Source of the DNA: a virus
Virus genome (UHGV): UHGV-0066004
Direction: 5' to 3' (one strand)
DNA: 64,000 nt
Shown here: piece after piece, positions 1 through 64,000 of the stretch
Layout: each line of letters begins with the position of its first letter
Position numbering within the stretch: the first letter of the stretch is position 1
Notes under the pieces: generated by a model
Seen by the model: the letters and a program-made list of their open reading frames with translations, nothing else
Databases searched by the model: none
Told to the model about the DNA's origin: nothing
Made by a program: the position numbers and the translations under genes

Positions 1-1277
1 TCAACTTCCAAAGCACCTACTGCAACAGTCTTCTGAATATAAGAACCAATTGCTTCAAGGTCTGGAGTTTCGATATCATCATAAGTGATTTGTACATGTT
101 CTTCATCGTCCCACATATTAAGAGCATAAGTCTGTGCAACTAAATCACGGTTAATTACATTCTTAATTTGCTTCAGTAGGATATCTACCGACATTGCTAG
201 TAAGCTTGTCTTAGAATCTGCAAGAGAGAATGAACCATATTTTGACTGACCCATAGCAAGAACATCCGACATAAATGCCATCATGATTTGCTTGGAATAT
301 CTGTCAATGATAGAACCTGTATCATATGCTTTAGCACCCTGTCTAGAAACTAATGAGAACTCAAAGATATCCTCTTTAGTATCTGGGTCGATATATCTAG
401 GCCAGATTAAACCTGCTCTATCGTTAGCAATCATATCGTTAACAACAGTTTTGCAGTATTGTACGAAAGCTTTCTTTTCAGGTTCTGCATTTTCATCCAG
501 ATAATCTGGTGGTAAACCAATCTTTGGCATACCTACCAAGTCTCTTGAAACGCCAACAGCTTCGTACTCTTCAATCTGAACTTTATACTTCCACGGTACA
601 TAAGCATTAAGTAATGGTGAACGACCTTCTGGGTTTCCATATTCATCGTCATACTTAAACAGCATGAATTTAGCTCGTGGAAGTTTTCTTGTTAGCGGTC
701 TTTCTCCAAGATTAATTGCTCCAGCAATATGTGAAACATTTCTCAGATTCTGTCTAACACCAGTAACTTTTCTAAAGTCTTCGTCAAAATACCACTTATC
801 AAGTGTTGATTGGTTTCTGATTGGTAATTTAGCCCATCCAATTAGACCATCATCAAATTTTGACTGGTACTTTCCTTTTTTACCCTGTCGCTTCTTATAA
901 ACTTTCTCGTTAACACAGAACCCATAAGTGCAGAATGACATTACAGAGTTAATAAAATCTGCCCAATCATGCTCCATGTCATCCATTAAAGAATTAAAGA
1001 AGTCTGCTCTCTCAAGCATTTTAGGGTCTTGCTCTTTTCCCTTTGGAGGTACGAATCTCCAGTTGACTTTTCTGACAAACATCTTAATAATATTTACAGA
1101 TGCTGCTACAGCAGGGTCACGCATCATTAATTGGAAAGTTTTAATACTTTCAGGGAACCTTAGTGCCTGACGAGGTTCTTCATAGATTCTTCCATTCTTA
1201 ACCTTCAGACCCAAAGAACCTACTTCACCCATTCTAAATGGTGGTAAGCTTTCTTGTGTTTCTGTAATATCTGCCAT
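1..1277 (-). CDS. putative portal protein, partial (gene continues beyond window start)
   Basis: Minus-strand frame starting ATG at 1277 stays open to position 1 on manual translation; lies directly downstream of terL; portal identity is by synteny only. Confidence 0.4.
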   Translation of the reverse strand, partial: MADITETQESLPPFRMGEVGSLGLKVKNGRIYEEPRQALRFPESIKTFQLMMRDPAVAASVNIIKMFVRKVNWRFVPPKGKEQDPKMLERADFFNSLMDDMEHDWADFINSVMSFCTYGFCVNEKVYKKRQGKKGKYQSKFDDGLIGWAKLPIRNQSTLDKWYFDEDFRKVTGVRQNLRNVSHIAGAINLGERPLTRKLPRAKFMLFKYDDEYGNPEGRSPLLNAYVPWKYKVQIEEYEAVGVSRDLVGMPKIGLPPDYLDENAEPEKKAFVQYCKTVVNDMIANDRAGLIWPRYIDPDTKEDIFEFSLVSRQGAKAYDTGSIIDRYSKQIMMAFMSDVLAMGQSKYGSFSLADSKTSLLAMSVDILLKQIKNVINRDLVAQTYALNMWDDEEHVQITYDDIETPDLEAIGSYIQKTVAVGALEV

Positions 1278-1293
1278 TCTTCTCACCTAGCTA

Positions 1294-2895
1294 TCAACGT
1301 CTAAGCCCCTCATACGGGTTTCCTCTCACTAAATCTGTGTGAGCACCCATTGATGGTGGCTTGAATAATTTAACTTCGTTAAGACTGTTGAAAGCATCAC
1401 TGGTAGCATCCACTTGGTCATCTTTAGTTTTGCCGTCACCACAAAAACCTTCAAGTTCTTGAAAGTAAGCTTCATTCCAACTACCTCTCAAGACTTTTAC
1501 AAGTCCAGCTTCAGAAGCAGCAGAAAATCCCGCAAAGCGGGTAACTTTATCTTTATTTGTTGGTTTGGCTCTTGCTCGATAACCTTTCTCGGCAAGTTTC
1601 CTGATGAGGGATGTTGCGTAGGATTTACCAGCAGCGCCTGGGTCTTGAGGGATAAAAATACCAGTTCGCTTACCGTCACTTTCAGCAGTCAAATTAATTT
1701 GTGTTTCGACTCCAGAGGGTCTATCTCTAAATCTTACTACATCAATGATATAATAGCAACCGTCTTTTTTAGATTTACCCATCTTAACACCTGCTGTCCA
1801 GTCTGGATTAGGGTTAATCTCAGATGGTAAAGTTGCTGCTAAGTCCCATGCTCTAACATCAAATACATCTTCTGGGAGTGAATCAACAACCTCACACCAT
1901 TGCCTTTGCCAATAGTTTGAACCTTCTGCACGAGCCTTCCAGTTACCGAAACGAAGTCTTGCAACGTTTACAGGGGTGTTGTTTTCCAACTTACCACGGT
2001 ACTTAGGTTCTAAGAAGTCAAGGATTGGGTTATCATCAATCGTACCAGAGATAAAGGTGTATGTTTGAGGAATCTCAAGAGGGAACATTTCAAGAATCTT
2101 GTCTCTCTCCCAATCAGAAACCATCACACCATCGTTCATTACATACCAACGAATACGACCACATTTTTCAGGGTCTGGATAGCCTTCTTCATCTAAGAAT
2201 GGCTCTACCCAATCGTAAATAAAGTGGTCTCTGTCTGGGTTCATGGAAATCTTCATGTATGAATCACCTTCAGCACCAGAACGTAGACGGGTTTGTAGGT
2301 ATGAAATCTGTGAAGCAGAGAAGTGTGTACCTTCGTCAAAGTAAATAGCTGAGTATTCAATACCCTGATGACCTTCAGCGTGCTTTTCAAGTTCTAGATA
2401 GGTAAACTTGATAGTTGCCCCAGAAGGGAATGTGATAGTCATCTTCTGCTCGTGAGGAACCCCACCAAACTTACCAAATAGTTTCTTTGCAGCAGGCCAC
2501 AAACCACCTTGTAACTGTGTTGTATTTCGACGGAAATATACAGCGTTATAATTAGGGTCGTCAATAAACCTTAAAGAGTCCATTAACAATGCAGCAGTCT
2601 TACCAGCACCCGCAGCACCACCATAGAGAACCAAGTCAGCATTAGTATTTAAAAAGACCTCTTGAGAACCCGGCTGAGGGGCTACATAGTTCTTATCAGT
2701 CATCAATTTGAAGATAAGTCTAACTTGGTCTGGTGTGTATCTTAATAAAGTCAGAATTTGAGTTGGAAGGAATTTAGAGGGGTCTTTACCGAATGATTTG
2801 ATAATTTCTTTTACTTCATCAGAAAGCCCCAACTCTCCAGCTAGGACTTTCCTAACATCTTCCACTCGCTTCTGCTTAACAGCATTTAAGTCCAT
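1294..2895 (-). CDS. terL: terminase large subunit
   Basis: 538-aa ORF with Walker A P-loop (GGAAGAGKT) and C-terminal nuclease-like region; start moved to ATG at 2895 (MDLNAV) preceded by GGAGGTG, since the track start appears to be a TTG. Confidence 0.85.
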   Translation of the reverse strand: MDLNAVKQKRVEDVRKVLAGELGLSDEVKEIIKSFGKDPSKFLPTQILTLLRYTPDQVRLIFKLMTDKNYVAPQPGSQEVFLNTNADLVLYGGAAGAGKTAALLMDSLRFIDDPNYNAVYFRRNTTQLQGGLWPAAKKLFGKFGGVPHEQKMTITFPSGATIKFTYLELEKHAEGHQGIEYSAIYFDEGTHFSASQISYLQTRLRSGAEGDSYMKISMNPDRDHFIYDWVEPFLDEEGYPDPEKCGRIRWYVMNDGVMVSDWERDKILEMFPLEIPQTYTFISGTIDDNPILDFLEPKYRGKLENNTPVNVARLRFGNWKARAEGSNYWQRQWCEVVDSLPEDVFDVRAWDLAATLPSEINPNPDWTAGVKMGKSKKDGCYYIIDVVRFRDRPSGVETQINLTAESDGKRTGIFIPQDPGAAGKSYATSLIRKLAEKGYRARAKPTNKDKVTRFAGFSAASEAGLVKVLRGSWNEAYFQELEGFCGDGKTKDDQVDATSDAFNSLNEVKLFKPPSMGAHTDLVRGNPYEGLRR

Positions 2896-2916
2896 TAAGC
2901 ACCTCCGCAAATAGAA

Positions 2917-3117
2917 TTATTCAGAGTCTGTAGCAGTCTCTTCTTTCTTAACTTCGAACTTTGCATCAACAGCATCAAGAAGTGCATCCATAGATGCTTC
3001 TTTAATATCAATGCCTGTTGCTACAGATAATCTGTCTGCAATTGCCATGATAGTATTCTGCATAAATTCTAGCTTCTTGTTAGCTTCATAAAGTTCTTTA
3101 TAAACGGTCTCGCTCAT
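2917..3117 (-). CDS. small acidic protein upstream of terL (function unknown)
   Basis: 66-aa ORF, GGAGAA SD 7 nt upstream, 6-nt gap to terL. Confidence 0.5.
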   Translation of the reverse strand: MSETVYKELYEANKKLEFMQNTIMAIADRLSVATGIDIKEASMDALLDAVDAKFEVKKEETATDSE

Positions 3118-3242
3118 TATGTTTTCTCCAAATAATTAACCATGTTTCCCCTTAAAAAAGACGGCACAGAGACCGTCAAGGAGAAACCACAATGTACGTC
3201 AGAGACATACTGTATAAGGCTTCCTATAAAGTATAACTCTGT

Positions 3243-3302
3243 AAAAAAGCCCTGTCTAAAAATACTCTTCGGTAGCGAAAGGAAGAATACTTATAGCAGG
3301 GC
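3243..3302 (-). terminator. putative intrinsic terminator after tRNA cluster
   Basis: Minus strand GCCCTG...CAGGGC stem followed by TTTTTT; long imperfect loop. Confidence 0.35.
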
Positions 3303-3342
3303 ATTATTATTATTATTTTAATTGAGAGAGAGTAAAATAAAT

Positions 3343-3418
3343 TGGAGAATCCGAAGGGACTCGAACCCTTATAAACCTGTTTTGCAGACAGGCACATAGC
3401 CATTTCTGTCACGGATTC
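3343..3418 (-). tRNA. tRNA-Cys(GCA)
   Basis: T-arm GGGTTCGAGTCCC, 7-bp acceptor pairing GAATCCG/CGGATTC, anticodon loop CTGCAAA, encoded CCA; hand-folded. Confidence 0.65.
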
Positions 3419-3422
3419 AAAT

Positions 3423-3515
3423 TGGAGGAAGATACCAGACTTGAACTGGTACACCGATTTCTCAGCTACTGGCAGTTTAGCAAACTGCTCCCTTACCTTT
3501 TAGGGTTAATCTTCC
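3423..3515 (-). tRNA. tRNA-Ser(GCT), type II
   Basis: 93 nt, long variable arm, T-arm CCAGTTCAAGTCTGG, acceptor GGAAGAT/ATCTTCC, loop TTGCTAA. Confidence 0.6.
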
Positions 3516-3517
3516 AT

Positions 3518-4252
3518 TTATTTCTGTAATGCGTTCTTCATTTCTGGTGTTGCAATAGTGTCAATTACACCAGTTTTACAAGCATCATCAAACCAGTCTG
3601 GTAAGATACCTGCTAAGAACCCATTGATATTCGTTTTAAGGTACTCTGCAATAAGGGCAGCTTCTTCTTCAATCATCTGCACAACTTCATCTGCATAAGC
3701 TGTAATCTTTGAGATACCTTCATTAATCTTACTGACAGCTTGGTTAGCTAAATCAGAAACAGTATCAAGACCCTTGTCAATAGCGTCTTGTAAGTCACTT
3801 AATACATCGTTAACACTCTCTAGTGTACTGTTAATCGTATCAATAGCTTTTTGACCATATTCTGTAGCAACACCCATAATACCACTGAACGGTGTACAAC
3901 CAACTTGTTCTCCTGCTGCACCCATAACATTGGAATATCCCTTTGCTACCTGCATACGTGATGAAAACTCATCAATAGATTTTTGACCGTAGTCTGTCAG
4001 GGTCTTAGTAGTTGCTGTAGTGCTTGTAAGGCTTGTTGTAAAGCTGTTTAGAAGGACTGTTGTAAGTCCAGCAGCAACAAGCTTATCCTTTACTGTAGGG
4101 TCTGATACAGAGCTAATAGAGCTTACAAGTGATGTAGAGGCAGCTACGGTTCCACCGAGAACTGCTGCACCAGTAATAAGGGGGTTAGAAAACCCTTTAC
4201 CGGTTTTTAAGAGATTGAAAATCTCCTTACCTTGTTCTGTCATCTCTTTCAT
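3518..4252 (-). CDS. Ser/Thr-rich hypothetical protein inside tRNA cluster
   Basis: ORF in track; start trimmed to ATG at 4252 (AAAGGTG SD) because the upstream part overlaps tRNA-Phe. Confidence 0.45.
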   Translation of the reverse strand: MKEMTEQGKEIFNLLKTGKGFSNPLITGAAVLGGTVAASTSLVSSISSVSDPTVKDKLVAAGLTTVLLNSFTTSLTSTTATTKTLTDYGQKSIDEFSSRMQVAKGYSNVMGAAGEQVGCTPFSGIMGVATEYGQKAIDTINSTLESVNDVLSDLQDAIDKGLDTVSDLANQAVSKINEGISKITAYADEVVQMIEEEAALIAEYLKTNINGFLAGILPDWFDDACKTGVIDTIATPEMKNALQK

Positions 4253-4268
4253 TAAGCACCTTTGAAAT

Positions 4269-4345
4269 TGGTAGTCCAGTGGGATTTGAACCCTCTTCTC
4301 ATGTTTTTCAGACACGCGCTTTAACCATATAAGCTACTTGGACTA
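4269..4345 (-). tRNA. tRNA-Phe(GAA)
   Basis: T-arm GGGTTCAAATCCC, acceptor TAGTCCA/TGGACTA, loop CTGAAAA. Confidence 0.6.
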
Positions 4346-4350
4346 TAAAT

Positions 4351-4426
4351 TGGGGTGACCTACGGGATTTGAACCCGTATAGACCATGTTCACAGCATGG
4401 GTCATTACCGTTTATGATAAGGCCAC
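4351..4426 (-). tRNA. tRNA-His(GTG)
   Basis: T-arm ACGGGTTCAAATCCCGT, loop CTGTGAA, encoded CCA. Confidence 0.65.
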
Positions 4427-4457
4427 ATTTAAGGACTCTCGTAAGAATCCTTAGAAG

Positions 4458-4533
4458 TGGCAGCGGCATAAGGATTTGAACCTTAATAAGACAGCTTCAG
4501 AGACTGCTGCATTGCCAGTTATGCTATGCCGCT
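4458..4533 (-). tRNA. tRNA-Gln(CTG)
   Basis: T-arm TAAGGTTCAAATCCTTA, acceptor AGCGGCA/TGCCGCT, loop CTCTGAA. Confidence 0.55.
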
Positions 4534-4538
4534 AAATT

Positions 4539-4617
4539 TGGTACTCCATATCGGATTCGAACCGATACATAACACAGATTTTAAGTCTGGCCTCTCTGCC
4601 AATTGGAGTAATGGAGC
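4539..4617 (-). tRNA. tRNA-Leu-like (anticodon TAA?), atypical
   Basis: Perfect T-arm ATCGGTTCGAATCCGAT, discriminator A, Leu-type D-loop AATTGGCAGAG, loop CTTAAAA, but no long variable arm in my fold. Confidence 0.35.
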
Positions 4618-4619
4618 AT

Positions 4620-4695
4620 TGGCGGGGGATGTTGGAATTGAACCAACTTCTTCGATTTCAAAGACCGAGGTTTTAACCTTGTAAACTAATCCCCT
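4620..4695 (-). tRNA. tRNA-Gln(TTG)
   Basis: T-arm GTTGGTTCAATTCCAAC, loop CTTTGAA, encoded CCA. Confidence 0.55.
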
Positions 4696-4703
4696 TTAAA
4701 TCT

Positions 4704-5261
4704 TTACTTTCTCAGTGGATGAATAAAGAATGCCAACATAACTCTTTCCCTTGAGAATGCTCTTTCTTCTGGGACAACACTTTTTAGTTTCCATCCAATA
4801 TAAATTCTCCAGTAAAATTGTTTACCAAAGATTTTAATTGATGGGATAAAAGCGAATAATCCCCAAGCATTACTGTTCCACATTAGGAGATAACCTGTCT
4901 GATTATCTTCAGGGTCAGAACTTACGTTGATATTACCTTTCCACTTAGTAACATCTTTTACATCTCTTCCTAATACATGGTAAGAGAAGTTATAAGCTTT
5001 GTTTCTCCAGAGCCATCCGACTCTTTGCATGTAGACACCTAGTTTACCAATCCATCTGATATTAGCCCATCTTTTAACGTGACCTTCATCACCATCAATT
5101 GGGTTGTCATATGTCTCCATCCATCTGAACCCGAAAGGTAAGTGTCCTTTCTTCTCACTGTAGAATGGAACTACGAAAGGTGCTAAGATAACTGCTAGTA
5201 TTGCTGCAAGTGGTTCTAGCAAAGCTAAGAAAATCCATGAAGCATATTTTAAGTATCTCAT
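4704..5261 (-). CDS. membrane protein (hydrophobic N-terminus), function unknown
   Basis: 185-aa ORF between tRNA sub-clusters; N-terminal TM-like segment. Confidence 0.5.
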   Translation of the reverse strand: MRYLKYASWIFLALLEPLAAILAVILAPFVVPFYSEKKGHLPFGFRWMETYDNPIDGDEGHVKRWANIRWIGKLGVYMQRVGWLWRNKAYNFSYHVLGRDVKDVTKWKGNINVSSDPEDNQTGYLLMWNSNAWGLFAFIPSIKIFGKQFYWRIYIGWKLKSVVPEERAFSRERVMLAFFIHPLRK

Positions 5262-5500
5262 TGTCTAACCCTCGTAAGGAGGTAAGCATTATTACTTGTT
5301 TCTGAGCTTTCTGGTAACATTGTCTCAAAATTGACACTTTTAAGTTGTCTTCCACCAAAGCAATGACCAATAAATCTTTCTACTTTTATTGGGTCGCATT
5401 CCCATCCGACTTTTAAGAAAATGTGGGTATCTATAGTGGGAACCCTTACAAACTCAATACTATTGGGATTTTCATGTTCAACGACGATTAATGTTTGCAT
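5258..5500 (-). CDS. hypothetical protein
   Basis: 80-aa ORF with ATGA-type overlap onto downstream gene. Confidence 0.4.
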   Translation of the reverse strand: MQTLIVVEHENPNSIEFVRVPTIDTHIFLKVGWECDPIKVERFIGHCFGGRQLKSVNFETMLPESSETSNNAYLLTRVRQ

Positions 5501-5518
5501 AAATTCCTCTTGCTTATC

Positions 5519-5594
5519 TGGCGCAGGATAAGGGATTCGAACCCCTATTAACAGTTTCGTAGACTGTTGCTCTATCCATTTGAACTAATCCTGC
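5519..5594 (-). tRNA. tRNA-Arg(ACG)
   Basis: T-arm GGGGTTCGAATCCCT, acceptor GCAGGAT/ATCCTGC, loop CTACGAA. Confidence 0.65.
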
Positions 5595-5599
5595 AAAAT

Positions 5600-5677
5600 T
5601 GGTGTTCCAAGACGGATTCGAACCGTCACTAATACAAGGTTTGAGCTTGCATCCTCTGCCAATTGGGATACTGGAAC
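5600..5677 (-). tRNA. tRNA-Leu-like (anticodon CAA?), atypical
   Basis: T-arm GACGGTTCGAATCCGTC, D-loop CAATTGGCAGAG, loop CTCAAAC, discriminator A; short variable arm. Confidence 0.35.
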
Positions 5678-5678
5678 A

Positions 5679-5753
5679 TGGTACTCACTAAAGGACTTGA
5701 ACCTTTTTCTTCATCTTGTAAGGGTGGTGTTTTACCATATAAACTAAGCGAGT
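5679..5753 (-). tRNA. tRNA-like gene with disrupted anticodon stem (possible pseudo-tRNA)
   Basis: Good acceptor, D-arm GTTTATATGGTAAAAC and T-arm AAAGGTTCAAGTCCTTT, but I cannot pair an anticodon stem. Confidence 0.3.
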
Positions 5754-5848
5754 GTGAAAGAGGTCTGAAGTTGTGCCGCTAACTCAACTCCGTGGAATTT
5801 GTTACGGTCTTCAGTTGACACCAGCGGTCTTTCACTTGACCTCTGAAT

Positions 5849-5925
5849 TGGTGCTGCTCACAGGACTCGAACCCGCATTTCCATCCTTACAAGGGATGTG
5901 TAATAGCCAATTATACGAAAGCAGC
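5849..5925 (-). tRNA. tRNA-Thr(TGT)
   Basis: T-arm GCGGGTTCGAGTCCTGT, anticodon stem CATCC/GGATG, loop CTTGTAA. Confidence 0.65.
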
Positions 5926-5932
5926 ATTAATT

Positions 5933-6007
5933 TGGAGCATCCAGAGGGAATCGAACCCTCAACCTCAGTTTGGAAGACTGTAATTTTCCCGTTTAAACTA
6001 TGGATGC
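5933..6007 (-). tRNA. tRNA-Gly(TCC)
   Basis: T-arm GAGGGTTCGATTCCCTC, acceptor GCATCCA/TGGATGC, loop CTTCCAA. Confidence 0.6.
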
Positions 6008-6013
6008 ACTAAT

Positions 6014-6089
6014 TGGTGGAGAAGCAGGGAATTGAACCCTGTACTTAAGTTTGCAAAACTTATGTTTTAACCATGTAAACTACATCCCC
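6014..6089 (-). tRNA. tRNA-Ala(TGC)
   Basis: T-arm CAGGGTTCAATTCCCTG, anticodon stem TAAGT/ACTTA, loop TTTGCAA. Confidence 0.6.
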
Positions 6090-6095
6090 AATGTA

Positions 6096-6171
6096 TGGTA
6101 CAGGTGGAGGGAATTGAACCCATCGTCTTACTGATTAAGAGTCAGCCGCATAACCATTTTGCTACACCTGC
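6096..6171 (-). tRNA. tRNA-Lys(CTT)
   Basis: T-arm GGGTTCAATTCCC, loop CTCTTAA; paralogous to the Lys(TTT) gene at 7323. Confidence 0.55.
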
Positions 6172-6178
6172 ATTAATT

Positions 6179-6256
6179 TGGTAGGAGACAAGGGATTCGA
6201 ACCCTCAAACACCAACTTCTAAGGATGGTAGGTTTACCAATTACCGTCAATCTCCC
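6179..6256 (-). tRNA. tRNA-Leu-like (anticodon TAG?), atypical
   Basis: T-arm GAGGGTTCGAATCCCTT, D-loop TAATTGGTAAA, loop CTTAGAA, discriminator A; short variable arm. Confidence 0.35.
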
Positions 6257-6512
6257 ATTAAATCTTTTTAGAGAACTTCTAAGAACCTAAGCAACAAGGT
6301 TCCACAACAAGCTGTAATAACCTTAGAAGCCCTCTAAAAAGACCTAAAAAGGTCTTTGCATAGTCTTGTTTAATCCGGTGACTAGAACCTTTGGAGAGCT
6401 TGATATTATCTCTTCTCCGTGACACATACTAGGTGCTTTACTGTGCTTGTACGACAATACACGAGGGATACCAAAGCAACATCCGAATGAAGCTTGGCTT
6501 TAAACCTTATTA

Positions 6513-6602
6513 GGCGGTAAGTAAAGGAGTCGAACCCTCACCGTATCTCTACAGTGGCAACTGTTTTCAAGACAGTTTGGCTACCATTAGCCGCTACCTA
6601 CC
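6513..6602 (-). tRNA. tRNA-Ser(TGA), type II
   Basis: 90 nt, T-arm GAGGGTTCGACTCC, anticodon stem ACTGT/ACAGT, loop CTTGAAA, long variable arm. Confidence 0.6.
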
Positions 6603-6615
6603 CCTAATAAGACTT

Positions 6616-6698
6616 TGGCATGGGACGGAGGAGTTGAACCCCTTTGAAACGGTTTTGGAGGCCGTTGCTCATGCCTTAGAGTCTTAACATCGTCCCAT
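6616..6698 (-). tRNA. tRNA-like, 83 nt, anticodon unresolved
   Basis: Perfect acceptor ATGGGAC/GTCCCAT and T-arm GGGGTTCAACTCC; internal AACGG/CCGTT hairpin with 9-nt loop; cannot assign anticodon. Confidence 0.3.
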
Positions 6699-6840
6699 AT
6701 TATAATTCGAAGCTTACCGTATTATCTCAACACTGTAAAGCCCCTTCTCAGATTATTTACATGTTCTGGAAAACATGAGATACAGACCACCTCCCTACAG
6801 GAAGACCCGCTTAGGTCGTCTAAGTAATCTGCTAACTAAT

Positions 6841-6917
6841 TGGCACACCCTACAGGATTCGAACCTGTAACTAACGATTTAGAAGACCGTTGCTCTATCC
6901 AATTGAACTAAGGGTGC
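6841..6917 (-). tRNA. tRNA-Arg(TCT)
   Basis: T-arm ACAGGTTCGAATCCTGT, loop CTTCTAA, encoded CCA. Confidence 0.65.
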
Positions 6918-7164
6918 ATTAATCTTTAAAGACTCTCTTAGAAAGCCCTTAAAGATGCCCACCTTATTAATCATACCGTGGGCTAGTACGCCAAATTCTT
7001 TGATGAGGGATTGGAAGACCTCACTGGTGTTTAGCCTATCAAGCTACTGCCAGAAAAACATTGTCGTTTGCATTTATTTTAAATTTGCAAAATAGACGCT
7101 ACGCAACGAAAACTAAGGTTACTATAAAGTAGTCACATCTCAATGTCAACAACTTTATTGAAAT

Positions 7165-7240
7165 TGGTACTGGTAGGTGGAATCGAACCACCGATGTTCC
7201 CTTATCAGGGGAGTGTTATAACCTTCTTAACTATACCAGC
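7165..7240 (-). tRNA. tRNA-Ile(GAT)
   Basis: T-arm GGTGGTTCGATTCCACC, loop CTGATAA. Confidence 0.6.
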
Positions 7241-7241
7241 T

Positions 7242-7318
7242 TGGAGGTTCAGATGGGAATCGAACCCACATTCATAGGGCTTATGAGACCCTTGCATTAC
7301 CTTATCTGCGACTGAACC
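7242..7318 (-). tRNA. tRNA-Met(CAT), elongator-like
   Basis: T-arm TGGGTTCGATTCCCA, loop CTCATAA, G1-C72 paired. Confidence 0.6.
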
Positions 7319-7322
7319 ATAT

Positions 7323-7398
7323 TGGTAGAAGTGGAGGGATTCGAACCCATCGCCTGTCAGATTAAAAGTCTGCTGCATCACCATTCTGCTACACTTCC
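7323..7398 (-). tRNA. tRNA-Lys(TTT)
   Basis: T-arm GGGTTCGAATCCC, loop CTTTTAA. Confidence 0.55.
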
Positions 7399-7403
7399 AT
7401 TAA

Positions 7404-7546
7404 ATTATCTTTGTAGATAAGCTACCCAGACTTGCTTAAGGTCTGTAGCGATGTGCCTTGTTGGGTTTAAATCTAGAATTTACCCTTTCACCCTTTGTGG
7501 TCGCATACTCACAGGTAAGCTTAATAACTTATCTACAAAGATAATT
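7404..7546. repeat. pair of inverted 18-bp hairpin elements (TTATCTTTGTAGATAA / TTATCTACAAAGATAA) about 107 bp apart
   Basis: Exact reverse-complement arms at 7404-7421 and 7529-7546, each arm itself a 5-bp stem hairpin. Confidence 0.7.
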
Positions 7547-7589
7547 ACCAGACCGTTGTTTATCATCTTAAGTGCTACCATTACACCAA

Positions 7590-7680
7590 CTCGACATCTG
7601 CCGAGTGAAGGAATCGAACCTTCGCCTTTTCTTTACCGGAGAAATAGATTGTTTAAGTTTTGCTGTAAACGGTCTTCTGT
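7590..7680 (-). pseudogene. tRNA fragment or pseudo-tRNA (T-arm only)
   Basis: Perfect T-arm GAAGGTTCGATTCCTTC with acceptor-like 3' strand but no matching 5' acceptor strand and no CCA. Confidence 0.3.
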
Positions 7681-7826
7681 AAATTTGTTGAGCCAGACCA
7701 AGTTTAAATTTTCAAAATTAAATTGGCTTGAAATTTCATACGTTCTTGCTGTATTTGGTCTTCTGCTCCTTTAAAGGATACTCGTAAGGACCCTTTAAGG
7801 GAGGGGCTAAATAGCCCTCTCAAAAT

Positions 7827-7904
7827 TGGCGGTTACGAAGGGATTTGAACCCTCATCATCTCCCGTGACAGGGGAGTATTTTAACCAAATTAAACTACAT
7901 AACC
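7827..7904 (-). tRNA. tRNA-Asp(GTC)
   Basis: T-arm GAGGGTTCAAATCCCTT, anticodon stem CTCCC/GGGAG, loop CTGTCAC. Confidence 0.65.
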
Positions 7905-7909
7905 TTTAT

Positions 7910-7997
7910 TGGTGTGCCGTGTAGGAGTCGAACCTACCGAGTCTCAATGACAAGGGATTTACAGTCCCCACCGCTACCATCTACGGGATAACGACAC
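7910..7997 (-). tRNA. tRNA-Tyr(GTA), type II
   Basis: 88 nt, T-arm GTAGGTTCGACTCCTAC, loop CTGTAAA, long variable arm. Confidence 0.6.
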
Positions 7998-8006
7998 ATT
8001 TAAATT

Positions 8007-8083
8007 TGGCGGTTAGTCAGGGATTCGAACCCTGTGCCATTCGCTTAACAGGCGACCGCACATACCTTATATGCTTCCTAACC
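8007..8083 (-). tRNA. tRNA-Asn(GTT)
   Basis: T-arm CAGGGTTCGAATCCCTG, loop CTGTTAA. Confidence 0.55.
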
Positions 8084-8160
8084 TTAATACATTGCCAGAC
8101 CGTGTTTTTTCTTTTATCCGCAAAAAGTATTTTGTTGCTGAATACGGTCTTCTGCAAAAT

Positions 8161-8237
8161 TGGAGGCGGGTGCAGGAGTCGAACCTGCCGATACCATGCT
8201 AATGAGACATGTGAGACGCCCTTTCTCTATACCCGCA
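8161..8237 (-). tRNA. tRNA with CAT anticodon (Met, fMet or Ile2)
   Basis: T-arm GCAGGTTCGACTCCTGC, loop CTCATTA, unpaired 1-72 position. Confidence 0.45.
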
Positions 8238-8327
8238 ATTCTCAATGACCAGACCAAATATCTTCTTTGTCCGATTTCGTGTCAGATGAGTAGATTAAGT
8301 TTGCTGTAATTGGTCTTCTGTCAAAAC

Positions 8328-8405
8328 TGGCGTTCCAGAAGGGATTTGAACCCTCAGATATCCACTTTGAAAGAGTGGTGACTTTACCATTTTGTCTACT
8401 GGAAC
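8328..8405 (-). tRNA. tRNA-Glu(TTC)
   Basis: T-arm GAGGGTTCAAATCCCTT, anticodon stem CCACT/AGTGG, loop CTTTCAA. Confidence 0.65.
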
Positions 8406-8412
8406 ATTAATT

Positions 8413-8489
8413 TGGTCTCTGTTGGAGGACTTGAACCTCCGGCCTTACCGCCCCAAACGGAACGCTCTACCAAGCTGAGCTAAACAGAG
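8413..8489 (-). tRNA. tRNA-Pro(TGG)
   Basis: Canonical D-arm GCTCAGCTTGGTAGAGC, T-arm GGAGGTTCAAGTCCTCC, loop TTTGGGG. Confidence 0.6.
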
Positions 8490-8604
8490 ATAAACTTTTC
8501 AAACTCTATGTAACCACTTTAACATTATTTTTTAGTGGTTGTCAAGAACTTTTTTAAAATATTTTTCAGTATCTTAGAAAAGCTCTCGTTTCGTTTCTAT
8601 GTAG

Positions 8605-8640
8605 AACATATTAAAGGGTATCAAACACATTGTCAATACC
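8605..8640 (-). promoter_or_regulatory. sigma70-type promoter reading into tRNA cluster (TTGACA-N17-TAATAT)
   Basis: Minus strand: TTGACA, 17-bp spacer, TAATAT; a second TTGACA-N18-TAAAGT lies about 90 bp downstream. Confidence 0.6.
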
Positions 8641-8654
8641 CTTTTTAAAACTTT

Positions 8655-10070
8655 TTACCAGATATAACGGTCAATCATTACTGCTTTGAGCATTACACTG
8701 ATTGGGTCAAACTTCTCACCACCAAGCAGAGCTTTTAAAGTAGCTGGAGAAAAACCAGATACCATTGCTACACCGTTATCCTTAACAGACACTTCGCAAG
8801 TACCATTACGGTTTGCTAAGTACCAGAATACCAGTTGAGGCATTTCGTATCCAGCTTTTTTGTACTTACTCTGAATTGCTTCAAAGTTTGTACGACCGTT
8901 AGCTCCATCAACCTGATTGAACTCCATATCGGAGAAGATGATAAGCTTACTTGGCATATCTTTCTGAGTCAAGTTGTTTCTTTTACCTGTTTCAAGAATA
9001 CGGTCAAAAGCTGCTTGTAAGTTAGTTGAGCCATATTCAACGTGTCGCATCACCTGACGATGACGGTTTCGTAAATCACCACTCAGTTCGATGAAGTGAG
9101 GGTTTGTTGAATAAACCATCAACTCATTCTTAAAGCAACCTGTATTACGTTCTGCTACATACAATGCAAGTGAAACACCAATATCAAGAGCAGTAATTGA
9201 ACCAAAATTCACCCAAGACATTGAGCTTGAAACATCAGACATACACAAGATGTTTTCACCCTCTGCCATCCAGTTTGGTAGTGCTTTCCACTGCTCATTA
9301 GCAACATCTGCATTACCATACTTAACAGATTTAATTACATCGTATGGGTAAACAGCACCAGCATTAATCTTAGTCTCACCCTTTGATAAGGACTCGATGT
9401 AAGCTTTGTAGCGTTCTCCATCTTTGCGGTTAAACAGTTTTTGGTAACGTGCAGCAGCAAGTGAAGGAATCTTACTGTAGTCAATCTTACCAAACTCATT
9501 AGCAGAGATTTTTTGCTCAACTGTATCAGATAGTGCAGACAACAGTGTGCGGTACTCTTTCTCACTCAAGTTGGCAAACTTGCAGAAACGTTTTACAAAC
9601 TGCTTATGACGTGGTTTGACTCGTGGTAACCACTTAGCCGCCAAACCTGCTGTTGCAGGGTCTAGTAATGCTGCTTCTAGATGTTTGAAGGCATCTGTCT
9701 CGAAACAAGTACCTACGAAGATTTTGAAGTCATCAAAACGACCAAGTTCTGCAATCTTATCCATAATGCGAAGAACCTGCGTAGGCTCTAAAACTTTGTC
9801 TTCAATCGCTTGAAGTAAAACAGTTCTGAAGGCTTTACGCTCACCCATACCTTCTCGTACATCTCGCATATGAAGCAAAATACGAACTGCAACATCAACA
9901 TCCTCACGCAAAGCTTTGTAGAACAGGTCTGGTAAGATTTCTACGTTGCTACGGCTTGAACCAGCAGCTTTGTAAAAGTCTACAAGAGCAGACATTGATG
10001 AAGTATGGTTTACAGCACCATTTTCAGTTCGACCTGCATGAAGGTGCGCATGTTTAAATAATTCGCTCAT
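8655..10070 (-). CDS. von Willebrand factor A (vWA) domain protein, possibly TROVE/Ro-like
   Basis: 471-aa ORF; C-terminal MIDAS-type DxSxS (DVSSSM) and hydrophobic beta strands (LIIFSDMEF); TROVE assignment is a guess. Confidence 0.55.
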   Translation of the reverse strand: MSELFKHAHLHAGRTENGAVNHTSSMSALVDFYKAAGSSRSNVEILPDLFYKALREDVDVAVRILLHMRDVREGMGERKAFRTVLLQAIEDKVLEPTQVLRIMDKIAELGRFDDFKIFVGTCFETDAFKHLEAALLDPATAGLAAKWLPRVKPRHKQFVKRFCKFANLSEKEYRTLLSALSDTVEQKISANEFGKIDYSKIPSLAAARYQKLFNRKDGERYKAYIESLSKGETKINAGAVYPYDVIKSVKYGNADVANEQWKALPNWMAEGENILCMSDVSSSMSWVNFGSITALDIGVSLALYVAERNTGCFKNELMVYSTNPHFIELSGDLRNRHRQVMRHVEYGSTNLQAAFDRILETGKRNNLTQKDMPSKLIIFSDMEFNQVDGANGRTNFEAIQSKYKKAGYEMPQLVFWYLANRNGTCEVSVKDNGVAMVSGFSPATLKALLGGEKFDPISVMLKAVMIDRYIW

Positions 10071-10151
10071 ATTTTACTCTCTTCTCTCATTTGTTTGTTG
10101 ATGTGACAGACTTTAAAGCAACTTTGTAGAGTCTGTCAACACCTTTTAAAA

Positions 10152-10523
10152 TTATTTTTTGAGAGTCGCTACAGCAGAGAACGTTGGTTTGTTATCTGTC
10201 TGAGACTGACCACCATTATCAGGGGTCTTCTTAGTGTCTGCTGCAATCGCTTTCATCTCACCTGCTGAGTGAGTCATGATGGTTTTACCAGCCTCCATCA
10301 TCGACTTCAGGTTTACATCGTCAGTCGTCAAACCGAACTCTGCAAGCTTAGCAGCATCCCTTGTAACAACCGCCTCAAACAACTTTGCAGCAAACTCAGC
10401 AGAATTATCAATGGTCAGTTGAGCTTTTACAAGTGAGCTTTTGTTACGAGAGCCTTTTGGTCTTCCAGATGGGTTTCCAGACTGGCCTTTTTTAAACTGG
10501 CCTTTGTTTGTTCTGTTTTTCAT
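10152..10523 (-). CDS. hypothetical basic protein (GNPSGRPKG N-terminal motif)
   Basis: 123-aa ORF, first gene of minus-strand unit diverging from plus-strand cluster. Confidence 0.5.
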   Translation of the reverse strand: MKNRTNKGQFKKGQSGNPSGRPKGSRNKSSLVKAQLTIDNSAEFAAKLFEAVVTRDAAKLAEFGLTTDDVNLKSMMEAGKTIMTHSAGEMKAIAADTKKTPDNGGQSQTDNKPTFSAVATLKK

Positions 10524-10698
10524 TGGTATGCCTCTTATAAGACCTCTTAAAAGGCTTTTAAGATAAAAGATAGATATCCAGAAAGATATCTGTTTAAATA
10601 GCCTTTTTAGAGGAACCTTTTAAGTTATCTTCTAAGTATTTATAAGCCTACACCTTGTCAAGTACTTTGTCAACAACTTTTTTAACTTGCAATAGTTC

Positions 10699-10727
10699 TT
10701 GACTTGTTGTATGGATTACTGTACCAT
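10699..10727 (+). promoter_or_regulatory. candidate promoter TTGACT-N17-TACCAT
   Basis: Same TTGAC(A/T)-N17-TACCAT architecture recurs at 59757-59785; preceded by conserved CCTTGTCAAGTACTTTGTCAAC element at 10653-10674. Confidence 0.35.
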
Positions 10728-10915
10728 CTTACTTAAAGCTGTAGGTCTGCCTTGTTCTACAAAGGAGACTTAATGAGAAAATCAAATAAACCGAAGAAAG
10801 GTAAGAATACCAATCACTGTAAGGAATCAAAAAGGGTAGAATTAATCTACTATTCATCCTCTGAAATTGGTCTGTACCTGTTCTTTCAAAATTACAGAAG
10901 ACAAGAGGATTATCT

Positions 10916-11149
10916 ATGTGTAGTTCCCAATTAGAAATCGCAGATATTATAGATTTATATCAAACTGCAAAGAGTCATGGCTATATAACCTCAATTGGAA
11001 AGAATAGTCACTATGATGCTTTGACTGGAATGTATTTCAGGGCAATGGCTCAATCTAGTGAACAACACTTAGTGGTTTCTTCCAGTGAGTTTACTTCGTT
11101 TCTCTATTGCAGCAAAATTATAAATCGCAGGAGAACTGAAAAATGTTAA
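10916..11149 (+). CDS. hypothetical protein
   Basis: ORF in track, co-directional with downstream cluster. Confidence 0.3.
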   Translation: MCSSQLEIADIIDLYQTAKSHGYITSIGKNSHYDALTGMYFRAMAQSSEQHLVVSSSEFTSFLYCSKIINRRRTEKC

Positions 11150-11733
11150 CAGTAAGTTTTAATTACAATAGTGATGGCTCTGTATCAATTAACTCACCAT
11201 ATGCAAATGACCTACTTAAAGAGCTAGTCAATCAGTGTGAGAGGGGTCTTCACTATGTTCAAAATTCTTTTAAACAGAAGACTATTGCTAATAACTTGAT
11301 GCGTGTAACAGTGACGGCATCGAATCCAAATTATGACTTTGATAGTGAAAGTCCGTACTCATTAGTTGCGCTTGGAGAGAGCAGCCAATTCAAACTTGTT
11401 TGCCACGACTCAGAAACATTCCTTAAGGTATTTTCCAACCTTGTCCATAATAATAAGTGCAGCTACGTTGATGGTAGTGTAAACTTCTACCCAGCAAACT
11501 ATACATGTTTGTTAATTGATAATATGAGAAAAAGTAAGCAAGAACCTACAGAAATTTCATTTGATGTGAACTCTAGTCCAGACGCAGAAACAAGTAAGAA
11601 CTTTGATATGAGTTACGCATTGTCACTCAGTAAGAAATCCGAGTTCATTGATTATGTCAATGGATTTGGTTTTAAGTTTGATGAGAGTATGAATCTTAAA
11701 AAACTTAAGAACCTACTTAAGACCAAAGCTTAA
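11143..11733 (+). CDS. hypothetical protein
   Basis: 196-aa ORF, overlaps neighbour by 7 nt. Confidence 0.5.
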   Translation: MLTVSFNYNSDGSVSINSPYANDLLKELVNQCERGLHYVQNSFKQKTIANNLMRVTVTASNPNYDFDSESPYSLVALGESSQFKLVCHDSETFLKVFSNLVHNNKCSYVDGSVNFYPANYTCLLIDNMRKSKQEPTEISFDVNSSPDAETSKNFDMSYALSLSKKSEFIDYVNGFGFKFDESMNLKKLKNLLKTKA

Positions 11734-11780
11734 GTGTGAATAGGGGCTGATGCCCCTTTAACTATTTATAAGGATATTTA

Positions 11781-12152
11781 ATGAAGGCTAAGAGTGCAAA
11801 AGACTTTTATTGCTTCCTACAATCCTATATCAATTCCGTGAAAAATGGTGAAAGATACAATCTTAATGATGTTATCCCAACACCTTTGACATGGAGACTC
11901 AGTAAATGGCCTGAAGAAGATATTACACCAACAAGAGAACAACGCACCTACAAACCTGAAATCAACATTCCAGATTCTGAGAATCTATTATATCCAATGT
12001 TCCATATTGTTGGTCTTGGAAGATTCCTTATGGATATCCAGTATGTAATTGGTAAAGGTTATAAGGTTAAAGGCATTGTTGTTGGTGATGTATCTCCGCA
12101 TCACAAAGGTTATTTTAGACTAAACGCACATTTAGAGGCTAAAAAGAAATGA
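11781..12152 (+). CDS. hypothetical protein, paralog of N-terminal domain of the Ig-repeat protein
   Basis: Roughly 110-aa region alignable by eye with N-terminus of the next gene (shared FMDLQY-type motif, W-P-E-x-D-I). Confidence 0.5.
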   Translation: MKAKSAKDFYCFLQSYINSVKNGERYNLNDVIPTPLTWRLSKWPEEDITPTREQRTYKPEINIPDSENLLYPMFHIVGLGRFLMDIQYVIGKGYKVKGIVVGDVSPHHKGYFRLNAHLEAKKK

Positions 12153-13282
12153 TTAAAGCAAAGACTTACCCAGACTTCAAAGAGTTTGTGAAGGGCTTCA
12201 TTGCAAATGTAAAGGCTGGTAAGAGATATGATTTTAGAACATATCAAGAGGCTATTTTACCACTCACCTATAGTTCATATTGGCCTGAAGCTGATATTGC
12301 AGAAGTTGAGAAGTTTGACTACAAACCAGACTACAAAGTTCCATTTAGTGATGAGTTGCTTTACAGCGTTGGTGCTCAAATGAGAACGTCTGACTTCTTC
12401 ATGGACTTACAATATGCAATTATCAATGGTAAAGACGTTGATACAGTTTATTGTGAATGGCTGGCAAGAGTTAAACCGTTCTCAATGTTGAATGCTAAGT
12501 TGAAGGATGCTATCAAGCCACCATCAATCACTCAGCAACCAACCAATCAAACAGTAAATGAAGGGGGTACACTTACCCTAATCGTTATTGCAACTAATGC
12601 CACTGGATATCAATGGAAAAAGGATGGTGAGGACATCCCTAGTGCCAATTCTGCAACTTACACAAAACAGTCAGTAGCACCTTCTGACGCTGGTTCATAC
12701 ACTTGTGTTGTATCTGGAGAGGGTGGAACAAGTGTTACCTCAGATGCAGCAACAGTGACTGTGAACGCACTACCTGTGATTACACAACAACCTTCTAGCC
12801 AGACCATCAATGAGGGTGGAAACATCAGCTTGGAAGTGACTGCAACGGGTGCAACGGGTTACCAGTGGAAGAAAGATGGCTCTGACATTCCTTCAGCGAC
12901 AAATGCTACCTATAGCAAGTCTGGTGCTCTGCCAGCAGATGCAGGTTCATACACTTGCGTTGTAACAGGTGCAGGTGGTTCTGTTACTTCTAGCCCTGCA
13001 ACAGTTACTGTGAATGCACTTCCGGTAATCACTCAGCAACCAACCAATCAAGAAATCACTGAAGGTGAGACCTTAACACTGAATGTTGTGGCAACAGGTG
13101 CGACAGGTTATCAGTGGAAGAAAGGGGAGGAAGACATCCTCGATGCAACTACTGCAACTTACACCAAAGAAGGTGCAACCACTGCTGATGCAGGAAGCTA
13201 CACCTGTGTAGTGACTGGCGCAGGTGGCTCTGTAACATCTAATGCGGCAACAGTTACAGTTAACCCAGCAGGGGAGGCATAA
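12149..13282 (+). CDS. protein with three tandem Ig-like domains
   Basis: Three ~83-aa repeats with I-set-like signature (YQWKKDG...ATYT...AGSYTCVV); nucleotide-level tandem repeats. Confidence 0.65.
   Translation: MIKAKTYPDFKEFVKGFIANVKAGKRYDFRTYQEAILPLTYSSYWPEADIAEVEKFDYKPDYKVPFSDELLYSVGAQMRTSDFFMDLQYAIINGKDVDTVYCEWLARVKPFSMLNAKLKDAIKPPSITQQPTNQTVNEGGTLTLIVIATNATGYQWKKDGEDIPSANSATYTKQSVAPSDAGSYTCVVSGEGGTSVTSDAATVTVNALPVITQQPSSQTINEGGNISLEVTATGATGYQWKKDGSDIPSATNATYSKSGALPADAGSYTCVVTGAGGSVTSSPATVTVNALPVITQQPTNQEITEGETLTLNVVATGATGYQWKKGEEDILDATTATYTKEGATTADAGSYTCVVTGAGGSVTSNAATVTVNPAGEA
12520..13272 (+). repeat. three tandem ~250-bp coding repeats (Ig-like modules)
   Basis: Near-identical stretches such as atcactcagcaaccaaccaatcaa recur at a ~250-bp period. 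Confidence 0.7.
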
Positions 13283-13746
13283 TGCAACTCTCAAGAAAAG
13301 GTTTAGAAGCTATTAAGTTCTTTGAAGGTCTTAAGCTGGAGGCTTACGAAGATTCTGCTGGAATCCCTACAATTGGGTATGGGACAATCCGTATTGCTGG
13401 TAAACCTGTTAAGATGGGTATGAGAATCACGGCTGAACAAGCTGAACAGTATCTTCTCGCAGATGTTGAAAAGTTCGTTGCAGCAGTGAACAAAGCCATC
13501 AAGGTTCCAACTTCTCAGAACGAGTTTGATGCACTTGTAAGTGAAACATACAACATTGGCATCACAGCTATGCAGGACTCTACATTTATCAAGCGCCACA
13601 ACGATGGTAATAAGGTCGGTTGTGCAGAAGCTATGCAATGGTGGAACAAGGTTACAGTCAAAGGTAAGAAGGTCACTTCAAACGGCCTGAAAAACAGACG
13701 TAGAATGGAAGCTGACATTTATCTTGACAGTGTATATCCAAAGTAA
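13282..13746 (+). CDS. endolysin, T4-lysozyme-like (GH24)
   Basis: N-terminal FEGLKLEAYEDSAGIPTIGYG matches GH24 catalytic Glu region. Confidence 0.75.
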   Translation: MQLSRKGLEAIKFFEGLKLEAYEDSAGIPTIGYGTIRIAGKPVKMGMRITAEQAEQYLLADVEKFVAAVNKAIKVPTSQNEFDALVSETYNIGITAMQDSTFIKRHNDGNKVGCAEAMQWWNKVTVKGKKVTSNGLKNRRRMEADIYLDSVYPK

Positions 13747-13796
13747 TATCTTCATAGGCTCCTTCGGGAGCCTTTTTATTTTCTAAGGAGAAAACT

Positions 13797-14195
13797 ATGA
13801 AACTTTGGGCTGATGATGTTGGAACTTTTAAGTACACTCGCAATGGCTCAATGGTGAGAATCATTGGGAGTAACATTGTTACAATTGGTGATAGGGTGAA
13901 CACAATGTTCACTGTTGAGTTGGCTGAACTCTCACCTATTGAATCCGCTAACAACGGCCTGTTCAAGTTTGAAACTTACCATGTAAATGAACACGGGCAG
14001 TTTAACACTTTAGGTGAAAGTGGCCTTGATATTATTTCAGAACACCCCTTGACAAGAGGGCAGCTTGCAAGTTACTATAAAACAGTTCTTGAAAGGGCTT
14101 TGGCAACACATGAGAATGAGGCCAGATATCACATAGAACGCTGTGAAGTTTTAAGAGAAAAAATCGAACAAGCAGAGAGAGGTTTTTATGAATAA
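13797..14195 (+). CDS. hypothetical protein
   Basis: ORF in track, tightly packed operon. Confidence 0.5.
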   Translation: MKLWADDVGTFKYTRNGSMVRIIGSNIVTIGDRVNTMFTVELAELSPIESANNGLFKFETYHVNEHGQFNTLGESGLDIISEHPLTRGQLASYYKTVLERALATHENEARYHIERCEVLREKIEQAERGFYE

Positions 14196-14577
14196 AGAGA
14201 TTCAAGTAAAAGTTGACACTTTTGGCCATGATGGTCGAGAAGATGCTGGACTTGCCGACGCAGTGATTTTTGAGTGTAATGGTAATATCAGTCTTCGCTT
14301 TACAGGCTCAGGTAGCACCCTTCGCAGAATGCGAGATGATGCAGATGGTTGCCCTGTATTTGGTTGGTATGACATGGAGTTCCCACTTTATGCAATCCAT
14401 TATCCAGATGGTGGGGAAGATTGGACAACTCAATCAATCCGTGATGAGCTTAACGGTATTCCAGTTGAGCAAGAAGAGCAAGAACCTGTTGAACTTACCT
14501 TCACTTTTATCAAAGAAGAGAAAGTAGGTGACTTATCAGTAACTGAAGCAATTCAAGTCTCACAGGTCATTCGCTAA
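14188..14577 (+). CDS. hypothetical protein
   Basis: ORF in track, overlapping start/stop with neighbours. Confidence 0.5.
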   Translation: MNKEIQVKVDTFGHDGREDAGLADAVIFECNGNISLRFTGSGSTLRRMRDDADGCPVFGWYDMEFPLYAIHYPDGGEDWTTQSIRDELNGIPVEQEEQEPVELTFTFIKEEKVGDLSVTEAIQVSQVIR

Positions 14578-14870
14578 TGAGTAAAGTACAGGTCGTTTTC
14601 CCCATTTGTGACTTCTCACTAGAGCGTGAACTTGACCTGTACGAAGAAATTACTGACGAAATTATCTGGTCTGTTGTAGAAGAGGCTATCAAGAAACTAT
14701 ACGGTGGCCTCTTAAACCCATCAAGTAAAAAGCTCAATACTAAACAAGTAGCTGATACATATACTTCTTATGATGCCTACAACAAACCTTTTGAGAATAC
14801 CTGCTTTGACCTTATGGTAGGCAATAACAAAGTCAACTATTTCTTCGTCAGAGAGTTTAACGATGAGTAA
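14577..14870 (+). CDS. hypothetical protein
   Basis: ORF in track. Confidence 0.45.
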   Translation: MSKVQVVFPICDFSLERELDLYEEITDEIIWSVVEEAIKKLYGGLLNPSSKKLNTKQVADTYTSYDAYNKPFENTCFDLMVGNNKVNYFFVREFNDE

Positions 14871-15057
14871 GCTCCATGTCACAGTATACAAAAACTTCTC
14901 AGATATCAAAGAGTCTTTAACAAATAAGCTTGACTTACAACGTAAAAGGCTCTTTTTAATGTATGACATAGACAACTACAACCATCCTAAAGAGTTCAAC
15001 TACAAAGATGGTACAAAGGTTGTCGAATTTGAAGATTCTGTGACGGTGTATGTCTAA
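14863..15057 (+). CDS. hypothetical protein
   Basis: ORF in track. Confidence 0.4.
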   Translation: MSKLHVTVYKNFSDIKESLTNKLDLQRKRLFLMYDIDNYNHPKEFNYKDGTKVVEFEDSVTVYV

Positions 15058-15206
15058 TATGACTTACCAGCAAAGTACATAGGTATGTTAGAGTACTACA
15101 TATTCAAACATACAGGTATGCGTGGTGAATCTGTCAAGATATCTTCTGTAGAAGTTTTTGAGAAACCTAACACACAACTTAAAAAGTATTTAATGAGGAA
15201 ACTGTA

Positions 15207-15788
15207 ATGTCCGAAGAGCAACAGGATATCATTCCACAAGTAACACTTGTACAACACTTTGGAAATATTGAAGGGTGTGTTGCACTTTTTCAACCAAACA
15301 TCAATTCTCCTGTAAAAGTTTGCAAGTTGACTATGAACGTTAACAATATCAGTGTTTGCCTTGTTGAAGAAGTTCAATATTTCAAGTTCAATGACAGAGA
15401 GGTTGATGCTGCACTATTGAAGTATCGAGCAAACCTCGAAAAAGATATTGACCACAAAGAACTTGTAACACTATTTGGTGACCTTCACAAGCTTCTTGAA
15501 AAGGTTATTAAGCGTACATACTATATGAACAATGGTTCAATCATCACCACTTTGATTTCACCATGTATTTCAGAGCCAATTTTAACTGATGACGGTGGAT
15601 ACTACGTGGTAGCATCAGCAGATTCTGATTGGTGGATGAAGAACACAGCACTTAAAACAGTGATTGAGGCTATCCGCGAACATATCCCTTCATTCAGCCC
15701 GTGGAAAGGTAAAAGTGATGATTTTATCGCACTATTGAGTGAAGAGAGCAACAAGCGCAGTGCATTACTGCCTAAAAAATACTCTTGA
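15207..15788 (+). CDS. hypothetical protein
   Basis: 193-aa ORF. Confidence 0.5.
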   Translation: MSEEQQDIIPQVTLVQHFGNIEGCVALFQPNINSPVKVCKLTMNVNNISVCLVEEVQYFKFNDREVDAALLKYRANLEKDIDHKELVTLFGDLHKLLEKVIKRTYYMNNGSIITTLISPCISEPILTDDGGYYVVASADSDWWMKNTALKTVIEAIREHIPSFSPWKGKSDDFIALLSEESNKRSALLPKKYS

Positions 15789-15860
15789 CCGAGTATACAA
15801 AACTGATTATGATGGGAGCTATCGAGAGGTAGTTCCCTTTTTAGTTTCTGGAGAGTAGAT

Positions 15861-16406
15861 ATGGCTAAAGTGAAAGAGCACGATAAAATTATTTTGTATG
15901 TTAAACAGAACCCTTCAAAGAGTGTTGAGGCTGTTGTAACACACATCTCACACAATGGTACAGTTTATTTCCGACCACTAAAGAACTTAGACTTTGACAT
16001 AACACCAAACCACACATTTAGTACTTCTGCAAGACTGTGTGCCGGGACTGTATACTCAACTGCTGAGATTGAGTCCTTATCTTTCACAGGTGCTTACAAA
16101 AACTTTATAGGTATTGCTCTAAAGGACTCTGAAGAATCTTTTAAATTTTTCATGGAGACTAATAAAGGTTGCTACGCACATGTTATGCCAATCTATAAGA
16201 AAGTTGACACAGAACTTACCAGTAAGTGTGAAGAGATTAGTAGTGACCTGAAGGAGCGTAAAACAGCTATTCAGAATGCCATTTACATCATTGAGAAGAG
16301 CCACTTAGAAGTTCTTTTCAGAGATATGCTAAAAGCAGGGTTTACTCCAAACGAAATTACAAGAGAAACACAACGCCAGTTCAGAAATGCTATGGTGAAA
16401 GAATGA
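15861..16406 (+). CDS. hypothetical protein
   Basis: 181-aa ORF. Confidence 0.5.
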   Translation: MAKVKEHDKIILYVKQNPSKSVEAVVTHISHNGTVYFRPLKNLDFDITPNHTFSTSARLCAGTVYSTAEIESLSFTGAYKNFIGIALKDSEESFKFFMETNKGCYAHVMPIYKKVDTELTSKCEEISSDLKERKTAIQNAIYIIEKSHLEVLFRDMLKAGFTPNEITRETQRQFRNAMVKE

Positions 16407-16621
16407 AAAAGTTAACTACAGTTGAAGATTACTACAAACTTTCCCTGTTAGAACAGTATCGCAGAAGCCAGAATATCAGAAAATGCTATGGTAAGCACGC
16501 TGAAGGTGACTTTTACCACTGCTATGATGCAGATTTAAAAGGCGTAACGCCTAGAGGGAAAGTTCTGCAAAGATTTGTTGACCTTGAGTGGAACAAACGA
16601 TTGAGAGGGGTTGGGAAATGA
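16403..16621 (+). CDS. hypothetical protein
   Basis: 72-aa ORF, ATGA overlap with next gene. Confidence 0.45.
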   Translation: MKKLTTVEDYYKLSLLEQYRRSQNIRKCYGKHAEGDFYHCYDADLKGVTPRGKVLQRFVDLEWNKRLRGVGK

Positions 16622-17121
16622 TTTACGAAGAAAGATACAAAATAGATTACCAGAAGACTGGTCATCATACTTCTTTAAAAGTAACCAAACCAAATGGAGA
16701 TACCGGTATCATAGCACATTTTGGTGGTGATTATTGGTACGGTACAGGTTGCTTTGAGGGCTACAGTCAAGAATACTTGAAAGCTTTCTACAGAGACTTT
16801 ACAAACGACTACAACAGGGTTGTTGACGAAAAGAACAAGTGTATTAAGCATGAACACCATGCAAGAGGCTGCCTAAGTATTGTTATGGTACTGGCGTTCT
16901 TCTTAGCAATGTTACTGGCAGTATCAGCAATTAGCTGCATAGCTCAAGATTTGACAATTACACAGATTACTACAAAGATACACGATATCTGGTACTTGTA
17001 TGCTGTTCCTTTAGCTGGTATTATCATCTCACTAGTAAGATTCAGAGTTCATAAGAAACGACTTAAGGACTCTGAGGTTAAACTTGAAGAGGTAAGTAAA
17101 GAATGCAACCTACAATTATAG
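16618..17121 (+). CDS. membrane protein with two C-terminal TM helices
   Basis: Start set to ATG at 16618 (overlaps stop of upstream gene); hydrophobic stretches VMVLAFFLAMLLAV and AVPLAGIIISLV. Confidence 0.5.
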   Translation: MIYEERYKIDYQKTGHHTSLKVTKPNGDTGIIAHFGGDYWYGTGCFEGYSQEYLKAFYRDFTNDYNRVVDEKNKCIKHEHHARGCLSIVMVLAFFLAMLLAVSAISCIAQDLTITQITTKIHDIWYLYAVPLAGIIISLVRFRVHKKRLKDSEVKLEEVSKECNLQL

Positions 17122-17197
17122 CTGTATGCGTTCGTTTTGCAATCGCTGAAATGATTAACAAGGCAATCTTAAAAGATGCCTATGGAGAGACTAAGTA

Positions 17198-17434
17198 ATG
17201 ATTAAGACACCTGTACCAATTTTTGGATTTCCTTCTATAGAAGAATTTAAAGTTTATCTTGACAAAAACTTCTACAATGAGCAGCCTGTTACTCTGCTGA
17301 AGAGTGACTTATCAGAACTTCTTGATATGGTTATCAAGGCAACTCCTGAAAAGGAACCTGAAAAGGAACCTGAACAGAAAGCTGAGAAGAAGACTAGTAA
17401 GAAATCCGATAAGAAGACTGAAAAGTCTGAGTAA
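17198..17434 (+). CDS. small protein with Lys/Glu-rich repetitive tail
   Basis: 78-aa ORF ending in PEKEPEKEPE...KKTEKSE. Confidence 0.45.
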   Translation: MIKTPVPIFGFPSIEEFKVYLDKNFYNEQPVTLLKSDLSELLDMVIKATPEKEPEKEPEQKAEKKTSKKSDKKTEKSE

Positions 17435-17486
17435 TAGCTTAGGGGTTACTTGATAGCCCCTTTGTAGAAACTTAGAAGGTAGCGAA

Positions 17487-17951
17487 ATGAAAATTAAAGA
17501 AGTCGTTCAAAAAGCAATGCTTGGCAACTCAACTAAAGATGAAATGTACAAAGAGATTTGTGATAAGTTGAATTGTTCAAGACATGCTGCTAAGGCTCTT
17601 GTACATTGTTTTATCTGGGAATGCTCAGAGGCTTATATGCAATATGTAGCTTTTGAAAGTTCTCACTTGCTAGGTGATGTAGAAGCTGGTGATAAGCTAA
17701 AAGAGCCTGAGATGAAAACAGTCCCTAGAGTCGGTAACACATACCCTCTTAAAGATTTCAAGACTGGAAAGATTGTTGCAAAAGGTGTAGTAGAATCTGT
17801 CTATCATGATGGTAAATACTTACTTAAAATATTTGAGTATGACAGCCACTATACGCACTTATGTGGGATTACATTCTTAGTAACAGAAGAAGACCTTATT
17901 AAGAACAACAGCAACAAGTTTGCAGTACCAGCCTACCAAGTTTTACGATAA
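17487..17951 (+). CDS. hypothetical protein
   Basis: 154-aa ORF. Confidence 0.5.
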   Translation: MKIKEVVQKAMLGNSTKDEMYKEICDKLNCSRHAAKALVHCFIWECSEAYMQYVAFESSHLLGDVEAGDKLKEPEMKTVPRVGNTYPLKDFKTGKIVAKGVVESVYHDGKYLLKIFEYDSHYTHLCGITFLVTEEDLIKNNSNKFAVPAYQVLR

Positions 17952-17964
17952 TGGTGTGATAGCT

Positions 17965-18513
17965 ATGGAAAAAGATAACTTAAAAGAAGTTGAAGGTAAC
18001 TACCTAGTGCTTGACTGGAGTGATATCCGAGAAGCACTCTCCGAAGAAAATCTTGACTGGTTCGAACAAATTATCTTTGCAGTACGGCATAACAGAGAAG
18101 TTGAAAATGGTAAAGAGCCATTAGAAGGAATCTTTGTAGAGAGGTCTTATCCGTTCTATGAAGACACTTTACAAAAAGTTAAAATGTACTTTAAACAGAA
18201 GAACCGTAAAGTGGTCACTATGGTATCTCTTGGTGGACAGAGTATGTCTGTGATGGAAGATATCAACCCTAAGAGACCGAGTAAAGGTGTTTGTATAAAA
18301 ATCACAGGACATGAAGAGTATATCTCAGTGGCTGACTTTAGTGCATTCTGTAGTGGTTCTTGTGTCTTTAATGGTTTTCACTATGATATCCGAGTGTACC
18401 CAATCAAGGGAGATGATATCATGATGCAGATATTCGATAACAACAATGGATTCACTCATTTTTATCAGACAACTAAGCCATCCCTAAAAACAGTTCTGGA
18501 AACACTGATTTAA
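17965..18513 (+). CDS. hypothetical protein
   Basis: Start set to first ATG after upstream stop (MEKDNL). Confidence 0.45.
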   Translation: MEKDNLKEVEGNYLVLDWSDIREALSEENLDWFEQIIFAVRHNREVENGKEPLEGIFVERSYPFYEDTLQKVKMYFKQKNRKVVTMVSLGGQSMSVMEDINPKRPSKGVCIKITGHEEYISVADFSAFCSGSCVFNGFHYDIRVYPIKGDDIMMQIFDNNNGFTHFYQTTKPSLKTVLETLI

Positions 18514-18524
18514 AATATCTTAAG

Positions 18525-18552
18525 AGCCTCCTTAATTGGGGGCTTTTTAATT
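18525..18552 (+). terminator. intrinsic terminator ending the plus-strand cluster
   Basis: AGCCTCC-ttaatt-GGGGGCT stem followed by TTTTTAATTTTT. Confidence 0.6.
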
Positions 18553-19159
18553 TTTATAAAATTTTATCGGTTGTCCCAACCTCTGGGTCACCATCATATG
18601 TGAATAAAATATCTACCCTTCTTAACAACCTTCTTAATCTTACTCTCTATATAGTTATATAGTACTATATAGTATCTTAGTAACTATCTAGTGGTCTTAA
18701 TAGCCCTCTGTATAGCCCTTCTAAATAGCCATCTAAACACTCTTCTAACAAACCTTCTTAACAATCTATACAATCACCTTAACCATCTCTCTACATCCTC
18801 TTAGAAGCTCCTATACACCTCTTAATCTCTATGTTAGCTATGTTACTCTCTATAGGTGTTCACTAGGAAATACTAAGCCTCTATATAGACTGTTTTAACA
18901 AACTTAACAGGAATATCTTTACAGGCCTTATCTCACAAGGTCTAACACGGTACTAACAAGGTATCTTATAAGCCTGTTTCTACCTGTATTTTTAAAAGAC
19001 TGTATAGGTAATTATTCAGAATTTTAAAATTTTTATAAAATAGGACTATCAAGTCATTTTTTAGGGTCTTTGAAGGAACTGAAAAATATCTGTAGAAGAT
19101 GTATATCTGCTTGGTAGCCCTTAACAGCTCCCTTACAAGTACTTTGCAAAATTTTAAAA

Positions 19160-19400
19160 TATCCTTAACAATCTCTTAACAGCTCTCACATCTTCTTAAC
19201 AACTCTTCAAAGGTCTTAACAGACTCTTAACAGAACTAACAAGGGTGTAACAGTTTCTTAACAGTTGATACATAGGCTTAACAGAATCTTAACAGATGAC
19301 TAACAAGAGCTAACAAGTTAATTTTAAAGAGTTATTTTGTTAAGATAATTAACAAGTTTCTAACAAGTGTTTAATCTTTTTAACAAGCTATTAACACGGT
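19160..19400. repeat. dense cluster of CTTAACA(G/A) / CTAACAAG iteron-like words
   Basis: More than 15 copies of cttaacag, ctaacaag, ttaacaag within ~240 bp of non-coding DNA. Confidence 0.6.
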
Positions 19401-19668
19401 CACTATCTCTGGTCTTATCGTTCCCTTCTCCTCTTAGTGATTCTTTAAACATACCTCTTAAAAGCTCTCTATAGCTCTTTATAGGCTCTTTTAAGCATCT
19501 TCCTAGTATTTACCCCTCAACTGTATGGATAGCTCTTTATAAGGCTTTACAGGAGCTTTTAAGGCTATGCCAAAGATTCTTACAAGGCTTTTACGTGGTC
19601 TTAACAGAGATTTAACAAGGGGCTAACAAGTTGCTAACAAGTGCCTTAAAAGCATAACTATGTAGGGT

Positions 19669-19720
19669 TTGTTAAGAAATTGTTAAGAAATTGTTAAGAA
19701 AATGTTAAGAAAATGTTAAG
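19669..19720. repeat. tandem 11-12 bp repeat (TTGTTAAGAAA) x ~4.5
   Basis: ttgttaagaaa ttgttaagaaa ttgttaagaaa atgttaagaaaa tgttaag; reverse complement of the CTTAACA word. Confidence 0.8.
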
Positions 19721-20144
19721 GGGGCTAGCATTTACGTAACTTTATAGCCTCTTTTACGTAACTTTTAAGCTACTTTTAAGCCCCTATAACATACTTTTAA
19801 GACAATAACAAGCCCTTTATAGTAGTTCACAAGAATACTAACGAGATGATAAAGCTTACACCCTTATAAGATTCTTTTAAGGCTCTGGGAAGCTCTAGGA
19901 AGGGCTTTTTAGAGTGGGTTAATATGATTGCTTAAGTTAGGTTGATAAGGCTGTTATAGAGCTTTATAGAGCGTTTTAGTGGTTGCCCTTCCCTTTCGGG
20001 TTATGGGCTTACATTTAAGGGAAAGATTAAGTTGATTTGATAAAAGGCTATAGAGTAGACTATAGAGTTATTGCTTTTTAAGGTCTGGTAAAGTTCTGAC
20101 TTGTTAGGTGGGTTTTAAGATTCTGGAAAGGAATTTGATAGACG

Positions 20145-20168
20145 TAAAAAAGCCCCATTTAAGGGGCT
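20145..20168 (-). terminator. intrinsic terminator ending the early-gene array
   Basis: Minus strand GCCCC-TTAAAT-GGGGC followed by TTTTTT, 40 nt after stop at 20207. Confidence 0.6.
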
Positions 20169-20206
20169 GTAAAGGTATCTGGGGCTATTTAGCCCCGTTG
20201 CGGCGT

Positions 20207-20455
20207 TTAGTTAGTGCCTTCTTTGTCGTAGTACAGGGAGACGATTTTTTCTCCCCAATAGTGATAAGTGTGACCATGCGTAAGAACTTCCTGTTTTGTT
20301 TCCTCCCAGAATTCATCAGAGGGGTTGTAGTCACTGATGGTCTGACTGATAAGGCCTTTCACCATTTCAAAGGCGTTATCAGTACCTACAAGGTCAAATT
20401 TAACGTCCAGAGAGTAGAAGCCAAATTCGTTAACAGTTGCGCGGATAGTAGCCAT
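20207..20455 (-). CDS. small early-type protein
   Basis: 82-aa ORF preceded by type A leader and AGGAGA SD. Confidence 0.55.
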   Translation of the reverse strand: MATIRATVNEFGFYSLDVKFDLVGTDNAFEMVKGLISQTISDYNPSDEFWEETKQEVLTHGHTYHYWGEKIVSLYYDKEGTN

Positions 20456-20534
20456 TTTAGAATCTCCAGTTTAGGAAGTTGATTAAGGGTTTTATTTAGT
20501 GGGGAAGGTCATTCCCTCCCCGTTGATTGACAAT
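20456..20534 (-). promoter_or_regulatory. type A promoter-leader cassette
   Basis: Conserved GGGGAGGGAATGACCTTCCCC hairpin and AGGAGATTC SD; -10 TAAATT overlaps upstream stop, -35 TTGACG in upstream CDS. Confidence 0.55.
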
Positions 20535-21065
20535 TTACAGACTTTTGATTGTTTCGTCAATATCTTTTTCAATATCTTTTAAAGTTTTTTCTAAGTTCTT
20601 GATATTGAAAGATAATCCTTCTCCCAGTGTCTTAGAGTAACCGCTAGGACGTGAGTCATATAGTTCAATTTCTTCTACTTCGAAGAGGCTAACCAACTCA
20701 CCGCTTACACTGTAAGCCATTGAAACAGTATTTACAGGGGCTTTATAGAACTTGTTCAAGGACTTGATAGAACGTTCATAAGCCATTTTATAACCGTTTA
20801 AAAGGTTTTTAACGTGGTTACGAACGTTTTTACACTCATCTAGATAAATCTCTAAGAATAACGGTAATAACTCCGCTACAGCTTGCATAAAGTGAGAGAC
20901 TACAACGGTTGCAACATTACGACGATGTACATAATAAGCCCCGTTTTCTGATTTGGTGATGGTTGCAAAGTGTACCCCATTACAACGGAACTCATATGTG
21001 TCTTTAACAGGCTTAGACATTACAGCATTTGAACGAATGTAGTTGATAGCTTTAAACTTGTTCAT
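20535..21065 (-). CDS. early-type protein
   Basis: 176-aa ORF with type A-like leader. Confidence 0.55.
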   Translation of the reverse strand: MNKFKAINYIRSNAVMSKPVKDTYEFRCNGVHFATITKSENGAYYVHRRNVATVVVSHFMQAVAELLPLFLEIYLDECKNVRNHVKNLLNGYKMAYERSIKSLNKFYKAPVNTVSMAYSVSGELVSLFEVEEIELYDSRPSGYSKTLGEGLSFNIKNLEKTLKDIEKDIDETIKSL

Positions 21066-21284
21066 TTTGACTCTCCTAGTTTAAGGATTTTATTTAGTGG
21101 GGAGGGATGACCTCCCGTTGATTAGTAATTTACTTGTTTTGATAGCTGATTGCAAGCAATTTTTTAAGCTTATCTATAAAGAATCTTTTAAGTGAATCCC
21201 TTTTAGATAAACCCCCTCGAACAAAGTTACCAATGTCAAGGGGTATTGTCAACACTTTTTTAAAAGTTTTTTATAAGTTATTGA
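21066..21284 (-). promoter_or_regulatory. type A-like leader plus extra intergenic sequence
   Basis: Variant hairpin GGGAGGTCATCCCTCCCC and AGGAGAG SD. Confidence 0.45.
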
Positions 21285-21626
21285 TTAACTGATGAATATT
21301 TTTTCAGGTTTTACATAGCTGATACGCTGACTTTTTAGCAGGTCATCCCAGATTAGAGCGGCAATATGAGGATAACCGGATTCACGTAAGAGCTTCATTG
21401 TTTTACTTCTCGTTTCAAAACGGCTTGCGTAGTACTCACTATTCAGAGTTGTTTTCTTCCCTTCGTTGTCTACATGGATAATCTGCATCACTTGAAAGGG
21501 GCTTGTGTCCTCGCCTTTGTTCCACTGTTCAAAGTATTTTAGGCACTGCATAGGCGACATCTTATCACTAACCTGAGTTGACCAAGATGCGCCAGCTTTA
21601 TCGGTAATTACGGTTACATAAGACAT
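21285..21626 (-). CDS. small early-type protein
   Basis: 113-aa ORF with type A leader. Confidence 0.55.
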   Translation of the reverse strand: MSYVTVITDKAGASWSTQVSDKMSPMQCLKYFEQWNKGEDTSPFQVMQIIHVDNEGKKTTLNSEYYASRFETRSKTMKLLRESGYPHIAALIWDDLLKSQRISYVKPEKIFIS

Positions 21627-21717
21627 TTTTGAATCTCCTAGTTTAAGGACTTTACTTAGTGGGGAAGGTCATTCCCTCCCCGTTGATTGACAATTTACAG
21701 ACTTTTATCAGGCTTGT
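21627..21717 (-). promoter_or_regulatory. type A promoter-leader cassette
   Basis: Near-identical to cassette at 20456-20534. Confidence 0.55.
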
Positions 21718-21951
21718 CTAGTCTTTTTCAATGATAATTTCATATTGACCGTCAACGCTGTCAAAATAGATGCCGTCTTCATCTTCTGTCTTAAAGTAGC
21801 ATTGTATATCATCACTTGCGGGATAGTCTTGCCGTGCTATCTGGCAAGCTTGAATAGCGTTTTCTTTACTTCCTGTGAACTCCTCAAGCCCTTTAAAATC
21901 ACATGAATGGCCATTACAAATTGAGAGGATGAGATAAATGGTTGTAAGCAT
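21718..21951 (-). CDS. small secreted or membrane-anchored protein
   Basis: 77 aa, hydrophobic N-terminus MLTTIYLILSICNG, four Cys. Confidence 0.5.
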   Translation of the reverse strand: MLTTIYLILSICNGHSCDFKGLEEFTGSKENAIQACQIARQDYPASDDIQCYFKTEDEDGIYFDSVDGQYEIIIEKD

Positions 21952-22014
21952 GATTTAAGCCCTCTAAATGGCCCTGTATGGGCCTTAAGTTGGAAATTAG
22001 TGTCTTTGTACTGC

Positions 22015-22581
22015 TTAGTCTAAAAAGTCGCTTAGATTGCGCTCTGTGAGATTCTCGGTAATTTTATCCAGCAGGTCACAAAACAAAGAAGAAGTATCCC
22101 CGCTATTCTGTACAATTTTTGCAATACTCAACAAATCATCGTCAATATAGCCCAAATTGCGGTTAGTTGTATCAGGTACAAAGAATGGCGCATACATTGC
22201 ACTAAATTTCGTCGAGTGAATACCGATAATCCAATCTTTATCAAAGTAACCGGTAAAGCTGGCGATTTCGCTCATGTTGTCACAAGAATAATCGTCCTCA
22301 AGTTCTTCCTCTGGGATATCCATCTCAATTACAATCACTTCCTGCGTTTCCATTTGGAAAGCTGCCGTAATAAGCCCCGACTCTAAAGCGTTTTGAATGC
22401 AGCGTTCACGGATGTAAGAGGCTTCTTCATCTTCCAGGCATTCCGTCTTGATAATCTTATCCATCGGGTAAACGTAAAAACAATCATCCATGTAAGAGCA
22501 GTTCCAGATACCTTCCGGCTTGTCGCCACCTTTAAGCAGGTTTACAAAGTTTTTCAGAGTAGTGCCGTGATAGCATTTCAT
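22015..22581 (-). CDS. early protein with N-terminal YHGT motif (possible ADP-ribosyltransferase or Tpt1-like fold)
   Basis: N-terminus MKCYHGTTLKNFVNLLKGG resembles the NAD-binding HGT segment of KptA/Tpt1; type B leader upstream. Confidence 0.3.
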   Translation of the reverse strand: MKCYHGTTLKNFVNLLKGGDKPEGIWNCSYMDDCFYVYPMDKIIKTECLEDEEASYIRERCIQNALESGLITAAFQMETQEVIVIEMDIPEEELEDDYSCDNMSEIASFTGYFDKDWIIGIHSTKFSAMYAPFFVPDTTNRNLGYIDDDLLSIAKIVQNSGDTSSLFCDLLDKITENLTERNLSDFLD

Positions 22582-22668
22582 TTTTGAATCTCCTAGTTTA
22601 AGGATTTAGTGGTAAAGCTCTTTATCTGGGGCTTACTTTATCGAACTATAAGCCCCTTGTAAAGTACT
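22582..22668 (-). promoter_or_regulatory. type B promoter-leader cassette
   Basis: Conserved GGGGCTTA-N13-TAAGCCCC inverted repeat overlapping TTTACA-N17-TAAAGT, then AGGAGATTC SD. Confidence 0.55.
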
Positions 22669-22872
22669 TTATTTGTTATTTTTGACAACTTTTAAAACTG
22701 CAAGATAACCTAAGCAATAAGAATCACCGAAGAGAGTCCTACCCATGAAAGAATCCTCTGCAATATCTTTCGCCGTGACGGTTTTTTCTACGCCGTGAAA
22801 GAGAACTACATCACCAACTTTAATATCTTTGATGTGTGTAGTTTCAATGGTTAAGCCGTTAATAATAGCCAT
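22669..22872 (-). CDS. small early-type protein
   Basis: 67-aa ORF with type A leader. Confidence 0.5.
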   Translation of the reverse strand: MAIINGLTIETTHIKDIKVGDVVLFHGVEKTVTAKDIAEDSFMGRTLFGDSYCLGYLAVLKVVKNNK

Positions 22873-22972
22873 TTTGAATCTCCTAGTTTAAGGACTTTAC
22901 TTAGTGGGGAAGGTCATTCCCTCCCCGTTGATGTGTAATTTAATCTATCTAAAAACCAGTGTCAACAGTTTT
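22873..22972 (-). promoter_or_regulatory. type A cassette with explicit TTGACA-N17-TAAATT promoter (22937-22965)
   Basis: Minus strand TTGACActggtttttagatagatTAAATT then 5' hairpin leader. Confidence 0.6.
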
Positions 22973-23377
22973 TTAGAGTTCTGCATAAATTGCGTCACAG
23001 ATATCACGGAAGTCGTGATTTGATAGGTTACGTTGTAACCAAGTGGCGAAAAAGTCAGCGATTGCATAATTGGCATCGTAGTCAACTGATAGCCACACTT
23101 TTACGGCGAATCTGAACATTTTTAAATCAAGCTCTTTATTCATTACCTTAGATTTGCCCAACATGTCGACCATTTCATATTGTGCGCCGTCTAGCGTGAT
23201 ACCTGCTGCAACGTCAGCCAATGAGCTTTTTACGTTTTCAATGTCTAAGATAACACTTTGAATCTTTCCGATAATGTTGTGCAATGTCTCATCAGGTGCT
23301 GATGACGTGATAACATTAATCCGGTTAACGGTCAAACGTGCTTTTAAGATTGATAACTCACGGTTGTTAATAGCCAT
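22973..23377 (-). CDS. early-type protein
   Basis: 134-aa ORF with type B leader. Confidence 0.55.
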   Translation of the reverse strand: MAINNRELSILKARLTVNRINVITSSAPDETLHNIIGKIQSVILDIENVKSSLADVAAGITLDGAQYEMVDMLGKSKVMNKELDLKMFRFAVKVWLSVDYDANYAIADFFATWLQRNLSNHDFRDICDAIYAEL

Positions 23378-23463
23378 TTTAGAATCTCCAATTTAGGATT
23401 TAGTGGTAAAGCTCTTTATCTGGGGCTTACTTTATCGAACTATAAGCCCCCTGTAAAGTACTT
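23378..23463 (-). promoter_or_regulatory. type B promoter-leader cassette
   Basis: Same inverted-repeat element as 22582-22668. Confidence 0.55.
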
Positions 23464-23736
23464 TTACACTAAATGCAGCTTTTTACCTTTTACCATGATG
23501 TAACTCGATGCGCTATTGCTACAAACATCTTGATAAATTCTGCGCAAACGTCCTTCGTAGTGTACTTTCCAACTAGTTGGAATCTTTTTACCATATCCGG
23601 TAGCAGTTTTTTGGAGTCCTGCTACTTGCCAATCTAAGATATGTTGCTCAGCTTGTAAATCCTCAAAGCACATTACACCATCTACATAGTGACGTAAAGT
23701 TACATTTAAAGTGCGACCGTTGTTAGTAGTATACAT
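23464..23736 (-). CDS. small early-type protein
   Basis: 90-aa ORF with type A leader. Confidence 0.5.
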   Translation of the reverse strand: MYTTNNGRTLNVTLRHYVDGVMCFEDLQAEQHILDWQVAGLQKTATGYGKKIPTSWKVHYEGRLRRIYQDVCSNSASSYIMVKGKKLHLV

Positions 23737-23826
23737 TTTTGAATCACCTAGTTTAAGGACTTTATTTAGTGGGGAAGGTCATTCCCTCCCCGTTGATGTG
23801 TAATTTAATCTATCTAAAAACCAGTG
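23737..23826 (-). promoter_or_regulatory. type A cassette with TTGACA-N17-TAAATT promoter
   Basis: Near-identical to 22873-22972. Confidence 0.6.
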
Positions 23827-24159
23827 TCAAGAATTTTGTTTTCGTTTGCTCAATTCTTGAACAATTACAGCGTAGTAGTCTTTTAAGTCAATGATATTTA
23901 AAGCATTTATCAGAGAATTATAATCATCAACTAACTGGAAATCATCTTTGAAGATGTCACTTATCTGATAGGTTTTCGCTTTATATCTGAAGCTCATCTC
24001 TAGCCGCTTTATTTGCTCATCACTGAGACGCCCTAGAAAGCTTTCTACAAGGTTATTGCTAACCTGCTGTGTGATTGCCTTATTTGCTAGATTATAGGCT
24101 TTATATGCCTTATAGAGCGCGAGAATGGCAATGATTGCAGTGATGCCAGTCATTAACAT
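23827..24159 (-). CDS. small membrane protein
   Basis: 110 aa, N-terminal TM helix ITAIIAILALYKAY. Confidence 0.5.
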   Translation of the reverse strand: MLMTGITAIIAILALYKAYKAYNLANKAITQQVSNNLVESFLGRLSDEQIKRLEMSFRYKAKTYQISDIFKDDFQLVDDYNSLINALNIIDLKDYYAVIVQELSKRKQNS

Positions 24160-24449
24160 GGTGTTTCCTCTTTACGTGATACTTTGCCATTTACAGATAT
24201 CTCATAAGAATCTAGCAAATCACTTTTAGACTTTACTGGACTTTTAAAAGTATCATCATAAATATTTACTTGCAATACAGGTTTTTTGTACTCCCTGCAG
24301 CTATTCCATAAGCAAATCACTACGCGACGGCCTTTGATTTTTCCGTGTAACCATTCCATAACATCGTGGCTATTTCTTGATGTCTCGATAAAATCAATTT
24401 TGTTGAGTAACTTGCTTAGATTTTCACGGACTTTATTTGACAATTTCAT
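24153..24449 (-). CDS. small early-type protein
   Basis: 98-aa ORF with type B leader. Confidence 0.5.
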   Translation of the reverse strand: MKLSNKVRENLSKLLNKIDFIETSRNSHDVMEWLHGKIKGRRVVICLWNSCREYKKPVLQVNIYDDTFKSPVKSKSDLLDSYEISVNGKVSRKEETPC

Positions 24450-24537
24450 TTTTGAATCTCCAGTTTAGGATTTAGTGGTAAAGCTCTTTATCTGGGGCTT
24501 AAGATATCAACTTTTAAGCCCCCTGTAAAGTACTTTA
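24450..24537 (-). promoter_or_regulatory. type B promoter-leader cassette
   Basis: GGGGCTTA...TAAGCCCC element. Confidence 0.5.
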
Positions 24538-24828
24538 TCAGTTAATTTTCAGTTTTGCATAGCCTCTGATTGTTCGAATGGGGGAGGTTAAGGCCACGCG
24601 TTTGATATATGATTTTTTAGTGTATACGTTTGTTTTACCGAGTGTTTCCACACCTTTAAAAAGGTTATTTGAACTGCGTTTCAAGGTTAAATGTTTATCA
24701 ACCTTTACGCCCCATCTTACAGCAGACTGTTTTCCGTTGTCAACCACTTTCCCGCATAACTTTTTAGCCATGATACGAGCGTCATCACGAGTCTTTGCGG
24801 TAATTACAACGTTTTTGATAATAGCCAT
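24538..24828 (-). CDS. small basic early-type protein
   Basis: Start set to ATG at 24828 (MAIIKNV) adjacent to type B leader. Confidence 0.5.
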   Translation of the reverse strand: MAIIKNVVITAKTRDDARIMAKKLCGKVVDNGKQSAVRWGVKVDKHLTLKRSSNNLFKGVETLGKTNVYTKKSYIKRVALTSPIRTIRGYAKLKIN

Positions 24829-24914
24829 TTTTAAGTTCTCCAATTTAGGATTTAGTGGTAAAGCTCTTTATCTGGGGCTTACTTTATCGAACTATAAGCC
24901 CCTTGTAAAGTACT
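24829..24914 (-). promoter_or_regulatory. type B promoter-leader cassette
   Basis: GGGGCTTA...TAAGCCCC element. Confidence 0.5.
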
Positions 24915-25298
24915 TTATTTGTTAATTTTGAAGATAGTTACATAACCATCGCTGCCGATGATTTGTGATGCTCCAGCTTTTTCTACTTGATAGCCCATAT
25001 TTTCAAGATGGTAAACAGCATCATCATAACCATATGCGCCGCCCTGATAACGTCTCTTATCACATCTTACTAATACCTTTCCACGTCCTGCCAGTGCATT
25101 TAGTACGGCTTTTTCACTTGAAAGTGTACCATCTAACATGGTTGCCGTGTAATGGTTGATTCTATTCCCGTTTACATCATACTTAAAATTGAATGCGTGA
25201 ACAACGATAATGTTACCTTTAAAATTTTCATCAAGTGACTTCTCCAGTGCGTTGCGAAAGTTGTCTTTGTTGATGAATTTAGGTGCACGATATGCCAT
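24915..25298 (-). CDS. early-type protein
   Basis: 127-aa ORF with type B-variant leader. Confidence 0.55.
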   Translation of the reverse strand: MAYRAPKFINKDNFRNALEKSLDENFKGNIIVVHAFNFKYDVNGNRINHYTATMLDGTLSSEKAVLNALAGRGKVLVRCDKRRYQGGAYGYDDAVYHLENMGYQVEKAGASQIIGSDGYVTIFKINK

Positions 25299-25388
25299 TT
25301 TTGAATCTCCTAGTTTAAGGGTTAATTTGGTAAAGCTCTTTATCTGGGGCTTACTTTATCGAACTATAAGCCCCTTGTAAAGTACTTT
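25299..25388 (-). promoter_or_regulatory. type B-variant promoter-leader cassette
   Basis: GGGGCTTA...TAAGCCCC element with altered SD-proximal part. Confidence 0.5.
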
Positions 25389-25610
25389 TTATTTATCGTA
25401 GTAGTAAATTGCTGTCTGTCTCGTAAATTTTTTAGTATTTCTTGTAAGGTAGCAATTAGAGTTTATAGCTGTTTCTACATAGTTGCAATAGTCAGCTTCT
25501 GATATTCTGGACCATACGCCACAGATTTGCATGTAAAAACGTTTTGCCTTTGTGTTAACGTTAGTTGTAACCATCAATTCGCGACTGTAAAGCATTATTT
25601 CGCGCTCCAT
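25389..25610 (-). CDS. small early-type protein
   Basis: 73-aa ORF; start may be the internal ATG at 25595. Confidence 0.45.
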   Translation of the reverse strand: MEREIMLYSRELMVTTNVNTKAKRFYMQICGVWSRISEADYCNYVETAINSNCYLTRNTKKFTRQTAIYYYDK

Positions 25611-25783
25611 TTCTCAAAGAGTTCAGCAGGGAAACGTTCGCTATACCCTTTTAAGGAAAAAGTATTATCTTTGTGGATAGCTTCCACCTGATAAACCTTA
25701 TAAGAGCGTATAGTTAGCATTTTGTAAGAGTATTCGTGCTTAATGTTAACCTCATCGCCAACTTTAATTTTTCTTGATGCCAT
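25595..25783 (-). CDS. small early-type protein
   Basis: 62-aa ORF with type A leader. Confidence 0.5.
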   Translation of the reverse strand: MASRKIKVGDEVNIKHEYSYKMLTIRSYKVYQVEAIHKDNTFSLKGYSERFPAELFEKWSAK

Positions 25784-25850
25784 TTTTGAATCTCCAGTTT
25801 AGGATTTTATTTAGTGGGGAAGGTCATTCCCTCCCCGTTGATGTAAATAT
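25784..25850 (-). promoter_or_regulatory. type A leader (first of array)
   Basis: GGGGAGGGAATGACCTTCCCC hairpin and AGGAGATTC SD. Confidence 0.5.
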
Positions 25851-26039
25851 TAGATAACCACGTTCAAAGAGTCAATAAAAATTTTAAAAATATTTTTGGC
25901 AAAACTGTAATGAAACGGGTGCGCACGACTACCACAAAACAGAACGCAAATCAAGAATTATTTTTCAATCCGCTACAAATTTTTCTCTTGACTTTTGGGG
26001 AGAGGAAGAGGGGGAGAGGGGTTGGGCTGGCTGTCTATA

Positions 26040-26230
26040 AAAACCTACCTGCACAATTCTAAAATGATTTTTCTTGCCCGACCTGAGCGGGGTCTGCACG
26101 TTTTGAAAATGAAAAAGCTCTTTGGAGATTACCTGCACAGTTTGAAAATGAATTTTCTCTTTGGAGTTCAAAATTCTCTCTACAGATTTCTCTACAGAAC
26201 TCTACCTGCACAATTCTAAAATGAAAAAGC
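26040..26230. repeat. four direct ~45-bp repeats (CTGCACARTTYTAAAATGA...)
   Basis: ctgcacaattctaaaatga (x2), ctgcacgttttgaaaatgaa, ctgcacagtttgaaaatgaa in non-coding DNA upstream of early array. Confidence 0.7.
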
Positions 26231-26297
26231 CCTCCTTACCTGAAAAATTTACCAGATAAGAAAGGCTTAGGCTATTGTGAATATACTACAGAGTTTC

Positions 26298-27083
26298 TTA
26301 GTTCTTTGCGTCTAAGAAGGTAACTTCTGGTGAAGAGAAGATTGCCTCGATATCCTCATCAGTTCTTGCATAGATATAAGCTTCTGCATCACTACCAAAT
26401 GTTACAGCAATTCTGTGATTGCTCTTTGACAGGTGGGTAACTAGAGCGTTACTTAGAGACATCTTTTCAACCGGAGGGTTACTTTGATGTATCTTACCTT
26501 TTCTTCGTCTGAAGAGGGTAACTGCGTTATCTGTGAACACTGCTACACCTGCAAAGTATTCTGGTTCACAGTAGTTCTTCCAACCTGAGCGTAACTTGTG
26601 GTACATCTCGCCTTCATAGACATACAGATAAACATCTACACTCTTCATCACCTGATTGATGATAACTGTGATGGCTTGAGGGTCAAGTCCACCGATACCT
26701 GCACCAATCATAGGTAAACCAACTTTCTTCAACTGATTAACTTCACAGTATCTGTTAAGCTGTTTCAAAGATGACTCTAAAGCACTGTATCGGGCATCTT
26801 TACCAGTCTTAAGCTGAGTGTAAAGGTTAGCTATACGACCTTGTTTTAAGCGTGCTACAGAGAAATTACCTAGTAAATTCTCACAGGGTTTGTGACCTAT
26901 ACCACCTGCATAGAGATAAACTTCTGTATCGGTCTCATATGCTTTTGGGTAAAGTTTAGAAATCTTGTCAGCGATACCTGCGCCCATTAGGTTCATGCAG
27001 TTACAACCATGACCAATGATGTCAAACTTACCTTTATCAAATGCAGCAAAGATATCACCATTGATGATTTTTACAATACCCAT
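26298..27083 (-). CDS. macro-domain protein (ADP-ribose binding or hydrolase) with C-terminal extension
   Basis: N-terminal NGDIF...DIIGHGCNCMNLMGAGIADKI and LPMIGAGIGGL match macro-domain glycine-rich motifs. Confidence 0.6.
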   Translation of the reverse strand: MGIVKIINGDIFAAFDKGKFDIIGHGCNCMNLMGAGIADKISKLYPKAYETDTEVYLYAGGIGHKPCENLLGNFSVARLKQGRIANLYTQLKTGKDARYSALESSLKQLNRYCEVNQLKKVGLPMIGAGIGGLDPQAITVIINQVMKSVDVYLYVYEGEMYHKLRSGWKNYCEPEYFAGVAVFTDNAVTLFRRRKGKIHQSNPPVEKMSLSNALVTHLSKSNHRIAVTFGSDAEAYIYARTDEDIEAIFSSPEVTFLDAKN

Positions 27084-27284
27084 TTAGCATCTCTCCCAAG
27101 ATTCTTTATCTTCTGAAGGTTTTACACGTTGCCCCTCATGGTCTACCCAGATGCACCCACAACCTTCACAGATTACTGGCATTGCATAACCAGCTTTAAA
27201 ATCATCTTCAGTGATAAGACCTTTTAAGTCACCTGTATCACGTCCGAACATTTCGATAGAACAGTCTTTACAGAAGTCAGCCAT
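27084..27284 (-). CDS. small Cys-rich (zinc-binding?) protein
   Basis: Start set to MADFCKDCS; CxxC and CEGCGC motifs. Confidence 0.4.
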   Translation of the reverse strand: MADFCKDCSIEMFGRDTGDLKGLITEDDFKAGYAMPVICEGCGCIWVDHEGQRVKPSEDKESWERC

Positions 27285-27504
27285 GAATAATTGCCTCTTG
27301 AATGATGATACCTTTACCACAACGACTTTTAAAGTCTTCCAATGGTTCAGAGATGAAGCCACGTAAGCAGTCAGTGAATACTAAGTTCTTCCTGTAAGCT
27401 ATCACATCATTTGCTGTAAATGGGATGACCTCATTTCGTCCAATGAATACTGCTGACCTTATAAGTTTTCGTGTCTTTTTATCTCTGGCTAGTATTACTT
27501 TCAT
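27277..27504 (-). CDS. hypothetical protein
   Basis: ORF in track. Confidence 0.4.
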   Translation of the reverse strand: MKVILARDKKTRKLIRSAVFIGRNEVIPFTANDVIAYRKNLVFTDCLRGFISEPLEDFKSRCGKGIIIQEAIIHG

Positions 27505-27805
27505 AGTTTACCTTCTCAGTTAGTTCATATAAATCAACATGCTCAATACTGTCAATGTTGATATCAATCTTTTTGAAACGCTCCATCACTTCGTTATCAG
27601 TCATCCATATCAGACACCAATGATTCTGGATGGATTCTTCAAGAAGGTCAACACAATCTTTAAAGGTTTTTGTATCACTTCTTGTTCCTACTACTGCGAT
27701 TGTTCCATATAGCCACTTACCATTGCCATAAGATACTTGTGCTACGCCAACTTCTTTACCTTTCTCATAGTAAACGGCTACAAAGTCTCTTCCATTAATC
27801 TGCAT
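27479..27805 (-). CDS. hypothetical protein
   Basis: ORF in track. Confidence 0.45.
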   Translation of the reverse strand: MQINGRDFVAVYYEKGKEVGVAQVSYGNGKWLYGTIAVVGTRSDTKTFKDCVDLLEESIQNHWCLIWMTDNEVMERFKKIDINIDSIEHVDLYELTEKVNYESNTSQR

Positions 27806-27807
27806 AG

Positions 27808-28077
27808 TTACTTCCTCGTTTTAAGAACTGCTAAGATTTCTTTAGAATCTGGTAAGAACCATGTGTAGTGATTCTCTTTGATTTCTGGATGAGTGTCAAC
27901 CTTTATTTTGCACTCTTTACCAACATGTTTAAGCTGTGCTGTGACACCTTGCATAAAGATATGGCACATCACATTATCCATAATGGTTGGTGAGAAATCA
28001 ATTCGCATATAAGTCTCTTTTGGTCGTGGTAACAGTAAGTATCCTTCTACGTAAAAAGTATCTTGATTCTCTGTCAT
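27808..28077 (-). CDS. hypothetical protein
   Basis: ORF in track. Confidence 0.45.
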   Translation of the reverse strand: MTENQDTFYVEGYLLLPRPKETYMRIDFSPTIMDNVMCHIFMQGVTAQLKHVGKECKIKVDTHPEIKENHYTWFLPDSKEILAVLKTRK

Positions 28078-28343
28078 TGCTGCTTATTCCCTAATAAAAT
28101 CATGTCAATAAGGTTGTTAGCTTTGATTGTGCACTGGTAAAAGCCGTCACGATAGAACTCAAGGGCTGCTGCTACATCGCTGCCTGTGTTGCCTTTGATG
28201 ATATACCGTGATTCTTCTTGGGTGTACTTATCACCCTCACTTACTTGGGAGTTTTTGAATGTACTGCTCACTTTGTTCGTTGAACACCCTGACATAGTTA
28301 TCAGTAACACAAACATTATAAAACTCTGGCTTAGTTTTTTCAT
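28074..28343 (-). CDS. putative lipoprotein
   Basis: Signal peptide with lipobox (ITMSGC). Confidence 0.5.
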   Translation of the reverse strand: MKKLSQSFIMFVLLITMSGCSTNKVSSTFKNSQVSEGDKYTQEESRYIIKGNTGSDVAAALEFYRDGFYQCTIKANNLIDMILLGNKQQ

Positions 28344-28584
28344 ATGTTAGTACCTCTTTTGTATGCTTATTCTTAGCAAGCACATCTTTCAAATCATTTT
28401 TGTAATTGGTGCTGAGTGTGGCTAAACCTTCCTGATAAGCATCTTTAGCAACACTTATTAGTTTCTCATTATTTAGCTCAGTTTCAGCAACTTGATAGTC
28501 TCTGTAAGAGTATCCTCCCCAGACACCTGCACCAACTAAGAAAACAATTATGAAAGTAGCTTGACAGAACTCTTTAAATGTCAT
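28237..28584 (-). CDS. membrane-anchored protein (3' end overlaps lipoprotein gene)
   Basis: N-terminal TM helix; 107-nt out-of-frame overlap with 28074..28343 is unusual. Confidence 0.4.
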   Translation of the reverse strand: MTFKEFCQATFIIVFLVGAGVWGGYSYRDYQVAETELNNEKLISVAKDAYQEGLATLSTNYKNDLKDVLAKNKHTKEVLTYEKTKPEFYNVCVTDNYVRVFNEQSEQYIQKLPSK

Positions 28585-28603
28585 TTAACAATCTCCTAAA
28601 ATG

Positions 28604-28624
28604 AAAAAGGCTCCCGAAGGAGCC
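28604..28624 (-). terminator. intrinsic terminator with UUCG tetraloop
   Basis: Minus strand GGCTCC-UUCG-GGAGCC followed by U-run. Confidence 0.6.
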
Positions 28625-28636
28625 TGTATCTTAACC

Positions 28637-29101
28637 TTAACCGAGGACTTTAGCAAGGATATTCGCAGCCATCGAAGAAGCTTTTGCAGCAGCAACTACG
28701 CCAGCTTTGACAGTGCTATCCTTAATAGCAGATACCGTTGCAGCATCAGTAAAGAGATAAGTGATTGTTTTAGAACCACTTGTAAAGGAAAGCATAAGAG
28801 TAGTTTCCAGATTGAAAGAGCGATACGGAGCACCTTCTTTAACGATACCTTCAGCACCTAACTCTGAAGCCTTGCCCATATCATAGATAGTCATCAGGTT
28901 TTCTTTGTGTGCTGTGGTTGAGCCAGAACCTTTTACGTGTTTCTTAACATTCAAAAGAGCACGATACTCTCGGATGTTACCGTCTGCTTTTACGTTGACA
29001 GCACGGAAAATTTTACCCTCAAAGTTGCTCTTGATAATGTTACGAACTACTTCAGATTTGTTTGCCGTAACGTCCAGTGCTACCGTAATGATATTGTTCA
29101 T
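28637..29101 (-). CDS. hypothetical protein
   Basis: 154-aa ORF. Confidence 0.5.
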   Translation of the reverse strand: MNNIITVALDVTANKSEVVRNIIKSNFEGKIFRAVNVKADGNIREYRALLNVKKHVKGSGSTTAHKENLMTIYDMGKASELGAEGIVKEGAPYRSFNLETTLMLSFTSGSKTITYLFTDAATVSAIKDSTVKAGVVAAAKASSMAANILAKVLG

Positions 29102-29111
29102 AAGTTTTCTC

Positions 29112-29807
29112 TCAATGTTTAACTAACATGGTTTTGATGTGTGGAAGTATTCTGTTCACCTTCTGCACATTCTTCTCTGTGTCTTCTATAAAACATACTA
29201 TATTAAAGTAAGGCAGAATACAAGACTGAATCATCCTCACTTTCAAACTTTCTGCACTTATAGAGTTAGTCCCAAAACCACGCATAAAAAGCATGTAGTC
29301 ATGCTCTGTGTTATGCCTTAAAAACATCTCAGTAGGTATTCTCTGAGATTCACCTCTCGCTGTCAAGAGTCCAATGGCAGCATGATTAGCAATTGCATCA
29401 ATAATACTAAAGACATACGTTGGTTTTGCTCTTACAGAGTCAAGAAGATTAGTGTACTGTGAGAATGACCCATCAGTCAATTCCGTTGAGCAATCTTCGT
29501 GATTAAAATTTGTAAGAACACCATCAATATCTGCTAAGATGAGGTTACCTTTTTCTACAAGGTCTTTATTGACTATGACTAAGCTATCACGACTTACACC
29601 TATAGTTTGTCCAGTCTCTTTATCTACAACATTCACAATTGGCTCTGATGTGTGGAACTCTTCGAGTGAACATACAACTTCTCTTGCAGTGTCTTCAAAA
29701 TCCCTACACTGTTCTGGAGTCCATACACAGGAATCAAGACCTAACTCATGAGGATGTAAGTCGTAAGCATGACACAGTACTTCATCAGACTTTTTTAATT
29801 TTTTCAT
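29112..29807 (-). CDS. HAD-superfamily hydrolase (putative nucleotidase or phosphatase)
   Basis: LILADIDGVLTNF matches HAD motif I (DxDGV). Confidence 0.45.
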   Translation of the reverse strand: MKKLKKSDEVLCHAYDLHPHELGLDSCVWTPEQCRDFEDTAREVVCSLEEFHTSEPIVNVVDKETGQTIGVSRDSLVIVNKDLVEKGNLILADIDGVLTNFNHEDCSTELTDGSFSQYTNLLDSVRAKPTYVFSIIDAIANHAAIGLLTARGESQRIPTEMFLRHNTEHDYMLFMRGFGTNSISAESLKVRMIQSCILPYFNIVCFIEDTEKNVQKVNRILPHIKTMLVKH

Positions 29808-30333
29808 GGTTTACCTTAGAAATGTTTATTGCAAATTCACATTGAGCAATGACTTTCATGTTGTTATAGACATCTTGAGAATATTTCTTAGCTTTAGGGA
29901 TTTTGTACGAATACCCAGCATTATATGATGCTAAAACTTTTTGTAAAGTCTTCTTTGACTTTGGCTGACCATGCACCTTTGTCCAAAACTCAAGCTCTTT
30001 GTGAGTTTCCTTCGCAGCATAGTCAAAGTCTTTTAAGAGTTTCTTTTTAGCCACATTAGGACTAATTTTGTTACGCTTTACAACAGTCTTCAAGTGATTC
30101 TGGAAGATACCATAATCATGTGTCTTTTTATTCTCTACCTTCAGACCTAACTCTGACTCTTGTAAGGCTATAGCAGCTAGAGTGATACCCCAACCTTTAC
30201 CCATGTTATTCTCACCATACTGGTAAGCTTTTAACATGTTTACTTTTTGGCTAATTGATAGCTCTGGGCAGTCAACTGCATAAGATAAGTGTGCTGTAAA
30301 CATTAAGCACAAACCTAGAATCAATTTCTTCAT
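29785..30333 (-). CDS. secreted lysozyme or lytic transglycosylase-like protein
   Basis: N-terminal signal peptide; AIALQESELG...DYGIFQ resembles SLT-domain catalytic region. Confidence 0.4.
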   Translation of the reverse strand: MKKLILGLCLMFTAHLSYAVDCPELSISQKVNMLKAYQYGENNMGKGWGITLAAIALQESELGLKVENKKTHDYGIFQNHLKTVVKRNKISPNVAKKKLLKDFDYAAKETHKELEFWTKVHGQPKSKKTLQKVLASYNAGYSYKIPKAKKYSQDVYNNMKVIAQCEFAINISKVNHEKIKKV

Positions 30334-30433
30334 TGGTTCTCCTGTTTAGTTTATCGTGACAACAATTATACAGCACTCTGCACAAAATACAAATAAAAAA
30401 GGCCGCCGAAGCAGCCTTTTAAGAAATTACTTA

Positions 30434-31543
30434 TTAGATTTCACGTTTACGTTGGGAGATTAGTTCACCAGCAGTGCCAACGATGACATGCAAAGCTTCA
30501 GTCTTGCCATCCCATTCTTTCAGCACTTTACGTTGATTATCAACGATTGCTGCAACTTCATAACGAGACGAACGCATCTTCATATCGTTGTAATCAGTTG
30601 GAACAGATACAACATCTCGTGGATGGACACGAACCTTCAGGATTGTATCACCTGAGAAGCAACGAACATAATCCCAAGCACCAACGTGAAGACCCTGAGA
30701 GCAAGTCACGTTACGGTTATTATCAACCATCCAACGTGGCATTTCTACAATGTTACCCAAATCATTAGGTACTCTGTAGGTGTGGGAGTCAACCAGCTTG
30801 CCTTCATGAGTAGAGACTTTCTTCCAACCAATGATGTAGCCTTCTTCATCAATTTCAACATCAAGGTGAGATACGAATCCCCAAAGTTGTTCTACAGAGT
30901 CTTTAGATGGGTTTTCCATCAGTTTTTCGAAGAACATCACAAGGCGTTCAAAACCCTTATCTCCAGTCTTCATCATGTGAAGAATACGGTCAACCAGAGT
31001 AGAACGCATCTCAACAGCACCGTAGAATAACTTGTCACCTTTGATGGTGATAGCACCCTGAGTGAAGTTTTCGATAGACTTACGAATGTTCATCAGTTCG
31101 AAAGCTTTCTTATACTCACCGGATACAACAGCCATCACGATTTCTTTGTAGTTCGGATGGGTAGATTCAACGATTTCAGAATCTGCACCGAAAGTCATGA
31201 TAACAGAGTCGCCAGTAATCATGTACTCAATCTGGTTGCCATTCTGCATAGCTTCATGCAGTTTATTTACCGGAGCTTTCTGTACAGGCTCTTTAACAAC
31301 CTTTTCAACTGGTTTGTCAGCTTTCTTTTTAACTGATTTAGCAACTTGCTTCAAAGTCTTCGTAGCTGGTTTAGAAGCTACCTTTTTCTTACCTTTTAAG
31401 GTTGCTTCATGACGCTCTACAGCACGACCAACTGAACGGGTTGAAGTATTGAACTTCTGTGCAATAGCTGTTTTAGTCAGCTTACCTTCTTTAACCAGTT
31501 CGTAAATTTCTGCGTCAATCTGTGCTTTAGTTTTAGTAGTCAT
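30434..31543 (-). CDS. rIIB-like protein (tentative)
   Basis: 369-aa ORF immediately downstream of rIIA-like gene; assignment mostly by synteny. Confidence 0.35.
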   Translation of the reverse strand: MTTKTKAQIDAEIYELVKEGKLTKTAIAQKFNTSTRSVGRAVERHEATLKGKKKVASKPATKTLKQVAKSVKKKADKPVEKVVKEPVQKAPVNKLHEAMQNGNQIEYMITGDSVIMTFGADSEIVESTHPNYKEIVMAVVSGEYKKAFELMNIRKSIENFTQGAITIKGDKLFYGAVEMRSTLVDRILHMMKTGDKGFERLVMFFEKLMENPSKDSVEQLWGFVSHLDVEIDEEGYIIGWKKVSTHEGKLVDSHTYRVPNDLGNIVEMPRWMVDNNRNVTCSQGLHVGAWDYVRCFSGDTILKVRVHPRDVVSVPTDYNDMKMRSSRYEVAAIVDNQRKVLKEWDGKTEALHVIVGTAGELISQRKREI

Positions 31544-31622
31544 CTTATTACTCTCTCTTGTTAGTTAATAAATCATTTTGTAAGGCTATTCTAAGGGGCT
31601 TCGAAGCCCCTTGTCAAACACT

Positions 31623-33989
31623 TTAATCGTAAATTGTAGTTCCTTCTGGAACACACTTCACATCAAAACCTAAGAACTTACTCACTTCGATGGGTGACAC
31701 TTTATTCCAATCTAAATGAGAAAGCAAGAAGTTTTCTTGTTTTCTTTTTGAAAGATAGTTTGTCAGTTTGATAACCATGCGGTCACCCGCTTTCTTAATC
31801 TTTTTGTACAGTTTTGTATCATTGTCAAGGCATGACTTCAAATCCTGAAGAACACTGATAGTGTAAGTGTATGCAAACGGTGCAGCCACATACTGAATCT
31901 TACCAAACATTGCCTCAACAGCATTCTCATTACCTTCTAAGAAGATGGTTTTGTTTGTATCTCGTGAATAGCAATACCCGCGAGAAGTCTTCTTGTTATT
32001 AAACGTAAAGTTTCTGGCAATAATCCAACTACTTGTAAGGTCAAGGACACCATTCATATAGATACGTGTCATATACCTGTTATGATTAATCCAGTGAACA
32101 TCAGTTAAGCTGTCATTCAATAGCTTCTCATCTACTTCAATCCAGTCTTCTGGTATCTTTTTCCAATTTGCTTTTCGGAAAACATAGACTGTTTTTCCTA
32201 TAACATTAGCAATTGTTTTAGCTACATCTTCTGGGGATGAGCAAAAACATTCACCATCAACTGTGTCGCCTACTGCCTTGATATAAAGCTGGGGTTCTTC
32301 AATTGTATCTAGGTCTTCTGACACCTCTGTGTATGAAGCTTTAGTTTCTGATGGAACAGCTTTCCAGAGTTTTACAACACCCCTCACAGCTTCTTTACGC
32401 TGATAATGGTGTTCCTTATCAGACATCTTCACAATCTTTAACAAACTTTTATCAAGCTTGTGTAGATTGATTAAATCATCTAACTCTTTTTCAGTCGAGA
32501 ATACAAACACAATACCATTGTATCTGTGGAACAGGCTTGACTCGTTAGCGTAGTCTCGACATGCACCACGCAGAATCTGATTGCGGCCTACAGTCTTCTC
32601 AGTGCCATTTTTATTACGACGGTCATTAATCACGAACAAAAACTGTTCAATTTGGCTTTTACGCATTGCACCAAAGATATTGAACATACTTGCCTCTTGA
32701 GTGTAGGAAAGTGCTGTTGCACGAATCTTACTCTCTAAAGAGTTGAACTTGACATAAGCAACTGGATTATAAAGATAATCCAGTTTAGGGATATTGTTCC
32801 CGTTCCTATCAACCTTGATATTACCTTTACCGTCACGTTCATAAATGACTGAGCCGTCTTCTGCGTAGATAATCCCACGACGAATGTTTAGTAATTCTTC
32901 TTCCAGAGAATCAAGCTTAATGCCTCCCCACTCTAGCTTTGGACACACAGCATTAAACATCTCTCGTGAGTTCAAACGTAACTCAGCATAAGCCTGTGCA
33001 GCATCCATGAGTGTAGGTTGGTTGTTAACTTTCTTGATAACATCCTTTGTAATGGCTTCAGTTATCTTTTTAGTAGCCTCAATGATAACATTTTTTGTCG
33101 TGTCATTCATCTGCAATGCTTCACGAGAAGCTGCAATAGCCACTGAACCAATAGGCATGTAGATGTTTACAAGGTCTACGCTCCTACGGAAAAACTCTGG
33201 CAAGACTTTGAAGAAATCATCACCAAGTAATGCTTCCATGTTCACTGGGTAGGCAATATTACCCATCACCACATTAAACTCTGTCCTGTTGCCACTAGAA
33301 CGCCAGCTTTGCTTATGAATCATAGCATCATAAACACCCTCTTCACGGGCAATGACATTCATATCTGCTAATACATCATCATATACAATGTTACTTTCTG
33401 GTTTTACAGCAAAGTATGAGTATACGTGACCAGCCTCTTCAAAGAACTTTGAAATACGATGGTCAGCAACTGCCACACGTACAGCTAAACCATTGGGTTC
33501 ATTTGTTGGGTTGGTAGTAAGCTTAGTTACTTGAGGGATACCATTCTCAAGGTAAACAGAGTACTTATTAACAACACCATCAACATAGCTAGATACTGTG
33601 AATGACTGAGCAATTGCAAATGGGGATTTTGAGCCGATACCCATTGCACCAATGTAATCATTGGAGTCATTCTTCGTAGAAGCCCCATAGTTCAGATACA
33701 AACTCATTACTTTGTCATGGGTTAAACCAGTTCCAAAGTCACGGACTTCAAAGTAAGGCTCAAATCGAGTAGGTAAATGCACATGGAATGGGATGTTCTC
33801 TTTTCCAGCTTCTTTTTGAGCATCTACTGCGTTACATGACAGTTCACGAATCACTGCCCTTTCTTTGAATGTGTATACACCTGAACTCAAAAGGCTGAAC
33901 ATTTCAGGTGTCATTGTAATCTGTGCTTGAGATGTTTCCAAAGAAGTTGAACTCTTAATCACTTCTGCGTGGTCGTTTACCATGCGCAT
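31623..33989 (-). CDS. rIIA: rIIA-like protein with GHKL ATPase N-box
   Basis: 788 aa; N-terminal ELSCNAVDA (ExxxNxxD) and DFGTGL motifs of histidine-kinase-like ATPase fold. Confidence 0.55.
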   Translation of the reverse strand: MRMVNDHAEVIKSSTSLETSQAQITMTPEMFSLLSSGVYTFKERAVIRELSCNAVDAQKEAGKENIPFHVHLPTRFEPYFEVRDFGTGLTHDKVMSLYLNYGASTKNDSNDYIGAMGIGSKSPFAIAQSFTVSSYVDGVVNKYSVYLENGIPQVTKLTTNPTNEPNGLAVRVAVADHRISKFFEEAGHVYSYFAVKPESNIVYDDVLADMNVIAREEGVYDAMIHKQSWRSSGNRTEFNVVMGNIAYPVNMEALLGDDFFKVLPEFFRRSVDLVNIYMPIGSVAIAASREALQMNDTTKNVIIEATKKITEAITKDVIKKVNNQPTLMDAAQAYAELRLNSREMFNAVCPKLEWGGIKLDSLEEELLNIRRGIIYAEDGSVIYERDGKGNIKVDRNGNNIPKLDYLYNPVAYVKFNSLESKIRATALSYTQEASMFNIFGAMRKSQIEQFLFVINDRRNKNGTEKTVGRNQILRGACRDYANESSLFHRYNGIVFVFSTEKELDDLINLHKLDKSLLKIVKMSDKEHHYQRKEAVRGVVKLWKAVPSETKASYTEVSEDLDTIEEPQLYIKAVGDTVDGECFCSSPEDVAKTIANVIGKTVYVFRKANWKKIPEDWIEVDEKLLNDSLTDVHWINHNRYMTRIYMNGVLDLTSSWIIARNFTFNNKKTSRGYCYSRDTNKTIFLEGNENAVEAMFGKIQYVAAPFAYTYTISVLQDLKSCLDNDTKLYKKIKKAGDRMVIKLTNYLSKRKQENFLLSHLDWNKVSPIEVSKFLGFDVKCVPEGTTIYD

Positions 33990-34017
33990 AATACTTTCCT
34001 CTTAGTTTACTGTTAAA

Positions 34018-34194
34018 TTACTTATTAAACATTTTACCAGAACCACCACAAATAGGGCAACAACCTGCTCTTGTGTACCCTTCCCCGTTGCAGTAATCAC
34101 ACTTCTTGTGCTCTGCATAGTACTTGCAAAGAAGGTAAACAAATACTGCTACACTACCAAGTGACAGTAAAATTTCTATCCAATATGCTTGCAT
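34018..34194 (-). CDS. 58-aa membrane protein with zinc-ribbon (CxxC-N11-CxxC)
   Basis: Below track length cutoff; translates as MQAYWIEILLSLGSVAVFVYLLCKYYAEHKKCDYCNGEGYTRAGCCPICGGSGKMFNK. Confidence 0.35.
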   Translation of the reverse strand: MQAYWIEILLSLGSVAVFVYLLCKYYAEHKKCDYCNGEGYTRAGCCPICGGSGKMFNK

Positions 34195-34511
34195 GACTCA
34201 CCTCTCATATTCTTGTAAAGGATAAAGCTTCTGTCATGGACGATACTTGTAGACACTGCAAAGTTACTTTCAAGCATCTGTTTGTTTGGATTGTAGAAGC
34301 TTTCTTTAAACTCGTCAAGTGCAAATTGGTGATGTTGTGGAAGACCTTTTACACAGATTTTTATTGTGATTGCTGCTGCAACCTTACCCGTCAGTTCTTC
34401 TTTAGCTGCTACTAAAATTTTGTTAAGGAATTTATGACCATTTTCAGGTTTCTTAATGTTTTCCCAACGTTCTTCCAAGACAACGTTGATGTTCATCTCT
34501 TTGATTTTCAT
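34176..34511 (-). CDS. hypothetical protein
   Basis: 111-aa ORF. Confidence 0.45.
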   Translation of the reverse strand: MKIKEMNINVVLEERWENIKKPENGHKFLNKILVAAKEELTGKVAAAITIKICVKGLPQHHQFALDEFKESFYNPNKQMLESNFAVSTSIVHDRSFILYKNMRGESCKHIG

Positions 34512-34526
34512 AGTTTTCTCCAGAAA

Positions 34527-34551
34527 TTAAAAAGGCTCCCGTAGGAGCCTC
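34527..34551 (-). terminator. intrinsic terminator after NAMPT-family gene
   Basis: GGCTCC-CGUA-GGAGCC stem followed by U-run on minus strand. Confidence 0.6.
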
Positions 34552-34564
34552 TTATCATATACTT

Positions 34565-36346
34565 TTAAAGCTGCTTGTCAATATTATTTCGAATATCACC
34601 AAGAGTTGTGTAACCGAACTGCTCAGAGTCACTAAAGACTAAACGTAAAGCACAGGCTGGGTGGTCAAGTACATCTGCAAAACTCTGGAATCCATATCCA
34701 TCTACAGCTTTCAGCTTATCACCGTCCCACATAGGTGCTACACCACCAAAGGCAGACTTCTTAACACCACTATCTGTTTTAGGGTCTTTTGCAAGCATAA
34801 TCTCTTTACCACCAATGCTTGCAAGAGTTGCTTTGACAGCAAATGCAAAGGTGTCACGAGTCATGTACTGGTAAGTGTAGGAGCCTACACCAAACACTAC
34901 GTTAGAGCTTGCAAAACCCATTCCATACAGACGCTTCAGGATTTCGTTTGCACGTTCCAGCGTGATAGAATCACCATAGATAAGGCCGATATGCTCATCC
35001 AGTACCTTAAACCCTTTAGAGTTAATAGTTCCCCCAAAGATGTTGTACAGTGTCTTAATAGCTCCATCAATCTCAGCTACAGGACGTGTTACAACGTTTG
35101 CAGAACCAACCATATAAGCATCCTTTAACATCACCGTATCAGCAGCTTCAAAGTCTTCTCTGTCAACAACCATTTCGTAGCCTTCTGACAGTAGCCATCC
35201 AGCAATACCATAGCTGATGTTTTCAAGCTTCATGTTCAGAATAGCATTCAACATTGTGTCACTGGCTTCCAGCTTGCTTAGGTGCTTATAATAAGCCTTC
35301 TTAGCACACTCTAAGTGGATTGCTTTATAACCTGTGACAATATGTACAGGGTCTCCAGAGTCAGGACGAATTACCAGTTTGCCATCACGTTCCATAATTT
35401 CTTTACGGAGTGCTGGTAAGATTTCTGACACAGTTCTCCAGAAGTTATAAGTATCTGAAACAATACTTGCAATACCAGTTGGGTAAGTTTCTGTTAAGAA
35501 ACGACGGAAGGTTTGTAACTCACCTTTAAAGCGTCTTTCTTCTTCAATCAATTCATTACCACCTTCCCAAGCAATGTTTGCACACATTACAGAGTGCTCA
35601 GTGGCTGGTACAGAACTACCAATATCAGAGATTGGGTAAGACTGACCATAGATTCGTTTAGCCGTGTATACAGCAGGGAAGCTATCAGTTCCTTTAAAGC
35701 TGGTTAAGTGACCTACAGCGTTAAATGCGTCATCAGTAAAGCCGGACATACCACGCATAGCAAAGTCATGGCACTGATAAGGCAAATGTAAGTCGTTGTC
35801 ACAAGTAAGGTCAGACCACTTCTTACAGATACGTTTGTAGTGCAATGCAATAGTCGCAATGGTACAAGCCTTCCAAATTTCAGCAGAGAAAGCATCTTCC
35901 AGATAACCTGCTACCCAATGGAAACCTGAAACAGTGTTCTGGAAGACAATCATTGGGACACGCATAGGAACAACTGTACCTTCTTCTACAGCGTATACTT
36001 CAACTGGTAGATAACCTAAGTCGTGAAGTGATTCCCAATGCTCTCGACCGATAGCATCTTTACCCAGAACACCATTCATGACTTCTAAGATTTCGTCAAC
36101 TGCTTCTTTTTTATCACGTTCAAAGAAAGTGGCGTTCCAGTGGTCTATCAGGTAATCTTTAACGAAACGTTGAATACCAAAAGCTACTACACCATCAATT
36201 GCTAAGGGGCTGTTAAACCATTTGTCACTACGTGGTGTCAGGTTGAACATCAAGTATTCTGTTGCACTAGGGTACTGGTAAACATGACCAGATTTGTAAG
36301 CATCTGCGTTTAAACCTGCTGGTACTGCGTAAAGCGATTTAGTCAT
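34565..36346 (-). CDS. nicotinamide phosphoribosyltransferase-family enzyme (NadV or Namat-like)
   Basis: 593 aa; N-terminal NADAYKSGH and overall NAPRTase-fold features typical of NAMPT. Confidence 0.7.
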   Translation of the reverse strand: MTKSLYAVPAGLNADAYKSGHVYQYPSATEYLMFNLTPRSDKWFNSPLAIDGVVAFGIQRFVKDYLIDHWNATFFERDKKEAVDEILEVMNGVLGKDAIGREHWESLHDLGYLPVEVYAVEEGTVVPMRVPMIVFQNTVSGFHWVAGYLEDAFSAEIWKACTIATIALHYKRICKKWSDLTCDNDLHLPYQCHDFAMRGMSGFTDDAFNAVGHLTSFKGTDSFPAVYTAKRIYGQSYPISDIGSSVPATEHSVMCANIAWEGGNELIEEERRFKGELQTFRRFLTETYPTGIASIVSDTYNFWRTVSEILPALRKEIMERDGKLVIRPDSGDPVHIVTGYKAIHLECAKKAYYKHLSKLEASDTMLNAILNMKLENISYGIAGWLLSEGYEMVVDREDFEAADTVMLKDAYMVGSANVVTRPVAEIDGAIKTLYNIFGGTINSKGFKVLDEHIGLIYGDSITLERANEILKRLYGMGFASSNVVFGVGSYTYQYMTRDTFAFAVKATLASIGGKEIMLAKDPKTDSGVKKSAFGGVAPMWDGDKLKAVDGYGFQSFADVLDHPACALRLVFSDSEQFGYTTLGDIRNNIDKQL

Positions 36347-36391
36347 CTTTTAATCTCTCTCAAAATGGGGCTTTCAAGCCCCTATAAAGTT

Positions 36392-37288
36392 TCAATCAAT
36401 GGTTGCTACAGTAACTTGGGCGTAATGTGTTAAGCCACGGTCTTTAGCTTCACCTAAAGTGTTTGTAGTGTAGATATGGTCAATACCGTTGTCAAGTAAG
36501 TTTTCAACACCTTTAGAGAAAATACCATGAGTTACATAGAGTTCCACACGTTTTGCACCTGCTTCACGTAGGTGTTTAGCTGCCTCTACGAAGGTTCGAC
36601 CACCATCACAGATATCATCAAGAATCATGACAGTTTTATCGGTCAAATCAACATCGTCAAGGATTCGCATACCAGTGATTTCTCCAGTCTTAAGATTGCG
36701 CACCTTAGACATTGTGATATACGGTTTATCCACCTCTTTAGCGGTATCTTCAGTCTTCTTAGCTGCACCTGCATCTGGGGCTACCAAGAAATCAATGCGT
36801 GGGTCACTTGCAAAGTGTACTGCCACATCTTTTTGCTTCATGCTTTGAAAGCACTTAAATAAGTTTTCTGCAACATTACTGTGAGGGTCAAGAGCACATA
36901 CTGCATCAAAACCCATTGCATTAACTAGGTTGGCAAAGACTTTCAGTGCTGCTGCATCACCTTTGAACATGTGGCGGTCATATCGAGCATTTGGTAAGAA
37001 CCCGAAAACAACGGTTTTCATCGCTGATTTCTGGGGAACAAGACTGTCAACGGCATCCTTAGCCAAAGCTAATGCAAACAGTGTATCTTTGTCATATCCC
37101 TGCACAGTAAGTATAACATTGTCAATCTTACCAGCATTACGCTCAGTAAACTTAACAAAATCTTCAGAGAAGTTTCCACCAATTTCTCCAGATGGGAATT
37201 GAATGATATTAAATTTTTCTGTGTGGAAGAATTTCTCTTGTGCGGTGACGACGGCTTCAATAACAGTTTTCATAGTTTTCTCTCTCAA
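36392..37288 (-). CDS. ribose-phosphate pyrophosphokinase-family enzyme (Prs or Adps-like)
   Basis: PRTase-type nucleotide-binding motif VMILDDICDGGRT, DPHS resembling Prs DLHA; divergent from canonical DDxxDTxGT. Confidence 0.7.
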   Translation of the reverse strand: MREKTMKTVIEAVVTAQEKFFHTEKFNIIQFPSGEIGGNFSEDFVKFTERNAGKIDNVILTVQGYDKDTLFALALAKDAVDSLVPQKSAMKTVVFGFLPNARYDRHMFKGDAAALKVFANLVNAMGFDAVCALDPHSNVAENLFKCFQSMKQKDVAVHFASDPRIDFLVAPDAGAAKKTEDTAKEVDKPYITMSKVRNLKTGEITGMRILDDVDLTDKTVMILDDICDGGRTFVEAAKHLREAGAKRVELYVTHGIFSKGVENLLDNGIDHIYTTNTLGEAKDRGLTHYAQVTVATID

Positions 37289-37563
37289 TCAAAAGTTACG
37301 TTTGTTACTGCCATTGCAGATTTGCATTTTGCAGGGTCTACAACGTGATAAAGTACACTACAGTTACCTGTGCTGTCTGGTACAGGCTTTACCCATTGCT
37401 GCTTTATAGTTGGCTCTCCTAAGTCTTTGTAAGAACCATCTGTAAAGTTGTTTACCATCTCAAGTGCAATTGGTTCTGGAACATGACCACGTATCATGTA
37501 CATTTCACAACCATTACCGCCTTCACTGACTAATGGTAAAATCTCCCACTTCTCTTTAGCCAT
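37285..37563 (-). CDS. hypothetical protein
   Basis: ORF in track. Confidence 0.45.
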   Translation of the reverse strand: MAKEKWEILPLVSEGGNGCEMYMIRGHVPEPIALEMVNNFTDGSYKDLGEPTIKQQWVKPVPDSTGNCSVLYHVVDPAKCKSAMAVTNVTFD

Positions 37564-38071
37564 TGTAAGTTGCCCTATAAACTGTCTCGAACTTCAACAG
37601 GAGAGATATTGCCAAATCTGTATAGTTGTTGTCAAGCACATCTGGCATATTATTTTTGATATATTTCTCTTGCTCTTCATAGGTCATCTTAGGTGTGCTT
37701 AGAAGATTACCCCCTTGCTTCTGGTTATCAAGTTTAGTTTGGATAAACCAGTTTGCACAGTGATGCTCACCACCCTTTGTAACAGGCTTGTGGTGGCCTA
37801 ATGTAAATGTTTGCTTACCTGTATACCTGCAAAGATTGTTCAGTGTTGCAATAGTGTTCTTCACAACACACCATTCATACAGGTTATCTATTGTGTAGTG
37901 TGGGTAATAACGGACAAGTGCTCTTTCACGGAAGTTATCACGATTCCAAAGAACCATGTGATTCGAGTTAGAAGGGTCGTATTGGTGGGAGTCAATGAAC
38001 TCTTGACGTTCCTCAAAGCTGAGTCTTAGAACTGACATTGCAGCCGAACGTTTCAGGTTTGACAGATACAT
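37556..38071 (-). CDS. possible HNH-fold nuclease
   Basis: LGHHKPVTKGGEHHCANW resembles HNH core (HH...GG...N); weak. Confidence 0.35.
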   Translation of the reverse strand: MYLSNLKRSAAMSVLRLSFEERQEFIDSHQYDPSNSNHMVLWNRDNFRERALVRYYPHYTIDNLYEWCVVKNTIATLNNLCRYTGKQTFTLGHHKPVTKGGEHHCANWFIQTKLDNQKQGGNLLSTPKMTYEEQEKYIKNNMPDVLDNNYTDLAISLLLKFETVYRATYNG

Positions 38072-38122
38072 TTTATCTCCAAAATAAAAAGGGAACCTTT
38101 ACAGTCCCCTTATAGTATCTGT

Positions 38123-38443
38123 TTACTGAGCTACTTTCAAGATGCTTGTGAATGAGATTTCACTCTCATCCATAAACTCTTTTGCTTCTCCAGTAACTTT
38201 CACAAAGTTATCTAGGCAGATAATCTTCTTATCTTTCTTACTGTAGGTTAGCTTAACCTTTTCAATATCTTTCTTAGAGCTTTCCTCTTCATTGAAGAGT
38301 TTTACAGCCTCTTTGAATGGGAGGTATGAGCCATCATCATCACTAATAAAACCTGTACCACAATAGTAGAAGTTATATTCTTTAGCCATAAACTGGCACA
38401 GTACGAAAATCTGTAATTTGCGAGTGTTATAAACTTTGCTCAT
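38123..38443 (-). CDS. hypothetical protein
   Basis: ORF in track. Confidence 0.45.
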   Translation of the reverse strand: MSKVYNTRKLQIFVLCQFMAKEYNFYYCGTGFISDDDGSYLPFKEAVKLFNEEESSKKDIEKVKLTYSKKDKKIICLDNFVKVTGEAKEFMDESEISFTSILKVAQ

Positions 38444-38445
38444 GA

Positions 38446-38703
38446 TTATTTAGCCTTCTTATTACGTTTACGGTTACGAGCTTTCTTAGCTGCTCGTTTA
38501 ATAGCTGCTGCACCAGACGGACGGTGGGCTTGTTTCTTACCACCTTTGCCACGGCCTACATAGATACTTTTCATAATCTCATTAGCCAGCTTCTCATCCA
38601 TCTTGAAGTTCTGCATAAGATGAGTCACATCAACTCCAGTGAGCATACCTAATGAAGTTAGTGCTGCTTTTACTTTTGATTTAAAACTATTCCAGATTCC
38701 CAT
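38446..38703 (-). CDS. small protein with highly basic C-terminal tail
   Basis: Ends KRAAKKARNRKRNKKAK. Confidence 0.45.
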   Translation of the reverse strand: MGIWNSFKSKVKAALTSLGMLTGVDVTHLMQNFKMDEKLANEIMKSIYVGRGKGGKKQAHRPSGAAAIKRAAKKARNRKRNKKAK

Positions 38704-38827
38704 TTCGTATCTCTCTCAATCTTTTCACAAAATGCTTTAAGTTCTTCTTCAGTGACGCCAACTGTTAAGTTTGTTCTGTAGAAGATTGTAAAGTGGCCTT
38801 TACCGATAACCTACTTTACGACGAGGC

Positions 38828-39313
38828 TTACTCGGCTCTCCACTGGCAATCACCTTGCCACCCATACTCTTTTCTCCAGAGGTTTTGGTTATCAGAACCA
38901 CGATACGGTTTAACTGTTGGTTTAGATGAATCATACTTACCATCAATCACCACGTCAACATATTTCATCACATCTAGGTGAATTTTTTCGTGTAGTTGAA
39001 AACCTGTCCAGAGCCATATAGACTTCTCTGGATAAACAGTTTTAATACGTTTGCATATGTTGGTAACCTCTTGAATATTTCTATCATCCAAAGGTTCTCC
39101 ACCAAGTATTGACAAACCACTGACAGCATTATCACCCATTAACTTAATGATGCCGTAAAGGTTTGCATAAGTAAACTCTTTACCAGCATTAAACTTCCAA
39201 GACTCCCTGTTAAAGCAGCCTTCACAGTGATGCTTACAACCAGCTACGAAGAGGCTTACACGAACCCCTTCACCATTAGCTGTGTCAAATGGTCTAATCT
39301 CCATGTAATTCAT
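38828..39313 (-). CDS. nrdG: anaerobic ribonucleotide reductase activating protein
   Basis: Radical-SAM cluster motif CKHHCEGC near N-terminus; close to nrdD. Confidence 0.8.
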   Translation of the reverse strand: MNYMEIRPFDTANGEGVRVSLFVAGCKHHCEGCFNRESWKFNAGKEFTYANLYGIIKLMGDNAVSGLSILGGEPLDDRNIQEVTNICKRIKTVYPEKSIWLWTGFQLHEKIHLDVMKYVDVVIDGKYDSSKPTVKPYRGSDNQNLWRKEYGWQGDCQWRAE

Positions 39314-39372
39314 CTAGTTACCTCACCAATAAATATAAATGTTCTTTAAACCTTTTCTTCGAATTGTTTTAC

Positions 39373-39768
39373 TCATTCAAACACCACCTGACAAGGAACC
39401 TGTTTAGTAATAAATTCTTCACAGTGCTCTTTAATGAAGTTTTGTAATGGTACACAATCTTGTGCGCAAGTCATTAGCATAACGTACTCTGGGTTCATGA
39501 TGTTTTCAAGGGTGTAGAAGACAACATCATCAGACAGTTCGTGACCATCTTCCTCAGACCAAGTTCCAGAGACTACAGCTAGTTTATCAAGTAATTCATT
39601 AGGCAATGCTACACCATCTTCTACAGAATCACTTAGAACATTTTCACCGATATACAGTGTGAAGGTCGTATGGAATGTTGAGTATCTTACATGATTCTTT
39701 TCGCAAGAGCCACACTCTGAGGCGTAATCTTTAATCCACTCTAATTGTTTTTGGCTTAACTTAATCAT
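39373..39768 (-). CDS. hypothetical protein
   Basis: 131-aa ORF between nrdD and nrdG. Confidence 0.45.
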   Translation of the reverse strand: MIKLSQKQLEWIKDYASECGSCEKNHVRYSTFHTTFTLYIGENVLSDSVEDGVALPNELLDKLAVVSGTWSEEDGHELSDDVVFYTLENIMNPEYVMLMTCAQDCVPLQNFIKEHCEEFITKQVPCQVVFE

Positions 39769-39965
39769 AATTTCACCTTAGTTGGTAATGCACTGAATGC
39801 TATAGCTAACCCTAAAAATGGTTTGAAGCATGACCATAAGTCCATCTGACCATTATATGATAAATTCCATTGTGGGTCTGAAAAACCACATACCATAGCA
39901 CTAACCCCAAAGAAGAAGGTTAGAGTGCGGAGTATGTATATCATCGTTTTTGATATCTTAAACAT
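39765..39965 (-). CDS. small membrane protein
   Basis: 66 aa, hydrophobic segments. Confidence 0.4.
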   Translation of the reverse strand: MFKISKTMIYILRTLTFFFGVSAMVCGFSDPQWNLSYNGQMDLWSCFKPFLGLAIAFSALPTKVKL

Positions 39966-40119
39966 TTTAACTTGCCTCTCAACTCACAATAAGAGAGTCC
40001 TAAAAAGAACCCTAGTAAGACAGAACCTATGAACAACCCAATAATACTCTCTGCCATATATAACATCCAATAAAAAAGGTGATGTAAGCCTATCAAGACC
40101 CACATCACCTTGTCAAGTT

Positions 40120-40686
40120 TTACATAAGGTTATTTTTCTTACAATTGTCAAAATGATATCGAGTCATGTTACCAGCGCCACCAGTCATGCCACAATGAGG
40201 ACAGGTTTTCTTTTCCTTTGGCTTTTTTCCGGCTTCTGACATCTTCTTCCTTGTTTCTATAGACCTTTTACAACCTTTTGATTTTGTATTTCCTATTTGG
40301 GATTCCCCTAATCGTCTTCGATGTTCTTCAGTGAAAACCCTACCTTTATTCACAATAGATAAAGCTTTCGAGTTTAAAGCCCTTACCTTTTCATAGTCTC
40401 TGGATGATATTTTCCTATCTAGGCCATCATGAGCTAACCTGTGCCATGCGAACCATAACTTATGATTGTTTGGATACATCTTAACCAGTAATTTATGAGC
40501 TATATAATGCTCTCTAGGTGTAAGTAAAGCAATATTATCTCCACTAATTTTATCGCCACCTAGACATACTGGTATGATATGGTGTCTTTCATAACCCTTA
40601 CCTTGACATTTGTAGTATGTCAGGGGCACACCCCTTTCAGAATGTGCCTTCTTAATAATTGCATTATATATTAGTTTGTAATTCAT
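40120..40686 (-). CDS. HNH homing endonuclease (free-standing, downstream of nrdD)
   Basis: ERHHIIPVCLGGDKISGDNIALLTPREH HNH motif plus C-terminal CPHCG zinc finger; start set to ATG after nrdD stop. Confidence 0.75.
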   Translation of the reverse strand: MNYKLIYNAIIKKAHSERGVPLTYYKCQGKGYERHHIIPVCLGGDKISGDNIALLTPREHYIAHKLLVKMYPNNHKLWFAWHRLAHDGLDRKISSRDYEKVRALNSKALSIVNKGRVFTEEHRRRLGESQIGNTKSKGCKRSIETRKKMSEAGKKPKEKKTCPHCGMTGGAGNMTRYHFDNCKKNNLM

Positions 40687-40693
40687 TTGTATA

Positions 40694-42838
40694 CTACATA
40701 GAAACCCTATCCTTAATTTCTGCCATCTTAGCGTCATTCATTCGAGACTGACCTTTAATTTTTGTGAATGACAAGTACCCGCACACCCTGTTAATCACAG
40801 AGATATCATGTGAATGGCAAACCTCACATTCTTCAACATCAGCTTTTGGTCTGTTACCACAATGTTCACAGATTGCTAAGTCAAAGTTAAGTCCCTGATA
40901 GAAACCTTTCAACATACCTCTCGTAATACAACTCTTAAGTGCTGATAAGTTTTCTGGATTAGCCACTCTTACATATTGGATTCTTCCGCCTCTACAGATA
41001 TGGAAGAAGGGTTCTTCTAAGTCCTGCTTCTCAAATGGTGTAATGTCTGCTGCAACATTCATATGGAAACTGTTTGTAAAGTATTCCTTGTCAGAAACGC
41101 CTTTGATAACGCCAAACATATCTCTGAACTGTTTTAGCTGAGTTCCACAAAGTGATTCTGCTGGAGTGCCATAGACTGCATATAAGAAGCCATCTTCATT
41201 TTTAAACTCTTCAGTCTTCATGTTGATATATTCCAGAACATCATATGCAAAACTACAGCTTCCAACTTCATGAAGTCGTTTACCTTCAGCAAGAACAGAT
41301 AGCTCATCAAGCGCAGTAACCCCAAAAGAAGCTGTGAAGGACTTCACGATATCCCAGCCAACCTTATCAGTAGGTTTCTTATTCCCTTTGTACAGACCAC
41401 CTTGTGTAAATGCAAGAGGGTTAGAACTTGCTGGCATATTAGCAATCATTTCGTAGCGTTTCTTGTGGAAGCTGCGAATCATCTCTAGGTACTTATCAAG
41501 CTCTTTCCAGAAATCTAAACCATTCTCTTTAGAATACTGGTAAATCATTGGTAAGTTCAAAGATACAGCACCAATGTTAGCACGACCAACGTAGAACTCT
41601 TCCCCATTCTCGTTAAAATATGGAGATAGGAAGGCTCTGCAACCCATCGGTGAAATAACCTTACCAGAACGCTCAAAAGCCTCTGCTACAGCACCATGAC
41701 CAGATACACTTAAGAAATCTGGATACATTGCTTTAGAGCAACACTCAATAGCTTTACTGTACAGGTGGCCTTGACAGATATTCTCATCGTGTCTCTTCTG
41801 GTCATAAATATAAACCAGTTTAGGAAATACAACAGGTTTCTTGCTCTTACCTTGTCCATTCATACGAACATCTAGGAGAGTACTTGCAATCATGTATTGT
41901 AGTCGGTTATCTTCATTGGACATATCTGAGTCAAGTAACCCGAATGTCAAAGTTGTAAATGCAAAATCCCCACGACTACAAGGTACAGTGTTTAGTTTCA
42001 TTTCAAGTGACTGGAAACCTTGAGTCAGTTCAATCTGTAGCTGCTCCATGACATAATTGTGGTAATGTTCTTTAGGAATACCATAAGATGCTGCTTTCTC
42101 AGCATGATAGCGTAGAGACTTCTTAGCATACGGCACAAGTACCTTATCAATCTCTGCTAAAGTAAAGCCACCAAATTGCTGTGCAGTTGCTGAAAGAACT
42201 ACGTCACCAATAACCTGTAAGGCTGACAGTACAGACTTCGGTTCACAATATTCAATGCCAGACATTTCAAAGCCACCTTTCAGGACTTTACCAATGTCAA
42301 ACAGGCAACAGTTGATACCACCAAAGATTAAGTCTCTTAAATCATGGATATAGATAAACCCTTTTTCAATGGCTTCAAGTTCCTCTGGTGTTAAATGGTA
42401 CTGTTTAAAGATTTCTTTAGTCAGGTAACCACGAATAATTGAGCCTTTTGTAGAAATTAAACTGCTGTCAAAGTTAGCATTCTCTCTGTCACCTAAGAAG
42501 AGTGTATCTCTGGTCTTCTGGTAGAGTTCATCCCAATTTTGAGCAACTTCTTTACGGTAATTTCTGTATGTTGAGTAAGACTCATAAATTTCGTGATTGA
42601 CTTCTGCCAAAGCACCCTCAACAATACTGTGAATATCGTTTACAGAAATTAGCAAATTATTCTGCTTAGTGGACTTTACCAGAATCCTCATAAATGCTGA
42701 CTCAAGAGCTTGAGTAACATCTGGTGGAAGCTCTTTATAACCAACTCTGTTAGCTGACTTTGTGACTGCTGCTAAAACTTTTTTGATATCAGGTTCTTCA
42801 AGTGAGCCGTTCTTTTTAATAATCTGTACTTTGTTCAT
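40694..42838 (-). CDS. nrdD: anaerobic ribonucleoside-triphosphate reductase
   Basis: 714 aa, C-terminal zinc ribbon CEHCG...CEVC and glycyl-radical motif RVCGYL. Confidence 0.9.
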   Translation of the reverse strand: MNKVQIIKKNGSLEEPDIKKVLAAVTKSANRVGYKELPPDVTQALESAFMRILVKSTKQNNLLISVNDIHSIVEGALAEVNHEIYESYSTYRNYRKEVAQNWDELYQKTRDTLFLGDRENANFDSSLISTKGSIIRGYLTKEIFKQYHLTPEELEAIEKGFIYIHDLRDLIFGGINCCLFDIGKVLKGGFEMSGIEYCEPKSVLSALQVIGDVVLSATAQQFGGFTLAEIDKVLVPYAKKSLRYHAEKAASYGIPKEHYHNYVMEQLQIELTQGFQSLEMKLNTVPCSRGDFAFTTLTFGLLDSDMSNEDNRLQYMIASTLLDVRMNGQGKSKKPVVFPKLVYIYDQKRHDENICQGHLYSKAIECCSKAMYPDFLSVSGHGAVAEAFERSGKVISPMGCRAFLSPYFNENGEEFYVGRANIGAVSLNLPMIYQYSKENGLDFWKELDKYLEMIRSFHKKRYEMIANMPASSNPLAFTQGGLYKGNKKPTDKVGWDIVKSFTASFGVTALDELSVLAEGKRLHEVGSCSFAYDVLEYINMKTEEFKNEDGFLYAVYGTPAESLCGTQLKQFRDMFGVIKGVSDKEYFTNSFHMNVAADITPFEKQDLEEPFFHICRGGRIQYVRVANPENLSALKSCITRGMLKGFYQGLNFDLAICEHCGNRPKADVEECEVCHSHDISVINRVCGYLSFTKIKGQSRMNDAKMAEIKDRVSM

Positions 42839-42857
42839 TATTGCCCCTTTATATGCT

Positions 42858-42878
42858 AAAAAGGTCTCCGAAGAGACC
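42858..42878 (-). terminator. intrinsic terminator with UUCG tetraloop
   Basis: GGTCTC-UUCG-GAGACC followed by U-run on minus strand. Confidence 0.55.
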
Positions 42879-42886
42879 CTTTCATT

Positions 42887-43093
42887 TTAAATCTTTTTAG
42901 AAAACTTCGAAAAGAGTTCTCTTAGTTTTTCAGTGATACCTAACTGTATCTCTAATATTTCAAAGATAACCCATAGTAACATAGCTCCAAACAATGAACC
43001 TTGTTCAAAGTCAGTAAATAGGTTAACAATAAGCATACCAATCACAATAGCTGGTGCATCAACAACCAAACCTTCCCAAAGGCGTTTAAGCAT
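42887..43093 (-). CDS. small membrane protein
   Basis: 68 aa, two hydrophobic helices. Confidence 0.4.
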   Translation of the reverse strand: MLKRLWEGLVVDAPAIVIGMLIVNLFTDFEQGSLFGAMLLWVIFEILEIQLGITEKLRELFSKFSKKI

Positions 43094-43328
43094 TATTCAC
43101 CTCTGCCATAAAATTCTGTAGCGTCCCAACAGGTTTTAGGTTTTGTCCATCAGTTTTCATGATGAATGGCATCTGACGAACTGGCATCTGTGCAATATCC
43201 ATCAGGTCTGATAGTTCATAGTCCTGCCCTAACATTCTCACAACATGGTCAATACCACGAGCTTTTGCAAAATTCTTTGCAGTCTCACACTGAGGGCATC
43301 CAGTTTTGGAGTAAATTACATAAGTCAT
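43086..43328 (-). CDS. glutaredoxin or NrdH-like redoxin
   Basis: 80 aa with CPQC active site near N-terminus, adjacent to nrdB. Confidence 0.7.
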   Translation of the reverse strand: MTYVIYSKTGCPQCETAKNFAKARGIDHVVRMLGQDYELSDLMDIAQMPVRQMPFIMKTDGQNLKPVGTLQNFMAEVNNA

Positions 43329-44401
43329 TAAGGAACCTCTAAAAATCCACTATTCAAATCATCTACAACAGTATTCAATAGGTACGCACCGTTCTGTTGC
43401 TCCTGATTAGCATTCTGCTCTTTATCAATTTCCATCTTCTTAATCATGTACTTCAAAGGTGGTTCTTTAGGAGCTACAAAATCTCTGGGAATGCCAAACA
43501 TATCATACAGTGGGGCAGCATTATAGTAAACCCACTCATGAAGAAGCTTTGTATTTAAGCCAACTACAGCACGTCCTTCGGAGAAGATATAATACGACCA
43601 TTTCTCTTCACTTTCAACTACTTCATCTAAGATTACTTTAATCTCTGGAAGAATCTGTTGAAAAGCTTTCTGCCACTCATCATCTCTTAAAGTTTCTTTT
43701 AAAACTTCAATATCAATTTTAGTGTGAAGGATTTCATCAAGCATAATCTTCTGCACAGCTTGAGCAATACCCTGAAATTTATCTTGAGCATCAAGTGCAA
43801 AAGTACATGCAAAGGATGCCATAAAAGATATACCTTCCAGTGCAGTCACTGCAAATAGACCTTTCAGAATCACTTTATGGAAGTGTAAAGGGTCTTTGTC
43901 CAGAAGTGAGTCACGAACATAACTCAGTCGATAGTTTATACCTTCATCCAGTAATTCTTCAAGAACACGATTCACAGTTTTTAATCGGTCTTGCACAGCA
44001 ACATTCTGGTTAATCTCATCTAAGATTGTTTCAGGATTTTTAATACATTGTCTTACAATCTCTGAGTAAGTAAGAGCATGTAGGTTTTCAATCTCAGACT
44101 GCTTCATAATTGCAGTTGCGTAGATATCATCAGAAATAAATGGTGCAAAGGCAAATGCCAAGCTCTTAGCAACTTGAGTGTCTGCTTCCCATTGCCACTT
44201 AAGAATCTCAAGCATTACACCTGACATTGATGCTGGGACACTCTCAAAATCAAGACGTGATTGTTCAAAAGGAAACTCATCTTCTGACCAGTCTTGTGCT
44301 TTTTGTTGTTTATAAAGCTCAAAGATTTTTGGGTAGTGTTTATTAAGTGAGTCAAAAGTTTTTCTCTCACCACCTAAAAAGATTGGGTGCTGATTAATCA
44401 T
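43328..44401 (-). CDS. nrdB: ribonucleotide reductase small subunit
   Basis: Ferritin-like di-iron protein length and position next to nrdA; start trimmed to MINQHPIF. Confidence 0.8.
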   Translation of the reverse strand: MINQHPIFLGGERKTFDSLNKHYPKIFELYKQQKAQDWSEDEFPFEQSRLDFESVPASMSGVMLEILKWQWEADTQVAKSLAFAFAPFISDDIYATAIMKQSEIENLHALTYSEIVRQCIKNPETILDEINQNVAVQDRLKTVNRVLEELLDEGINYRLSYVRDSLLDKDPLHFHKVILKGLFAVTALEGISFMASFACTFALDAQDKFQGIAQAVQKIMLDEILHTKIDIEVLKETLRDDEWQKAFQQILPEIKVILDEVVESEEKWSYYIFSEGRAVVGLNTKLLHEWVYYNAAPLYDMFGIPRDFVAPKEPPLKYMIKKMEIDKEQNANQEQQNGAYLLNTVVDDLNSGFLEVP

Positions 44402-44655
44402 AGCGTGATTTCTCCTTTCTTTATCATTTCTAAGGCTTGTTTTCTGTCTAAAACTTCCCAATTTTCTTTGTTAAACATCTCATAAGGTCTTGCATAGATT
44501 TTACCATCTGCTGTAGAGATGTAAGAGATACCAGCAACCCATGAGTCATCATTTTGTTTTATCATCATGTCTGTGCTACTCACATAGTACATCGTTTTCC
44601 GAGGCTTGTGGAGCAAGTATATAGGCCGCTCATGTTTTTCTATTAAATCTTTCAT
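44398..44655 (-). CDS. hypothetical protein inserted between nrdA and nrdB
   Basis: ATGA overlap with nrdB start. Confidence 0.4.
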   Translation of the reverse strand: MKDLIEKHERPIYLLHKPRKTMYYVSSTDMMIKQNDDSWVAGISYISTADGKIYARPYEMFNKENWEVLDRKQALEMIKKGEITL

Positions 44656-44710
44656 GGTCTCTCCAAAGTTATTTTTAGAGGGTCTTTTACGACCCTCATA
44701 GTTGTTAAAA

Positions 44711-46945
44711 CTAAACACCACAACCCTCGCAATAAGCATCTTGCAGTGCAGATTTACCTACACCAATGCGGCTGTTAAGGTAGTACATGGTTTTCATACC
44801 TACCGAGTTGGCATAAATCATGTACTTCAGAGCTTGAGCCAATGATACCTTCTTAGACTTTGCATAGTCAACATAGAAGTCTGAAGAGATAGCCTGACCA
44901 GTGAACTTTTGAACAATTGCATAACAATCAATCATATCAAAGGTGTCAATATCCCAAGCAATCTCATAGACATACTTCAACTCTTCATAATCTGGAACAA
45001 TAAACAGTACGTTACCAGTTGCAGACTTTTTAGTTAAAATAAAGTCACGAATTGGGTACAAGCCATTTGTCGTATTAGTTGCCAGTGAAGAACTCTCATT
45101 AGGCATATAAGCCTCAAGTACAGAGTTTCGGATTCCACCATTTTCTTTGATACGTTGTGCTAAGTCGTCCCAATCATATCGTAGTTTTGCATCATGCTTT
45201 TCATCAATCTTCTTGTTAGCTGTCTTTGGAGGAACCCATCCTTCAGGATACTTAGTGAACTTCATGTACTCTGGAACGCCACGCTCTTTAGCAAGTCTCA
45301 GAGAGGCTTCATGCAGATAGTAAGAGTGCATCTCTGCAAGTTCATGAAGCTTCGTCTTACCTGCTCGTGAAGAGTAGTTCACGTAGTTCTTCGCAAGGTA
45401 ATGAGCCACATTTGTAAGGCCAATCCCAACAGAACGACGCTTCTGAACATGGTTACGCATCGACGGATACGGATAATCCATAAGGTCAATAACGGAGTCA
45501 ACCATTGCAAGAGCATAATAAGCAACGTCAGCGTATTCATCTTCTGAAATTCTCCCTGCAACCAAACTAGCTAGGAAGCAAAGAGCCACCTCACCATCCT
45601 CTTTCACAGCATCGTCTCTGTAAAGGTCTGTCTCTTTCTCAAAACCATACACTGGCAACACAATTTCCATACAAAGATTTGACATCTTCAAAGGCTCTTT
45701 AAATGGTGTATGTGTGTTCGCATTATTTGTGAAGAATGGATACACACGGCCTGTTGCGTAACGCTGCTGAATAAACAGTTTAGCAATTTCACGAGCCTTT
45801 ACTCGTCTGTGCTTAACTCCTGAATGTACTGCGTGACCAACTGCCATAGCAAACTCATCAGCAGATGCTGTGTAGAACATGTCATAGAGTTTTGGTGCAT
45901 CTTTGTAAGAGAATAGCAACCAATCTGTATCATACTGGACACACTGCCAGAAATAATCGTTTGTGCCGAATGAGTAGTCCATCTCATTAATACGTTTAGA
46001 AGGAACCGTTGTAGGGTGCTTCAAACGCAGTAAATCTTCAATCTGCGGGTCTAGAGCAGTGTAAAAGTTATTAGCTGAACCACCACGGCTCTTCTGTTTG
46101 TTTGCCTCTACAGATGAACGTACAAGCTTGTAATAAGGTAGCTTACCCATGTGCTCAATAGTATTTTGACGGATACCATCACCAATAGTGCGAGTCTCCA
46201 TCAGCATACCAATACCAGCTTGCTTTGTAGTCATATCATAAGCAACCTTTGCAGCAATACCAAGTGATTCAGCAGTATCATTTGCCTTAATCAAACAGCA
46301 TGACGCATAGCCTGACTTGGTGGCTCTTAAACCGTTTAAATAAGGTGTAGGAGCATTAATCTTCAGGTCAGACAGGTAAGTGTACAGCTTGATAACATCT
46401 TGCAGTCTACGGTGCTTTGGTTGCTTCTCAAAGGCTTTCATAGCCATACCCATAAACATAAACTGTGGTGACTCAAAAAGTCTTCCAGTTTTAATATCAC
46501 GGATACCGTACTTGTCTCTGAACTGTTTCAAGACTGCATAACCGTAAGAGATATCTTTTGAGTGTACGATGTAACCTTGCAGGTATTCAAGCTCTTCCTG
46601 TGAATAGTCCATCTTCTCCCAAAGTCCTGCTCTCTCCATATTTTTAACGAAGGTAATCAGTGTAGGAACCTTAGTAAAGCCTCCAAAGGCTTCTTTGTAG
46701 ATAATACCCAAAAGTAGCCGTCCAGCCATGTCTGAGTACTCTTGAGTTTGTTTATCAACACAAACATCAATCATGGCTTGGTGCATCTCTTTTGTAGTGC
46801 ATCCTTCATAGACACGTTTCATGGCTTCCATAGTGACTTCTGACCAGATAATTCCACGCTTATCTGCCCATGATGCCCACTTGTTCAGTCTTTCTGGGTC
46901 AAAGCTTACTACTGTACCGTTTGATTTTTTAATTGTCTTAATCAT
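44711..46945 (-). CDS. nrdA: ribonucleotide reductase large subunit
   Basis: 744 aa with N-terminal ATP-cone-like segment and C-terminal Cys pair (YCEGCGV). Confidence 0.85.
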   Translation of the reverse strand: MIKTIKKSNGTVVSFDPERLNKWASWADKRGIIWSEVTMEAMKRVYEGCTTKEMHQAMIDVCVDKQTQEYSDMAGRLLLGIIYKEAFGGFTKVPTLITFVKNMERAGLWEKMDYSQEELEYLQGYIVHSKDISYGYAVLKQFRDKYGIRDIKTGRLFESPQFMFMGMAMKAFEKQPKHRRLQDVIKLYTYLSDLKINAPTPYLNGLRATKSGYASCCLIKANDTAESLGIAAKVAYDMTTKQAGIGMLMETRTIGDGIRQNTIEHMGKLPYYKLVRSSVEANKQKSRGGSANNFYTALDPQIEDLLRLKHPTTVPSKRINEMDYSFGTNDYFWQCVQYDTDWLLFSYKDAPKLYDMFYTASADEFAMAVGHAVHSGVKHRRVKAREIAKLFIQQRYATGRVYPFFTNNANTHTPFKEPLKMSNLCMEIVLPVYGFEKETDLYRDDAVKEDGEVALCFLASLVAGRISEDEYADVAYYALAMVDSVIDLMDYPYPSMRNHVQKRRSVGIGLTNVAHYLAKNYVNYSSRAGKTKLHELAEMHSYYLHEASLRLAKERGVPEYMKFTKYPEGWVPPKTANKKIDEKHDAKLRYDWDDLAQRIKENGGIRNSVLEAYMPNESSSLATNTTNGLYPIRDFILTKKSATGNVLFIVPDYEELKYVYEIAWDIDTFDMIDCYAIVQKFTGQAISSDFYVDYAKSKKVSLAQALKYMIYANSVGMKTMYYLNSRIGVGKSALQDAYCEGCGV

Positions 46946-46962
46946 TTTTGAATCCTACAGAT

Positions 46963-46985
46963 GAAAAGAGCCTCCGAAGAGGCTC
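46963..46985 (-). terminator. intrinsic terminator with UUCG tetraloop
   Basis: GAGCCTC-UUCG-GAGGCTC followed by U-run on minus strand. Confidence 0.55.
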
Positions 46986-47041
46986 CATAGTTTAAATCTT
47001 GAAAATTTGCTCATTCTGCCACATATCGTAAAACTTATCAC

Positions 47042-47326
47042 TTACTTTGTGACTGAAGAAGTGTGCATACAATTTAGGAACCATGATGGTGCGCTAGCAT
47101 CCATAATTGTTTCAAGTTTTTGTGTAACGTTCACATCCATGTCTGCAACAACGTAATTACCTCTCATCTTGCAAACAATTCTTCCAAACAAGATTGCACT
47201 TCTGCCTCTTCGGTCATCACAGTACATAACTGTGTCTCCGTGCTTGATATCTTGTCCGATACTGTCAACACCTAACTTAGCACCTGAGATGATGTCATCA
47301 TAAGATAGCTTTTTTGCTTTAGACAC
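47042..47326 (-). CDS. hypothetical protein
   Basis: ORF in track. Confidence 0.45.
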   Translation of the reverse strand: MSKAKKLSYDDIISGAKLGVDSIGQDIKHGDTVMYCDDRRGRSAILFGRIVCKMRGNYVVADMDVNVTQKLETIMDASAPSWFLNCMHTSSVTK

Positions 47327-47651
47327 GGTATTTCTCCAAGTTTCTTTTTAGATACAACCAACCATAGTCAGTCCTTTCTACACCCATAAAGAGTGGAGCC
47401 ATCACAACTTTACCGAAAGTATTCCTGTGTTGGCAGATTTCAAAGGAATACTCTTTCTCAATATCAATCCCGTATTTGTACAGGACTGCTTTTAAAACTT
47501 GTTCATTGTCCAGAAGTGTATCTGGAGTCTCACCATATTTTTCTAGTAACGGGTCATTCATAAACACCGTCATAGAAATATTGTAGTTTGAGAAGTGGCT
47601 CTTCTGAGCCACACCCTCTTTATTAATGTTCTGTGAATCCATTATAACCAA
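47319..47651 (-). CDS. hypothetical protein
   Basis: ORF in track. Confidence 0.45.
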   Translation of the reverse strand: MVIMDSQNINKEGVAQKSHFSNYNISMTVFMNDPLLEKYGETPDTLLDNEQVLKAVLYKYGIDIEKEYSFEICQHRNTFGKVVMAPLFMGVERTDYGWLYLKRNLEKYRV

Positions 47652-48378
47652 CCCCTTTTAACCAGCACTTCAGGTTATTAGCATCATAATTCAGTTTCGG
47701 GTATGAGGTTACATGGAACTGCTCACCATCATAGTAGACAATATCTGCAATCCATAGTCCGTTCTCTTTACAGAAGTCTTTATCTGCTTTAGAGGTAATT
47801 GGATTAACTTCTACAAAACCATCTACACCCAAATCCTTTAAGCTACCTACAATACCTTTGCAGATAACGCATGTCTCAGATACTACCACAAAAAGTTCTT
47901 GGCTTTCAAGCTCTACAATGTATTCACCAAGCTGTACTTTAGGGAGATTTGATTGCTTCATAATCTTCCCATCGGCTGCACGAACAATCGCATACCACTC
48001 TTTACCATCAACTACTGACATTCTGATAATACACTCTTGACCAGTACGCTTTTCAATGTCTGCAAGACGTTTTAAAGCTTCTTCATAGTCATCTGTGTAC
48101 TTCAGGTCATTATTATGGCAAACAGCTTTCATAGCACCGTTATGGTCATGTTGTGACAGATAAATCAATCCGTCAAGAACATATTGCAAATCCGCCTGAG
48201 CATCCAGTGTCTCAATGGGGTCTTTCTCTTCAATTGCTTTTACAAGCTCTTTTGCTTCTTCAAGCATACACAGAGATTGAGATTTTAAAGATTCCCAATA
48301 CTCATCACTGTAAGGTTGCTTTTGAGTGTTTCCACAACGAAGGTTCCAGTTTTTTACTGATTCTCTTGAGTTAAACAT
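47623..48378 (-). CDS. hypothetical protein
   Basis: 251-aa ORF. Confidence 0.5.
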   Translation of the reverse strand: MFNSRESVKNWNLRCGNTQKQPYSDEYWESLKSQSLCMLEEAKELVKAIEEKDPIETLDAQADLQYVLDGLIYLSQHDHNGAMKAVCHNNDLKYTDDYEEALKRLADIEKRTGQECIIRMSVVDGKEWYAIVRAADGKIMKQSNLPKVQLGEYIVELESQELFVVVSETCVICKGIVGSLKDLGVDGFVEVNPITSKADKDFCKENGLWIADIVYYDGEQFHVTSYPKLNYDANNLKCWLKGVGYNGFTEH

Positions 48379-48617
48379 TTGGACTCCTTAAAATATTTGT
48401 TAACCTTTAGCTCTCGTGTTTCAATATATTCTAGATGCTCACGTAGCTCTTGACGTTTAAGCATTAGGTGCTGCATTTGAGATTCAACAGCTTCAACTTC
48501 TTTAATGATTGACTCTTTAGCATTTGCAAGAATGCGCTCAAGTTCTTCAATCTTGCTGTCAACTTTTGCTACATGACTTACAGCTTTACTTTTGTTAAAC
48601 ATTTTATTCTCTCTCAA
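48354..48617 (-). CDS. coiled-coil protein
   Basis: 87 aa, heptad-like charged sequence. Confidence 0.4.
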   Translation of the reverse strand: MRENKMFNKSKAVSHVAKVDSKIEELERILANAKESIIKEVEAVESQMQHLMLKRQELREHLEYIETRELKVNKYFKESKCLTQENQ

Positions 48618-48623
48618 TAGTTA

Positions 48624-49121
48624 TCAAGCACAATTTGCTTTCATTACCTTATGGATTCTTTTTTCAGCATCTTCATAAGTTTCTTTAGTAATAAACTTAA
48701 TTGCTGCAATATTGGCATTGTAGAAGAGTCTGAGCTTCGAGTCAATCCTTTTTGTCATTACATCGAACTTATGTTGAAGGTTTGCTTCACCATAAACTAG
48801 ACCACCTTTTGTGTAGTAGGTTTGGATAATGTAAAAGTCAAAAAACTCTTTTCCAAAGCTTTCAATATCTTTTTTGATATACTCAGAAGAAGTCTCATAA
48901 GTCATCCAATCACTTTCCTTAGTGACTATCTTCTTCCGAGTCTTACCAGCAACTTTTCTTTTGGTCACACTGTTAAGCTGCTTCTTACCCAAATAGTACT
49001 GTCCAGTCTTTTTGCAGTACACTAGGTAGACAAAACCAAAGTGCTTTGCTGGGTCAACTTCACCACATAGTGAAACCCAATGTCCATATTCAGGGCAATT
49101 GCCAAAACCTTTAACCTTCAT
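48624..49121 (-). CDS. GIY-YIG homing endonuclease (Seg-like)
   Basis: FGFVYLVYCKKTGQYYLGKK matches GIY-(10)-YIG spacing. Confidence 0.55.
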   Translation of the reverse strand: MKVKGFGNCPEYGHWVSLCGEVDPAKHFGFVYLVYCKKTGQYYLGKKQLNSVTKRKVAGKTRKKIVTKESDWMTYETSSEYIKKDIESFGKEFFDFYIIQTYYTKGGLVYGEANLQHKFDVMTKRIDSKLRLFYNANIAAIKFITKETYEDAEKRIHKVMKANCA

Positions 49122-49618
49122 TCATAAGCTTCTCCGTGATTTGAAAACTCTTTATGTAGTTCTTCTCTTTTCTTTTTGACAACTGATTCAGCCTCAGTGA
49201 TAGAGTCAAATAAACCTAGATGGTAGCATACTTTATTATGCTTGACTTGTGCAGCCCATCTACCTCTTTGCTTGTGGTAATATACACCCTTCACACCAGA
49301 CTTATTATCTTTTCTTTTGACTGCATTGCAGTTGTTGTCTGACCTGCTACACTCTCTCAAATTGTCGAACCAGTTGTCGTGCCTGATACCATTCTTGTGG
49401 TCAACAAATTTTGGGAGGTAGCCTTTCATATACAAGAATGCCAGTCTGTGTGCTGCATATCTTTTTCCGAAGAGTTTTATATAGATATAACCACTATGGT
49501 GTTTAAGACCTGCTACTGAGCCAGCTTTGGCCTTACCTCTTCTACCAACTAACCAAGTAAAGACCCCTGTTTCGGGGTCATAGTGCAGGTATTCTTTAAG
49601 AGTTTGTTGAGTTAACAT
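49118..49618 (-). CDS. HNH/AP2-type homing endonuclease
   Basis: Paralog of 59233..59760 (shared LHYDPETGVFTWL, AHRLA, C-terminal AP2-like KGV...GRW motif). Confidence 0.7.
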   Translation of the reverse strand: MLTQQTLKEYLHYDPETGVFTWLVGRRGKAKAGSVAGLKHHSGYIYIKLFGKRYAAHRLAFLYMKGYLPKFVDHKNGIRHDNWFDNLRECSRSDNNCNAVKRKDNKSGVKGVYYHKQRGRWAAQVKHNKVCYHLGLFDSITEAESVVKKKREELHKEFSNHGEAYE

Positions 49619-50642
49619 TTGGTGTCCACCCATACTTATCAAAAGTGAAATCGTCTTTCTTGTTTCTTTCCTGATAAGCTAAGAAAAAGTGTTGCTGCAT
49701 TAACTCTAAAGGTGTTCTGGTAATTGTTTGACCATCCCATGATACATAAGTGTATGACTCTTTCTTAGCATAAAGTTCATAGATAGCATCAAGGCACTCT
49801 TTATAAGTATTTTTACCTTCAAGGGCTTTCATTACAGTAGCCTTACCAACACCCTTTAAACCAAAATAATTATCAGCATTGTCACCAGCCACAGCTTGAT
49901 AACAAAGGAATTTAAAACCTACACCAACTGTCTTCTTAGCTTTTGGTGTTGATTTTATTGGGCAATCCCAAATTTCACCTACGTTGTTGTCAGCAATGAA
50001 AATCAAAGGCGACTTTTCATAGGTCATATCAATGCAGTAAGTCCCTTCAGCTTGGCGAAGGTCTTTATCAATACTCATCAAGGCAGCCTTTTTACCCATC
50101 TTTTCAGCTTTAGCAATAACGATAGAATCGGCTTCAAATCCATCAAGAATTAGTTTGAACTCTGGTCTTGACAGAAGATACTCACGACAAGCAACTAAGT
50201 GTGTTGGTGTGACAGCATCTTTACGGTTCCCTTGATATTGGTGCTCAAGACCTTTAATGTCTTTATGTTTATGCACACCTTTCTCTGTTAAATAACCTAC
50301 CCAAGTTCTCTCTTTACCAACAATCTTAAGCCATTCCTGAAGCACCTGTTGAGTAGCCATGATAGCTTCTTTTTCACTCTTAGCTTCTTTCCAAGTCTGT
50401 CTTTCCCATTCATCTTCATCAAATGTCAGGCCAAGCTCTTCCACAAGGATTCTCTGGTCTGCTAACCATCTTGCAGCATCTTTCGCATTATCAAATAGCT
50501 CAGATTCTTCTGCTGTGAGTTTATTGATGTATTTATATTTTGCTTTCTCAACTACACAAGCACCTTTATAGGCAATACTGTCAGAGTCAATAAAAACATG
50601 TGTAACTGAATCGGGAAGTTTTGTTAATGTGTACTTCTCCAT
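49596..50642 (-). CDS. 5'-3' exonuclease / flap endonuclease (RNase H-like)
   Basis: Acidic clusters FIDSDSIAY and MSIDKDLRQ typical of FEN/PIN-fold metal sites. Confidence 0.55.
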   Translation of the reverse strand: MEKYTLTKLPDSVTHVFIDSDSIAYKGACVVEKAKYKYINKLTAEESELFDNAKDAARWLADQRILVEELGLTFDEDEWERQTWKEAKSEKEAIMATQQVLQEWLKIVGKERTWVGYLTEKGVHKHKDIKGLEHQYQGNRKDAVTPTHLVACREYLLSRPEFKLILDGFEADSIVIAKAEKMGKKAALMSIDKDLRQAEGTYCIDMTYEKSPLIFIADNNVGEIWDCPIKSTPKAKKTVGVGFKFLCYQAVAGDNADNYFGLKGVGKATVMKALEGKNTYKECLDAIYELYAKKESYTYVSWDGQTITRTPLELMQQHFFLAYQERNKKDDFTFDKYGWTPNVNSTNS

Positions 50643-50704
50643 TATGGCTCTCCATATGAAAAAGCCCCATACTAAGTACAGGGCTTTAAAGTAACTTTTA
50701 GAGA

Positions 50705-51562
50705 TTAGTCTTCTGTATCGAAGTCTTCATCTTCTTCGTCATCTGGGTCTGGCAAATCTTCATCATCACCATCATCAGAAGCATTCGAAGATTTATGGTC
50801 TGTTGCGTCTTCTTCAGTGATTTCACCGTTATCTTCAACACCATCAAGACCAAGCATAGCCAGTTCATCTTCATCCAGTTCAGGTTCACCATTAGCACCG
50901 TTACCACCAGTGTAAGGTACAAGAGTATCAATGATAAACTGTTCCTGAATAGGTTTTGTCAGAACATTGTTCTCAAAAGTGTAGAAGTGAGTAGAAAGAA
51001 TCACACTACCAAAAGAACCATTACCAACTGCGATATCTGGATGAATTACATCATAGTTCTTGTCATCTTCATGTTTATCAGATGCTTGAGCTTTGATTTT
51101 CTTCATCGGCTGCTTAACAGCTACACGCTTACCATTTACTTCTTCAATCAGCATTACAGGGAATGACTGTTTAGCTGTCCATACAGCACCATCTTTATAA
51201 GCTGCTGCACGACTTACTTTCAAGATGTAGTAAGTGTCTGCTTCAAAAGGTGGCTTACAACCAAACTTCTCTTCGAAGTCGTCTGCATCAACTGCTTCAG
51301 TAGTGACTTTATCCCAGCCTTCTGGATTTTTCTTAGATTTAGTAAACTCTTTAAACAGTTTGTTACCGTCTTCTGCCAGAATTGATACGCTGTAGCTACA
51401 ATCTTTTCCTGGGAATTTCTTGTCAATAGATTTACCTTTACCCGGACGTGGTGAAGTGTTCAGGTAATAAAACCAGACATCTTTCAGCAGGTAACGCAGA
51501 GTTTGACGTTCAGTACCGTTGTACTTCTCTACCGGAGCTTTCATTTTAACAACTTTAGACAT
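50705..51562 (-). CDS. single-stranded DNA-binding protein (acidic C-terminal tail)
   Basis: 285 aa ending DDGDDEDLPDPDDEEDEDFDTED; sits in replication module. Confidence 0.5.
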   Translation of the reverse strand: MSKVVKMKAPVEKYNGTERQTLRYLLKDVWFYYLNTSPRPGKGKSIDKKFPGKDCSYSVSILAEDGNKLFKEFTKSKKNPEGWDKVTTEAVDADDFEEKFGCKPPFEADTYYILKVSRAAAYKDGAVWTAKQSFPVMLIEEVNGKRVAVKQPMKKIKAQASDKHEDDKNYDVIHPDIAVGNGSFGSVILSTHFYTFENNVLTKPIQEQFIIDTLVPYTGGNGANGEPELDEDELAMLGLDGVEDNGEITEEDATDHKSSNASDDGDDEDLPDPDDEEDEDFDTED

Positions 51563-51634
51563 TATTTAAACCTCTATCTCAATTTATGAAGAGTACCAAT
51601 TCTAATTTGTTGATACTCTATTGTCAAATACTAA

Positions 51635-51784
51635 TTACTGGAAGTTGTGCTTATCTTTAGAAGCTGCTTTACGTGCAGTTTTTCCAGTTCTTACACGTTT
51701 TTCTTCATAGTATTTTGCTGGTTTTCCAGCAGTGGCTTTTAAGGAATCCCCAAAAACTTTTTCAAATGCTTTAGAGTGTTTCAT
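51635..51784 (-). CDS. 49-aa basic protein (below track cutoff)
   Basis: ATGA-coupled to upstream ORF; MKHSKAFEKVFGDSLKATAGKPAKYYEEKRVRTGKTARKAASKDKHNFQ. Confidence 0.3.
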   Translation of the reverse strand: MKHSKAFEKVFGDSLKATAGKPAKYYEEKRVRTGKTARKAASKDKHNFQ

Positions 51785-52074
51785 GATATTCTCCGATATA
51801 CTTGATATTCAAACACATTTTCTTTCATTATAAACAGCCAACCAATATTATGCTGAGGCAGTGTAATGATGACTGTAATCATACTTTGATGGAACTGCTG
51901 TTCTATTTCAACTTCTCCATCGCATTTCATGTGGAGCATTCTATAGAACCTATCAATCTTTGTCAAACACTCTTCATGAAATTTATTTAAACTTTTTTCT
52001 TCAAATAAGGGTGTGAACCCCTCTCTTTTATAGCTATCACTCAGTTTCGAACGGGCAGTCATCTGCATCCTCAC
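51781..52074 (-). CDS. hypothetical protein
   Basis: ORF in track. Confidence 0.45.
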   Translation of the reverse strand: MRMQMTARSKLSDSYKREGFTPLFEEKSLNKFHEECLTKIDRFYRMLHMKCDGEVEIEQQFHQSMITVIITLPQHNIGWLFIMKENVFEYQVYRRIS

Positions 52075-54022
52075 TTAATACAGGTGGAATCGTTGAGCTT
52101 TGACGCTGCTCTTCAGTATAGACTTCACCAGTCTCACGGTCAAACACTTCATCCTCATAATGTGGCAAAGAGTCATCGTAATGGTCTTCAGCTTCACCAA
52201 TACCAAACTGTTGGCGAATATTTTCTGCTGCACCATCAATGTCAACTCCACAACCAGAGGCTTTAATGAGACGTCCTGTATCTGGATTGTACCAAGTATG
52301 ACCAGCAATACCTGTTGACTTACCGTGACGACGGCATTTAGTTAACTTGATTTTTGTCAAGTTTTTCTTAACAGGGTCTGGGTCAACCTTGTTACGCATT
52401 AACAGAATGTTGTTCATAGAAATCTGGAAATACGCACCAGAACCTTTAATATCCTCTTCAGAGATATCTCCACCTTCGGAGTTAGCCTTCTGACCACCTG
52501 CACTCTTACGAACGTGACAGACGTTCACCTGTGCATACTGGTAGCGTTTGCAACGACGCAATAGCTCAGATAAAACTTCCTCTTCATCCGTATCTGAACG
52601 TGACAGAGCCAACGTAATAGGGTCAAGAATAATAATCTTACAGTCTAAGCTGTTAACAAGACAGTCAACAAACTCCAGCAAGTTATCTTGGTCAATTGCC
52701 CCTTGATGGTCAACGATGTGGATACGACGACCTTTAGACAGTTCTGCGTGTGCCTTCTTCAATTCATCCCAATCACGTTCGTCATAAGGAATCTCAGAAA
52801 TCTGCTTGCTCAGGTGGATTGCACAGAGCATCTCCATCAACTCTTCATAGGTATCTTCTACAGGAATTACACCAATATTGTAATCGGTATCTTTCCAAGC
52901 AGTATAAATCATTTCACGAGTGTATGCAGATTTACCCACTGAAGAGGGTGCTGCCAGAGTTGTAATCTCACCTAAACCATAACCGCCATAAGTCAGTCTG
53001 TTCAAATCTCCGAATGATTCTGGGAAAGGAATCAATGGAATCTGACCACGATTCTTCATTGCCTCAAAACCATCTGCGAAGTTCTTGATACCAGCAGGGC
53101 AGTAACGGGGTGCATTGTATATACGCTGCTTAAACCCTTCAAGAACTGTATCTTTCTCTTTATAGAACTTTGTCCACCATTCGTTAAGGTCTTTTACACC
53201 CTCTGGATACTGGAATAAACGAACCTTCTCGATAGGGAGAATGCCAGCAGCCTCTTTGGTAGCTTTAGCACCTGCTTCATCGTTATCAAAGCACAAGTAA
53301 ATCTCATCAAATGATGTGATGTACTGATAGTTGTCTTTGATAGACTTAATGTTTGCACCTGATGGAACAGATACGTGACAGTAATTCTTACGACGAGACT
53401 TATCTTTAATCGCCAAAGAAGTCATGTAGATAGCTGTCGCACATTCCATCTCACCTTCCCAGATGAACAGTCGGTTCCCACCTTCTGGAGCAATCCATGA
53501 ACCGAACATTGCCAGTTCACCTTTGATATCTCCAACACCACCTGAAAAGTCTTTTAACTTACCACGTAGGTGTTCTTTTGGATGGTCTTCTGGGTAACGG
53601 TGACGAACACGGTAGCCAACATGTTCTAGCTTGCCATCTTCATTACGTTTGTAAGTTGGATAGAAATGTGCATCAATTTCACCATCACTATCAATGTCAA
53701 CCTTGATACCTAAACGTTCAAGGACTTTTGCAGGGATTTTCCTGTCTTTCAAGTCCATTGCTTCAAGGTTTTCTTTCACATCGTCTAAATCCATTCCACG
53801 GAAAGTACGGTTTTTATTGTCTGAACCAGTAGAATAAGTGCTCACGATTTGTCCTTTATCAAAATCCCACTCTGGGAAACCTTTGTTACAGCTAAAGCAA
53901 GTCATCGAATAAGAATCATCGTCATGATGATAGATTGAACCAGCATCTGATGAACCACAACGTGGACATGCACAATGACCAATAAACTGACCAGCCTCTT
54001 TCAATTTACGACCTTTAGACAT
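52037..54022 (-). CDS. bifunctional primase-helicase (T7 gp4-like)
   Basis: N-terminal Cys4 zinc finger (CPRCG...CFSC), central TOPRIM-like region, C-terminal DnaB-type Walker A (APSSVGKS). Confidence 0.8.
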   Translation of the reverse strand: MSKGRKLKEAGQFIGHCACPRCGSSDAGSIYHHDDDSYSMTCFSCNKGFPEWDFDKGQIVSTYSTGSDNKNRTFRGMDLDDVKENLEAMDLKDRKIPAKVLERLGIKVDIDSDGEIDAHFYPTYKRNEDGKLEHVGYRVRHRYPEDHPKEHLRGKLKDFSGGVGDIKGELAMFGSWIAPEGGNRLFIWEGEMECATAIYMTSLAIKDKSRRKNYCHVSVPSGANIKSIKDNYQYITSFDEIYLCFDNDEAGAKATKEAAGILPIEKVRLFQYPEGVKDLNEWWTKFYKEKDTVLEGFKQRIYNAPRYCPAGIKNFADGFEAMKNRGQIPLIPFPESFGDLNRLTYGGYGLGEITTLAAPSSVGKSAYTREMIYTAWKDTDYNIGVIPVEDTYEELMEMLCAIHLSKQISEIPYDERDWDELKKAHAELSKGRRIHIVDHQGAIDQDNLLEFVDCLVNSLDCKIIILDPITLALSRSDTDEEEVLSELLRRCKRYQYAQVNVCHVRKSAGGQKANSEGGDISEEDIKGSGAYFQISMNNILLMRNKVDPDPVKKNLTKIKLTKCRRHGKSTGIAGHTWYNPDTGRLIKASGCGVDIDGAAENIRQQFGIGEAEDHYDDSLPHYEDEVFDRETGEVYTEEQRQSSTIPPVLSEDADDCPFETE

Positions 54023-54215
54023 TAGCACCTCTTCGTTGTAGTTCTGCTTTTAATCCATTTTCAATCTTGTCCAGCTCATGAATTTCATCTGCAATCTCTT
54101 TCCTTCGTGATTCAACTCTCTTAAGACGTTCAATCATTACCTCATTGGAAAGAGATGAGAGTTCCACTAAACGGTGGTCAATAACTTTAAAATTGTCTTT
54201 TACTCTCATCTTCAT
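54015..54215 (-). CDS. hypothetical protein
   Basis: 66-aa ORF. Confidence 0.4.
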   Translation of the reverse strand: MKMRVKDNFKVIDHRLVELSSLSNEVMIERLKRVESRRKEIADEIHELDKIENGLKAELQRRGANV

Positions 54216-54223
54216 CCTCTCTT

Positions 54224-54967
54224 TTAAACTTTAATGATGGCTCTTAGCTTGTTCTCAAGGTCTGCAAGAGTACCATTATTATGAATAATGTCACGCTCAT
54301 ATTTTGTAGAAATGCCATTTTCTGAAACATGTGATGAAACTTTGTCCACATTGTCTCTTTTTACTTCAATAGTTTGGTGTGCAAATCTACTCAGCCATTC
54401 AGCTTCAGAGTCAAATCTTAAATCACTGATTAAGACAAAACCATATTGATTTCTAAGTGAGCACATTTCATGGAATCTAACCATTCTTTTTTCAAGGTCT
54501 TTAGACCAGAACTTGTCGCCCATTACTTTACGGACAACTTCAGTACCCCAAATCTGTTGAATTTGTCTTGATGAGAATTTATACTTTTTACTAAATCCCA
54601 GACGTGTTAATAGGGTAGGTTTAGCAACCTTCTTAAGCTCCATGATTAATCGTCCGGTTAACTCTGACATAAGCTTGAAGTCCATATGGTAACGTTCATC
54701 TCTGAAGGTGAACTCCATAGCTTCCGTAACTTTAAACATCAGTTCAGGATATGATAAGTCAAATACCTGTGGAGTCTCTTTAGTTTCACCATACAGGTCA
54801 TTCCAAGTCAGGTCAAATATCTTTGATGCAGACAGTTTAAGGTTGTCTGCAAAGGCCATTACAGCAACATTGTAGCCATACTCATCCTCTAAGATGTTCT
54901 TCACAATAGAACATGAGGTGTCTTTTCCAGAACGTGCCTTTCCAGTAAATGCGATAATATTACTCAT
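54224..54967 (-). CDS. deoxynucleoside monophosphate kinase
   Basis: N-terminus IIAFTGKARSGKDT closely parallels the T4 gp1 P-loop. Confidence 0.75.
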   Translation of the reverse strand: MSNIIAFTGKARSGKDTSCSIVKNILEDEYGYNVAVMAFADNLKLSASKIFDLTWNDLYGETKETPQVFDLSYPELMFKVTEAMEFTFRDERYHMDFKLMSELTGRLIMELKKVAKPTLLTRLGFSKKYKFSSRQIQQIWGTEVVRKVMGDKFWSKDLEKRMVRFHEMCSLRNQYGFVLISDLRFDSEAEWLSRFAHQTIEVKRDNVDKVSSHVSENGISTKYERDIIHNNGTLADLENKLRAIIKV

Positions 54968-54985
54968 TTTATCTCCCTTAATTAC

Positions 54986-55010
54986 TAAAAAGCCCCCAAC
55001 TAAGGAGGCT
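54986..55010 (-). terminator. intrinsic terminator
   Basis: AGCCTCC-loop-GGGGGCT followed by U-run on minus strand. Confidence 0.5.
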
Positions 55011-55028
55011 TGTAAGATTTATAAAGAC

Positions 55029-55841
55029 TTAGTGCAGTTGCTCAGTATTAATCTGTGAGTGTTCTTTTTCAGCCATAGCTGAGATTTGCTTCACAAAATC
55101 ATCACCAAAGTTAATGCGCAGCTTCTCTTCAATGATTGAAGCACCAATGCTCACCAGAACATCATTGATTGCTTGCATACTCACACCACCAGTCATGCTC
55201 TCAATGAACTCAATGCTTGCACCCATCATCTGTGAAAGCTGTATTAGTGCAACGATATTCATCATTGTAGAAATAGCTGGAATCATCAGAGCAACCTTCA
55301 CCTGTAGTGGTTCTACATCAGCTACAGAATCATCTTTCACAGCTTCTTCTAAAGAATCTTTAGTTTGCTGGATAATCTCTTTGATTCGTGGGTTTAACTC
55401 TTCTACACCCCAATCAAGTTTTTCATATCGTGACAGCTTCTCTTCCATGCGCTTCTCAAGAGCAGCCATAACAGCACTCGTTGACGAAATTAACAGGTCA
55501 ACTAGCTCATTATTATCTAAGAGCAGTAGCGAGTCTTTTTCTTCAGAGGTCATGGCAATATAGTCATTTTTCTGCATCTCATAAAAAATGAACTCTGCAA
55601 GAGCATCAACACCTACAACAATAGATGCTAAAGCAAGTGTTTTGTCACACAGCATCATATTAACCTGTTCTGCAAAAGCACCGTTATCAGACTTGTCTTT
55701 AGGCAGGTTATAGCTTGCAGGCATAAACTGTTCTGTGTAGTTGTTTCCACGAAGAATCATAGCCATGCTTTCTACGGCATTGATTAAGAAAGCTTCGTCA
55801 ATACCTTTTTCTTCAAGCATCTGGTCTACAGTAGTATTCAT
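55029..55841 (-). CDS. hypothetical protein
   Basis: 270-aa ORF. Confidence 0.5.
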   Translation of the reverse strand: MNTTVDQMLEEKGIDEAFLINAVESMAMILRGNNYTEQFMPASYNLPKDKSDNGAFAEQVNMMLCDKTLALASIVVGVDALAEFIFYEMQKNDYIAMTSEEKDSLLLLDNNELVDLLISSTSAVMAALEKRMEEKLSRYEKLDWGVEELNPRIKEIIQQTKDSLEEAVKDDSVADVEPLQVKVALMIPAISTMMNIVALIQLSQMMGASIEFIESMTGGVSMQAINDVLVSIGASIIEEKLRINFGDDFVKQISAMAEKEHSQINTEQLH

Positions 55842-55842
55842 A

Positions 55843-56265
55843 TTATTTCTCTCTCAGTTGGTTAAGTTTCTTTCTAGAGCATTTTAAGTTTTCAGATGAA
55901 GAAAAGTCAAGTGTCTTTTCAGAACGTGGATAGTAATGCCTGTCCCAAGAAGTTTCAACATCGTTAATCAGTGATGCTAGATTACACAGGTCTGTACCAC
56001 TTTGCAACCTCTTTTTAAGAGAATCTAGTAAAGCAACTGTATCTTTAGCTTTACGTCTAGCTATAGCAACGTCTTTCATATGCTCAAACACAGAGCATTT
56101 TAAGTCATCTTCATAGTCTTCTGATAACTCTATTTCATGTTGTATATCAACCATTCTCCTGTGATGGTGAGCATATTCCCGTTGAGCAGCAATGTCAAGT
56201 TCTTCCAACTTCTGCAAAGCTCTAACAAAGTCAGCTATGTCTGGGTGAACAAACATTTTCTGCAT
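55843..56265 (-). CDS. hypothetical protein
   Basis: 140-aa ORF, first gene of minus unit diverging from polymerase. Confidence 0.5.
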   Translation of the reverse strand: MQKMFVHPDIADFVRALQKLEELDIAAQREYAHHHRRMVDIQHEIELSEDYEDDLKCSVFEHMKDVAIARRKAKDTVALLDSLKKRLQSGTDLCNLASLINDVETSWDRHYYPRSEKTLDFSSSENLKCSRKKLNQLREK

Positions 56266-56441
56266 GTAAGCCTCTTTTAAGTAACTATTAAGTTTTAATC
56301 TTTTATCTTAACGTATTCTATACGTTATACTTTAAAGCTTTTTAAAAGCTATTAAATAATCTTTTAAGAGCTTTAAAGTATCTGTATAGTTAAACTGTTA
56401 AGTAACCTTTTAAGTAAAAACCCACTTCGCAAAGATTAACA

Positions 56442-56477
56442 CCTTGTCAAGTACATTGTCAACTTGCTTTTTATAAT
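56442..56477 (+). promoter_or_regulatory. conserved CCTTGTCAAGTACATTGTCAAC element plus TATAAT upstream of polymerase
   Basis: Near-identical 22-bp element also at 10653-10674; spacing to TATAAT is not canonical for sigma70. Confidence 0.4.
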
Positions 56478-56522
56478 TTTTTGCAGTAATGTATGAGGTT
56501 AATGATTTTAGAGGGAGTAAAA

Positions 56523-59222
56523 ATGGAAAACGTAGATTTTAAAAACTTACATTTAGTTGGTGATACAGAAACTGATGGTTTACTCCTTGAGTTCACTAAA
56601 GTTCACGTAATGGCCTTTGCAGACTATAAATCTGACGATGAAGAGCCACCTGTATGGGTCTTTACAGATGAGCCTATCCTCGGTCACAAGTACACTAAGT
56701 ACATTAAGGGTGGTTTACGTGAAGGTATTGAGTTTGCGTTGAAGGCAAAACGACTTTGTATCCATAATGGTCTCGGTTATGACTGGTGGGTTTTCAATCA
56801 CATTGCACCGGATTTATGGAACTTTGATAATCCAAAATGTAAGCCGTGGAGTAATTTCTTTCAGGACTCTCTTATCCAGTCTCGTGTTCAGTGGATGGAT
56901 AGACCAACTCCAAAGGGTTATAAAGGTGCTCATGGTTTGGCTGCATGGGGTGCTCGTGTTGGTGTTCGTAAACCAGAGATTGAACATTGGGGTGTGTGGA
57001 ATGCAGAAATCTTCACTCGTGTTGTAGAAGATATCCGTATTAACGCCAAAACTAAACGGGCGCTTGATAACGAGTATCTCAAGCTTAAGAAGTGTGGTAT
57101 AGACACTTATGAAACTTACATGCGAGCTAAAGAGACATCTTTCTGGATGAGCCAACAAGCTATTAATGGCTGGAAAGCTGATAAAGAGCTTATGGAGTTC
57201 CATGTAAAGGAGCTTGACAAGTTGACTAATGAGCTTGCTTCAGAGGTTGAACCACATCTACCTCCAACTATTAAGACCAAAGGTAAAGTCACTGGAGAGG
57301 AGTTTGCAAAAGCTTGGAATGAGTATGTTGAAACATTTGGTCATGCAGATGGACTGAAGAGAATTACCAAGTACCCTAAGACAAAGTATCGTCAGCAGGT
57401 ACGTAATGGCGAGATGCAGACATACGAAATCAAACCATTTGGTAAGCCAACTACAAAGATTTTTAACATTGAGAAAAGGAATTGCTATACACCAACCAAC
57501 ACTGTAACTGGTGAAGAGTACAAGGAAGGCTTTGTAGCAATGAAGGATGCTCGTGCAATTTGCAATGAGTTGAACGCAAAGATTGGTAAGAAATGCAAAG
57601 ACTGGAAGCCAGTAAAAACAGTCAAAACTGTGAAGTACTATAACAGCCACGTTGTTAACCACTTTGAACTTGAGTCAAGTCGCTACACAGGTTTGATTGA
57701 TGCACCATATACACCAATTGAGTTCGAGGTTTCTCGTATGACTCAGGTAGCAGTTGTTAAAGACTACTTGAAATCAGTTGGTTGGATTCCAGATGACTGG
57801 AACTACAAGAAAGACTCAGATGGTCGTCCTGTCAAAGTTTGTCGTTTCAAAGACAATAAAAAGATGATTACAAAACATCCTAAGTGGCAGGAAATGGTTG
57901 AGCGGTGTGGTTTGAGTTATGTTGAACATGAAGGTGTCCAGTACATTGAGCATAACTGGTCTGTGAAGAAATACACAGATTTGCTTGAGCCTTGCTTAAT
58001 CCGTACTTCACCAAAACTTACCGAATCATCCTATGATACGATTGAAGGTGAGCTTGGACAGAAGATTGCGAAATACTACACTTTGATGCACAGACGCAGA
58101 ACTATTGAGAACTCAAAGGATGATGAAAAAGGTTGGTTGAACCAGATTCGTCCTGATGGTCGCCTTAGTGCTGGTGCAATGGTGTTTGGTACTTCAACTG
58201 GACGTATGACGCAATATGGTATTGTAAACGTACCGTCTGGTGCTGCTGTCTATGGGGAACCAATGAGGGCAGTGTGGATTTGTGAGGAAGGTACTAACGT
58301 TGTCTCTGTAGACATGAACTCAGCCCAGCTAGTTCTCCTTTGTAACTTTATGGGTGATAAAGATTTCACCAAAGCGGTAACGCAAGGTAAAGAAGAAATT
58401 GAGTTTACTCGTCAAGAAGATGGACGCTATTACTGCAAACATTTTGATGAGTACCTCAACCCAGAGATTGATAAGTACCTTCGCTATGACTCTGAGAATG
58501 ACCTGTACGTTGTCTATTCAGGGACTGATGCGCATACACTGAACAGTATCTACTTTAGCTTGAACGATGAGCAGGACATCTTGACTTGTCGAGCTACTCA
58601 GGATGAGAATCTTCTCCATGAGATTAGCAAGGGTCGTAAGAAAGCTAAGAATGGTATCTATGCACTGCTGTTCGGTGCAGGTGATGAGAAGTTTGCTAAG
58701 ACGATTAAAGCTGCAACTACTCAGGAAGGAGCACTGACTAAACAGACTTACTTTATTCGTTTGCCTAAAATTAAGAAGCTGCTAGATGACTTGGAAGCTG
58801 ACTACAAAGCAACTAAAAAGGCACTTGAAGAGGTGTTTGGTAAGACTGCTGCAATCTCTAAAGGGGGTTTTGTAAAGGTTGCTGGAGCTTGGTTGTGGTG
58901 TAAATCTCCACATAAGTTATTGAATTATTTGCTCATGGGTTCGGAAAGTCAGATTCAGAACGAGGCAATTAACCTTGCTTGCCGTCGTATGATTGACGAA
59001 GGTTTGATGAAGTTGAACGGTCGCAAACCAGCTATAGGTGCTCGTTTATTGTGCTCCTATCACGACGAGACAAGTTGGGAATGCCCAGAGAGTATGACGG
59101 CAGAGGTGAAGGCTGTCACTGATTGGTATTACGGGCAAGCCTCTAAGAACTTAGGGCTAAAGAGTGAAACACTGGTAACTGGTACTGGTAAGGTTGGTAA
59201 ATCGTGGTTGGAAGTGCATTAA
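56523..59222 (+). CDS. DNA polymerase, family A (T7 gp5-like)
   Basis: Exo motif DTETDG, HNGLGYDW, and segments paralleling T7 gp5 (AHGLAAWG, APYTPIEF, KSVGWIPD); start set to ATG after GAGGGAG. Confidence 0.85.
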   Translation: MENVDFKNLHLVGDTETDGLLLEFTKVHVMAFADYKSDDEEPPVWVFTDEPILGHKYTKYIKGGLREGIEFALKAKRLCIHNGLGYDWWVFNHIAPDLWNFDNPKCKPWSNFFQDSLIQSRVQWMDRPTPKGYKGAHGLAAWGARVGVRKPEIEHWGVWNAEIFTRVVEDIRINAKTKRALDNEYLKLKKCGIDTYETYMRAKETSFWMSQQAINGWKADKELMEFHVKELDKLTNELASEVEPHLPPTIKTKGKVTGEEFAKAWNEYVETFGHADGLKRITKYPKTKYRQQVRNGEMQTYEIKPFGKPTTKIFNIEKRNCYTPTNTVTGEEYKEGFVAMKDARAICNELNAKIGKKCKDWKPVKTVKTVKYYNSHVVNHFELESSRYTGLIDAPYTPIEFEVSRMTQVAVVKDYLKSVGWIPDDWNYKKDSDGRPVKVCRFKDNKKMITKHPKWQEMVERCGLSYVEHEGVQYIEHNWSVKKYTDLLEPCLIRTSPKLTESSYDTIEGELGQKIAKYYTLMHRRRTIENSKDDEKGWLNQIRPDGRLSAGAMVFGTSTGRMTQYGIVNVPSGAAVYGEPMRAVWICEEGTNVVSVDMNSAQLVLLCNFMGDKDFTKAVTQGKEEIEFTRQEDGRYYCKHFDEYLNPEIDKYLRYDSENDLYVVYSGTDAHTLNSIYFSLNDEQDILTCRATQDENLLHEISKGRKKAKNGIYALLFGAGDEKFAKTIKAATTQEGALTKQTYFIRLPKIKKLLDDLEADYKATKKALEEVFGKTAAISKGGFVKVAGAWLWCKSPHKLLNYLLMGSESQIQNEAINLACRRMIDEGLMKLNGRKPAIGARLLCSYHDETSWECPESMTAEVKAVTDWYYGQASKNLGLKSETLVTGTGKVGKSWLEVH

Positions 59223-59232
59223 TGGTGACAAA

Positions 59233-59760
59233 ATGATTACACAAGAACGTTTAAAGGAACTACTACACTATGACCCCGAAACAGGGGTCTTTACTTGGCT
59301 TCGTAGAGAGGGTGACTCAAGGGCTGTTAAAGTCTTTAATAGTAAGTACGCAGGACAGGTAGCGGGGAGCATCCAGATTGACTCAACTGGTCATAAGCAG
59401 ATTACTATCTATTTTGACAAGAAAGCACATAAAGCACACAGACTTGCATGGCTGTACGTGTATGGTAGGCTACCGAAAGGTGTTATTGACCATATTAATG
59501 GGGACTCCCTTGATAACAGGGTTGTAAACTTAAGAGAAGCAGATGACTGCCAAAGTGCTTGGAATAAAAGCAAGTTATCTACCAATAAATCAGGCTATAA
59601 GGGTGTAAGCCTGAAGAAGAAGTCTGGTAGGTGGGTTGCGCAAATAAGCTATAAAGGTAAAAAGATATCATTAGGTTACTATGACACACCAGAAGAAGCC
59701 CATAAAGCTTACTGTGAAGCTGCTATTAAACTCCACGGAGAGTTTGCAAAACTAAGTTGA
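59233..59760 (+). CDS. HNH/AP2-type homing endonuclease
   Basis: Paralog of 49118..49618; 33-bp identical nucleotide stretch in inverted orientation. Confidence 0.7.
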   Translation: MITQERLKELLHYDPETGVFTWLRREGDSRAVKVFNSKYAGQVAGSIQIDSTGHKQITIYFDKKAHKAHRLAWLYVYGRLPKGVIDHINGDSLDNRVVNLREADDCQSAWNKSKLSTNKSGYKGVSLKKKSGRWVAQISYKGKKISLGYYDTPEEAHKAYCEAAIKLHGEFAKLS

Positions 59761-59785
59761 CAAGGTGCTCAGGGAAGAGTACCAT
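59757..59785 (+). promoter_or_regulatory. candidate promoter TTGACA-N17-TACCAT
   Basis: Same architecture as 10699-10727. Confidence 0.35.
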
Positions 59786-59805
59786 ATACAATATCTTATA
59801 TAGGA

Positions 59806-60021
59806 GTGATTATGAGCCACCGTGGAAGAACCCATGCAGCGATGATGAAAGGTGCTTCAAAGGAAACTATCAAGAACCGTAAGCAGAAGTTGTTTGAGAG
59901 AATGAACAGGTTAATTGACAATTCATCTCTTTCAGGTTCTGAGAAGGTTTTCTTGAAAGGTAATCTGAAAAGCATTGCACAAGAACTTATTGATATTGAG
60001 TATTGGAGACATCAAAAATGA
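59806..60021 (+). CDS. hypothetical protein
   Basis: ORF in track. Confidence 0.45.
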   Translation: MIMSHRGRTHAAMMKGASKETIKNRKQKLFERMNRLIDNSSLSGSEKVFLKGNLKSIAQELIDIEYWRHQK

Positions 60022-60236
60022 CACTTGCAGACGTTATTCAGCAACTTCACGACAATTGCTATACTCCAGAGTTGATTCAGGAGATGTCCATTGTAGTGAT
60101 GCCTAGTAAGTTCGTAAAAGCTTTTAATGGTGACTCTTTAAGGGCTGCACATATCCTTATTGTTGACGGCAAGATTGCAAGAGACTGTACTGGAGTACTC
60201 AAAGGCGAACGTATTGATATTCTGGAGTTGCTATGA
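60003..60236 (+). CDS. hypothetical protein
   Basis: ORF in track. Confidence 0.45.
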   Translation: METSKMTLADVIQQLHDNCYTPELIQEMSIVVMPSKFVKAFNGDSLRAAHILIVDGKIARDCTGVLKGERIDILELL

Positions 60237-60368
60237 AGAAAATGTACAGTCTCTGGGGAAGGGTTGGTAAAGGTTTTGACTGGACACTTCTTCGTTCAAA
60301 CGTTAAACGTAGTGAATTACCAGAACTCATCACTCACTATTTAAAAACATACAGAGAGGTAGACTATC

Positions 60369-60626
60369 GTGAACAATAAGGTTAAGAGTTGTGTGAAAGC
60401 AATGGTTGCACTTGGAGTAATTTTTCTGGCTGGCTGCAACCCATCTTATGAAAACAAAGATGCTTCTTACAGCCTCCCTCCAGAGATGCAAGACTGCAAA
60501 ATCTACAAACTCAATGGTGATGCTATAAGCAGAGATATTGTTGTTGTCAGATGCCCAAACTCTCAAACAACAACATCTTATAGCTATGGCAAAAATGGTC
60601 AATCACATACTACGGTTATTGAGTGA
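60369..60626 (+). CDS. putative lipoprotein (GTG start)
   Basis: Signal peptide with lipobox LAGC; GAGAGGT SD upstream of GTG. Confidence 0.5.
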   Translation: MNNKVKSCVKAMVALGVIFLAGCNPSYENKDASYSLPPEMQDCKIYKLNGDAISRDIVVVRCPNSQTTTSYSYGKNGQSHTTVIE

Positions 60627-60636
60627 GGTTTTCACG

Positions 60637-60843
60637 ATGGAAGTATTAGTAAACTATATCTATCGTTATGATGTTGTTCACTCCACTACAACGGTAGCTC
60701 AACGTAATCCAATCGTCCCACGAGAAGGTGAGTTGGTTCGCATTGAGGATTGGACTTACACTGTGGAAAGCATCATTCATAAGTTTGATGTTGCTGGTGA
60801 TGTTCAAGTTATTGACGTAGAAATTGGTGGCAAGAGGAAATGA
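60637..60843 (+). CDS. hypothetical protein
   Basis: Start set to ATG after upstream stop (MEVLVNY). Confidence 0.4.
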   Translation: MEVLVNYIYRYDVVHSTTTVAQRNPIVPREGELVRIEDWTYTVESIIHKFDVAGDVQVIDVEIGGKRK

Positions 60844-61031
60844 ACAAAGAAGATAAGCATAAAAATGCTGTACGAACTCCTGATGGAAAGATTCAGTCCT
60901 TCGTCCTGACAGTTGGTGGAAAGCCATTTCGTTGCCACTGCGGAGCAAACTGTTTTCATAAACCGGATAAAAATGACTTAGAGCTTTACGCATGTAATGC
61001 TTGCAACACTTGGTATCACTCAGAGGAATAA
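60840..61031 (+). CDS. small zinc-finger protein
   Basis: 63 aa with CHCG...CNACN Cys/His cluster. Confidence 0.45.
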   Translation: MNKEDKHKNAVRTPDGKIQSFVLTVGGKPFRCHCGANCFHKPDKNDLELYACNACNTWYHSEE

Positions 61032-61032
61032 A

Positions 61033-62136
61033 ATGACAATCCTATACAAACAAAATAAAGATGGCTCTTTCAACGTCTGGTCATGCGTTGCTGTAGGTGA
61101 CAAAGTTATTACAACCTATGGTAAAGAAAATGGCAAGATGATGTTTGAAGAGTATACAGCAGAACCTAAAAACATCGGTAAAAAGAATGAGCGTAACGCT
61201 GAACAGCAAGCTCTCTTTGAAGTTGCTGCTAAGTATAAAAAGCAAGTTGACCGTAAAGGTTATGCTTACACAAAAGAGTCTGCACAGAATACTGAGAAGG
61301 TAGGTGTACAGCTTGCTCATGATGCTGCAAAGGTTAGTCATGCGAAGTACCTGAAGTTCCCTGCTGATGCTCAACCAAAACTTGATGGTGTCCGTTGTAG
61401 AATTTCAAGACACTTGAGCATCGGTAGTGTATTTACAGCATACTCTCGTGAGAATACTGTTTATAAAATTCCTACTGAGCTAATACCTGACATTATGGCA
61501 ATGTTAAGGCTCCACAAAGATGTTGATGAATTTGATGGTGAGATTTATGCTCATGGGCAGGACTTAGAAGATATTGTCTCCATGATTAAAAATGAAGACA
61601 ATCCTGACCGACATCTACTCAAGTTTTACTGGTACGATATCTGTGACAGTACTAAGACGTGGCCTGAGCGTAGAGATATTATTGAGACTTCACCATTGAA
61701 TGACTTTAGAGACGGCTGTAAAGTTGTTCCTGTTAAATCTCGTCGTGTAAATTCTTGGGAAGAGTTTGATGAAGCTCATGATAAGTGGGTTGAAGCTAAG
61801 TTTGAAGGTGCAATGTACCGTTCAATCTCTGAAGACTCCTTCTATGAGTGTTGTCACCGTTCATACTTCTTGATTAAACACAAGAAGATGCACACTGAAG
61901 AGTTTAAAGTGACTGGTGTCAAGACCGATAAACGTGGTCATGGTAAGTTCGTTGTAGAGACTCTTCCTAACGTCTTTGTAGATGTCTCATGGAAAACTAC
62001 ACACGAGAAGAAACAGTATCTTGCTGAACACCCTGAAGAGTTTATCGGGAAACCTTTAACGGTTCAGTTCCAGAAGATGACTCGTAAGGGTTCTTTACAG
62101 TTCCCTGTTGGTCTCGTTATTAGGGATTATGAATAA
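61033..62136 (+). CDS. ATP-dependent DNA ligase
   Basis: Adenylation motif I KLDGVRC; start set to ATG after GAGGAA SD. Confidence 0.8.
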   Translation: MTILYKQNKDGSFNVWSCVAVGDKVITTYGKENGKMMFEEYTAEPKNIGKKNERNAEQQALFEVAAKYKKQVDRKGYAYTKESAQNTEKVGVQLAHDAAKVSHAKYLKFPADAQPKLDGVRCRISRHLSIGSVFTAYSRENTVYKIPTELIPDIMAMLRLHKDVDEFDGEIYAHGQDLEDIVSMIKNEDNPDRHLLKFYWYDICDSTKTWPERRDIIETSPLNDFRDGCKVVPVKSRRVNSWEEFDEAHDKWVEAKFEGAMYRSISEDSFYECCHRSYFLIKHKKMHTEEFKVTGVKTDKRGHGKFVVETLPNVFVDVSWKTTHEKKQYLAEHPEEFIGKPLTVQFQKMTRKGSLQFPVGLVIRDYE

Positions 62137-62139
62137 ACT

Positions 62140-62286
62140 ATGTTCAGTACAGTCATTCTGTTTATACTGGTTGTCTTTGTATTGTCATACGTTGCAAGTA
62201 AGCTTTTGGACACATCTTTTGCAATGGGTGTCTTGTTTACAATCTTTTGTTTCGTGACACATATAGCTATCAGAACTTTTTTATAA
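62140..62286 (+). CDS. 48-aa hydrophobic membrane protein (below track cutoff)
   Basis: MFSTVILFILVVFVLSYVASKLLDTSFAMGVLFTIFCFVTHIAIRTFL, 4 nt after ligase stop. Confidence 0.35.
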   Translation: MFSTVILFILVVFVLSYVASKLLDTSFAMGVLFTIFCFVTHIAIRTFL

Positions 62287-62351
62287 AAAGTTGTTGACAT
62301 AGAAAATTTGGTGAGTATACTGAGCAGCATAAACCAACAGGTACTCACCAG

Positions 62352-62450
62352 CATCACTTAAGAGTCTTTTAAAAGGGTTTTTAAGTGAAGTATGGTATGG
62401 CATGGCGCGGTGAGGTCGGGTGCGGTCAGGTCAGGTGAGGTTCGGTGTGG
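62352..62450. repeat. direct repeat copy 1 (at least 99 bp, identical to 63902-64000), contains a GGTNN array
   Basis: catcacttaagagtcttttaaaagggtttttaagtgaagtatggtatggcatggcgcggtgaggtcgggtgcggtcaggtcaggtgaggttcggtgtgg occurs twice. Confidence 0.9.
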
Positions 62451-62531
62451 GTAGTTAGTCTCAACTACATTAAAATGAGACTTACCTTTTTAAAAGGTCT
62501 TTAAAAGGTCTTTAAACAGGGTCTTTTAATG

Positions 62532-62610
62532 AGGTGTGGTAAGGTAAGGTTAGGCGAGGTTGGGTGCGGCAAGATTTGGTCAGGTTTGGTATGGTGAGGG
62601 TGGATGGTAG
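62532..62610. repeat. GGTNN pentanucleotide array (about 14 units) plus GGTAG...CTACC hairpin
   Basis: GGTAA GGTAA GGTTA GGCGA GGTTG GGTGC ... GGTGA. Confidence 0.75.
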
Positions 62611-62689
62611 TAGCCACGTTAAAAATCTACCAAGTTTCTAAAGAGTCTTCTGTTGAGGGTTCTTTACAAACAACTTAACAATCAACTAA

Positions 62690-63295
<606 letters not shown>

Positions 63296-63297
63296 TT

Positions 63298-63738
63298 ATG
63301 AATACAAAAGCATTAGCAGCAAAGTTCAGTTACGGTGACACTGTATCACATTCTGAGATGGACACCTTCTTAGGTATTGTGAAGCCAACTTATCAAGGTG
63401 ACATTGTTAAGTACGAAGATGAAATGAAGGCTTACGCACTGACACGTTTAAATCGACTTGAGAAGTTTATTGAGAAGCTTCTTAAAGAAGAGAAGATTTA
63501 TCTGGTTGCTTCAATGGGTGTTGGTTATCGTGTGGTTGAACCTAAGCATCAAGCAACTATTGCAAAACGAAAAATGTCTGGTAAAATTGGTCGTGCTTTA
63601 AAGCAAGCCACTCAAGCGATTGAGAATGTGAACACTATGGCACTTAGCCATCAAGAACGCTCACGACTAATTGAACAGCAAAACCATTTAGCTGCTATGA
63701 AAGCTAACATTAACAAGCAACGTAGAAAACCTTTCTAA
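63298..63738 (+). CDS. hypothetical protein
   Basis: 146-aa ORF, 2 nt after previous stop. Confidence 0.5.
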   Translation: MNTKALAAKFSYGDTVSHSEMDTFLGIVKPTYQGDIVKYEDEMKAYALTRLNRLEKFIEKLLKEEKIYLVASMGVGYRVVEPKHQATIAKRKMSGKIGRALKQATQAIENVNTMALSHQERSRLIEQQNHLAAMKANINKQRRKPF

Positions 63739-63748
63739 GTTAACTAGG

Positions 63749-63773
63749 TAGCCTCTTCGGAGGCTCCTTTTTA
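63749..63773 (+). terminator. intrinsic terminator with UUCG tetraloop
   Basis: AGCCTC-TTCG-GAGGCT followed by CCTTTTT. Confidence 0.7.
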
Positions 63774-63810
63774 AAAGGTCTTTAAGAGGGTCTTTTAACA
63801 AGGTGCTGCG

Positions 63811-63872
63811 AGGTGGGGTCGGGTCAGGTACGGTCTTGTAAGGTCAGGTTAGGTAAAGTGAGGTATGGGTAG
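63811..63872. repeat. GGTNN pentanucleotide array (about 11 units)
   Basis: GGTGG GGTCG GGTCA GGTAC GGTCT ... GGTAT GGGTAG then GTAG...CTAC hairpin. Confidence 0.75.
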
Positions 63873-63901
63873 TTAATCGGAGCTACATAAAAATTCGATT
63901 A

Positions 63902-64000
63902 CATCACTTAAGAGTCTTTTAAAAGGGTTTTTAAGTGAAGTATGGTATGGCATGGCGCGGTGAGGTCGGGTGCGGTCAGGTCAGGTGAGGTTCGGTGTGG
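63902..64000. repeat. direct repeat copy 2 (identical to 62352-62450), truncated by window end
   Basis: Exact match over all 99 bp available. Confidence 0.9.

Follow-up and report, generated by a model that had tools for sequence, protein, structure and literature searches.

T7-like replication genes beside T4-like nucleotide metabolism and rII genes in a Felixounavirus genome, with a neighbouring VIPR locus

Does a phage that carries T7-like replication genes beside T4-like nucleotide metabolism and rII genes represent an unusual mosaic, or does it display a repertoire that is already known? The question arose from a sequence-only reading of 64,000 nucleotides of viral DNA (UHGV-0066004; this whole stretch is called the window here), which assigned the gene mix to positions 56523-62136 and implied that it was novel. 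The window almost certainly covers some three quarters of the genome of an ordinary Felixounavirus (Andersonviridae, Ounavirinae), and its mix of genes is the core set that is standard in this genus rather than a recent chimera.

Replication and nucleotide metabolism genes

Every gene named in the sequence-only reading was recovered within the window. The proposed location held for the family A polymerase and the ATP ligase; all the others map to different parts of the window. These are real genes and not chance ORFs: each has a strong family match, and hundreds of phage genomes conserve them. The replication genes and their immediate neighbours are:

49596..50642, minus strand: 5'-3' exonuclease of the T7 gene 6/FEN type (phrog_107 exonuclease, 1.9e-65)
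52037..54028, minus strand: T7 gp4-type primase-helicase, 663 aa (Pfam Toprim and DnaB_C; T7 gp4, E 2.2e-39 over residues 151-594)
56493..59222, plus strand: family A DNA polymerase, 909 aa (Pfam DNA_pol_A, E 1.5e-14; best PDB relatives T7 gp5, E 1e-10)
59194..59760, plus strand: homing endonuclease with HNH_3 and AP2 domains, just 3' of the polymerase gene (Pfam HNH_3, 1.2e-14; AP2, 1.6e-14)
59806..61031, plus strand: about six small conserved ORFs with no assigned function (ORF list; annotated in Bas63 and Felix O1, ORF89-94)
60997..62136, plus strand: ATP-dependent DNA ligase, 379 aa (Pfam DNA_ligase_A_M, 2.4e-7; OB_2, 1e-5; PDB relatives 6imj and the Chlorella virus ligase)

The polymerase could start at 56493, 56502 or 56523, the last of which is an internal ATG of the ORF, and the protein shares 92% amino acid identity with Felix O1 gp96. 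The HNH endonuclease that follows shares just 47% identity with its positional counterpart in Felix O1. The primase-helicase contains a Cys4 zinc motif and an acidic C-terminus ending in ...CPFETE, an end that resembles the acidic tail of a 285-aa protein described below. Residues 246-292 of the exonuclease weakly match both Pfam 5_3_exonuc and the Taq 5' nuclease; its Felix O1 counterpart is named gene '6' exodeoxyribonuclease.

Among solved structures, T7 gp5 and gp4 are the best relatives of the polymerase and the primase-helicase (E 1e-10 and 2e-39 respectively). Like the T7 replisome (gp5, gp4, gp2.5, gp6 and gp1.3), the window encodes a family A polymerase, an exonuclease, an ATP ligase and a probable gp2.5-fold single-stranded DNA-binding protein (SSB) with an acidic tail, and its zinc-finger/Toprim/DnaB-type primase-helicase is a single chain, as is gp4. 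DNA copying would most likely be performed by a small T7-style replisome consisting of the family A polymerase, the gp4-type primase-helicase in one polypeptide, the probable gp2.5-type SSB, the gene 6-type exonuclease and the ATP ligase, the working of which we infer. However, the sequence relationship to T7 is remote, and the polymerase exceeds T7 gp5 in length by 200 aa. The virion is probably that of a myovirus, and the genome has tRNAs and Nrd genes and is twice as large as that of T7. None of the large ORFs annotated in the window was recognised as a T7-type single-subunit RNA polymerase, which would be expected in the Autographiviridae, and Felix O1 likewise encodes no RNA polymerase (PMC3185647). 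The replisome would work like that of T7, but the phage itself is not T7-like.

The genes for nucleotide metabolism, nicotinamide adenine dinucleotide (NAD) salvage, rII and tRNAs are:

3343..8489, minus strand: 26 tRNA genes interspersed with small ORFs (26 by ARAGORN; 24 by Rfam tRNA at gathering score)
30434-31543, minus strand: rIIB (phrog_609 RIIB, 3e-88)
31623-33989, minus strand: rIIA (phrog_612 RIIA, 6.8e-189)
34565-36346, minus strand: nicotinamide phosphoribosyltransferase, NAD salvage (Pfam NAPRTase, 7e-35)
36392-37288, minus strand: ribose-phosphate pyrophosphokinase, NAD salvage (Pfam Pribosyltran, 7.5e-12)
38828-39313, minus strand: NrdG (phrog_626, 5.7e-67), separated by two small ORFs from the homing endonuclease
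40120-40737, minus strand: NUMOD3 homing endonuclease (phrog_655, 7.7e-58)
40694-42838, minus strand: NrdD (Pfam NRDD, 1.7e-114; T4 NrdD 1H78, 6e-75)
43086-43328, minus strand: glutaredoxin (Pfam Glutaredoxin, 4e-7)
43328-44461, minus strand: NrdB (Pfam Ribonuc_red_sm, 2e-34), separated by a small ORF from NrdA
44711-46945, minus strand: NrdA (Pfam Ribonuc_red_lgC, 7e-91)
54224..54967, minus strand: dNMP kinase of the T4 gp1 family (Pfam DNMK, PF21448, 4.9e-21; sole PDB match T4 gp1, 1DEK, 7e-4)

The window shares NrdA/B, NrdD/G, glutaredoxin, the gp1-type dNMP kinase and rIIA/rIIB with T4, and precursors would be supplied in T4 style by aerobic and anaerobic ribonucleotide reductases, glutaredoxin, dNMP kinase and a MazG-like pyrophosphatase. 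Going by the Felix O1 map, td and frd lie past the end of the window. The NAD salvage pair, which is annotated identically in Felix O1 and Bas63, would probably, together with rIIA/rIIB and the large tRNA set, aid infection and oppose host defences. Annotation of the ORFs in the window revealed no family B polymerase, clamp, gp32 or other replication accessory protein of the T4 type, and the genome of the phage is half the size of that of T4. Where the Straboviridae have the family B polymerase gp43 with a clamp, clamp loader, gp41/gp61 and gp32, this phage has a family A polymerase and, like T7 with its gp4, a primase and helicase in one chain. The gene combination is typical of neither T7 nor T4, as had been proposed: the replication proteins are most like those of T7, and several nucleotide metabolism and rII genes have T4 counterparts.

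Relationship to the genus Felixounavirus

Members of Felixounavirus are virulent myoviruses that infect E. coli, Salmonella and Shigella, with Felix O1 as the type phage. A megablast search of 50,697 phage records returned 263-324 matching records for segments of the window, nearly all from this genus, and several hundred Felixounavirus genomes were 92-97% identical over 93-100% of the length of four overlapping query segments. The best matches of 1-25000 were 92-94% identical over 93-95%, that of 30000-54000 was humlepung (96.6% over 97%), that of 39001-64000 was DaR-2019b (95.2% over 97%) and that of 56000-62500 was Bas63, which matched end to end (94.3% over 100%). These three phages of E. 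coli/Salmonella, among them Bas63 (Escherichia phage JohannRWettstein, MZ501086), and Mushroom are 92-97% identical to the window. When compared with the Felix O1 reference (NC_005282) by blastn, 58,734 of the 64,000 bases (92% of the window) aligned at 94.3% identity in one colinear series, which passes through the arbitrary start of the reference at rIIA.

Felix O1 and the window share gene order and content throughout, including rIIA/B, NadV, PRPP synthetase, NrdDG, NrdAB, glutaredoxin, MazG, the exonuclease, primase-helicase, dNMP kinase, polymerase, HNH endonuclease, ligase, tRNA cluster and terminase. The virion genes recognised by homology within the window are terminase, portal-side and tail-related genes. 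The two differ in several respects. The window has 26 tRNA genes and Felix O1 has 22, the former being slightly above the published Felixounavirus range of about 17-22. In addition, nrdD is followed in the window by an extra NUMOD3 homing endonuclease, and the polymerase, the last third of which is diverged, by a different HNH allele; after the ligase comes a VIPR cassette that is absent from Felix O1. In Bas63, nrdD is interrupted by a homing endonuclease insert, whereas the copy in the window is intact. Approximately 5.3 kb of the window have no counterpart in Felix O1 by blastn; the segments of this kind that were checked (62422-64000, the homing endonuclease downstream of nrdD, and the 3' end of the polymerase gene together with the HNH allele) are present in other members of the genus.

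A recent chimera, in which a T7-like replication module was newly recombined into a T4-like or other myovirus, would account for homologies that are split between T7 (polymerase and primase-helicase) and T4 (NrdD, dNMP kinase and rII). Such an origin is extremely improbable, as Felix O1 and hundreds of relatives have the identical gene-for-gene arrangement and this colinearity refutes a recent junction. GC content is also uniform, at 0.35-0.43 with a mean of about 0.39, without any step from the 'T7-like' to the 'T4-like' parts. Furthermore, protein similarity to T7 and T4 is remote (E 1e-10 for the polymerase and 7e-4 for the dNMP kinase), and therefore any exchange must be ancient. An assembly artefact that joined contigs of different phages can be given hardly any credence for similar reasons: nothing was found in its support, a single colinear alignment to a finished reference spans the window, and compositional breaks are absent.

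The possibility of a new genus-level lineage of Ounavirinae, similar to Felixounavirus only in gene content, draws on the lack of an identical database genome and on best identities of 92-97% that vary along the window. It too has only a minute probability, since the window is more than 90% identical to its relatives over more than 93% of 64 kb, far above the ICTV genus line of at least 70% nucleotide identity over the genome. The identity to members (92-97%, and 94.3% over 92% for Felix O1), the colinearity with Felix O1 and the GC content of about 39% all place the window inside Felixounavirus, a genus of about 100 named species. Among the 50,697 records, no genome exceeded approximately 97% identity over any 24-kb segment and the closest relative changed by segment, so the phage does not duplicate any isolate sequenced to date among them; it may lie near the 95% species line. 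Its relatives point to an enterobacterial host.

Assignment to Felixounavirus thus removes the implied novelty, as the same combination occurs in Felix O1 and hundreds of relatives, and the window is a near-identical (92-97%), colinear member of a well-described genus. The Felix O1 genome paper had reported a T7/SP6-like polymerase and primase-helicase beside rIIA/B, NrdAB/DG and dNMP kinase, as well as genes for NAD salvage and roughly 22 tRNAs (Whichard et al., 2010; PMC3185647). In the same paper, the polymerase was found to be similar to those of PaP3, SP6, K1E and T7, and the primase-helicase to those of T7-like phages. Because this mix was already described in 2010, the finding is real but ordinary. 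T7-like replication with T4-like metabolism is known gene content, and its detection here rediscovers what a well-studied genus, one employed in Salmonella typing and biocontrol, is known to encode.

A candidate single-stranded DNA-binding protein

One member of the proposed replisome was recognised by predicted fold:

50705..51562, minus strand: candidate gp2.5-type single-stranded DNA-binding protein, 285 aa, with an acidic tail DDEEDEDFDTED

This protein is annotated as 'hypothetical' in the relatives checked and gave no sequence-level match in searches that included Pfam and PHROG. Its AlphaFold2 model has a mean pLDDT of 62, with 10-residue block means mostly of 60-86 over the first ~220 residues. 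Among its nine best Foldseek PDB matches (TM 0.26-0.49), eight were DUF2815, Enc34 SSB or T7 gp2.5 structures: the DUF2815 protein 4klk ranked at the top (9e-5), five were Enc34 SSB chains (2e-3 to 8e-3) and two were T7 gp2.5 chains (1je5; 4e-3 and 1e-2). The ninth was the Bacillus cereus phage-related protein 4jg2 (5e-2). SSBs of the T7 gp2.5 type combine a gp2.5/DUF2815 OB-type fold with an acidic C-terminal tail that bears an aromatic residue, and an alignment revealed an invariant Phe, F281, in the acidic tail of the 285-aa protein. The model is of medium confidence and the TM values are only 0.3-0.5, so that a gp2.5-type SSB has moderate support; an SSB role is suggested by the predicted fold. 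On this structural argument, the conserved 285-aa 'hypothetical protein' of Felixounavirus is a candidate for the missing gp2.5-type SSB of the T7-style replisome.

The VIPR locus downstream of the ligase gene

The newest biology of the window is not its gene content but a locus located just outside 56523-62136. It was detected by sequence periodicity and afterwards matched to a June 2026 preprint (bioRxiv 10.64898/2026.04.26.720920); VIPR is a class of phage RNA-guided DNA-recognition system that was first reported in 2026. The features are:

62294-64000: VIPR locus, made up of vipr (Cas7-like product), vap and four guide RNAs with (GGYNN)n repeats (vrRNAs)
63298-63738: vap (99.3% identical to the SUSP1 gene after vipr)

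Vipr proteins are minimal RAMPs (RRM core, G-loop and thumb) related to Cas7, and the protein of the window agrees with this description; its AlphaFold2 model has a pLDDT of 94 and a pTM of 0.87, and it carries a C-terminal 12-residue loop. All 50 of the Foldseek PDB matches listed were chains of CRISPR effector complexes (E down to 1.5e-5), from type III-A Csm, type VII and one type III-B Cmr. The sole stand-alone entry among these matches was Csm3 (5yjd), an indication of kinship with backbone subunits of the Cas7 family.

vrRNAs are defined by 9-16 YNNGG repeats with a conserved GGY, a hypervariable NN and a conserved 3' tail (bioRxiv 10.64898/2026.04.26.720920). The four tracts in the window have 12-14 units each and lie on the vipr strand; the pattern GGTNNx5 gave 37 overlapping matches, compared with 0.04 expected. 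In 77 of 80 loci found via the protein alone, the arrays are likewise on the same strand (235 same-strand versus 4). The locus closely resembles the type II VIPR of SUSP1, which occupies the same site after the ligase and has nearly identical vrRNA leaders and 3' tails, repeat tracts of 12-14 GGY/NN units and a Vipr that is 96.9% identical. The NN dinucleotides, however, differ, and thus the guide set of the window is not that of SUSP1. Two repeat tracts lie upstream of vipr and at least two downstream, the first being exactly duplicated downstream; in SUSP1, the same script found one upstream and one downstream, and one upstream and three downstream have been published. Expression of vrRNAs, the Vipr ribonucleoprotein and target repression have been demonstrated experimentally only for SUSP1 and P. 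fulva (bioRxiv 10.64898/2026.04.26.720920).

Candidate targets were located for two guides. vr1 matches at 22-23 of 24 positions in the serine recombinase gene of an element inserted at wrbA in four E. coli genomes, in frame and with the 1-nt skip at the wobble position. The core of vr2 matches at 19 of 20 positions at the start of the tape-measure gene of the same element. With other skip lengths, the matches did not exceed 17/24 (vr1) and 19/28 (vr2), and none of 300 unit-order permutations reached the observed vr1/vr2 scores. vr3 had no target in the collections searched. Sequence matching predicts that both guides are aimed at a satellite element that E. coli carries at wrbA.

The VIPR cassette is complete in the window and shared with DaR-2019b; Felix O1 lacks it, and Bas63 lacks vipr and vap but retains one orphan (GGTNN)n array at that site. 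On balance, we favour the view that Felixounaviruses are polymorphic for a post-ligase VIPR cassette and that this phage has a guide set of its own, of which the guide duplicated on both sides of the cassette would be directed at the satellite integrase (the serine recombinase), the second at the start of the tape-measure gene and the third at a target outside the collections searched. The complete locus after the ligase offers testable predicted targets in an E. coli satellite. If this view is correct, ordinary Felix O1-type phages would constitute a large natural library of VIPR guides for mapping the conflict between phages and their satellites.

Genus placement and the T7/T4 gene mix

The window is a routine Felixounavirus (Andersonviridae, Ounavirinae), a genus with about 100 named species. 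When four overlapping segments were compared by megablast with 50,697 phage records, 263-324 records were matched per search, nearly all of them Felixounavirus from Escherichia, Salmonella, Shigella and Citrobacter. Bas63 (JohannRWettstein) was the best match for 56000-62500 (94.3% identity over 100%), humlepung for 30000-54000 (96.6% over 97%) and DaR-2019b for 39001-64000 (95.2% over 97%); the best matches for 1-25000 reached 92-94% over 93-95%. By blastn, 58,734 of the 64,000 bases align with the reference Felix O1 (NC_005282) at 94.3% identity, in a single colinear series that passes through the arbitrary opening point of that reference, at rIIA. The GC content is uniform (about 0.39).

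The sequence-only reading had described 56523-62136 as a mosaic of a T7-like replisome with T4-like nucleotide metabolism and rII genes. All of the genes it named are present according to family matches, the SSB being probable by fold and not by sequence. Of the fifteen or so genes, just two, the polymerase and the ligase, lie in the interval itself, and the others lie elsewhere in the window. In order, the interval contains one long ORF, one of 188 aa, approximately six small ones (48-101 aa) and one of 379 aa.

Replication, nucleotide-metabolism and associated genes of the window
3343-8489, minus: tRNA cluster, 26 genes, 24 confirmed by Rfam
30434-31543, minus: rIIB (PHROG match)
31623-33989, minus: rIIA (PHROG match)
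34565-37288, minus: nicotinamide phosphoribosyltransferase and PRPP synthetase
38828-39313, minus: NrdG (PHROG match)
47623-48378, minus: MazG-like pyrophosphatase
49596-50642, minus: 5'-3' exonuclease (phrog_107); one short region resembles the Taq 5' nuclease
50705-51562, minus: 285-aa acidic-tail protein, SSB candidate by predicted fold
52037-54028, minus: primase-helicase with Toprim and DnaB_C domains; T7 gp4 matched at E 2e-39 over residues 151-594
54224-54967, minus: dNMP kinase (Pfam DNMK); sole PDB match T4 gp1
56493-59222, plus: family A DNA polymerase, 909 aa (Pfam E 1.5e-14); 56523 is an internal ATG
59194-59760, plus: homing endonuclease, 188 aa, with Pfam domains HNH_3 and AP2
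60997-62136, plus: ATP-dependent ligase, 379 aa
minus strand: NrdA, NrdB, glutaredoxin and NrdD (family matches)

The homologies to both reference phages are real. In PDB searches the best solved-structure relatives of the polymerase were T7 gp5 entries (E 1e-10), and the NrdD of the window proved closely related to that of T4 (E 6e-75). The same nucleotide-metabolism and replication genes have already been listed for Felix O1, in which the polymerase was closest to those of the podoviruses PaP3, SP6, K1E, K1-5 and T7, and the primase/helicase to those of T7-like phages (PMC3185647). The T7/T4 mix is therefore literally true but not new, and its claim to novelty lapses with the megablast and blastn results, by which the window is a near-identical member of a well-described genus. 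The homologies are ancient, and their combination is the hallmark of Felixounavirus; the finding counts as ordinary because the window is a routine member of that genus. Judging by the gene families, a compact T7-style replisome would copy the DNA, and a T4-style enzyme set would supply dNTPs, aerobically as well as anaerobically.

Absent from the earlier gene list were the nicotinamide phosphoribosyltransferase and PRPP synthetase, the MazG-like pyrophosphatase and the homing endonucleases, of which at least three have clear family matches and two more are weaker candidates. In Bas63, a close relative, the NAD salvage and rII genes have been assigned defence-countering roles (bioRxiv 10.1101/2024.10.10.617714). 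A 471-aa 'RNA-binding protein' (8655-10070, minus strand; phrog_850), elsewhere annotated 'vWFA protein', adjoins the tRNA cluster. This protein may be the counterpart of Bas63 gp130, which is described as Ro60-like and as countering the ppl defence system (PhageMaP preprint, bioRxiv 10.1101/2024.10.10.617714).

The SSB was the sole replisome component left blank by public annotation. In Felix O1 (ORF104), Bas63 and DaR-2019b the 285-aa protein is annotated 'hypothetical', and it belongs to a PHROG family without function. Sequence searches against PDB, Pfam and PHROGs returned nothing informative, and the fold search alone helped. The AlphaFold2 model has a mean pLDDT of 62 with a disordered tail; across about the first 220 residues, most 10-residue block means fall between 60 and 86. 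Among the nine leading Foldseek matches in the PDB, the top one was the DUF2815 protein 4klk (E 9e-5), accompanied by five chains of the phage Enc34 SSB (E 2e-3 to 8e-3) and two T7 gp2.5 chains (E 4e-3 and 1e-2); the ninth was the Bacillus cereus phage-related protein 4jg2 (E 5e-2). The first eight matches have probabilities of 0.93-1.00, yet TM-scores are only 0.26-0.49. In the BFVD viral library, the fold matches proteins named 'ssDNA-binding' or 'DNA helix destabilizing'. The tail, ...DDEEDEDFDTED, has an invariant Phe in an alignment of 12 sequences, and the primase-helicase likewise has an acidic end, ...CPFETE. T7 gp2.5 and gp4 carry acidic, Phe-ending tails, which these two proteins echo. 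The 285-aa protein is the probable, not proven, SSB of the replisome, its predicted fold being matched best in the PDB by SSBs of the gp2.5/DUF2815 type.

Differences from Felix O1 and an ORF-free region

The differences between the window and Felix O1 look like ordinary homing-endonuclease traffic. A NUMOD3 endonuclease (ORF 40120-40737, minus strand; extra segment 40127-40694) directly follows an intact nrdD in the window and is missing from Felix O1; the annotation of Bas63 instead joins nrdD from two pieces, between which lies an endonuclease gene (Bas63 locus L004, 11731-14617). The first approximately 600 residues of the polymerase differ from those of Felix O1 at only two positions, whereas the last approximately 300 are roughly three-quarters identical, and the HNH gene that follows the polymerase gene is an allele with 47% identity. 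This pattern, at 58290-59760, fits co-conversion (gene conversion) of the sequence flanking a homing endonuclease. The polymerase of some relatives is annotated in two pieces. The tRNA genes number 26, compared with 22 in Felix O1, the extras being Ser-gct, Ser-tga, Arg-tct and a second Met-cat; HNH endonuclease genes lie inside the Felix O1 tRNA cluster, and none is found at those places in the window.

A further endonuclease gene (HNH_3 and AP2) lies at 49118-49642, and others are perhaps present at 37556-38071 and 48624-49121. The latter, a 165-aa ORF on the minus strand, is called 'NAD synthetase' in the Felix O1 RefSeq record and in phrog_447. That name looks doubtful because the ORF is also matched by a PHROG of homing endonucleases (3.9e-15) and its N-terminus bears a GIY-YIG-like motif.

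The stretch 18514-20107, 1.6 kb without an ORF of at least 40 aa, has the lowest GC content of the window (0.35) and is the counterpart of the gene-free gap at 12305-13928 in Felix O1. It is bounded by terminator-like hairpins, GGGGCTTTTT at approximately 18540 and AAAAAAGCCCC at approximately 20148, and is dense in short motifs phased at 11 nt (CTTAACAG/CTAACAAG, CTTTATAG and CTTTTAAG). The inverse of CTTAACAG/CTAACAAG, TTGTTAAGAAA, is repeated 4.7 times at 19669-19720. The region may act as an origin, may mark a packaging site or termini, or may be an array of protein-binding sites; its counterpart is absent from the repeat list of the 2010 Felix O1 paper (PMC3185647). Similar intergenic repeats phased at 11-12 nt (TTTAAAAG/CTTAACA-like) occur at 10531-10680, 17345-17389, 56334-56383, 62485-62526 and 62662-62687, and one set lies in the divergent region immediately before the polymerase gene. 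These repeats may be sites for a phage regulator; the mechanism of transcription timing in Felix O1 was stated to be unknown (PMC3185647).

The VIPR locus at 62294-64000

Just after the ligase gene, tandem-repeat and pattern scans revealed four plus-strand arrays, each with 12-14 units of GGT and two variable bases. The pattern gave 37 overlapping matches, compared with 0.04 expected, and is absent from the remainder of the window. The arrays flank a two-gene cassette that both Felix O1 and Bas63 lack.

Features of the VIPR locus
62294-62321, plus: near-consensus sigma-70-like promoter upstream of the arrays
approximately 62352-62476, plus: vrRNA unit 1, repeat tract 62394-62450
approximately 62477-62625, plus: vrRNA unit 2, repeat tract 62533-62599
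62693-63295, plus: vipr, 200 aa, Cas7-like fold
63298-63738, plus: vap, 99.3% identical to SUSP1 Vap
approximately 63766-63894, plus: vrRNA unit 3, repeat tract 63802-63868
approximately 63895-64000+, plus: vrRNA unit 4, repeat tract 63944-64000; exact copy of unit 1, cut by the window end

The locus was found from its 5-nt GGT periodicity and afterwards matched to the VIPR system reported in June 2026, which consists of a RAMP protein (Vipr), a Vap protein and vrRNAs of 9-16 YNNGG repeats whose NN dinucleotides read double-stranded DNA, with one base skipped per unit (bioRxiv 10.64898/2026.04.26.720920). The system was characterised in phage SUSP1, also a member of the Ounavirinae (bioRxiv 10.64898/2026.04.26.720920). 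The region 62294-64000 is a complete VIPR locus. Compared with SUSP1, identity is 96.9% for Vipr and 99.3% for Vap, and the leaders and tails of the vrRNAs are almost identical; the NN dinucleotides differ. Vipr is found at 90% identity or more in 118 phage records.

The 200-aa Vipr has no Pfam match. Its AlphaFold2 model (pLDDT 94) was searched against the PDB with Foldseek, and every one of the 50 matches listed was a chain from a CRISPR effector complex (type III-A Csm, type VII or, once, type III-B Cmr). Since Csm3 (5yjd) is the only stand-alone entry among them, the predicted fold points to kinship with Cas7-family backbone subunits. An exact scan of IMG/VR located such arrays, for the most part not within ORFs, in numerous unrelated viral contigs. 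Of 48 loci whose spacers were clearly diverse, 36 had homologues of the 200-aa protein beside the arrays. In the reverse test, of 80 loci collected by protein alone, 77 carried (GGYNN)n arrays on the strand of the gene; the arrays on that strand numbered 235, compared with four on the opposite strand and none in shuffled sequence. An initial count of arrays in only 5 of 67 non-Felix Vipr loci was an artefact of a strict GGT definition; GG at a 5-nt period revealed GGC users, GGC being the form in GC-rich phages and GGT that in Felix-type phages.

Several other explanations of the arrays had been considered: an RNA site for a TRAP-like ring protein, recognition sites for a gp4-type primase or a transcription-primed origin, two-tetrad G-quadruplexes, standby ribosome sites, and a phage promoter element. 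All were dropped after the arrays had been tied to a Cas7-like protein and matched to VIPR. A literature search on strings such as GGTNN found nothing relevant. Rfam reported only tRNAs in the whole window at the gathering threshold, and only noise in 62100-64000 at an E-value threshold.

On comparison of the sequences, the VIPR cassette is polymorphic for presence or absence within the genus, because Bas63 has an orphan array only and the whole genome of Felix O1 lacks any exact run of five GGTNN units. The Bas63 array, an orphan vrRNA-like tract (Bas63 locus L001, 8064-8126), is kept at the empty site, where vipr and vap are absent, between a small ORF downstream of the ligase and the next gene.

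Predicted targets of the guides

Targets of the window's guides were predicted with the published 1-nt skip rule. Guide 3 gave background scores in four fetched satellites and had no target in any collection scanned. Under none of the skip rules was a guide target present in the window or in the other approximately 1.8 Mb of loci fetched, among them the complete Felix O1 genome. The exact 10-unit patterns of guides 1, 2 and 3 had no match in IMG/VR, nor did two guide 3 patterns in JGI metagenomes.

The exact 10-unit pattern of guide 1, which is identical to guide 4, matched three species-representative genomes (Pantoea dispersa, Geminicoccus and an Armatimonadota MAG), all in frame, at a site encoding the conserved recombinase peptide IA[ED]RA[HQ][HQ][ED]SV. 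The Pantoea dispersa match lies within a serine recombinase gene and, when extended, covers 23 of 24 positions. Among 5,426 complete E. coli genomes, 70 carry homologous recombinase genes, and in all four genomes fetched (M19, GPEC1035, 00-3076 and MSB1_9I) the gene adjoins wrbA at one end of an approximately 11-kb, satellite-like element carrying phage baseplate and tape-measure genes. All four share the recombinase site, where 22-23 of 24 positions agree with guide 1 and the skipped base falls at the wobble position of the codon; the predicted target sequence is ATCATCATAGCTGAGCGAGCACACCAAGAATCTCT. For guide 2, the match lies where the tape-measure gene of the satellite starts, with 19 of 20 positions agreeing in the core and 22 of 28 over the whole guide. 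As controls, other skip lengths gave at most 17 of 24 for guide 1 and 19 of 28 for guide 2, and none of 300 permutations of unit order equalled the observed scores. Satellites of this kind are named as the main target of SUSP1 (bioRxiv 10.64898/2026.04.26.720920). The recombinase and tape-measure genes of the wrbA satellite are the predicted natural targets of guides 1/4 and 2, respectively.
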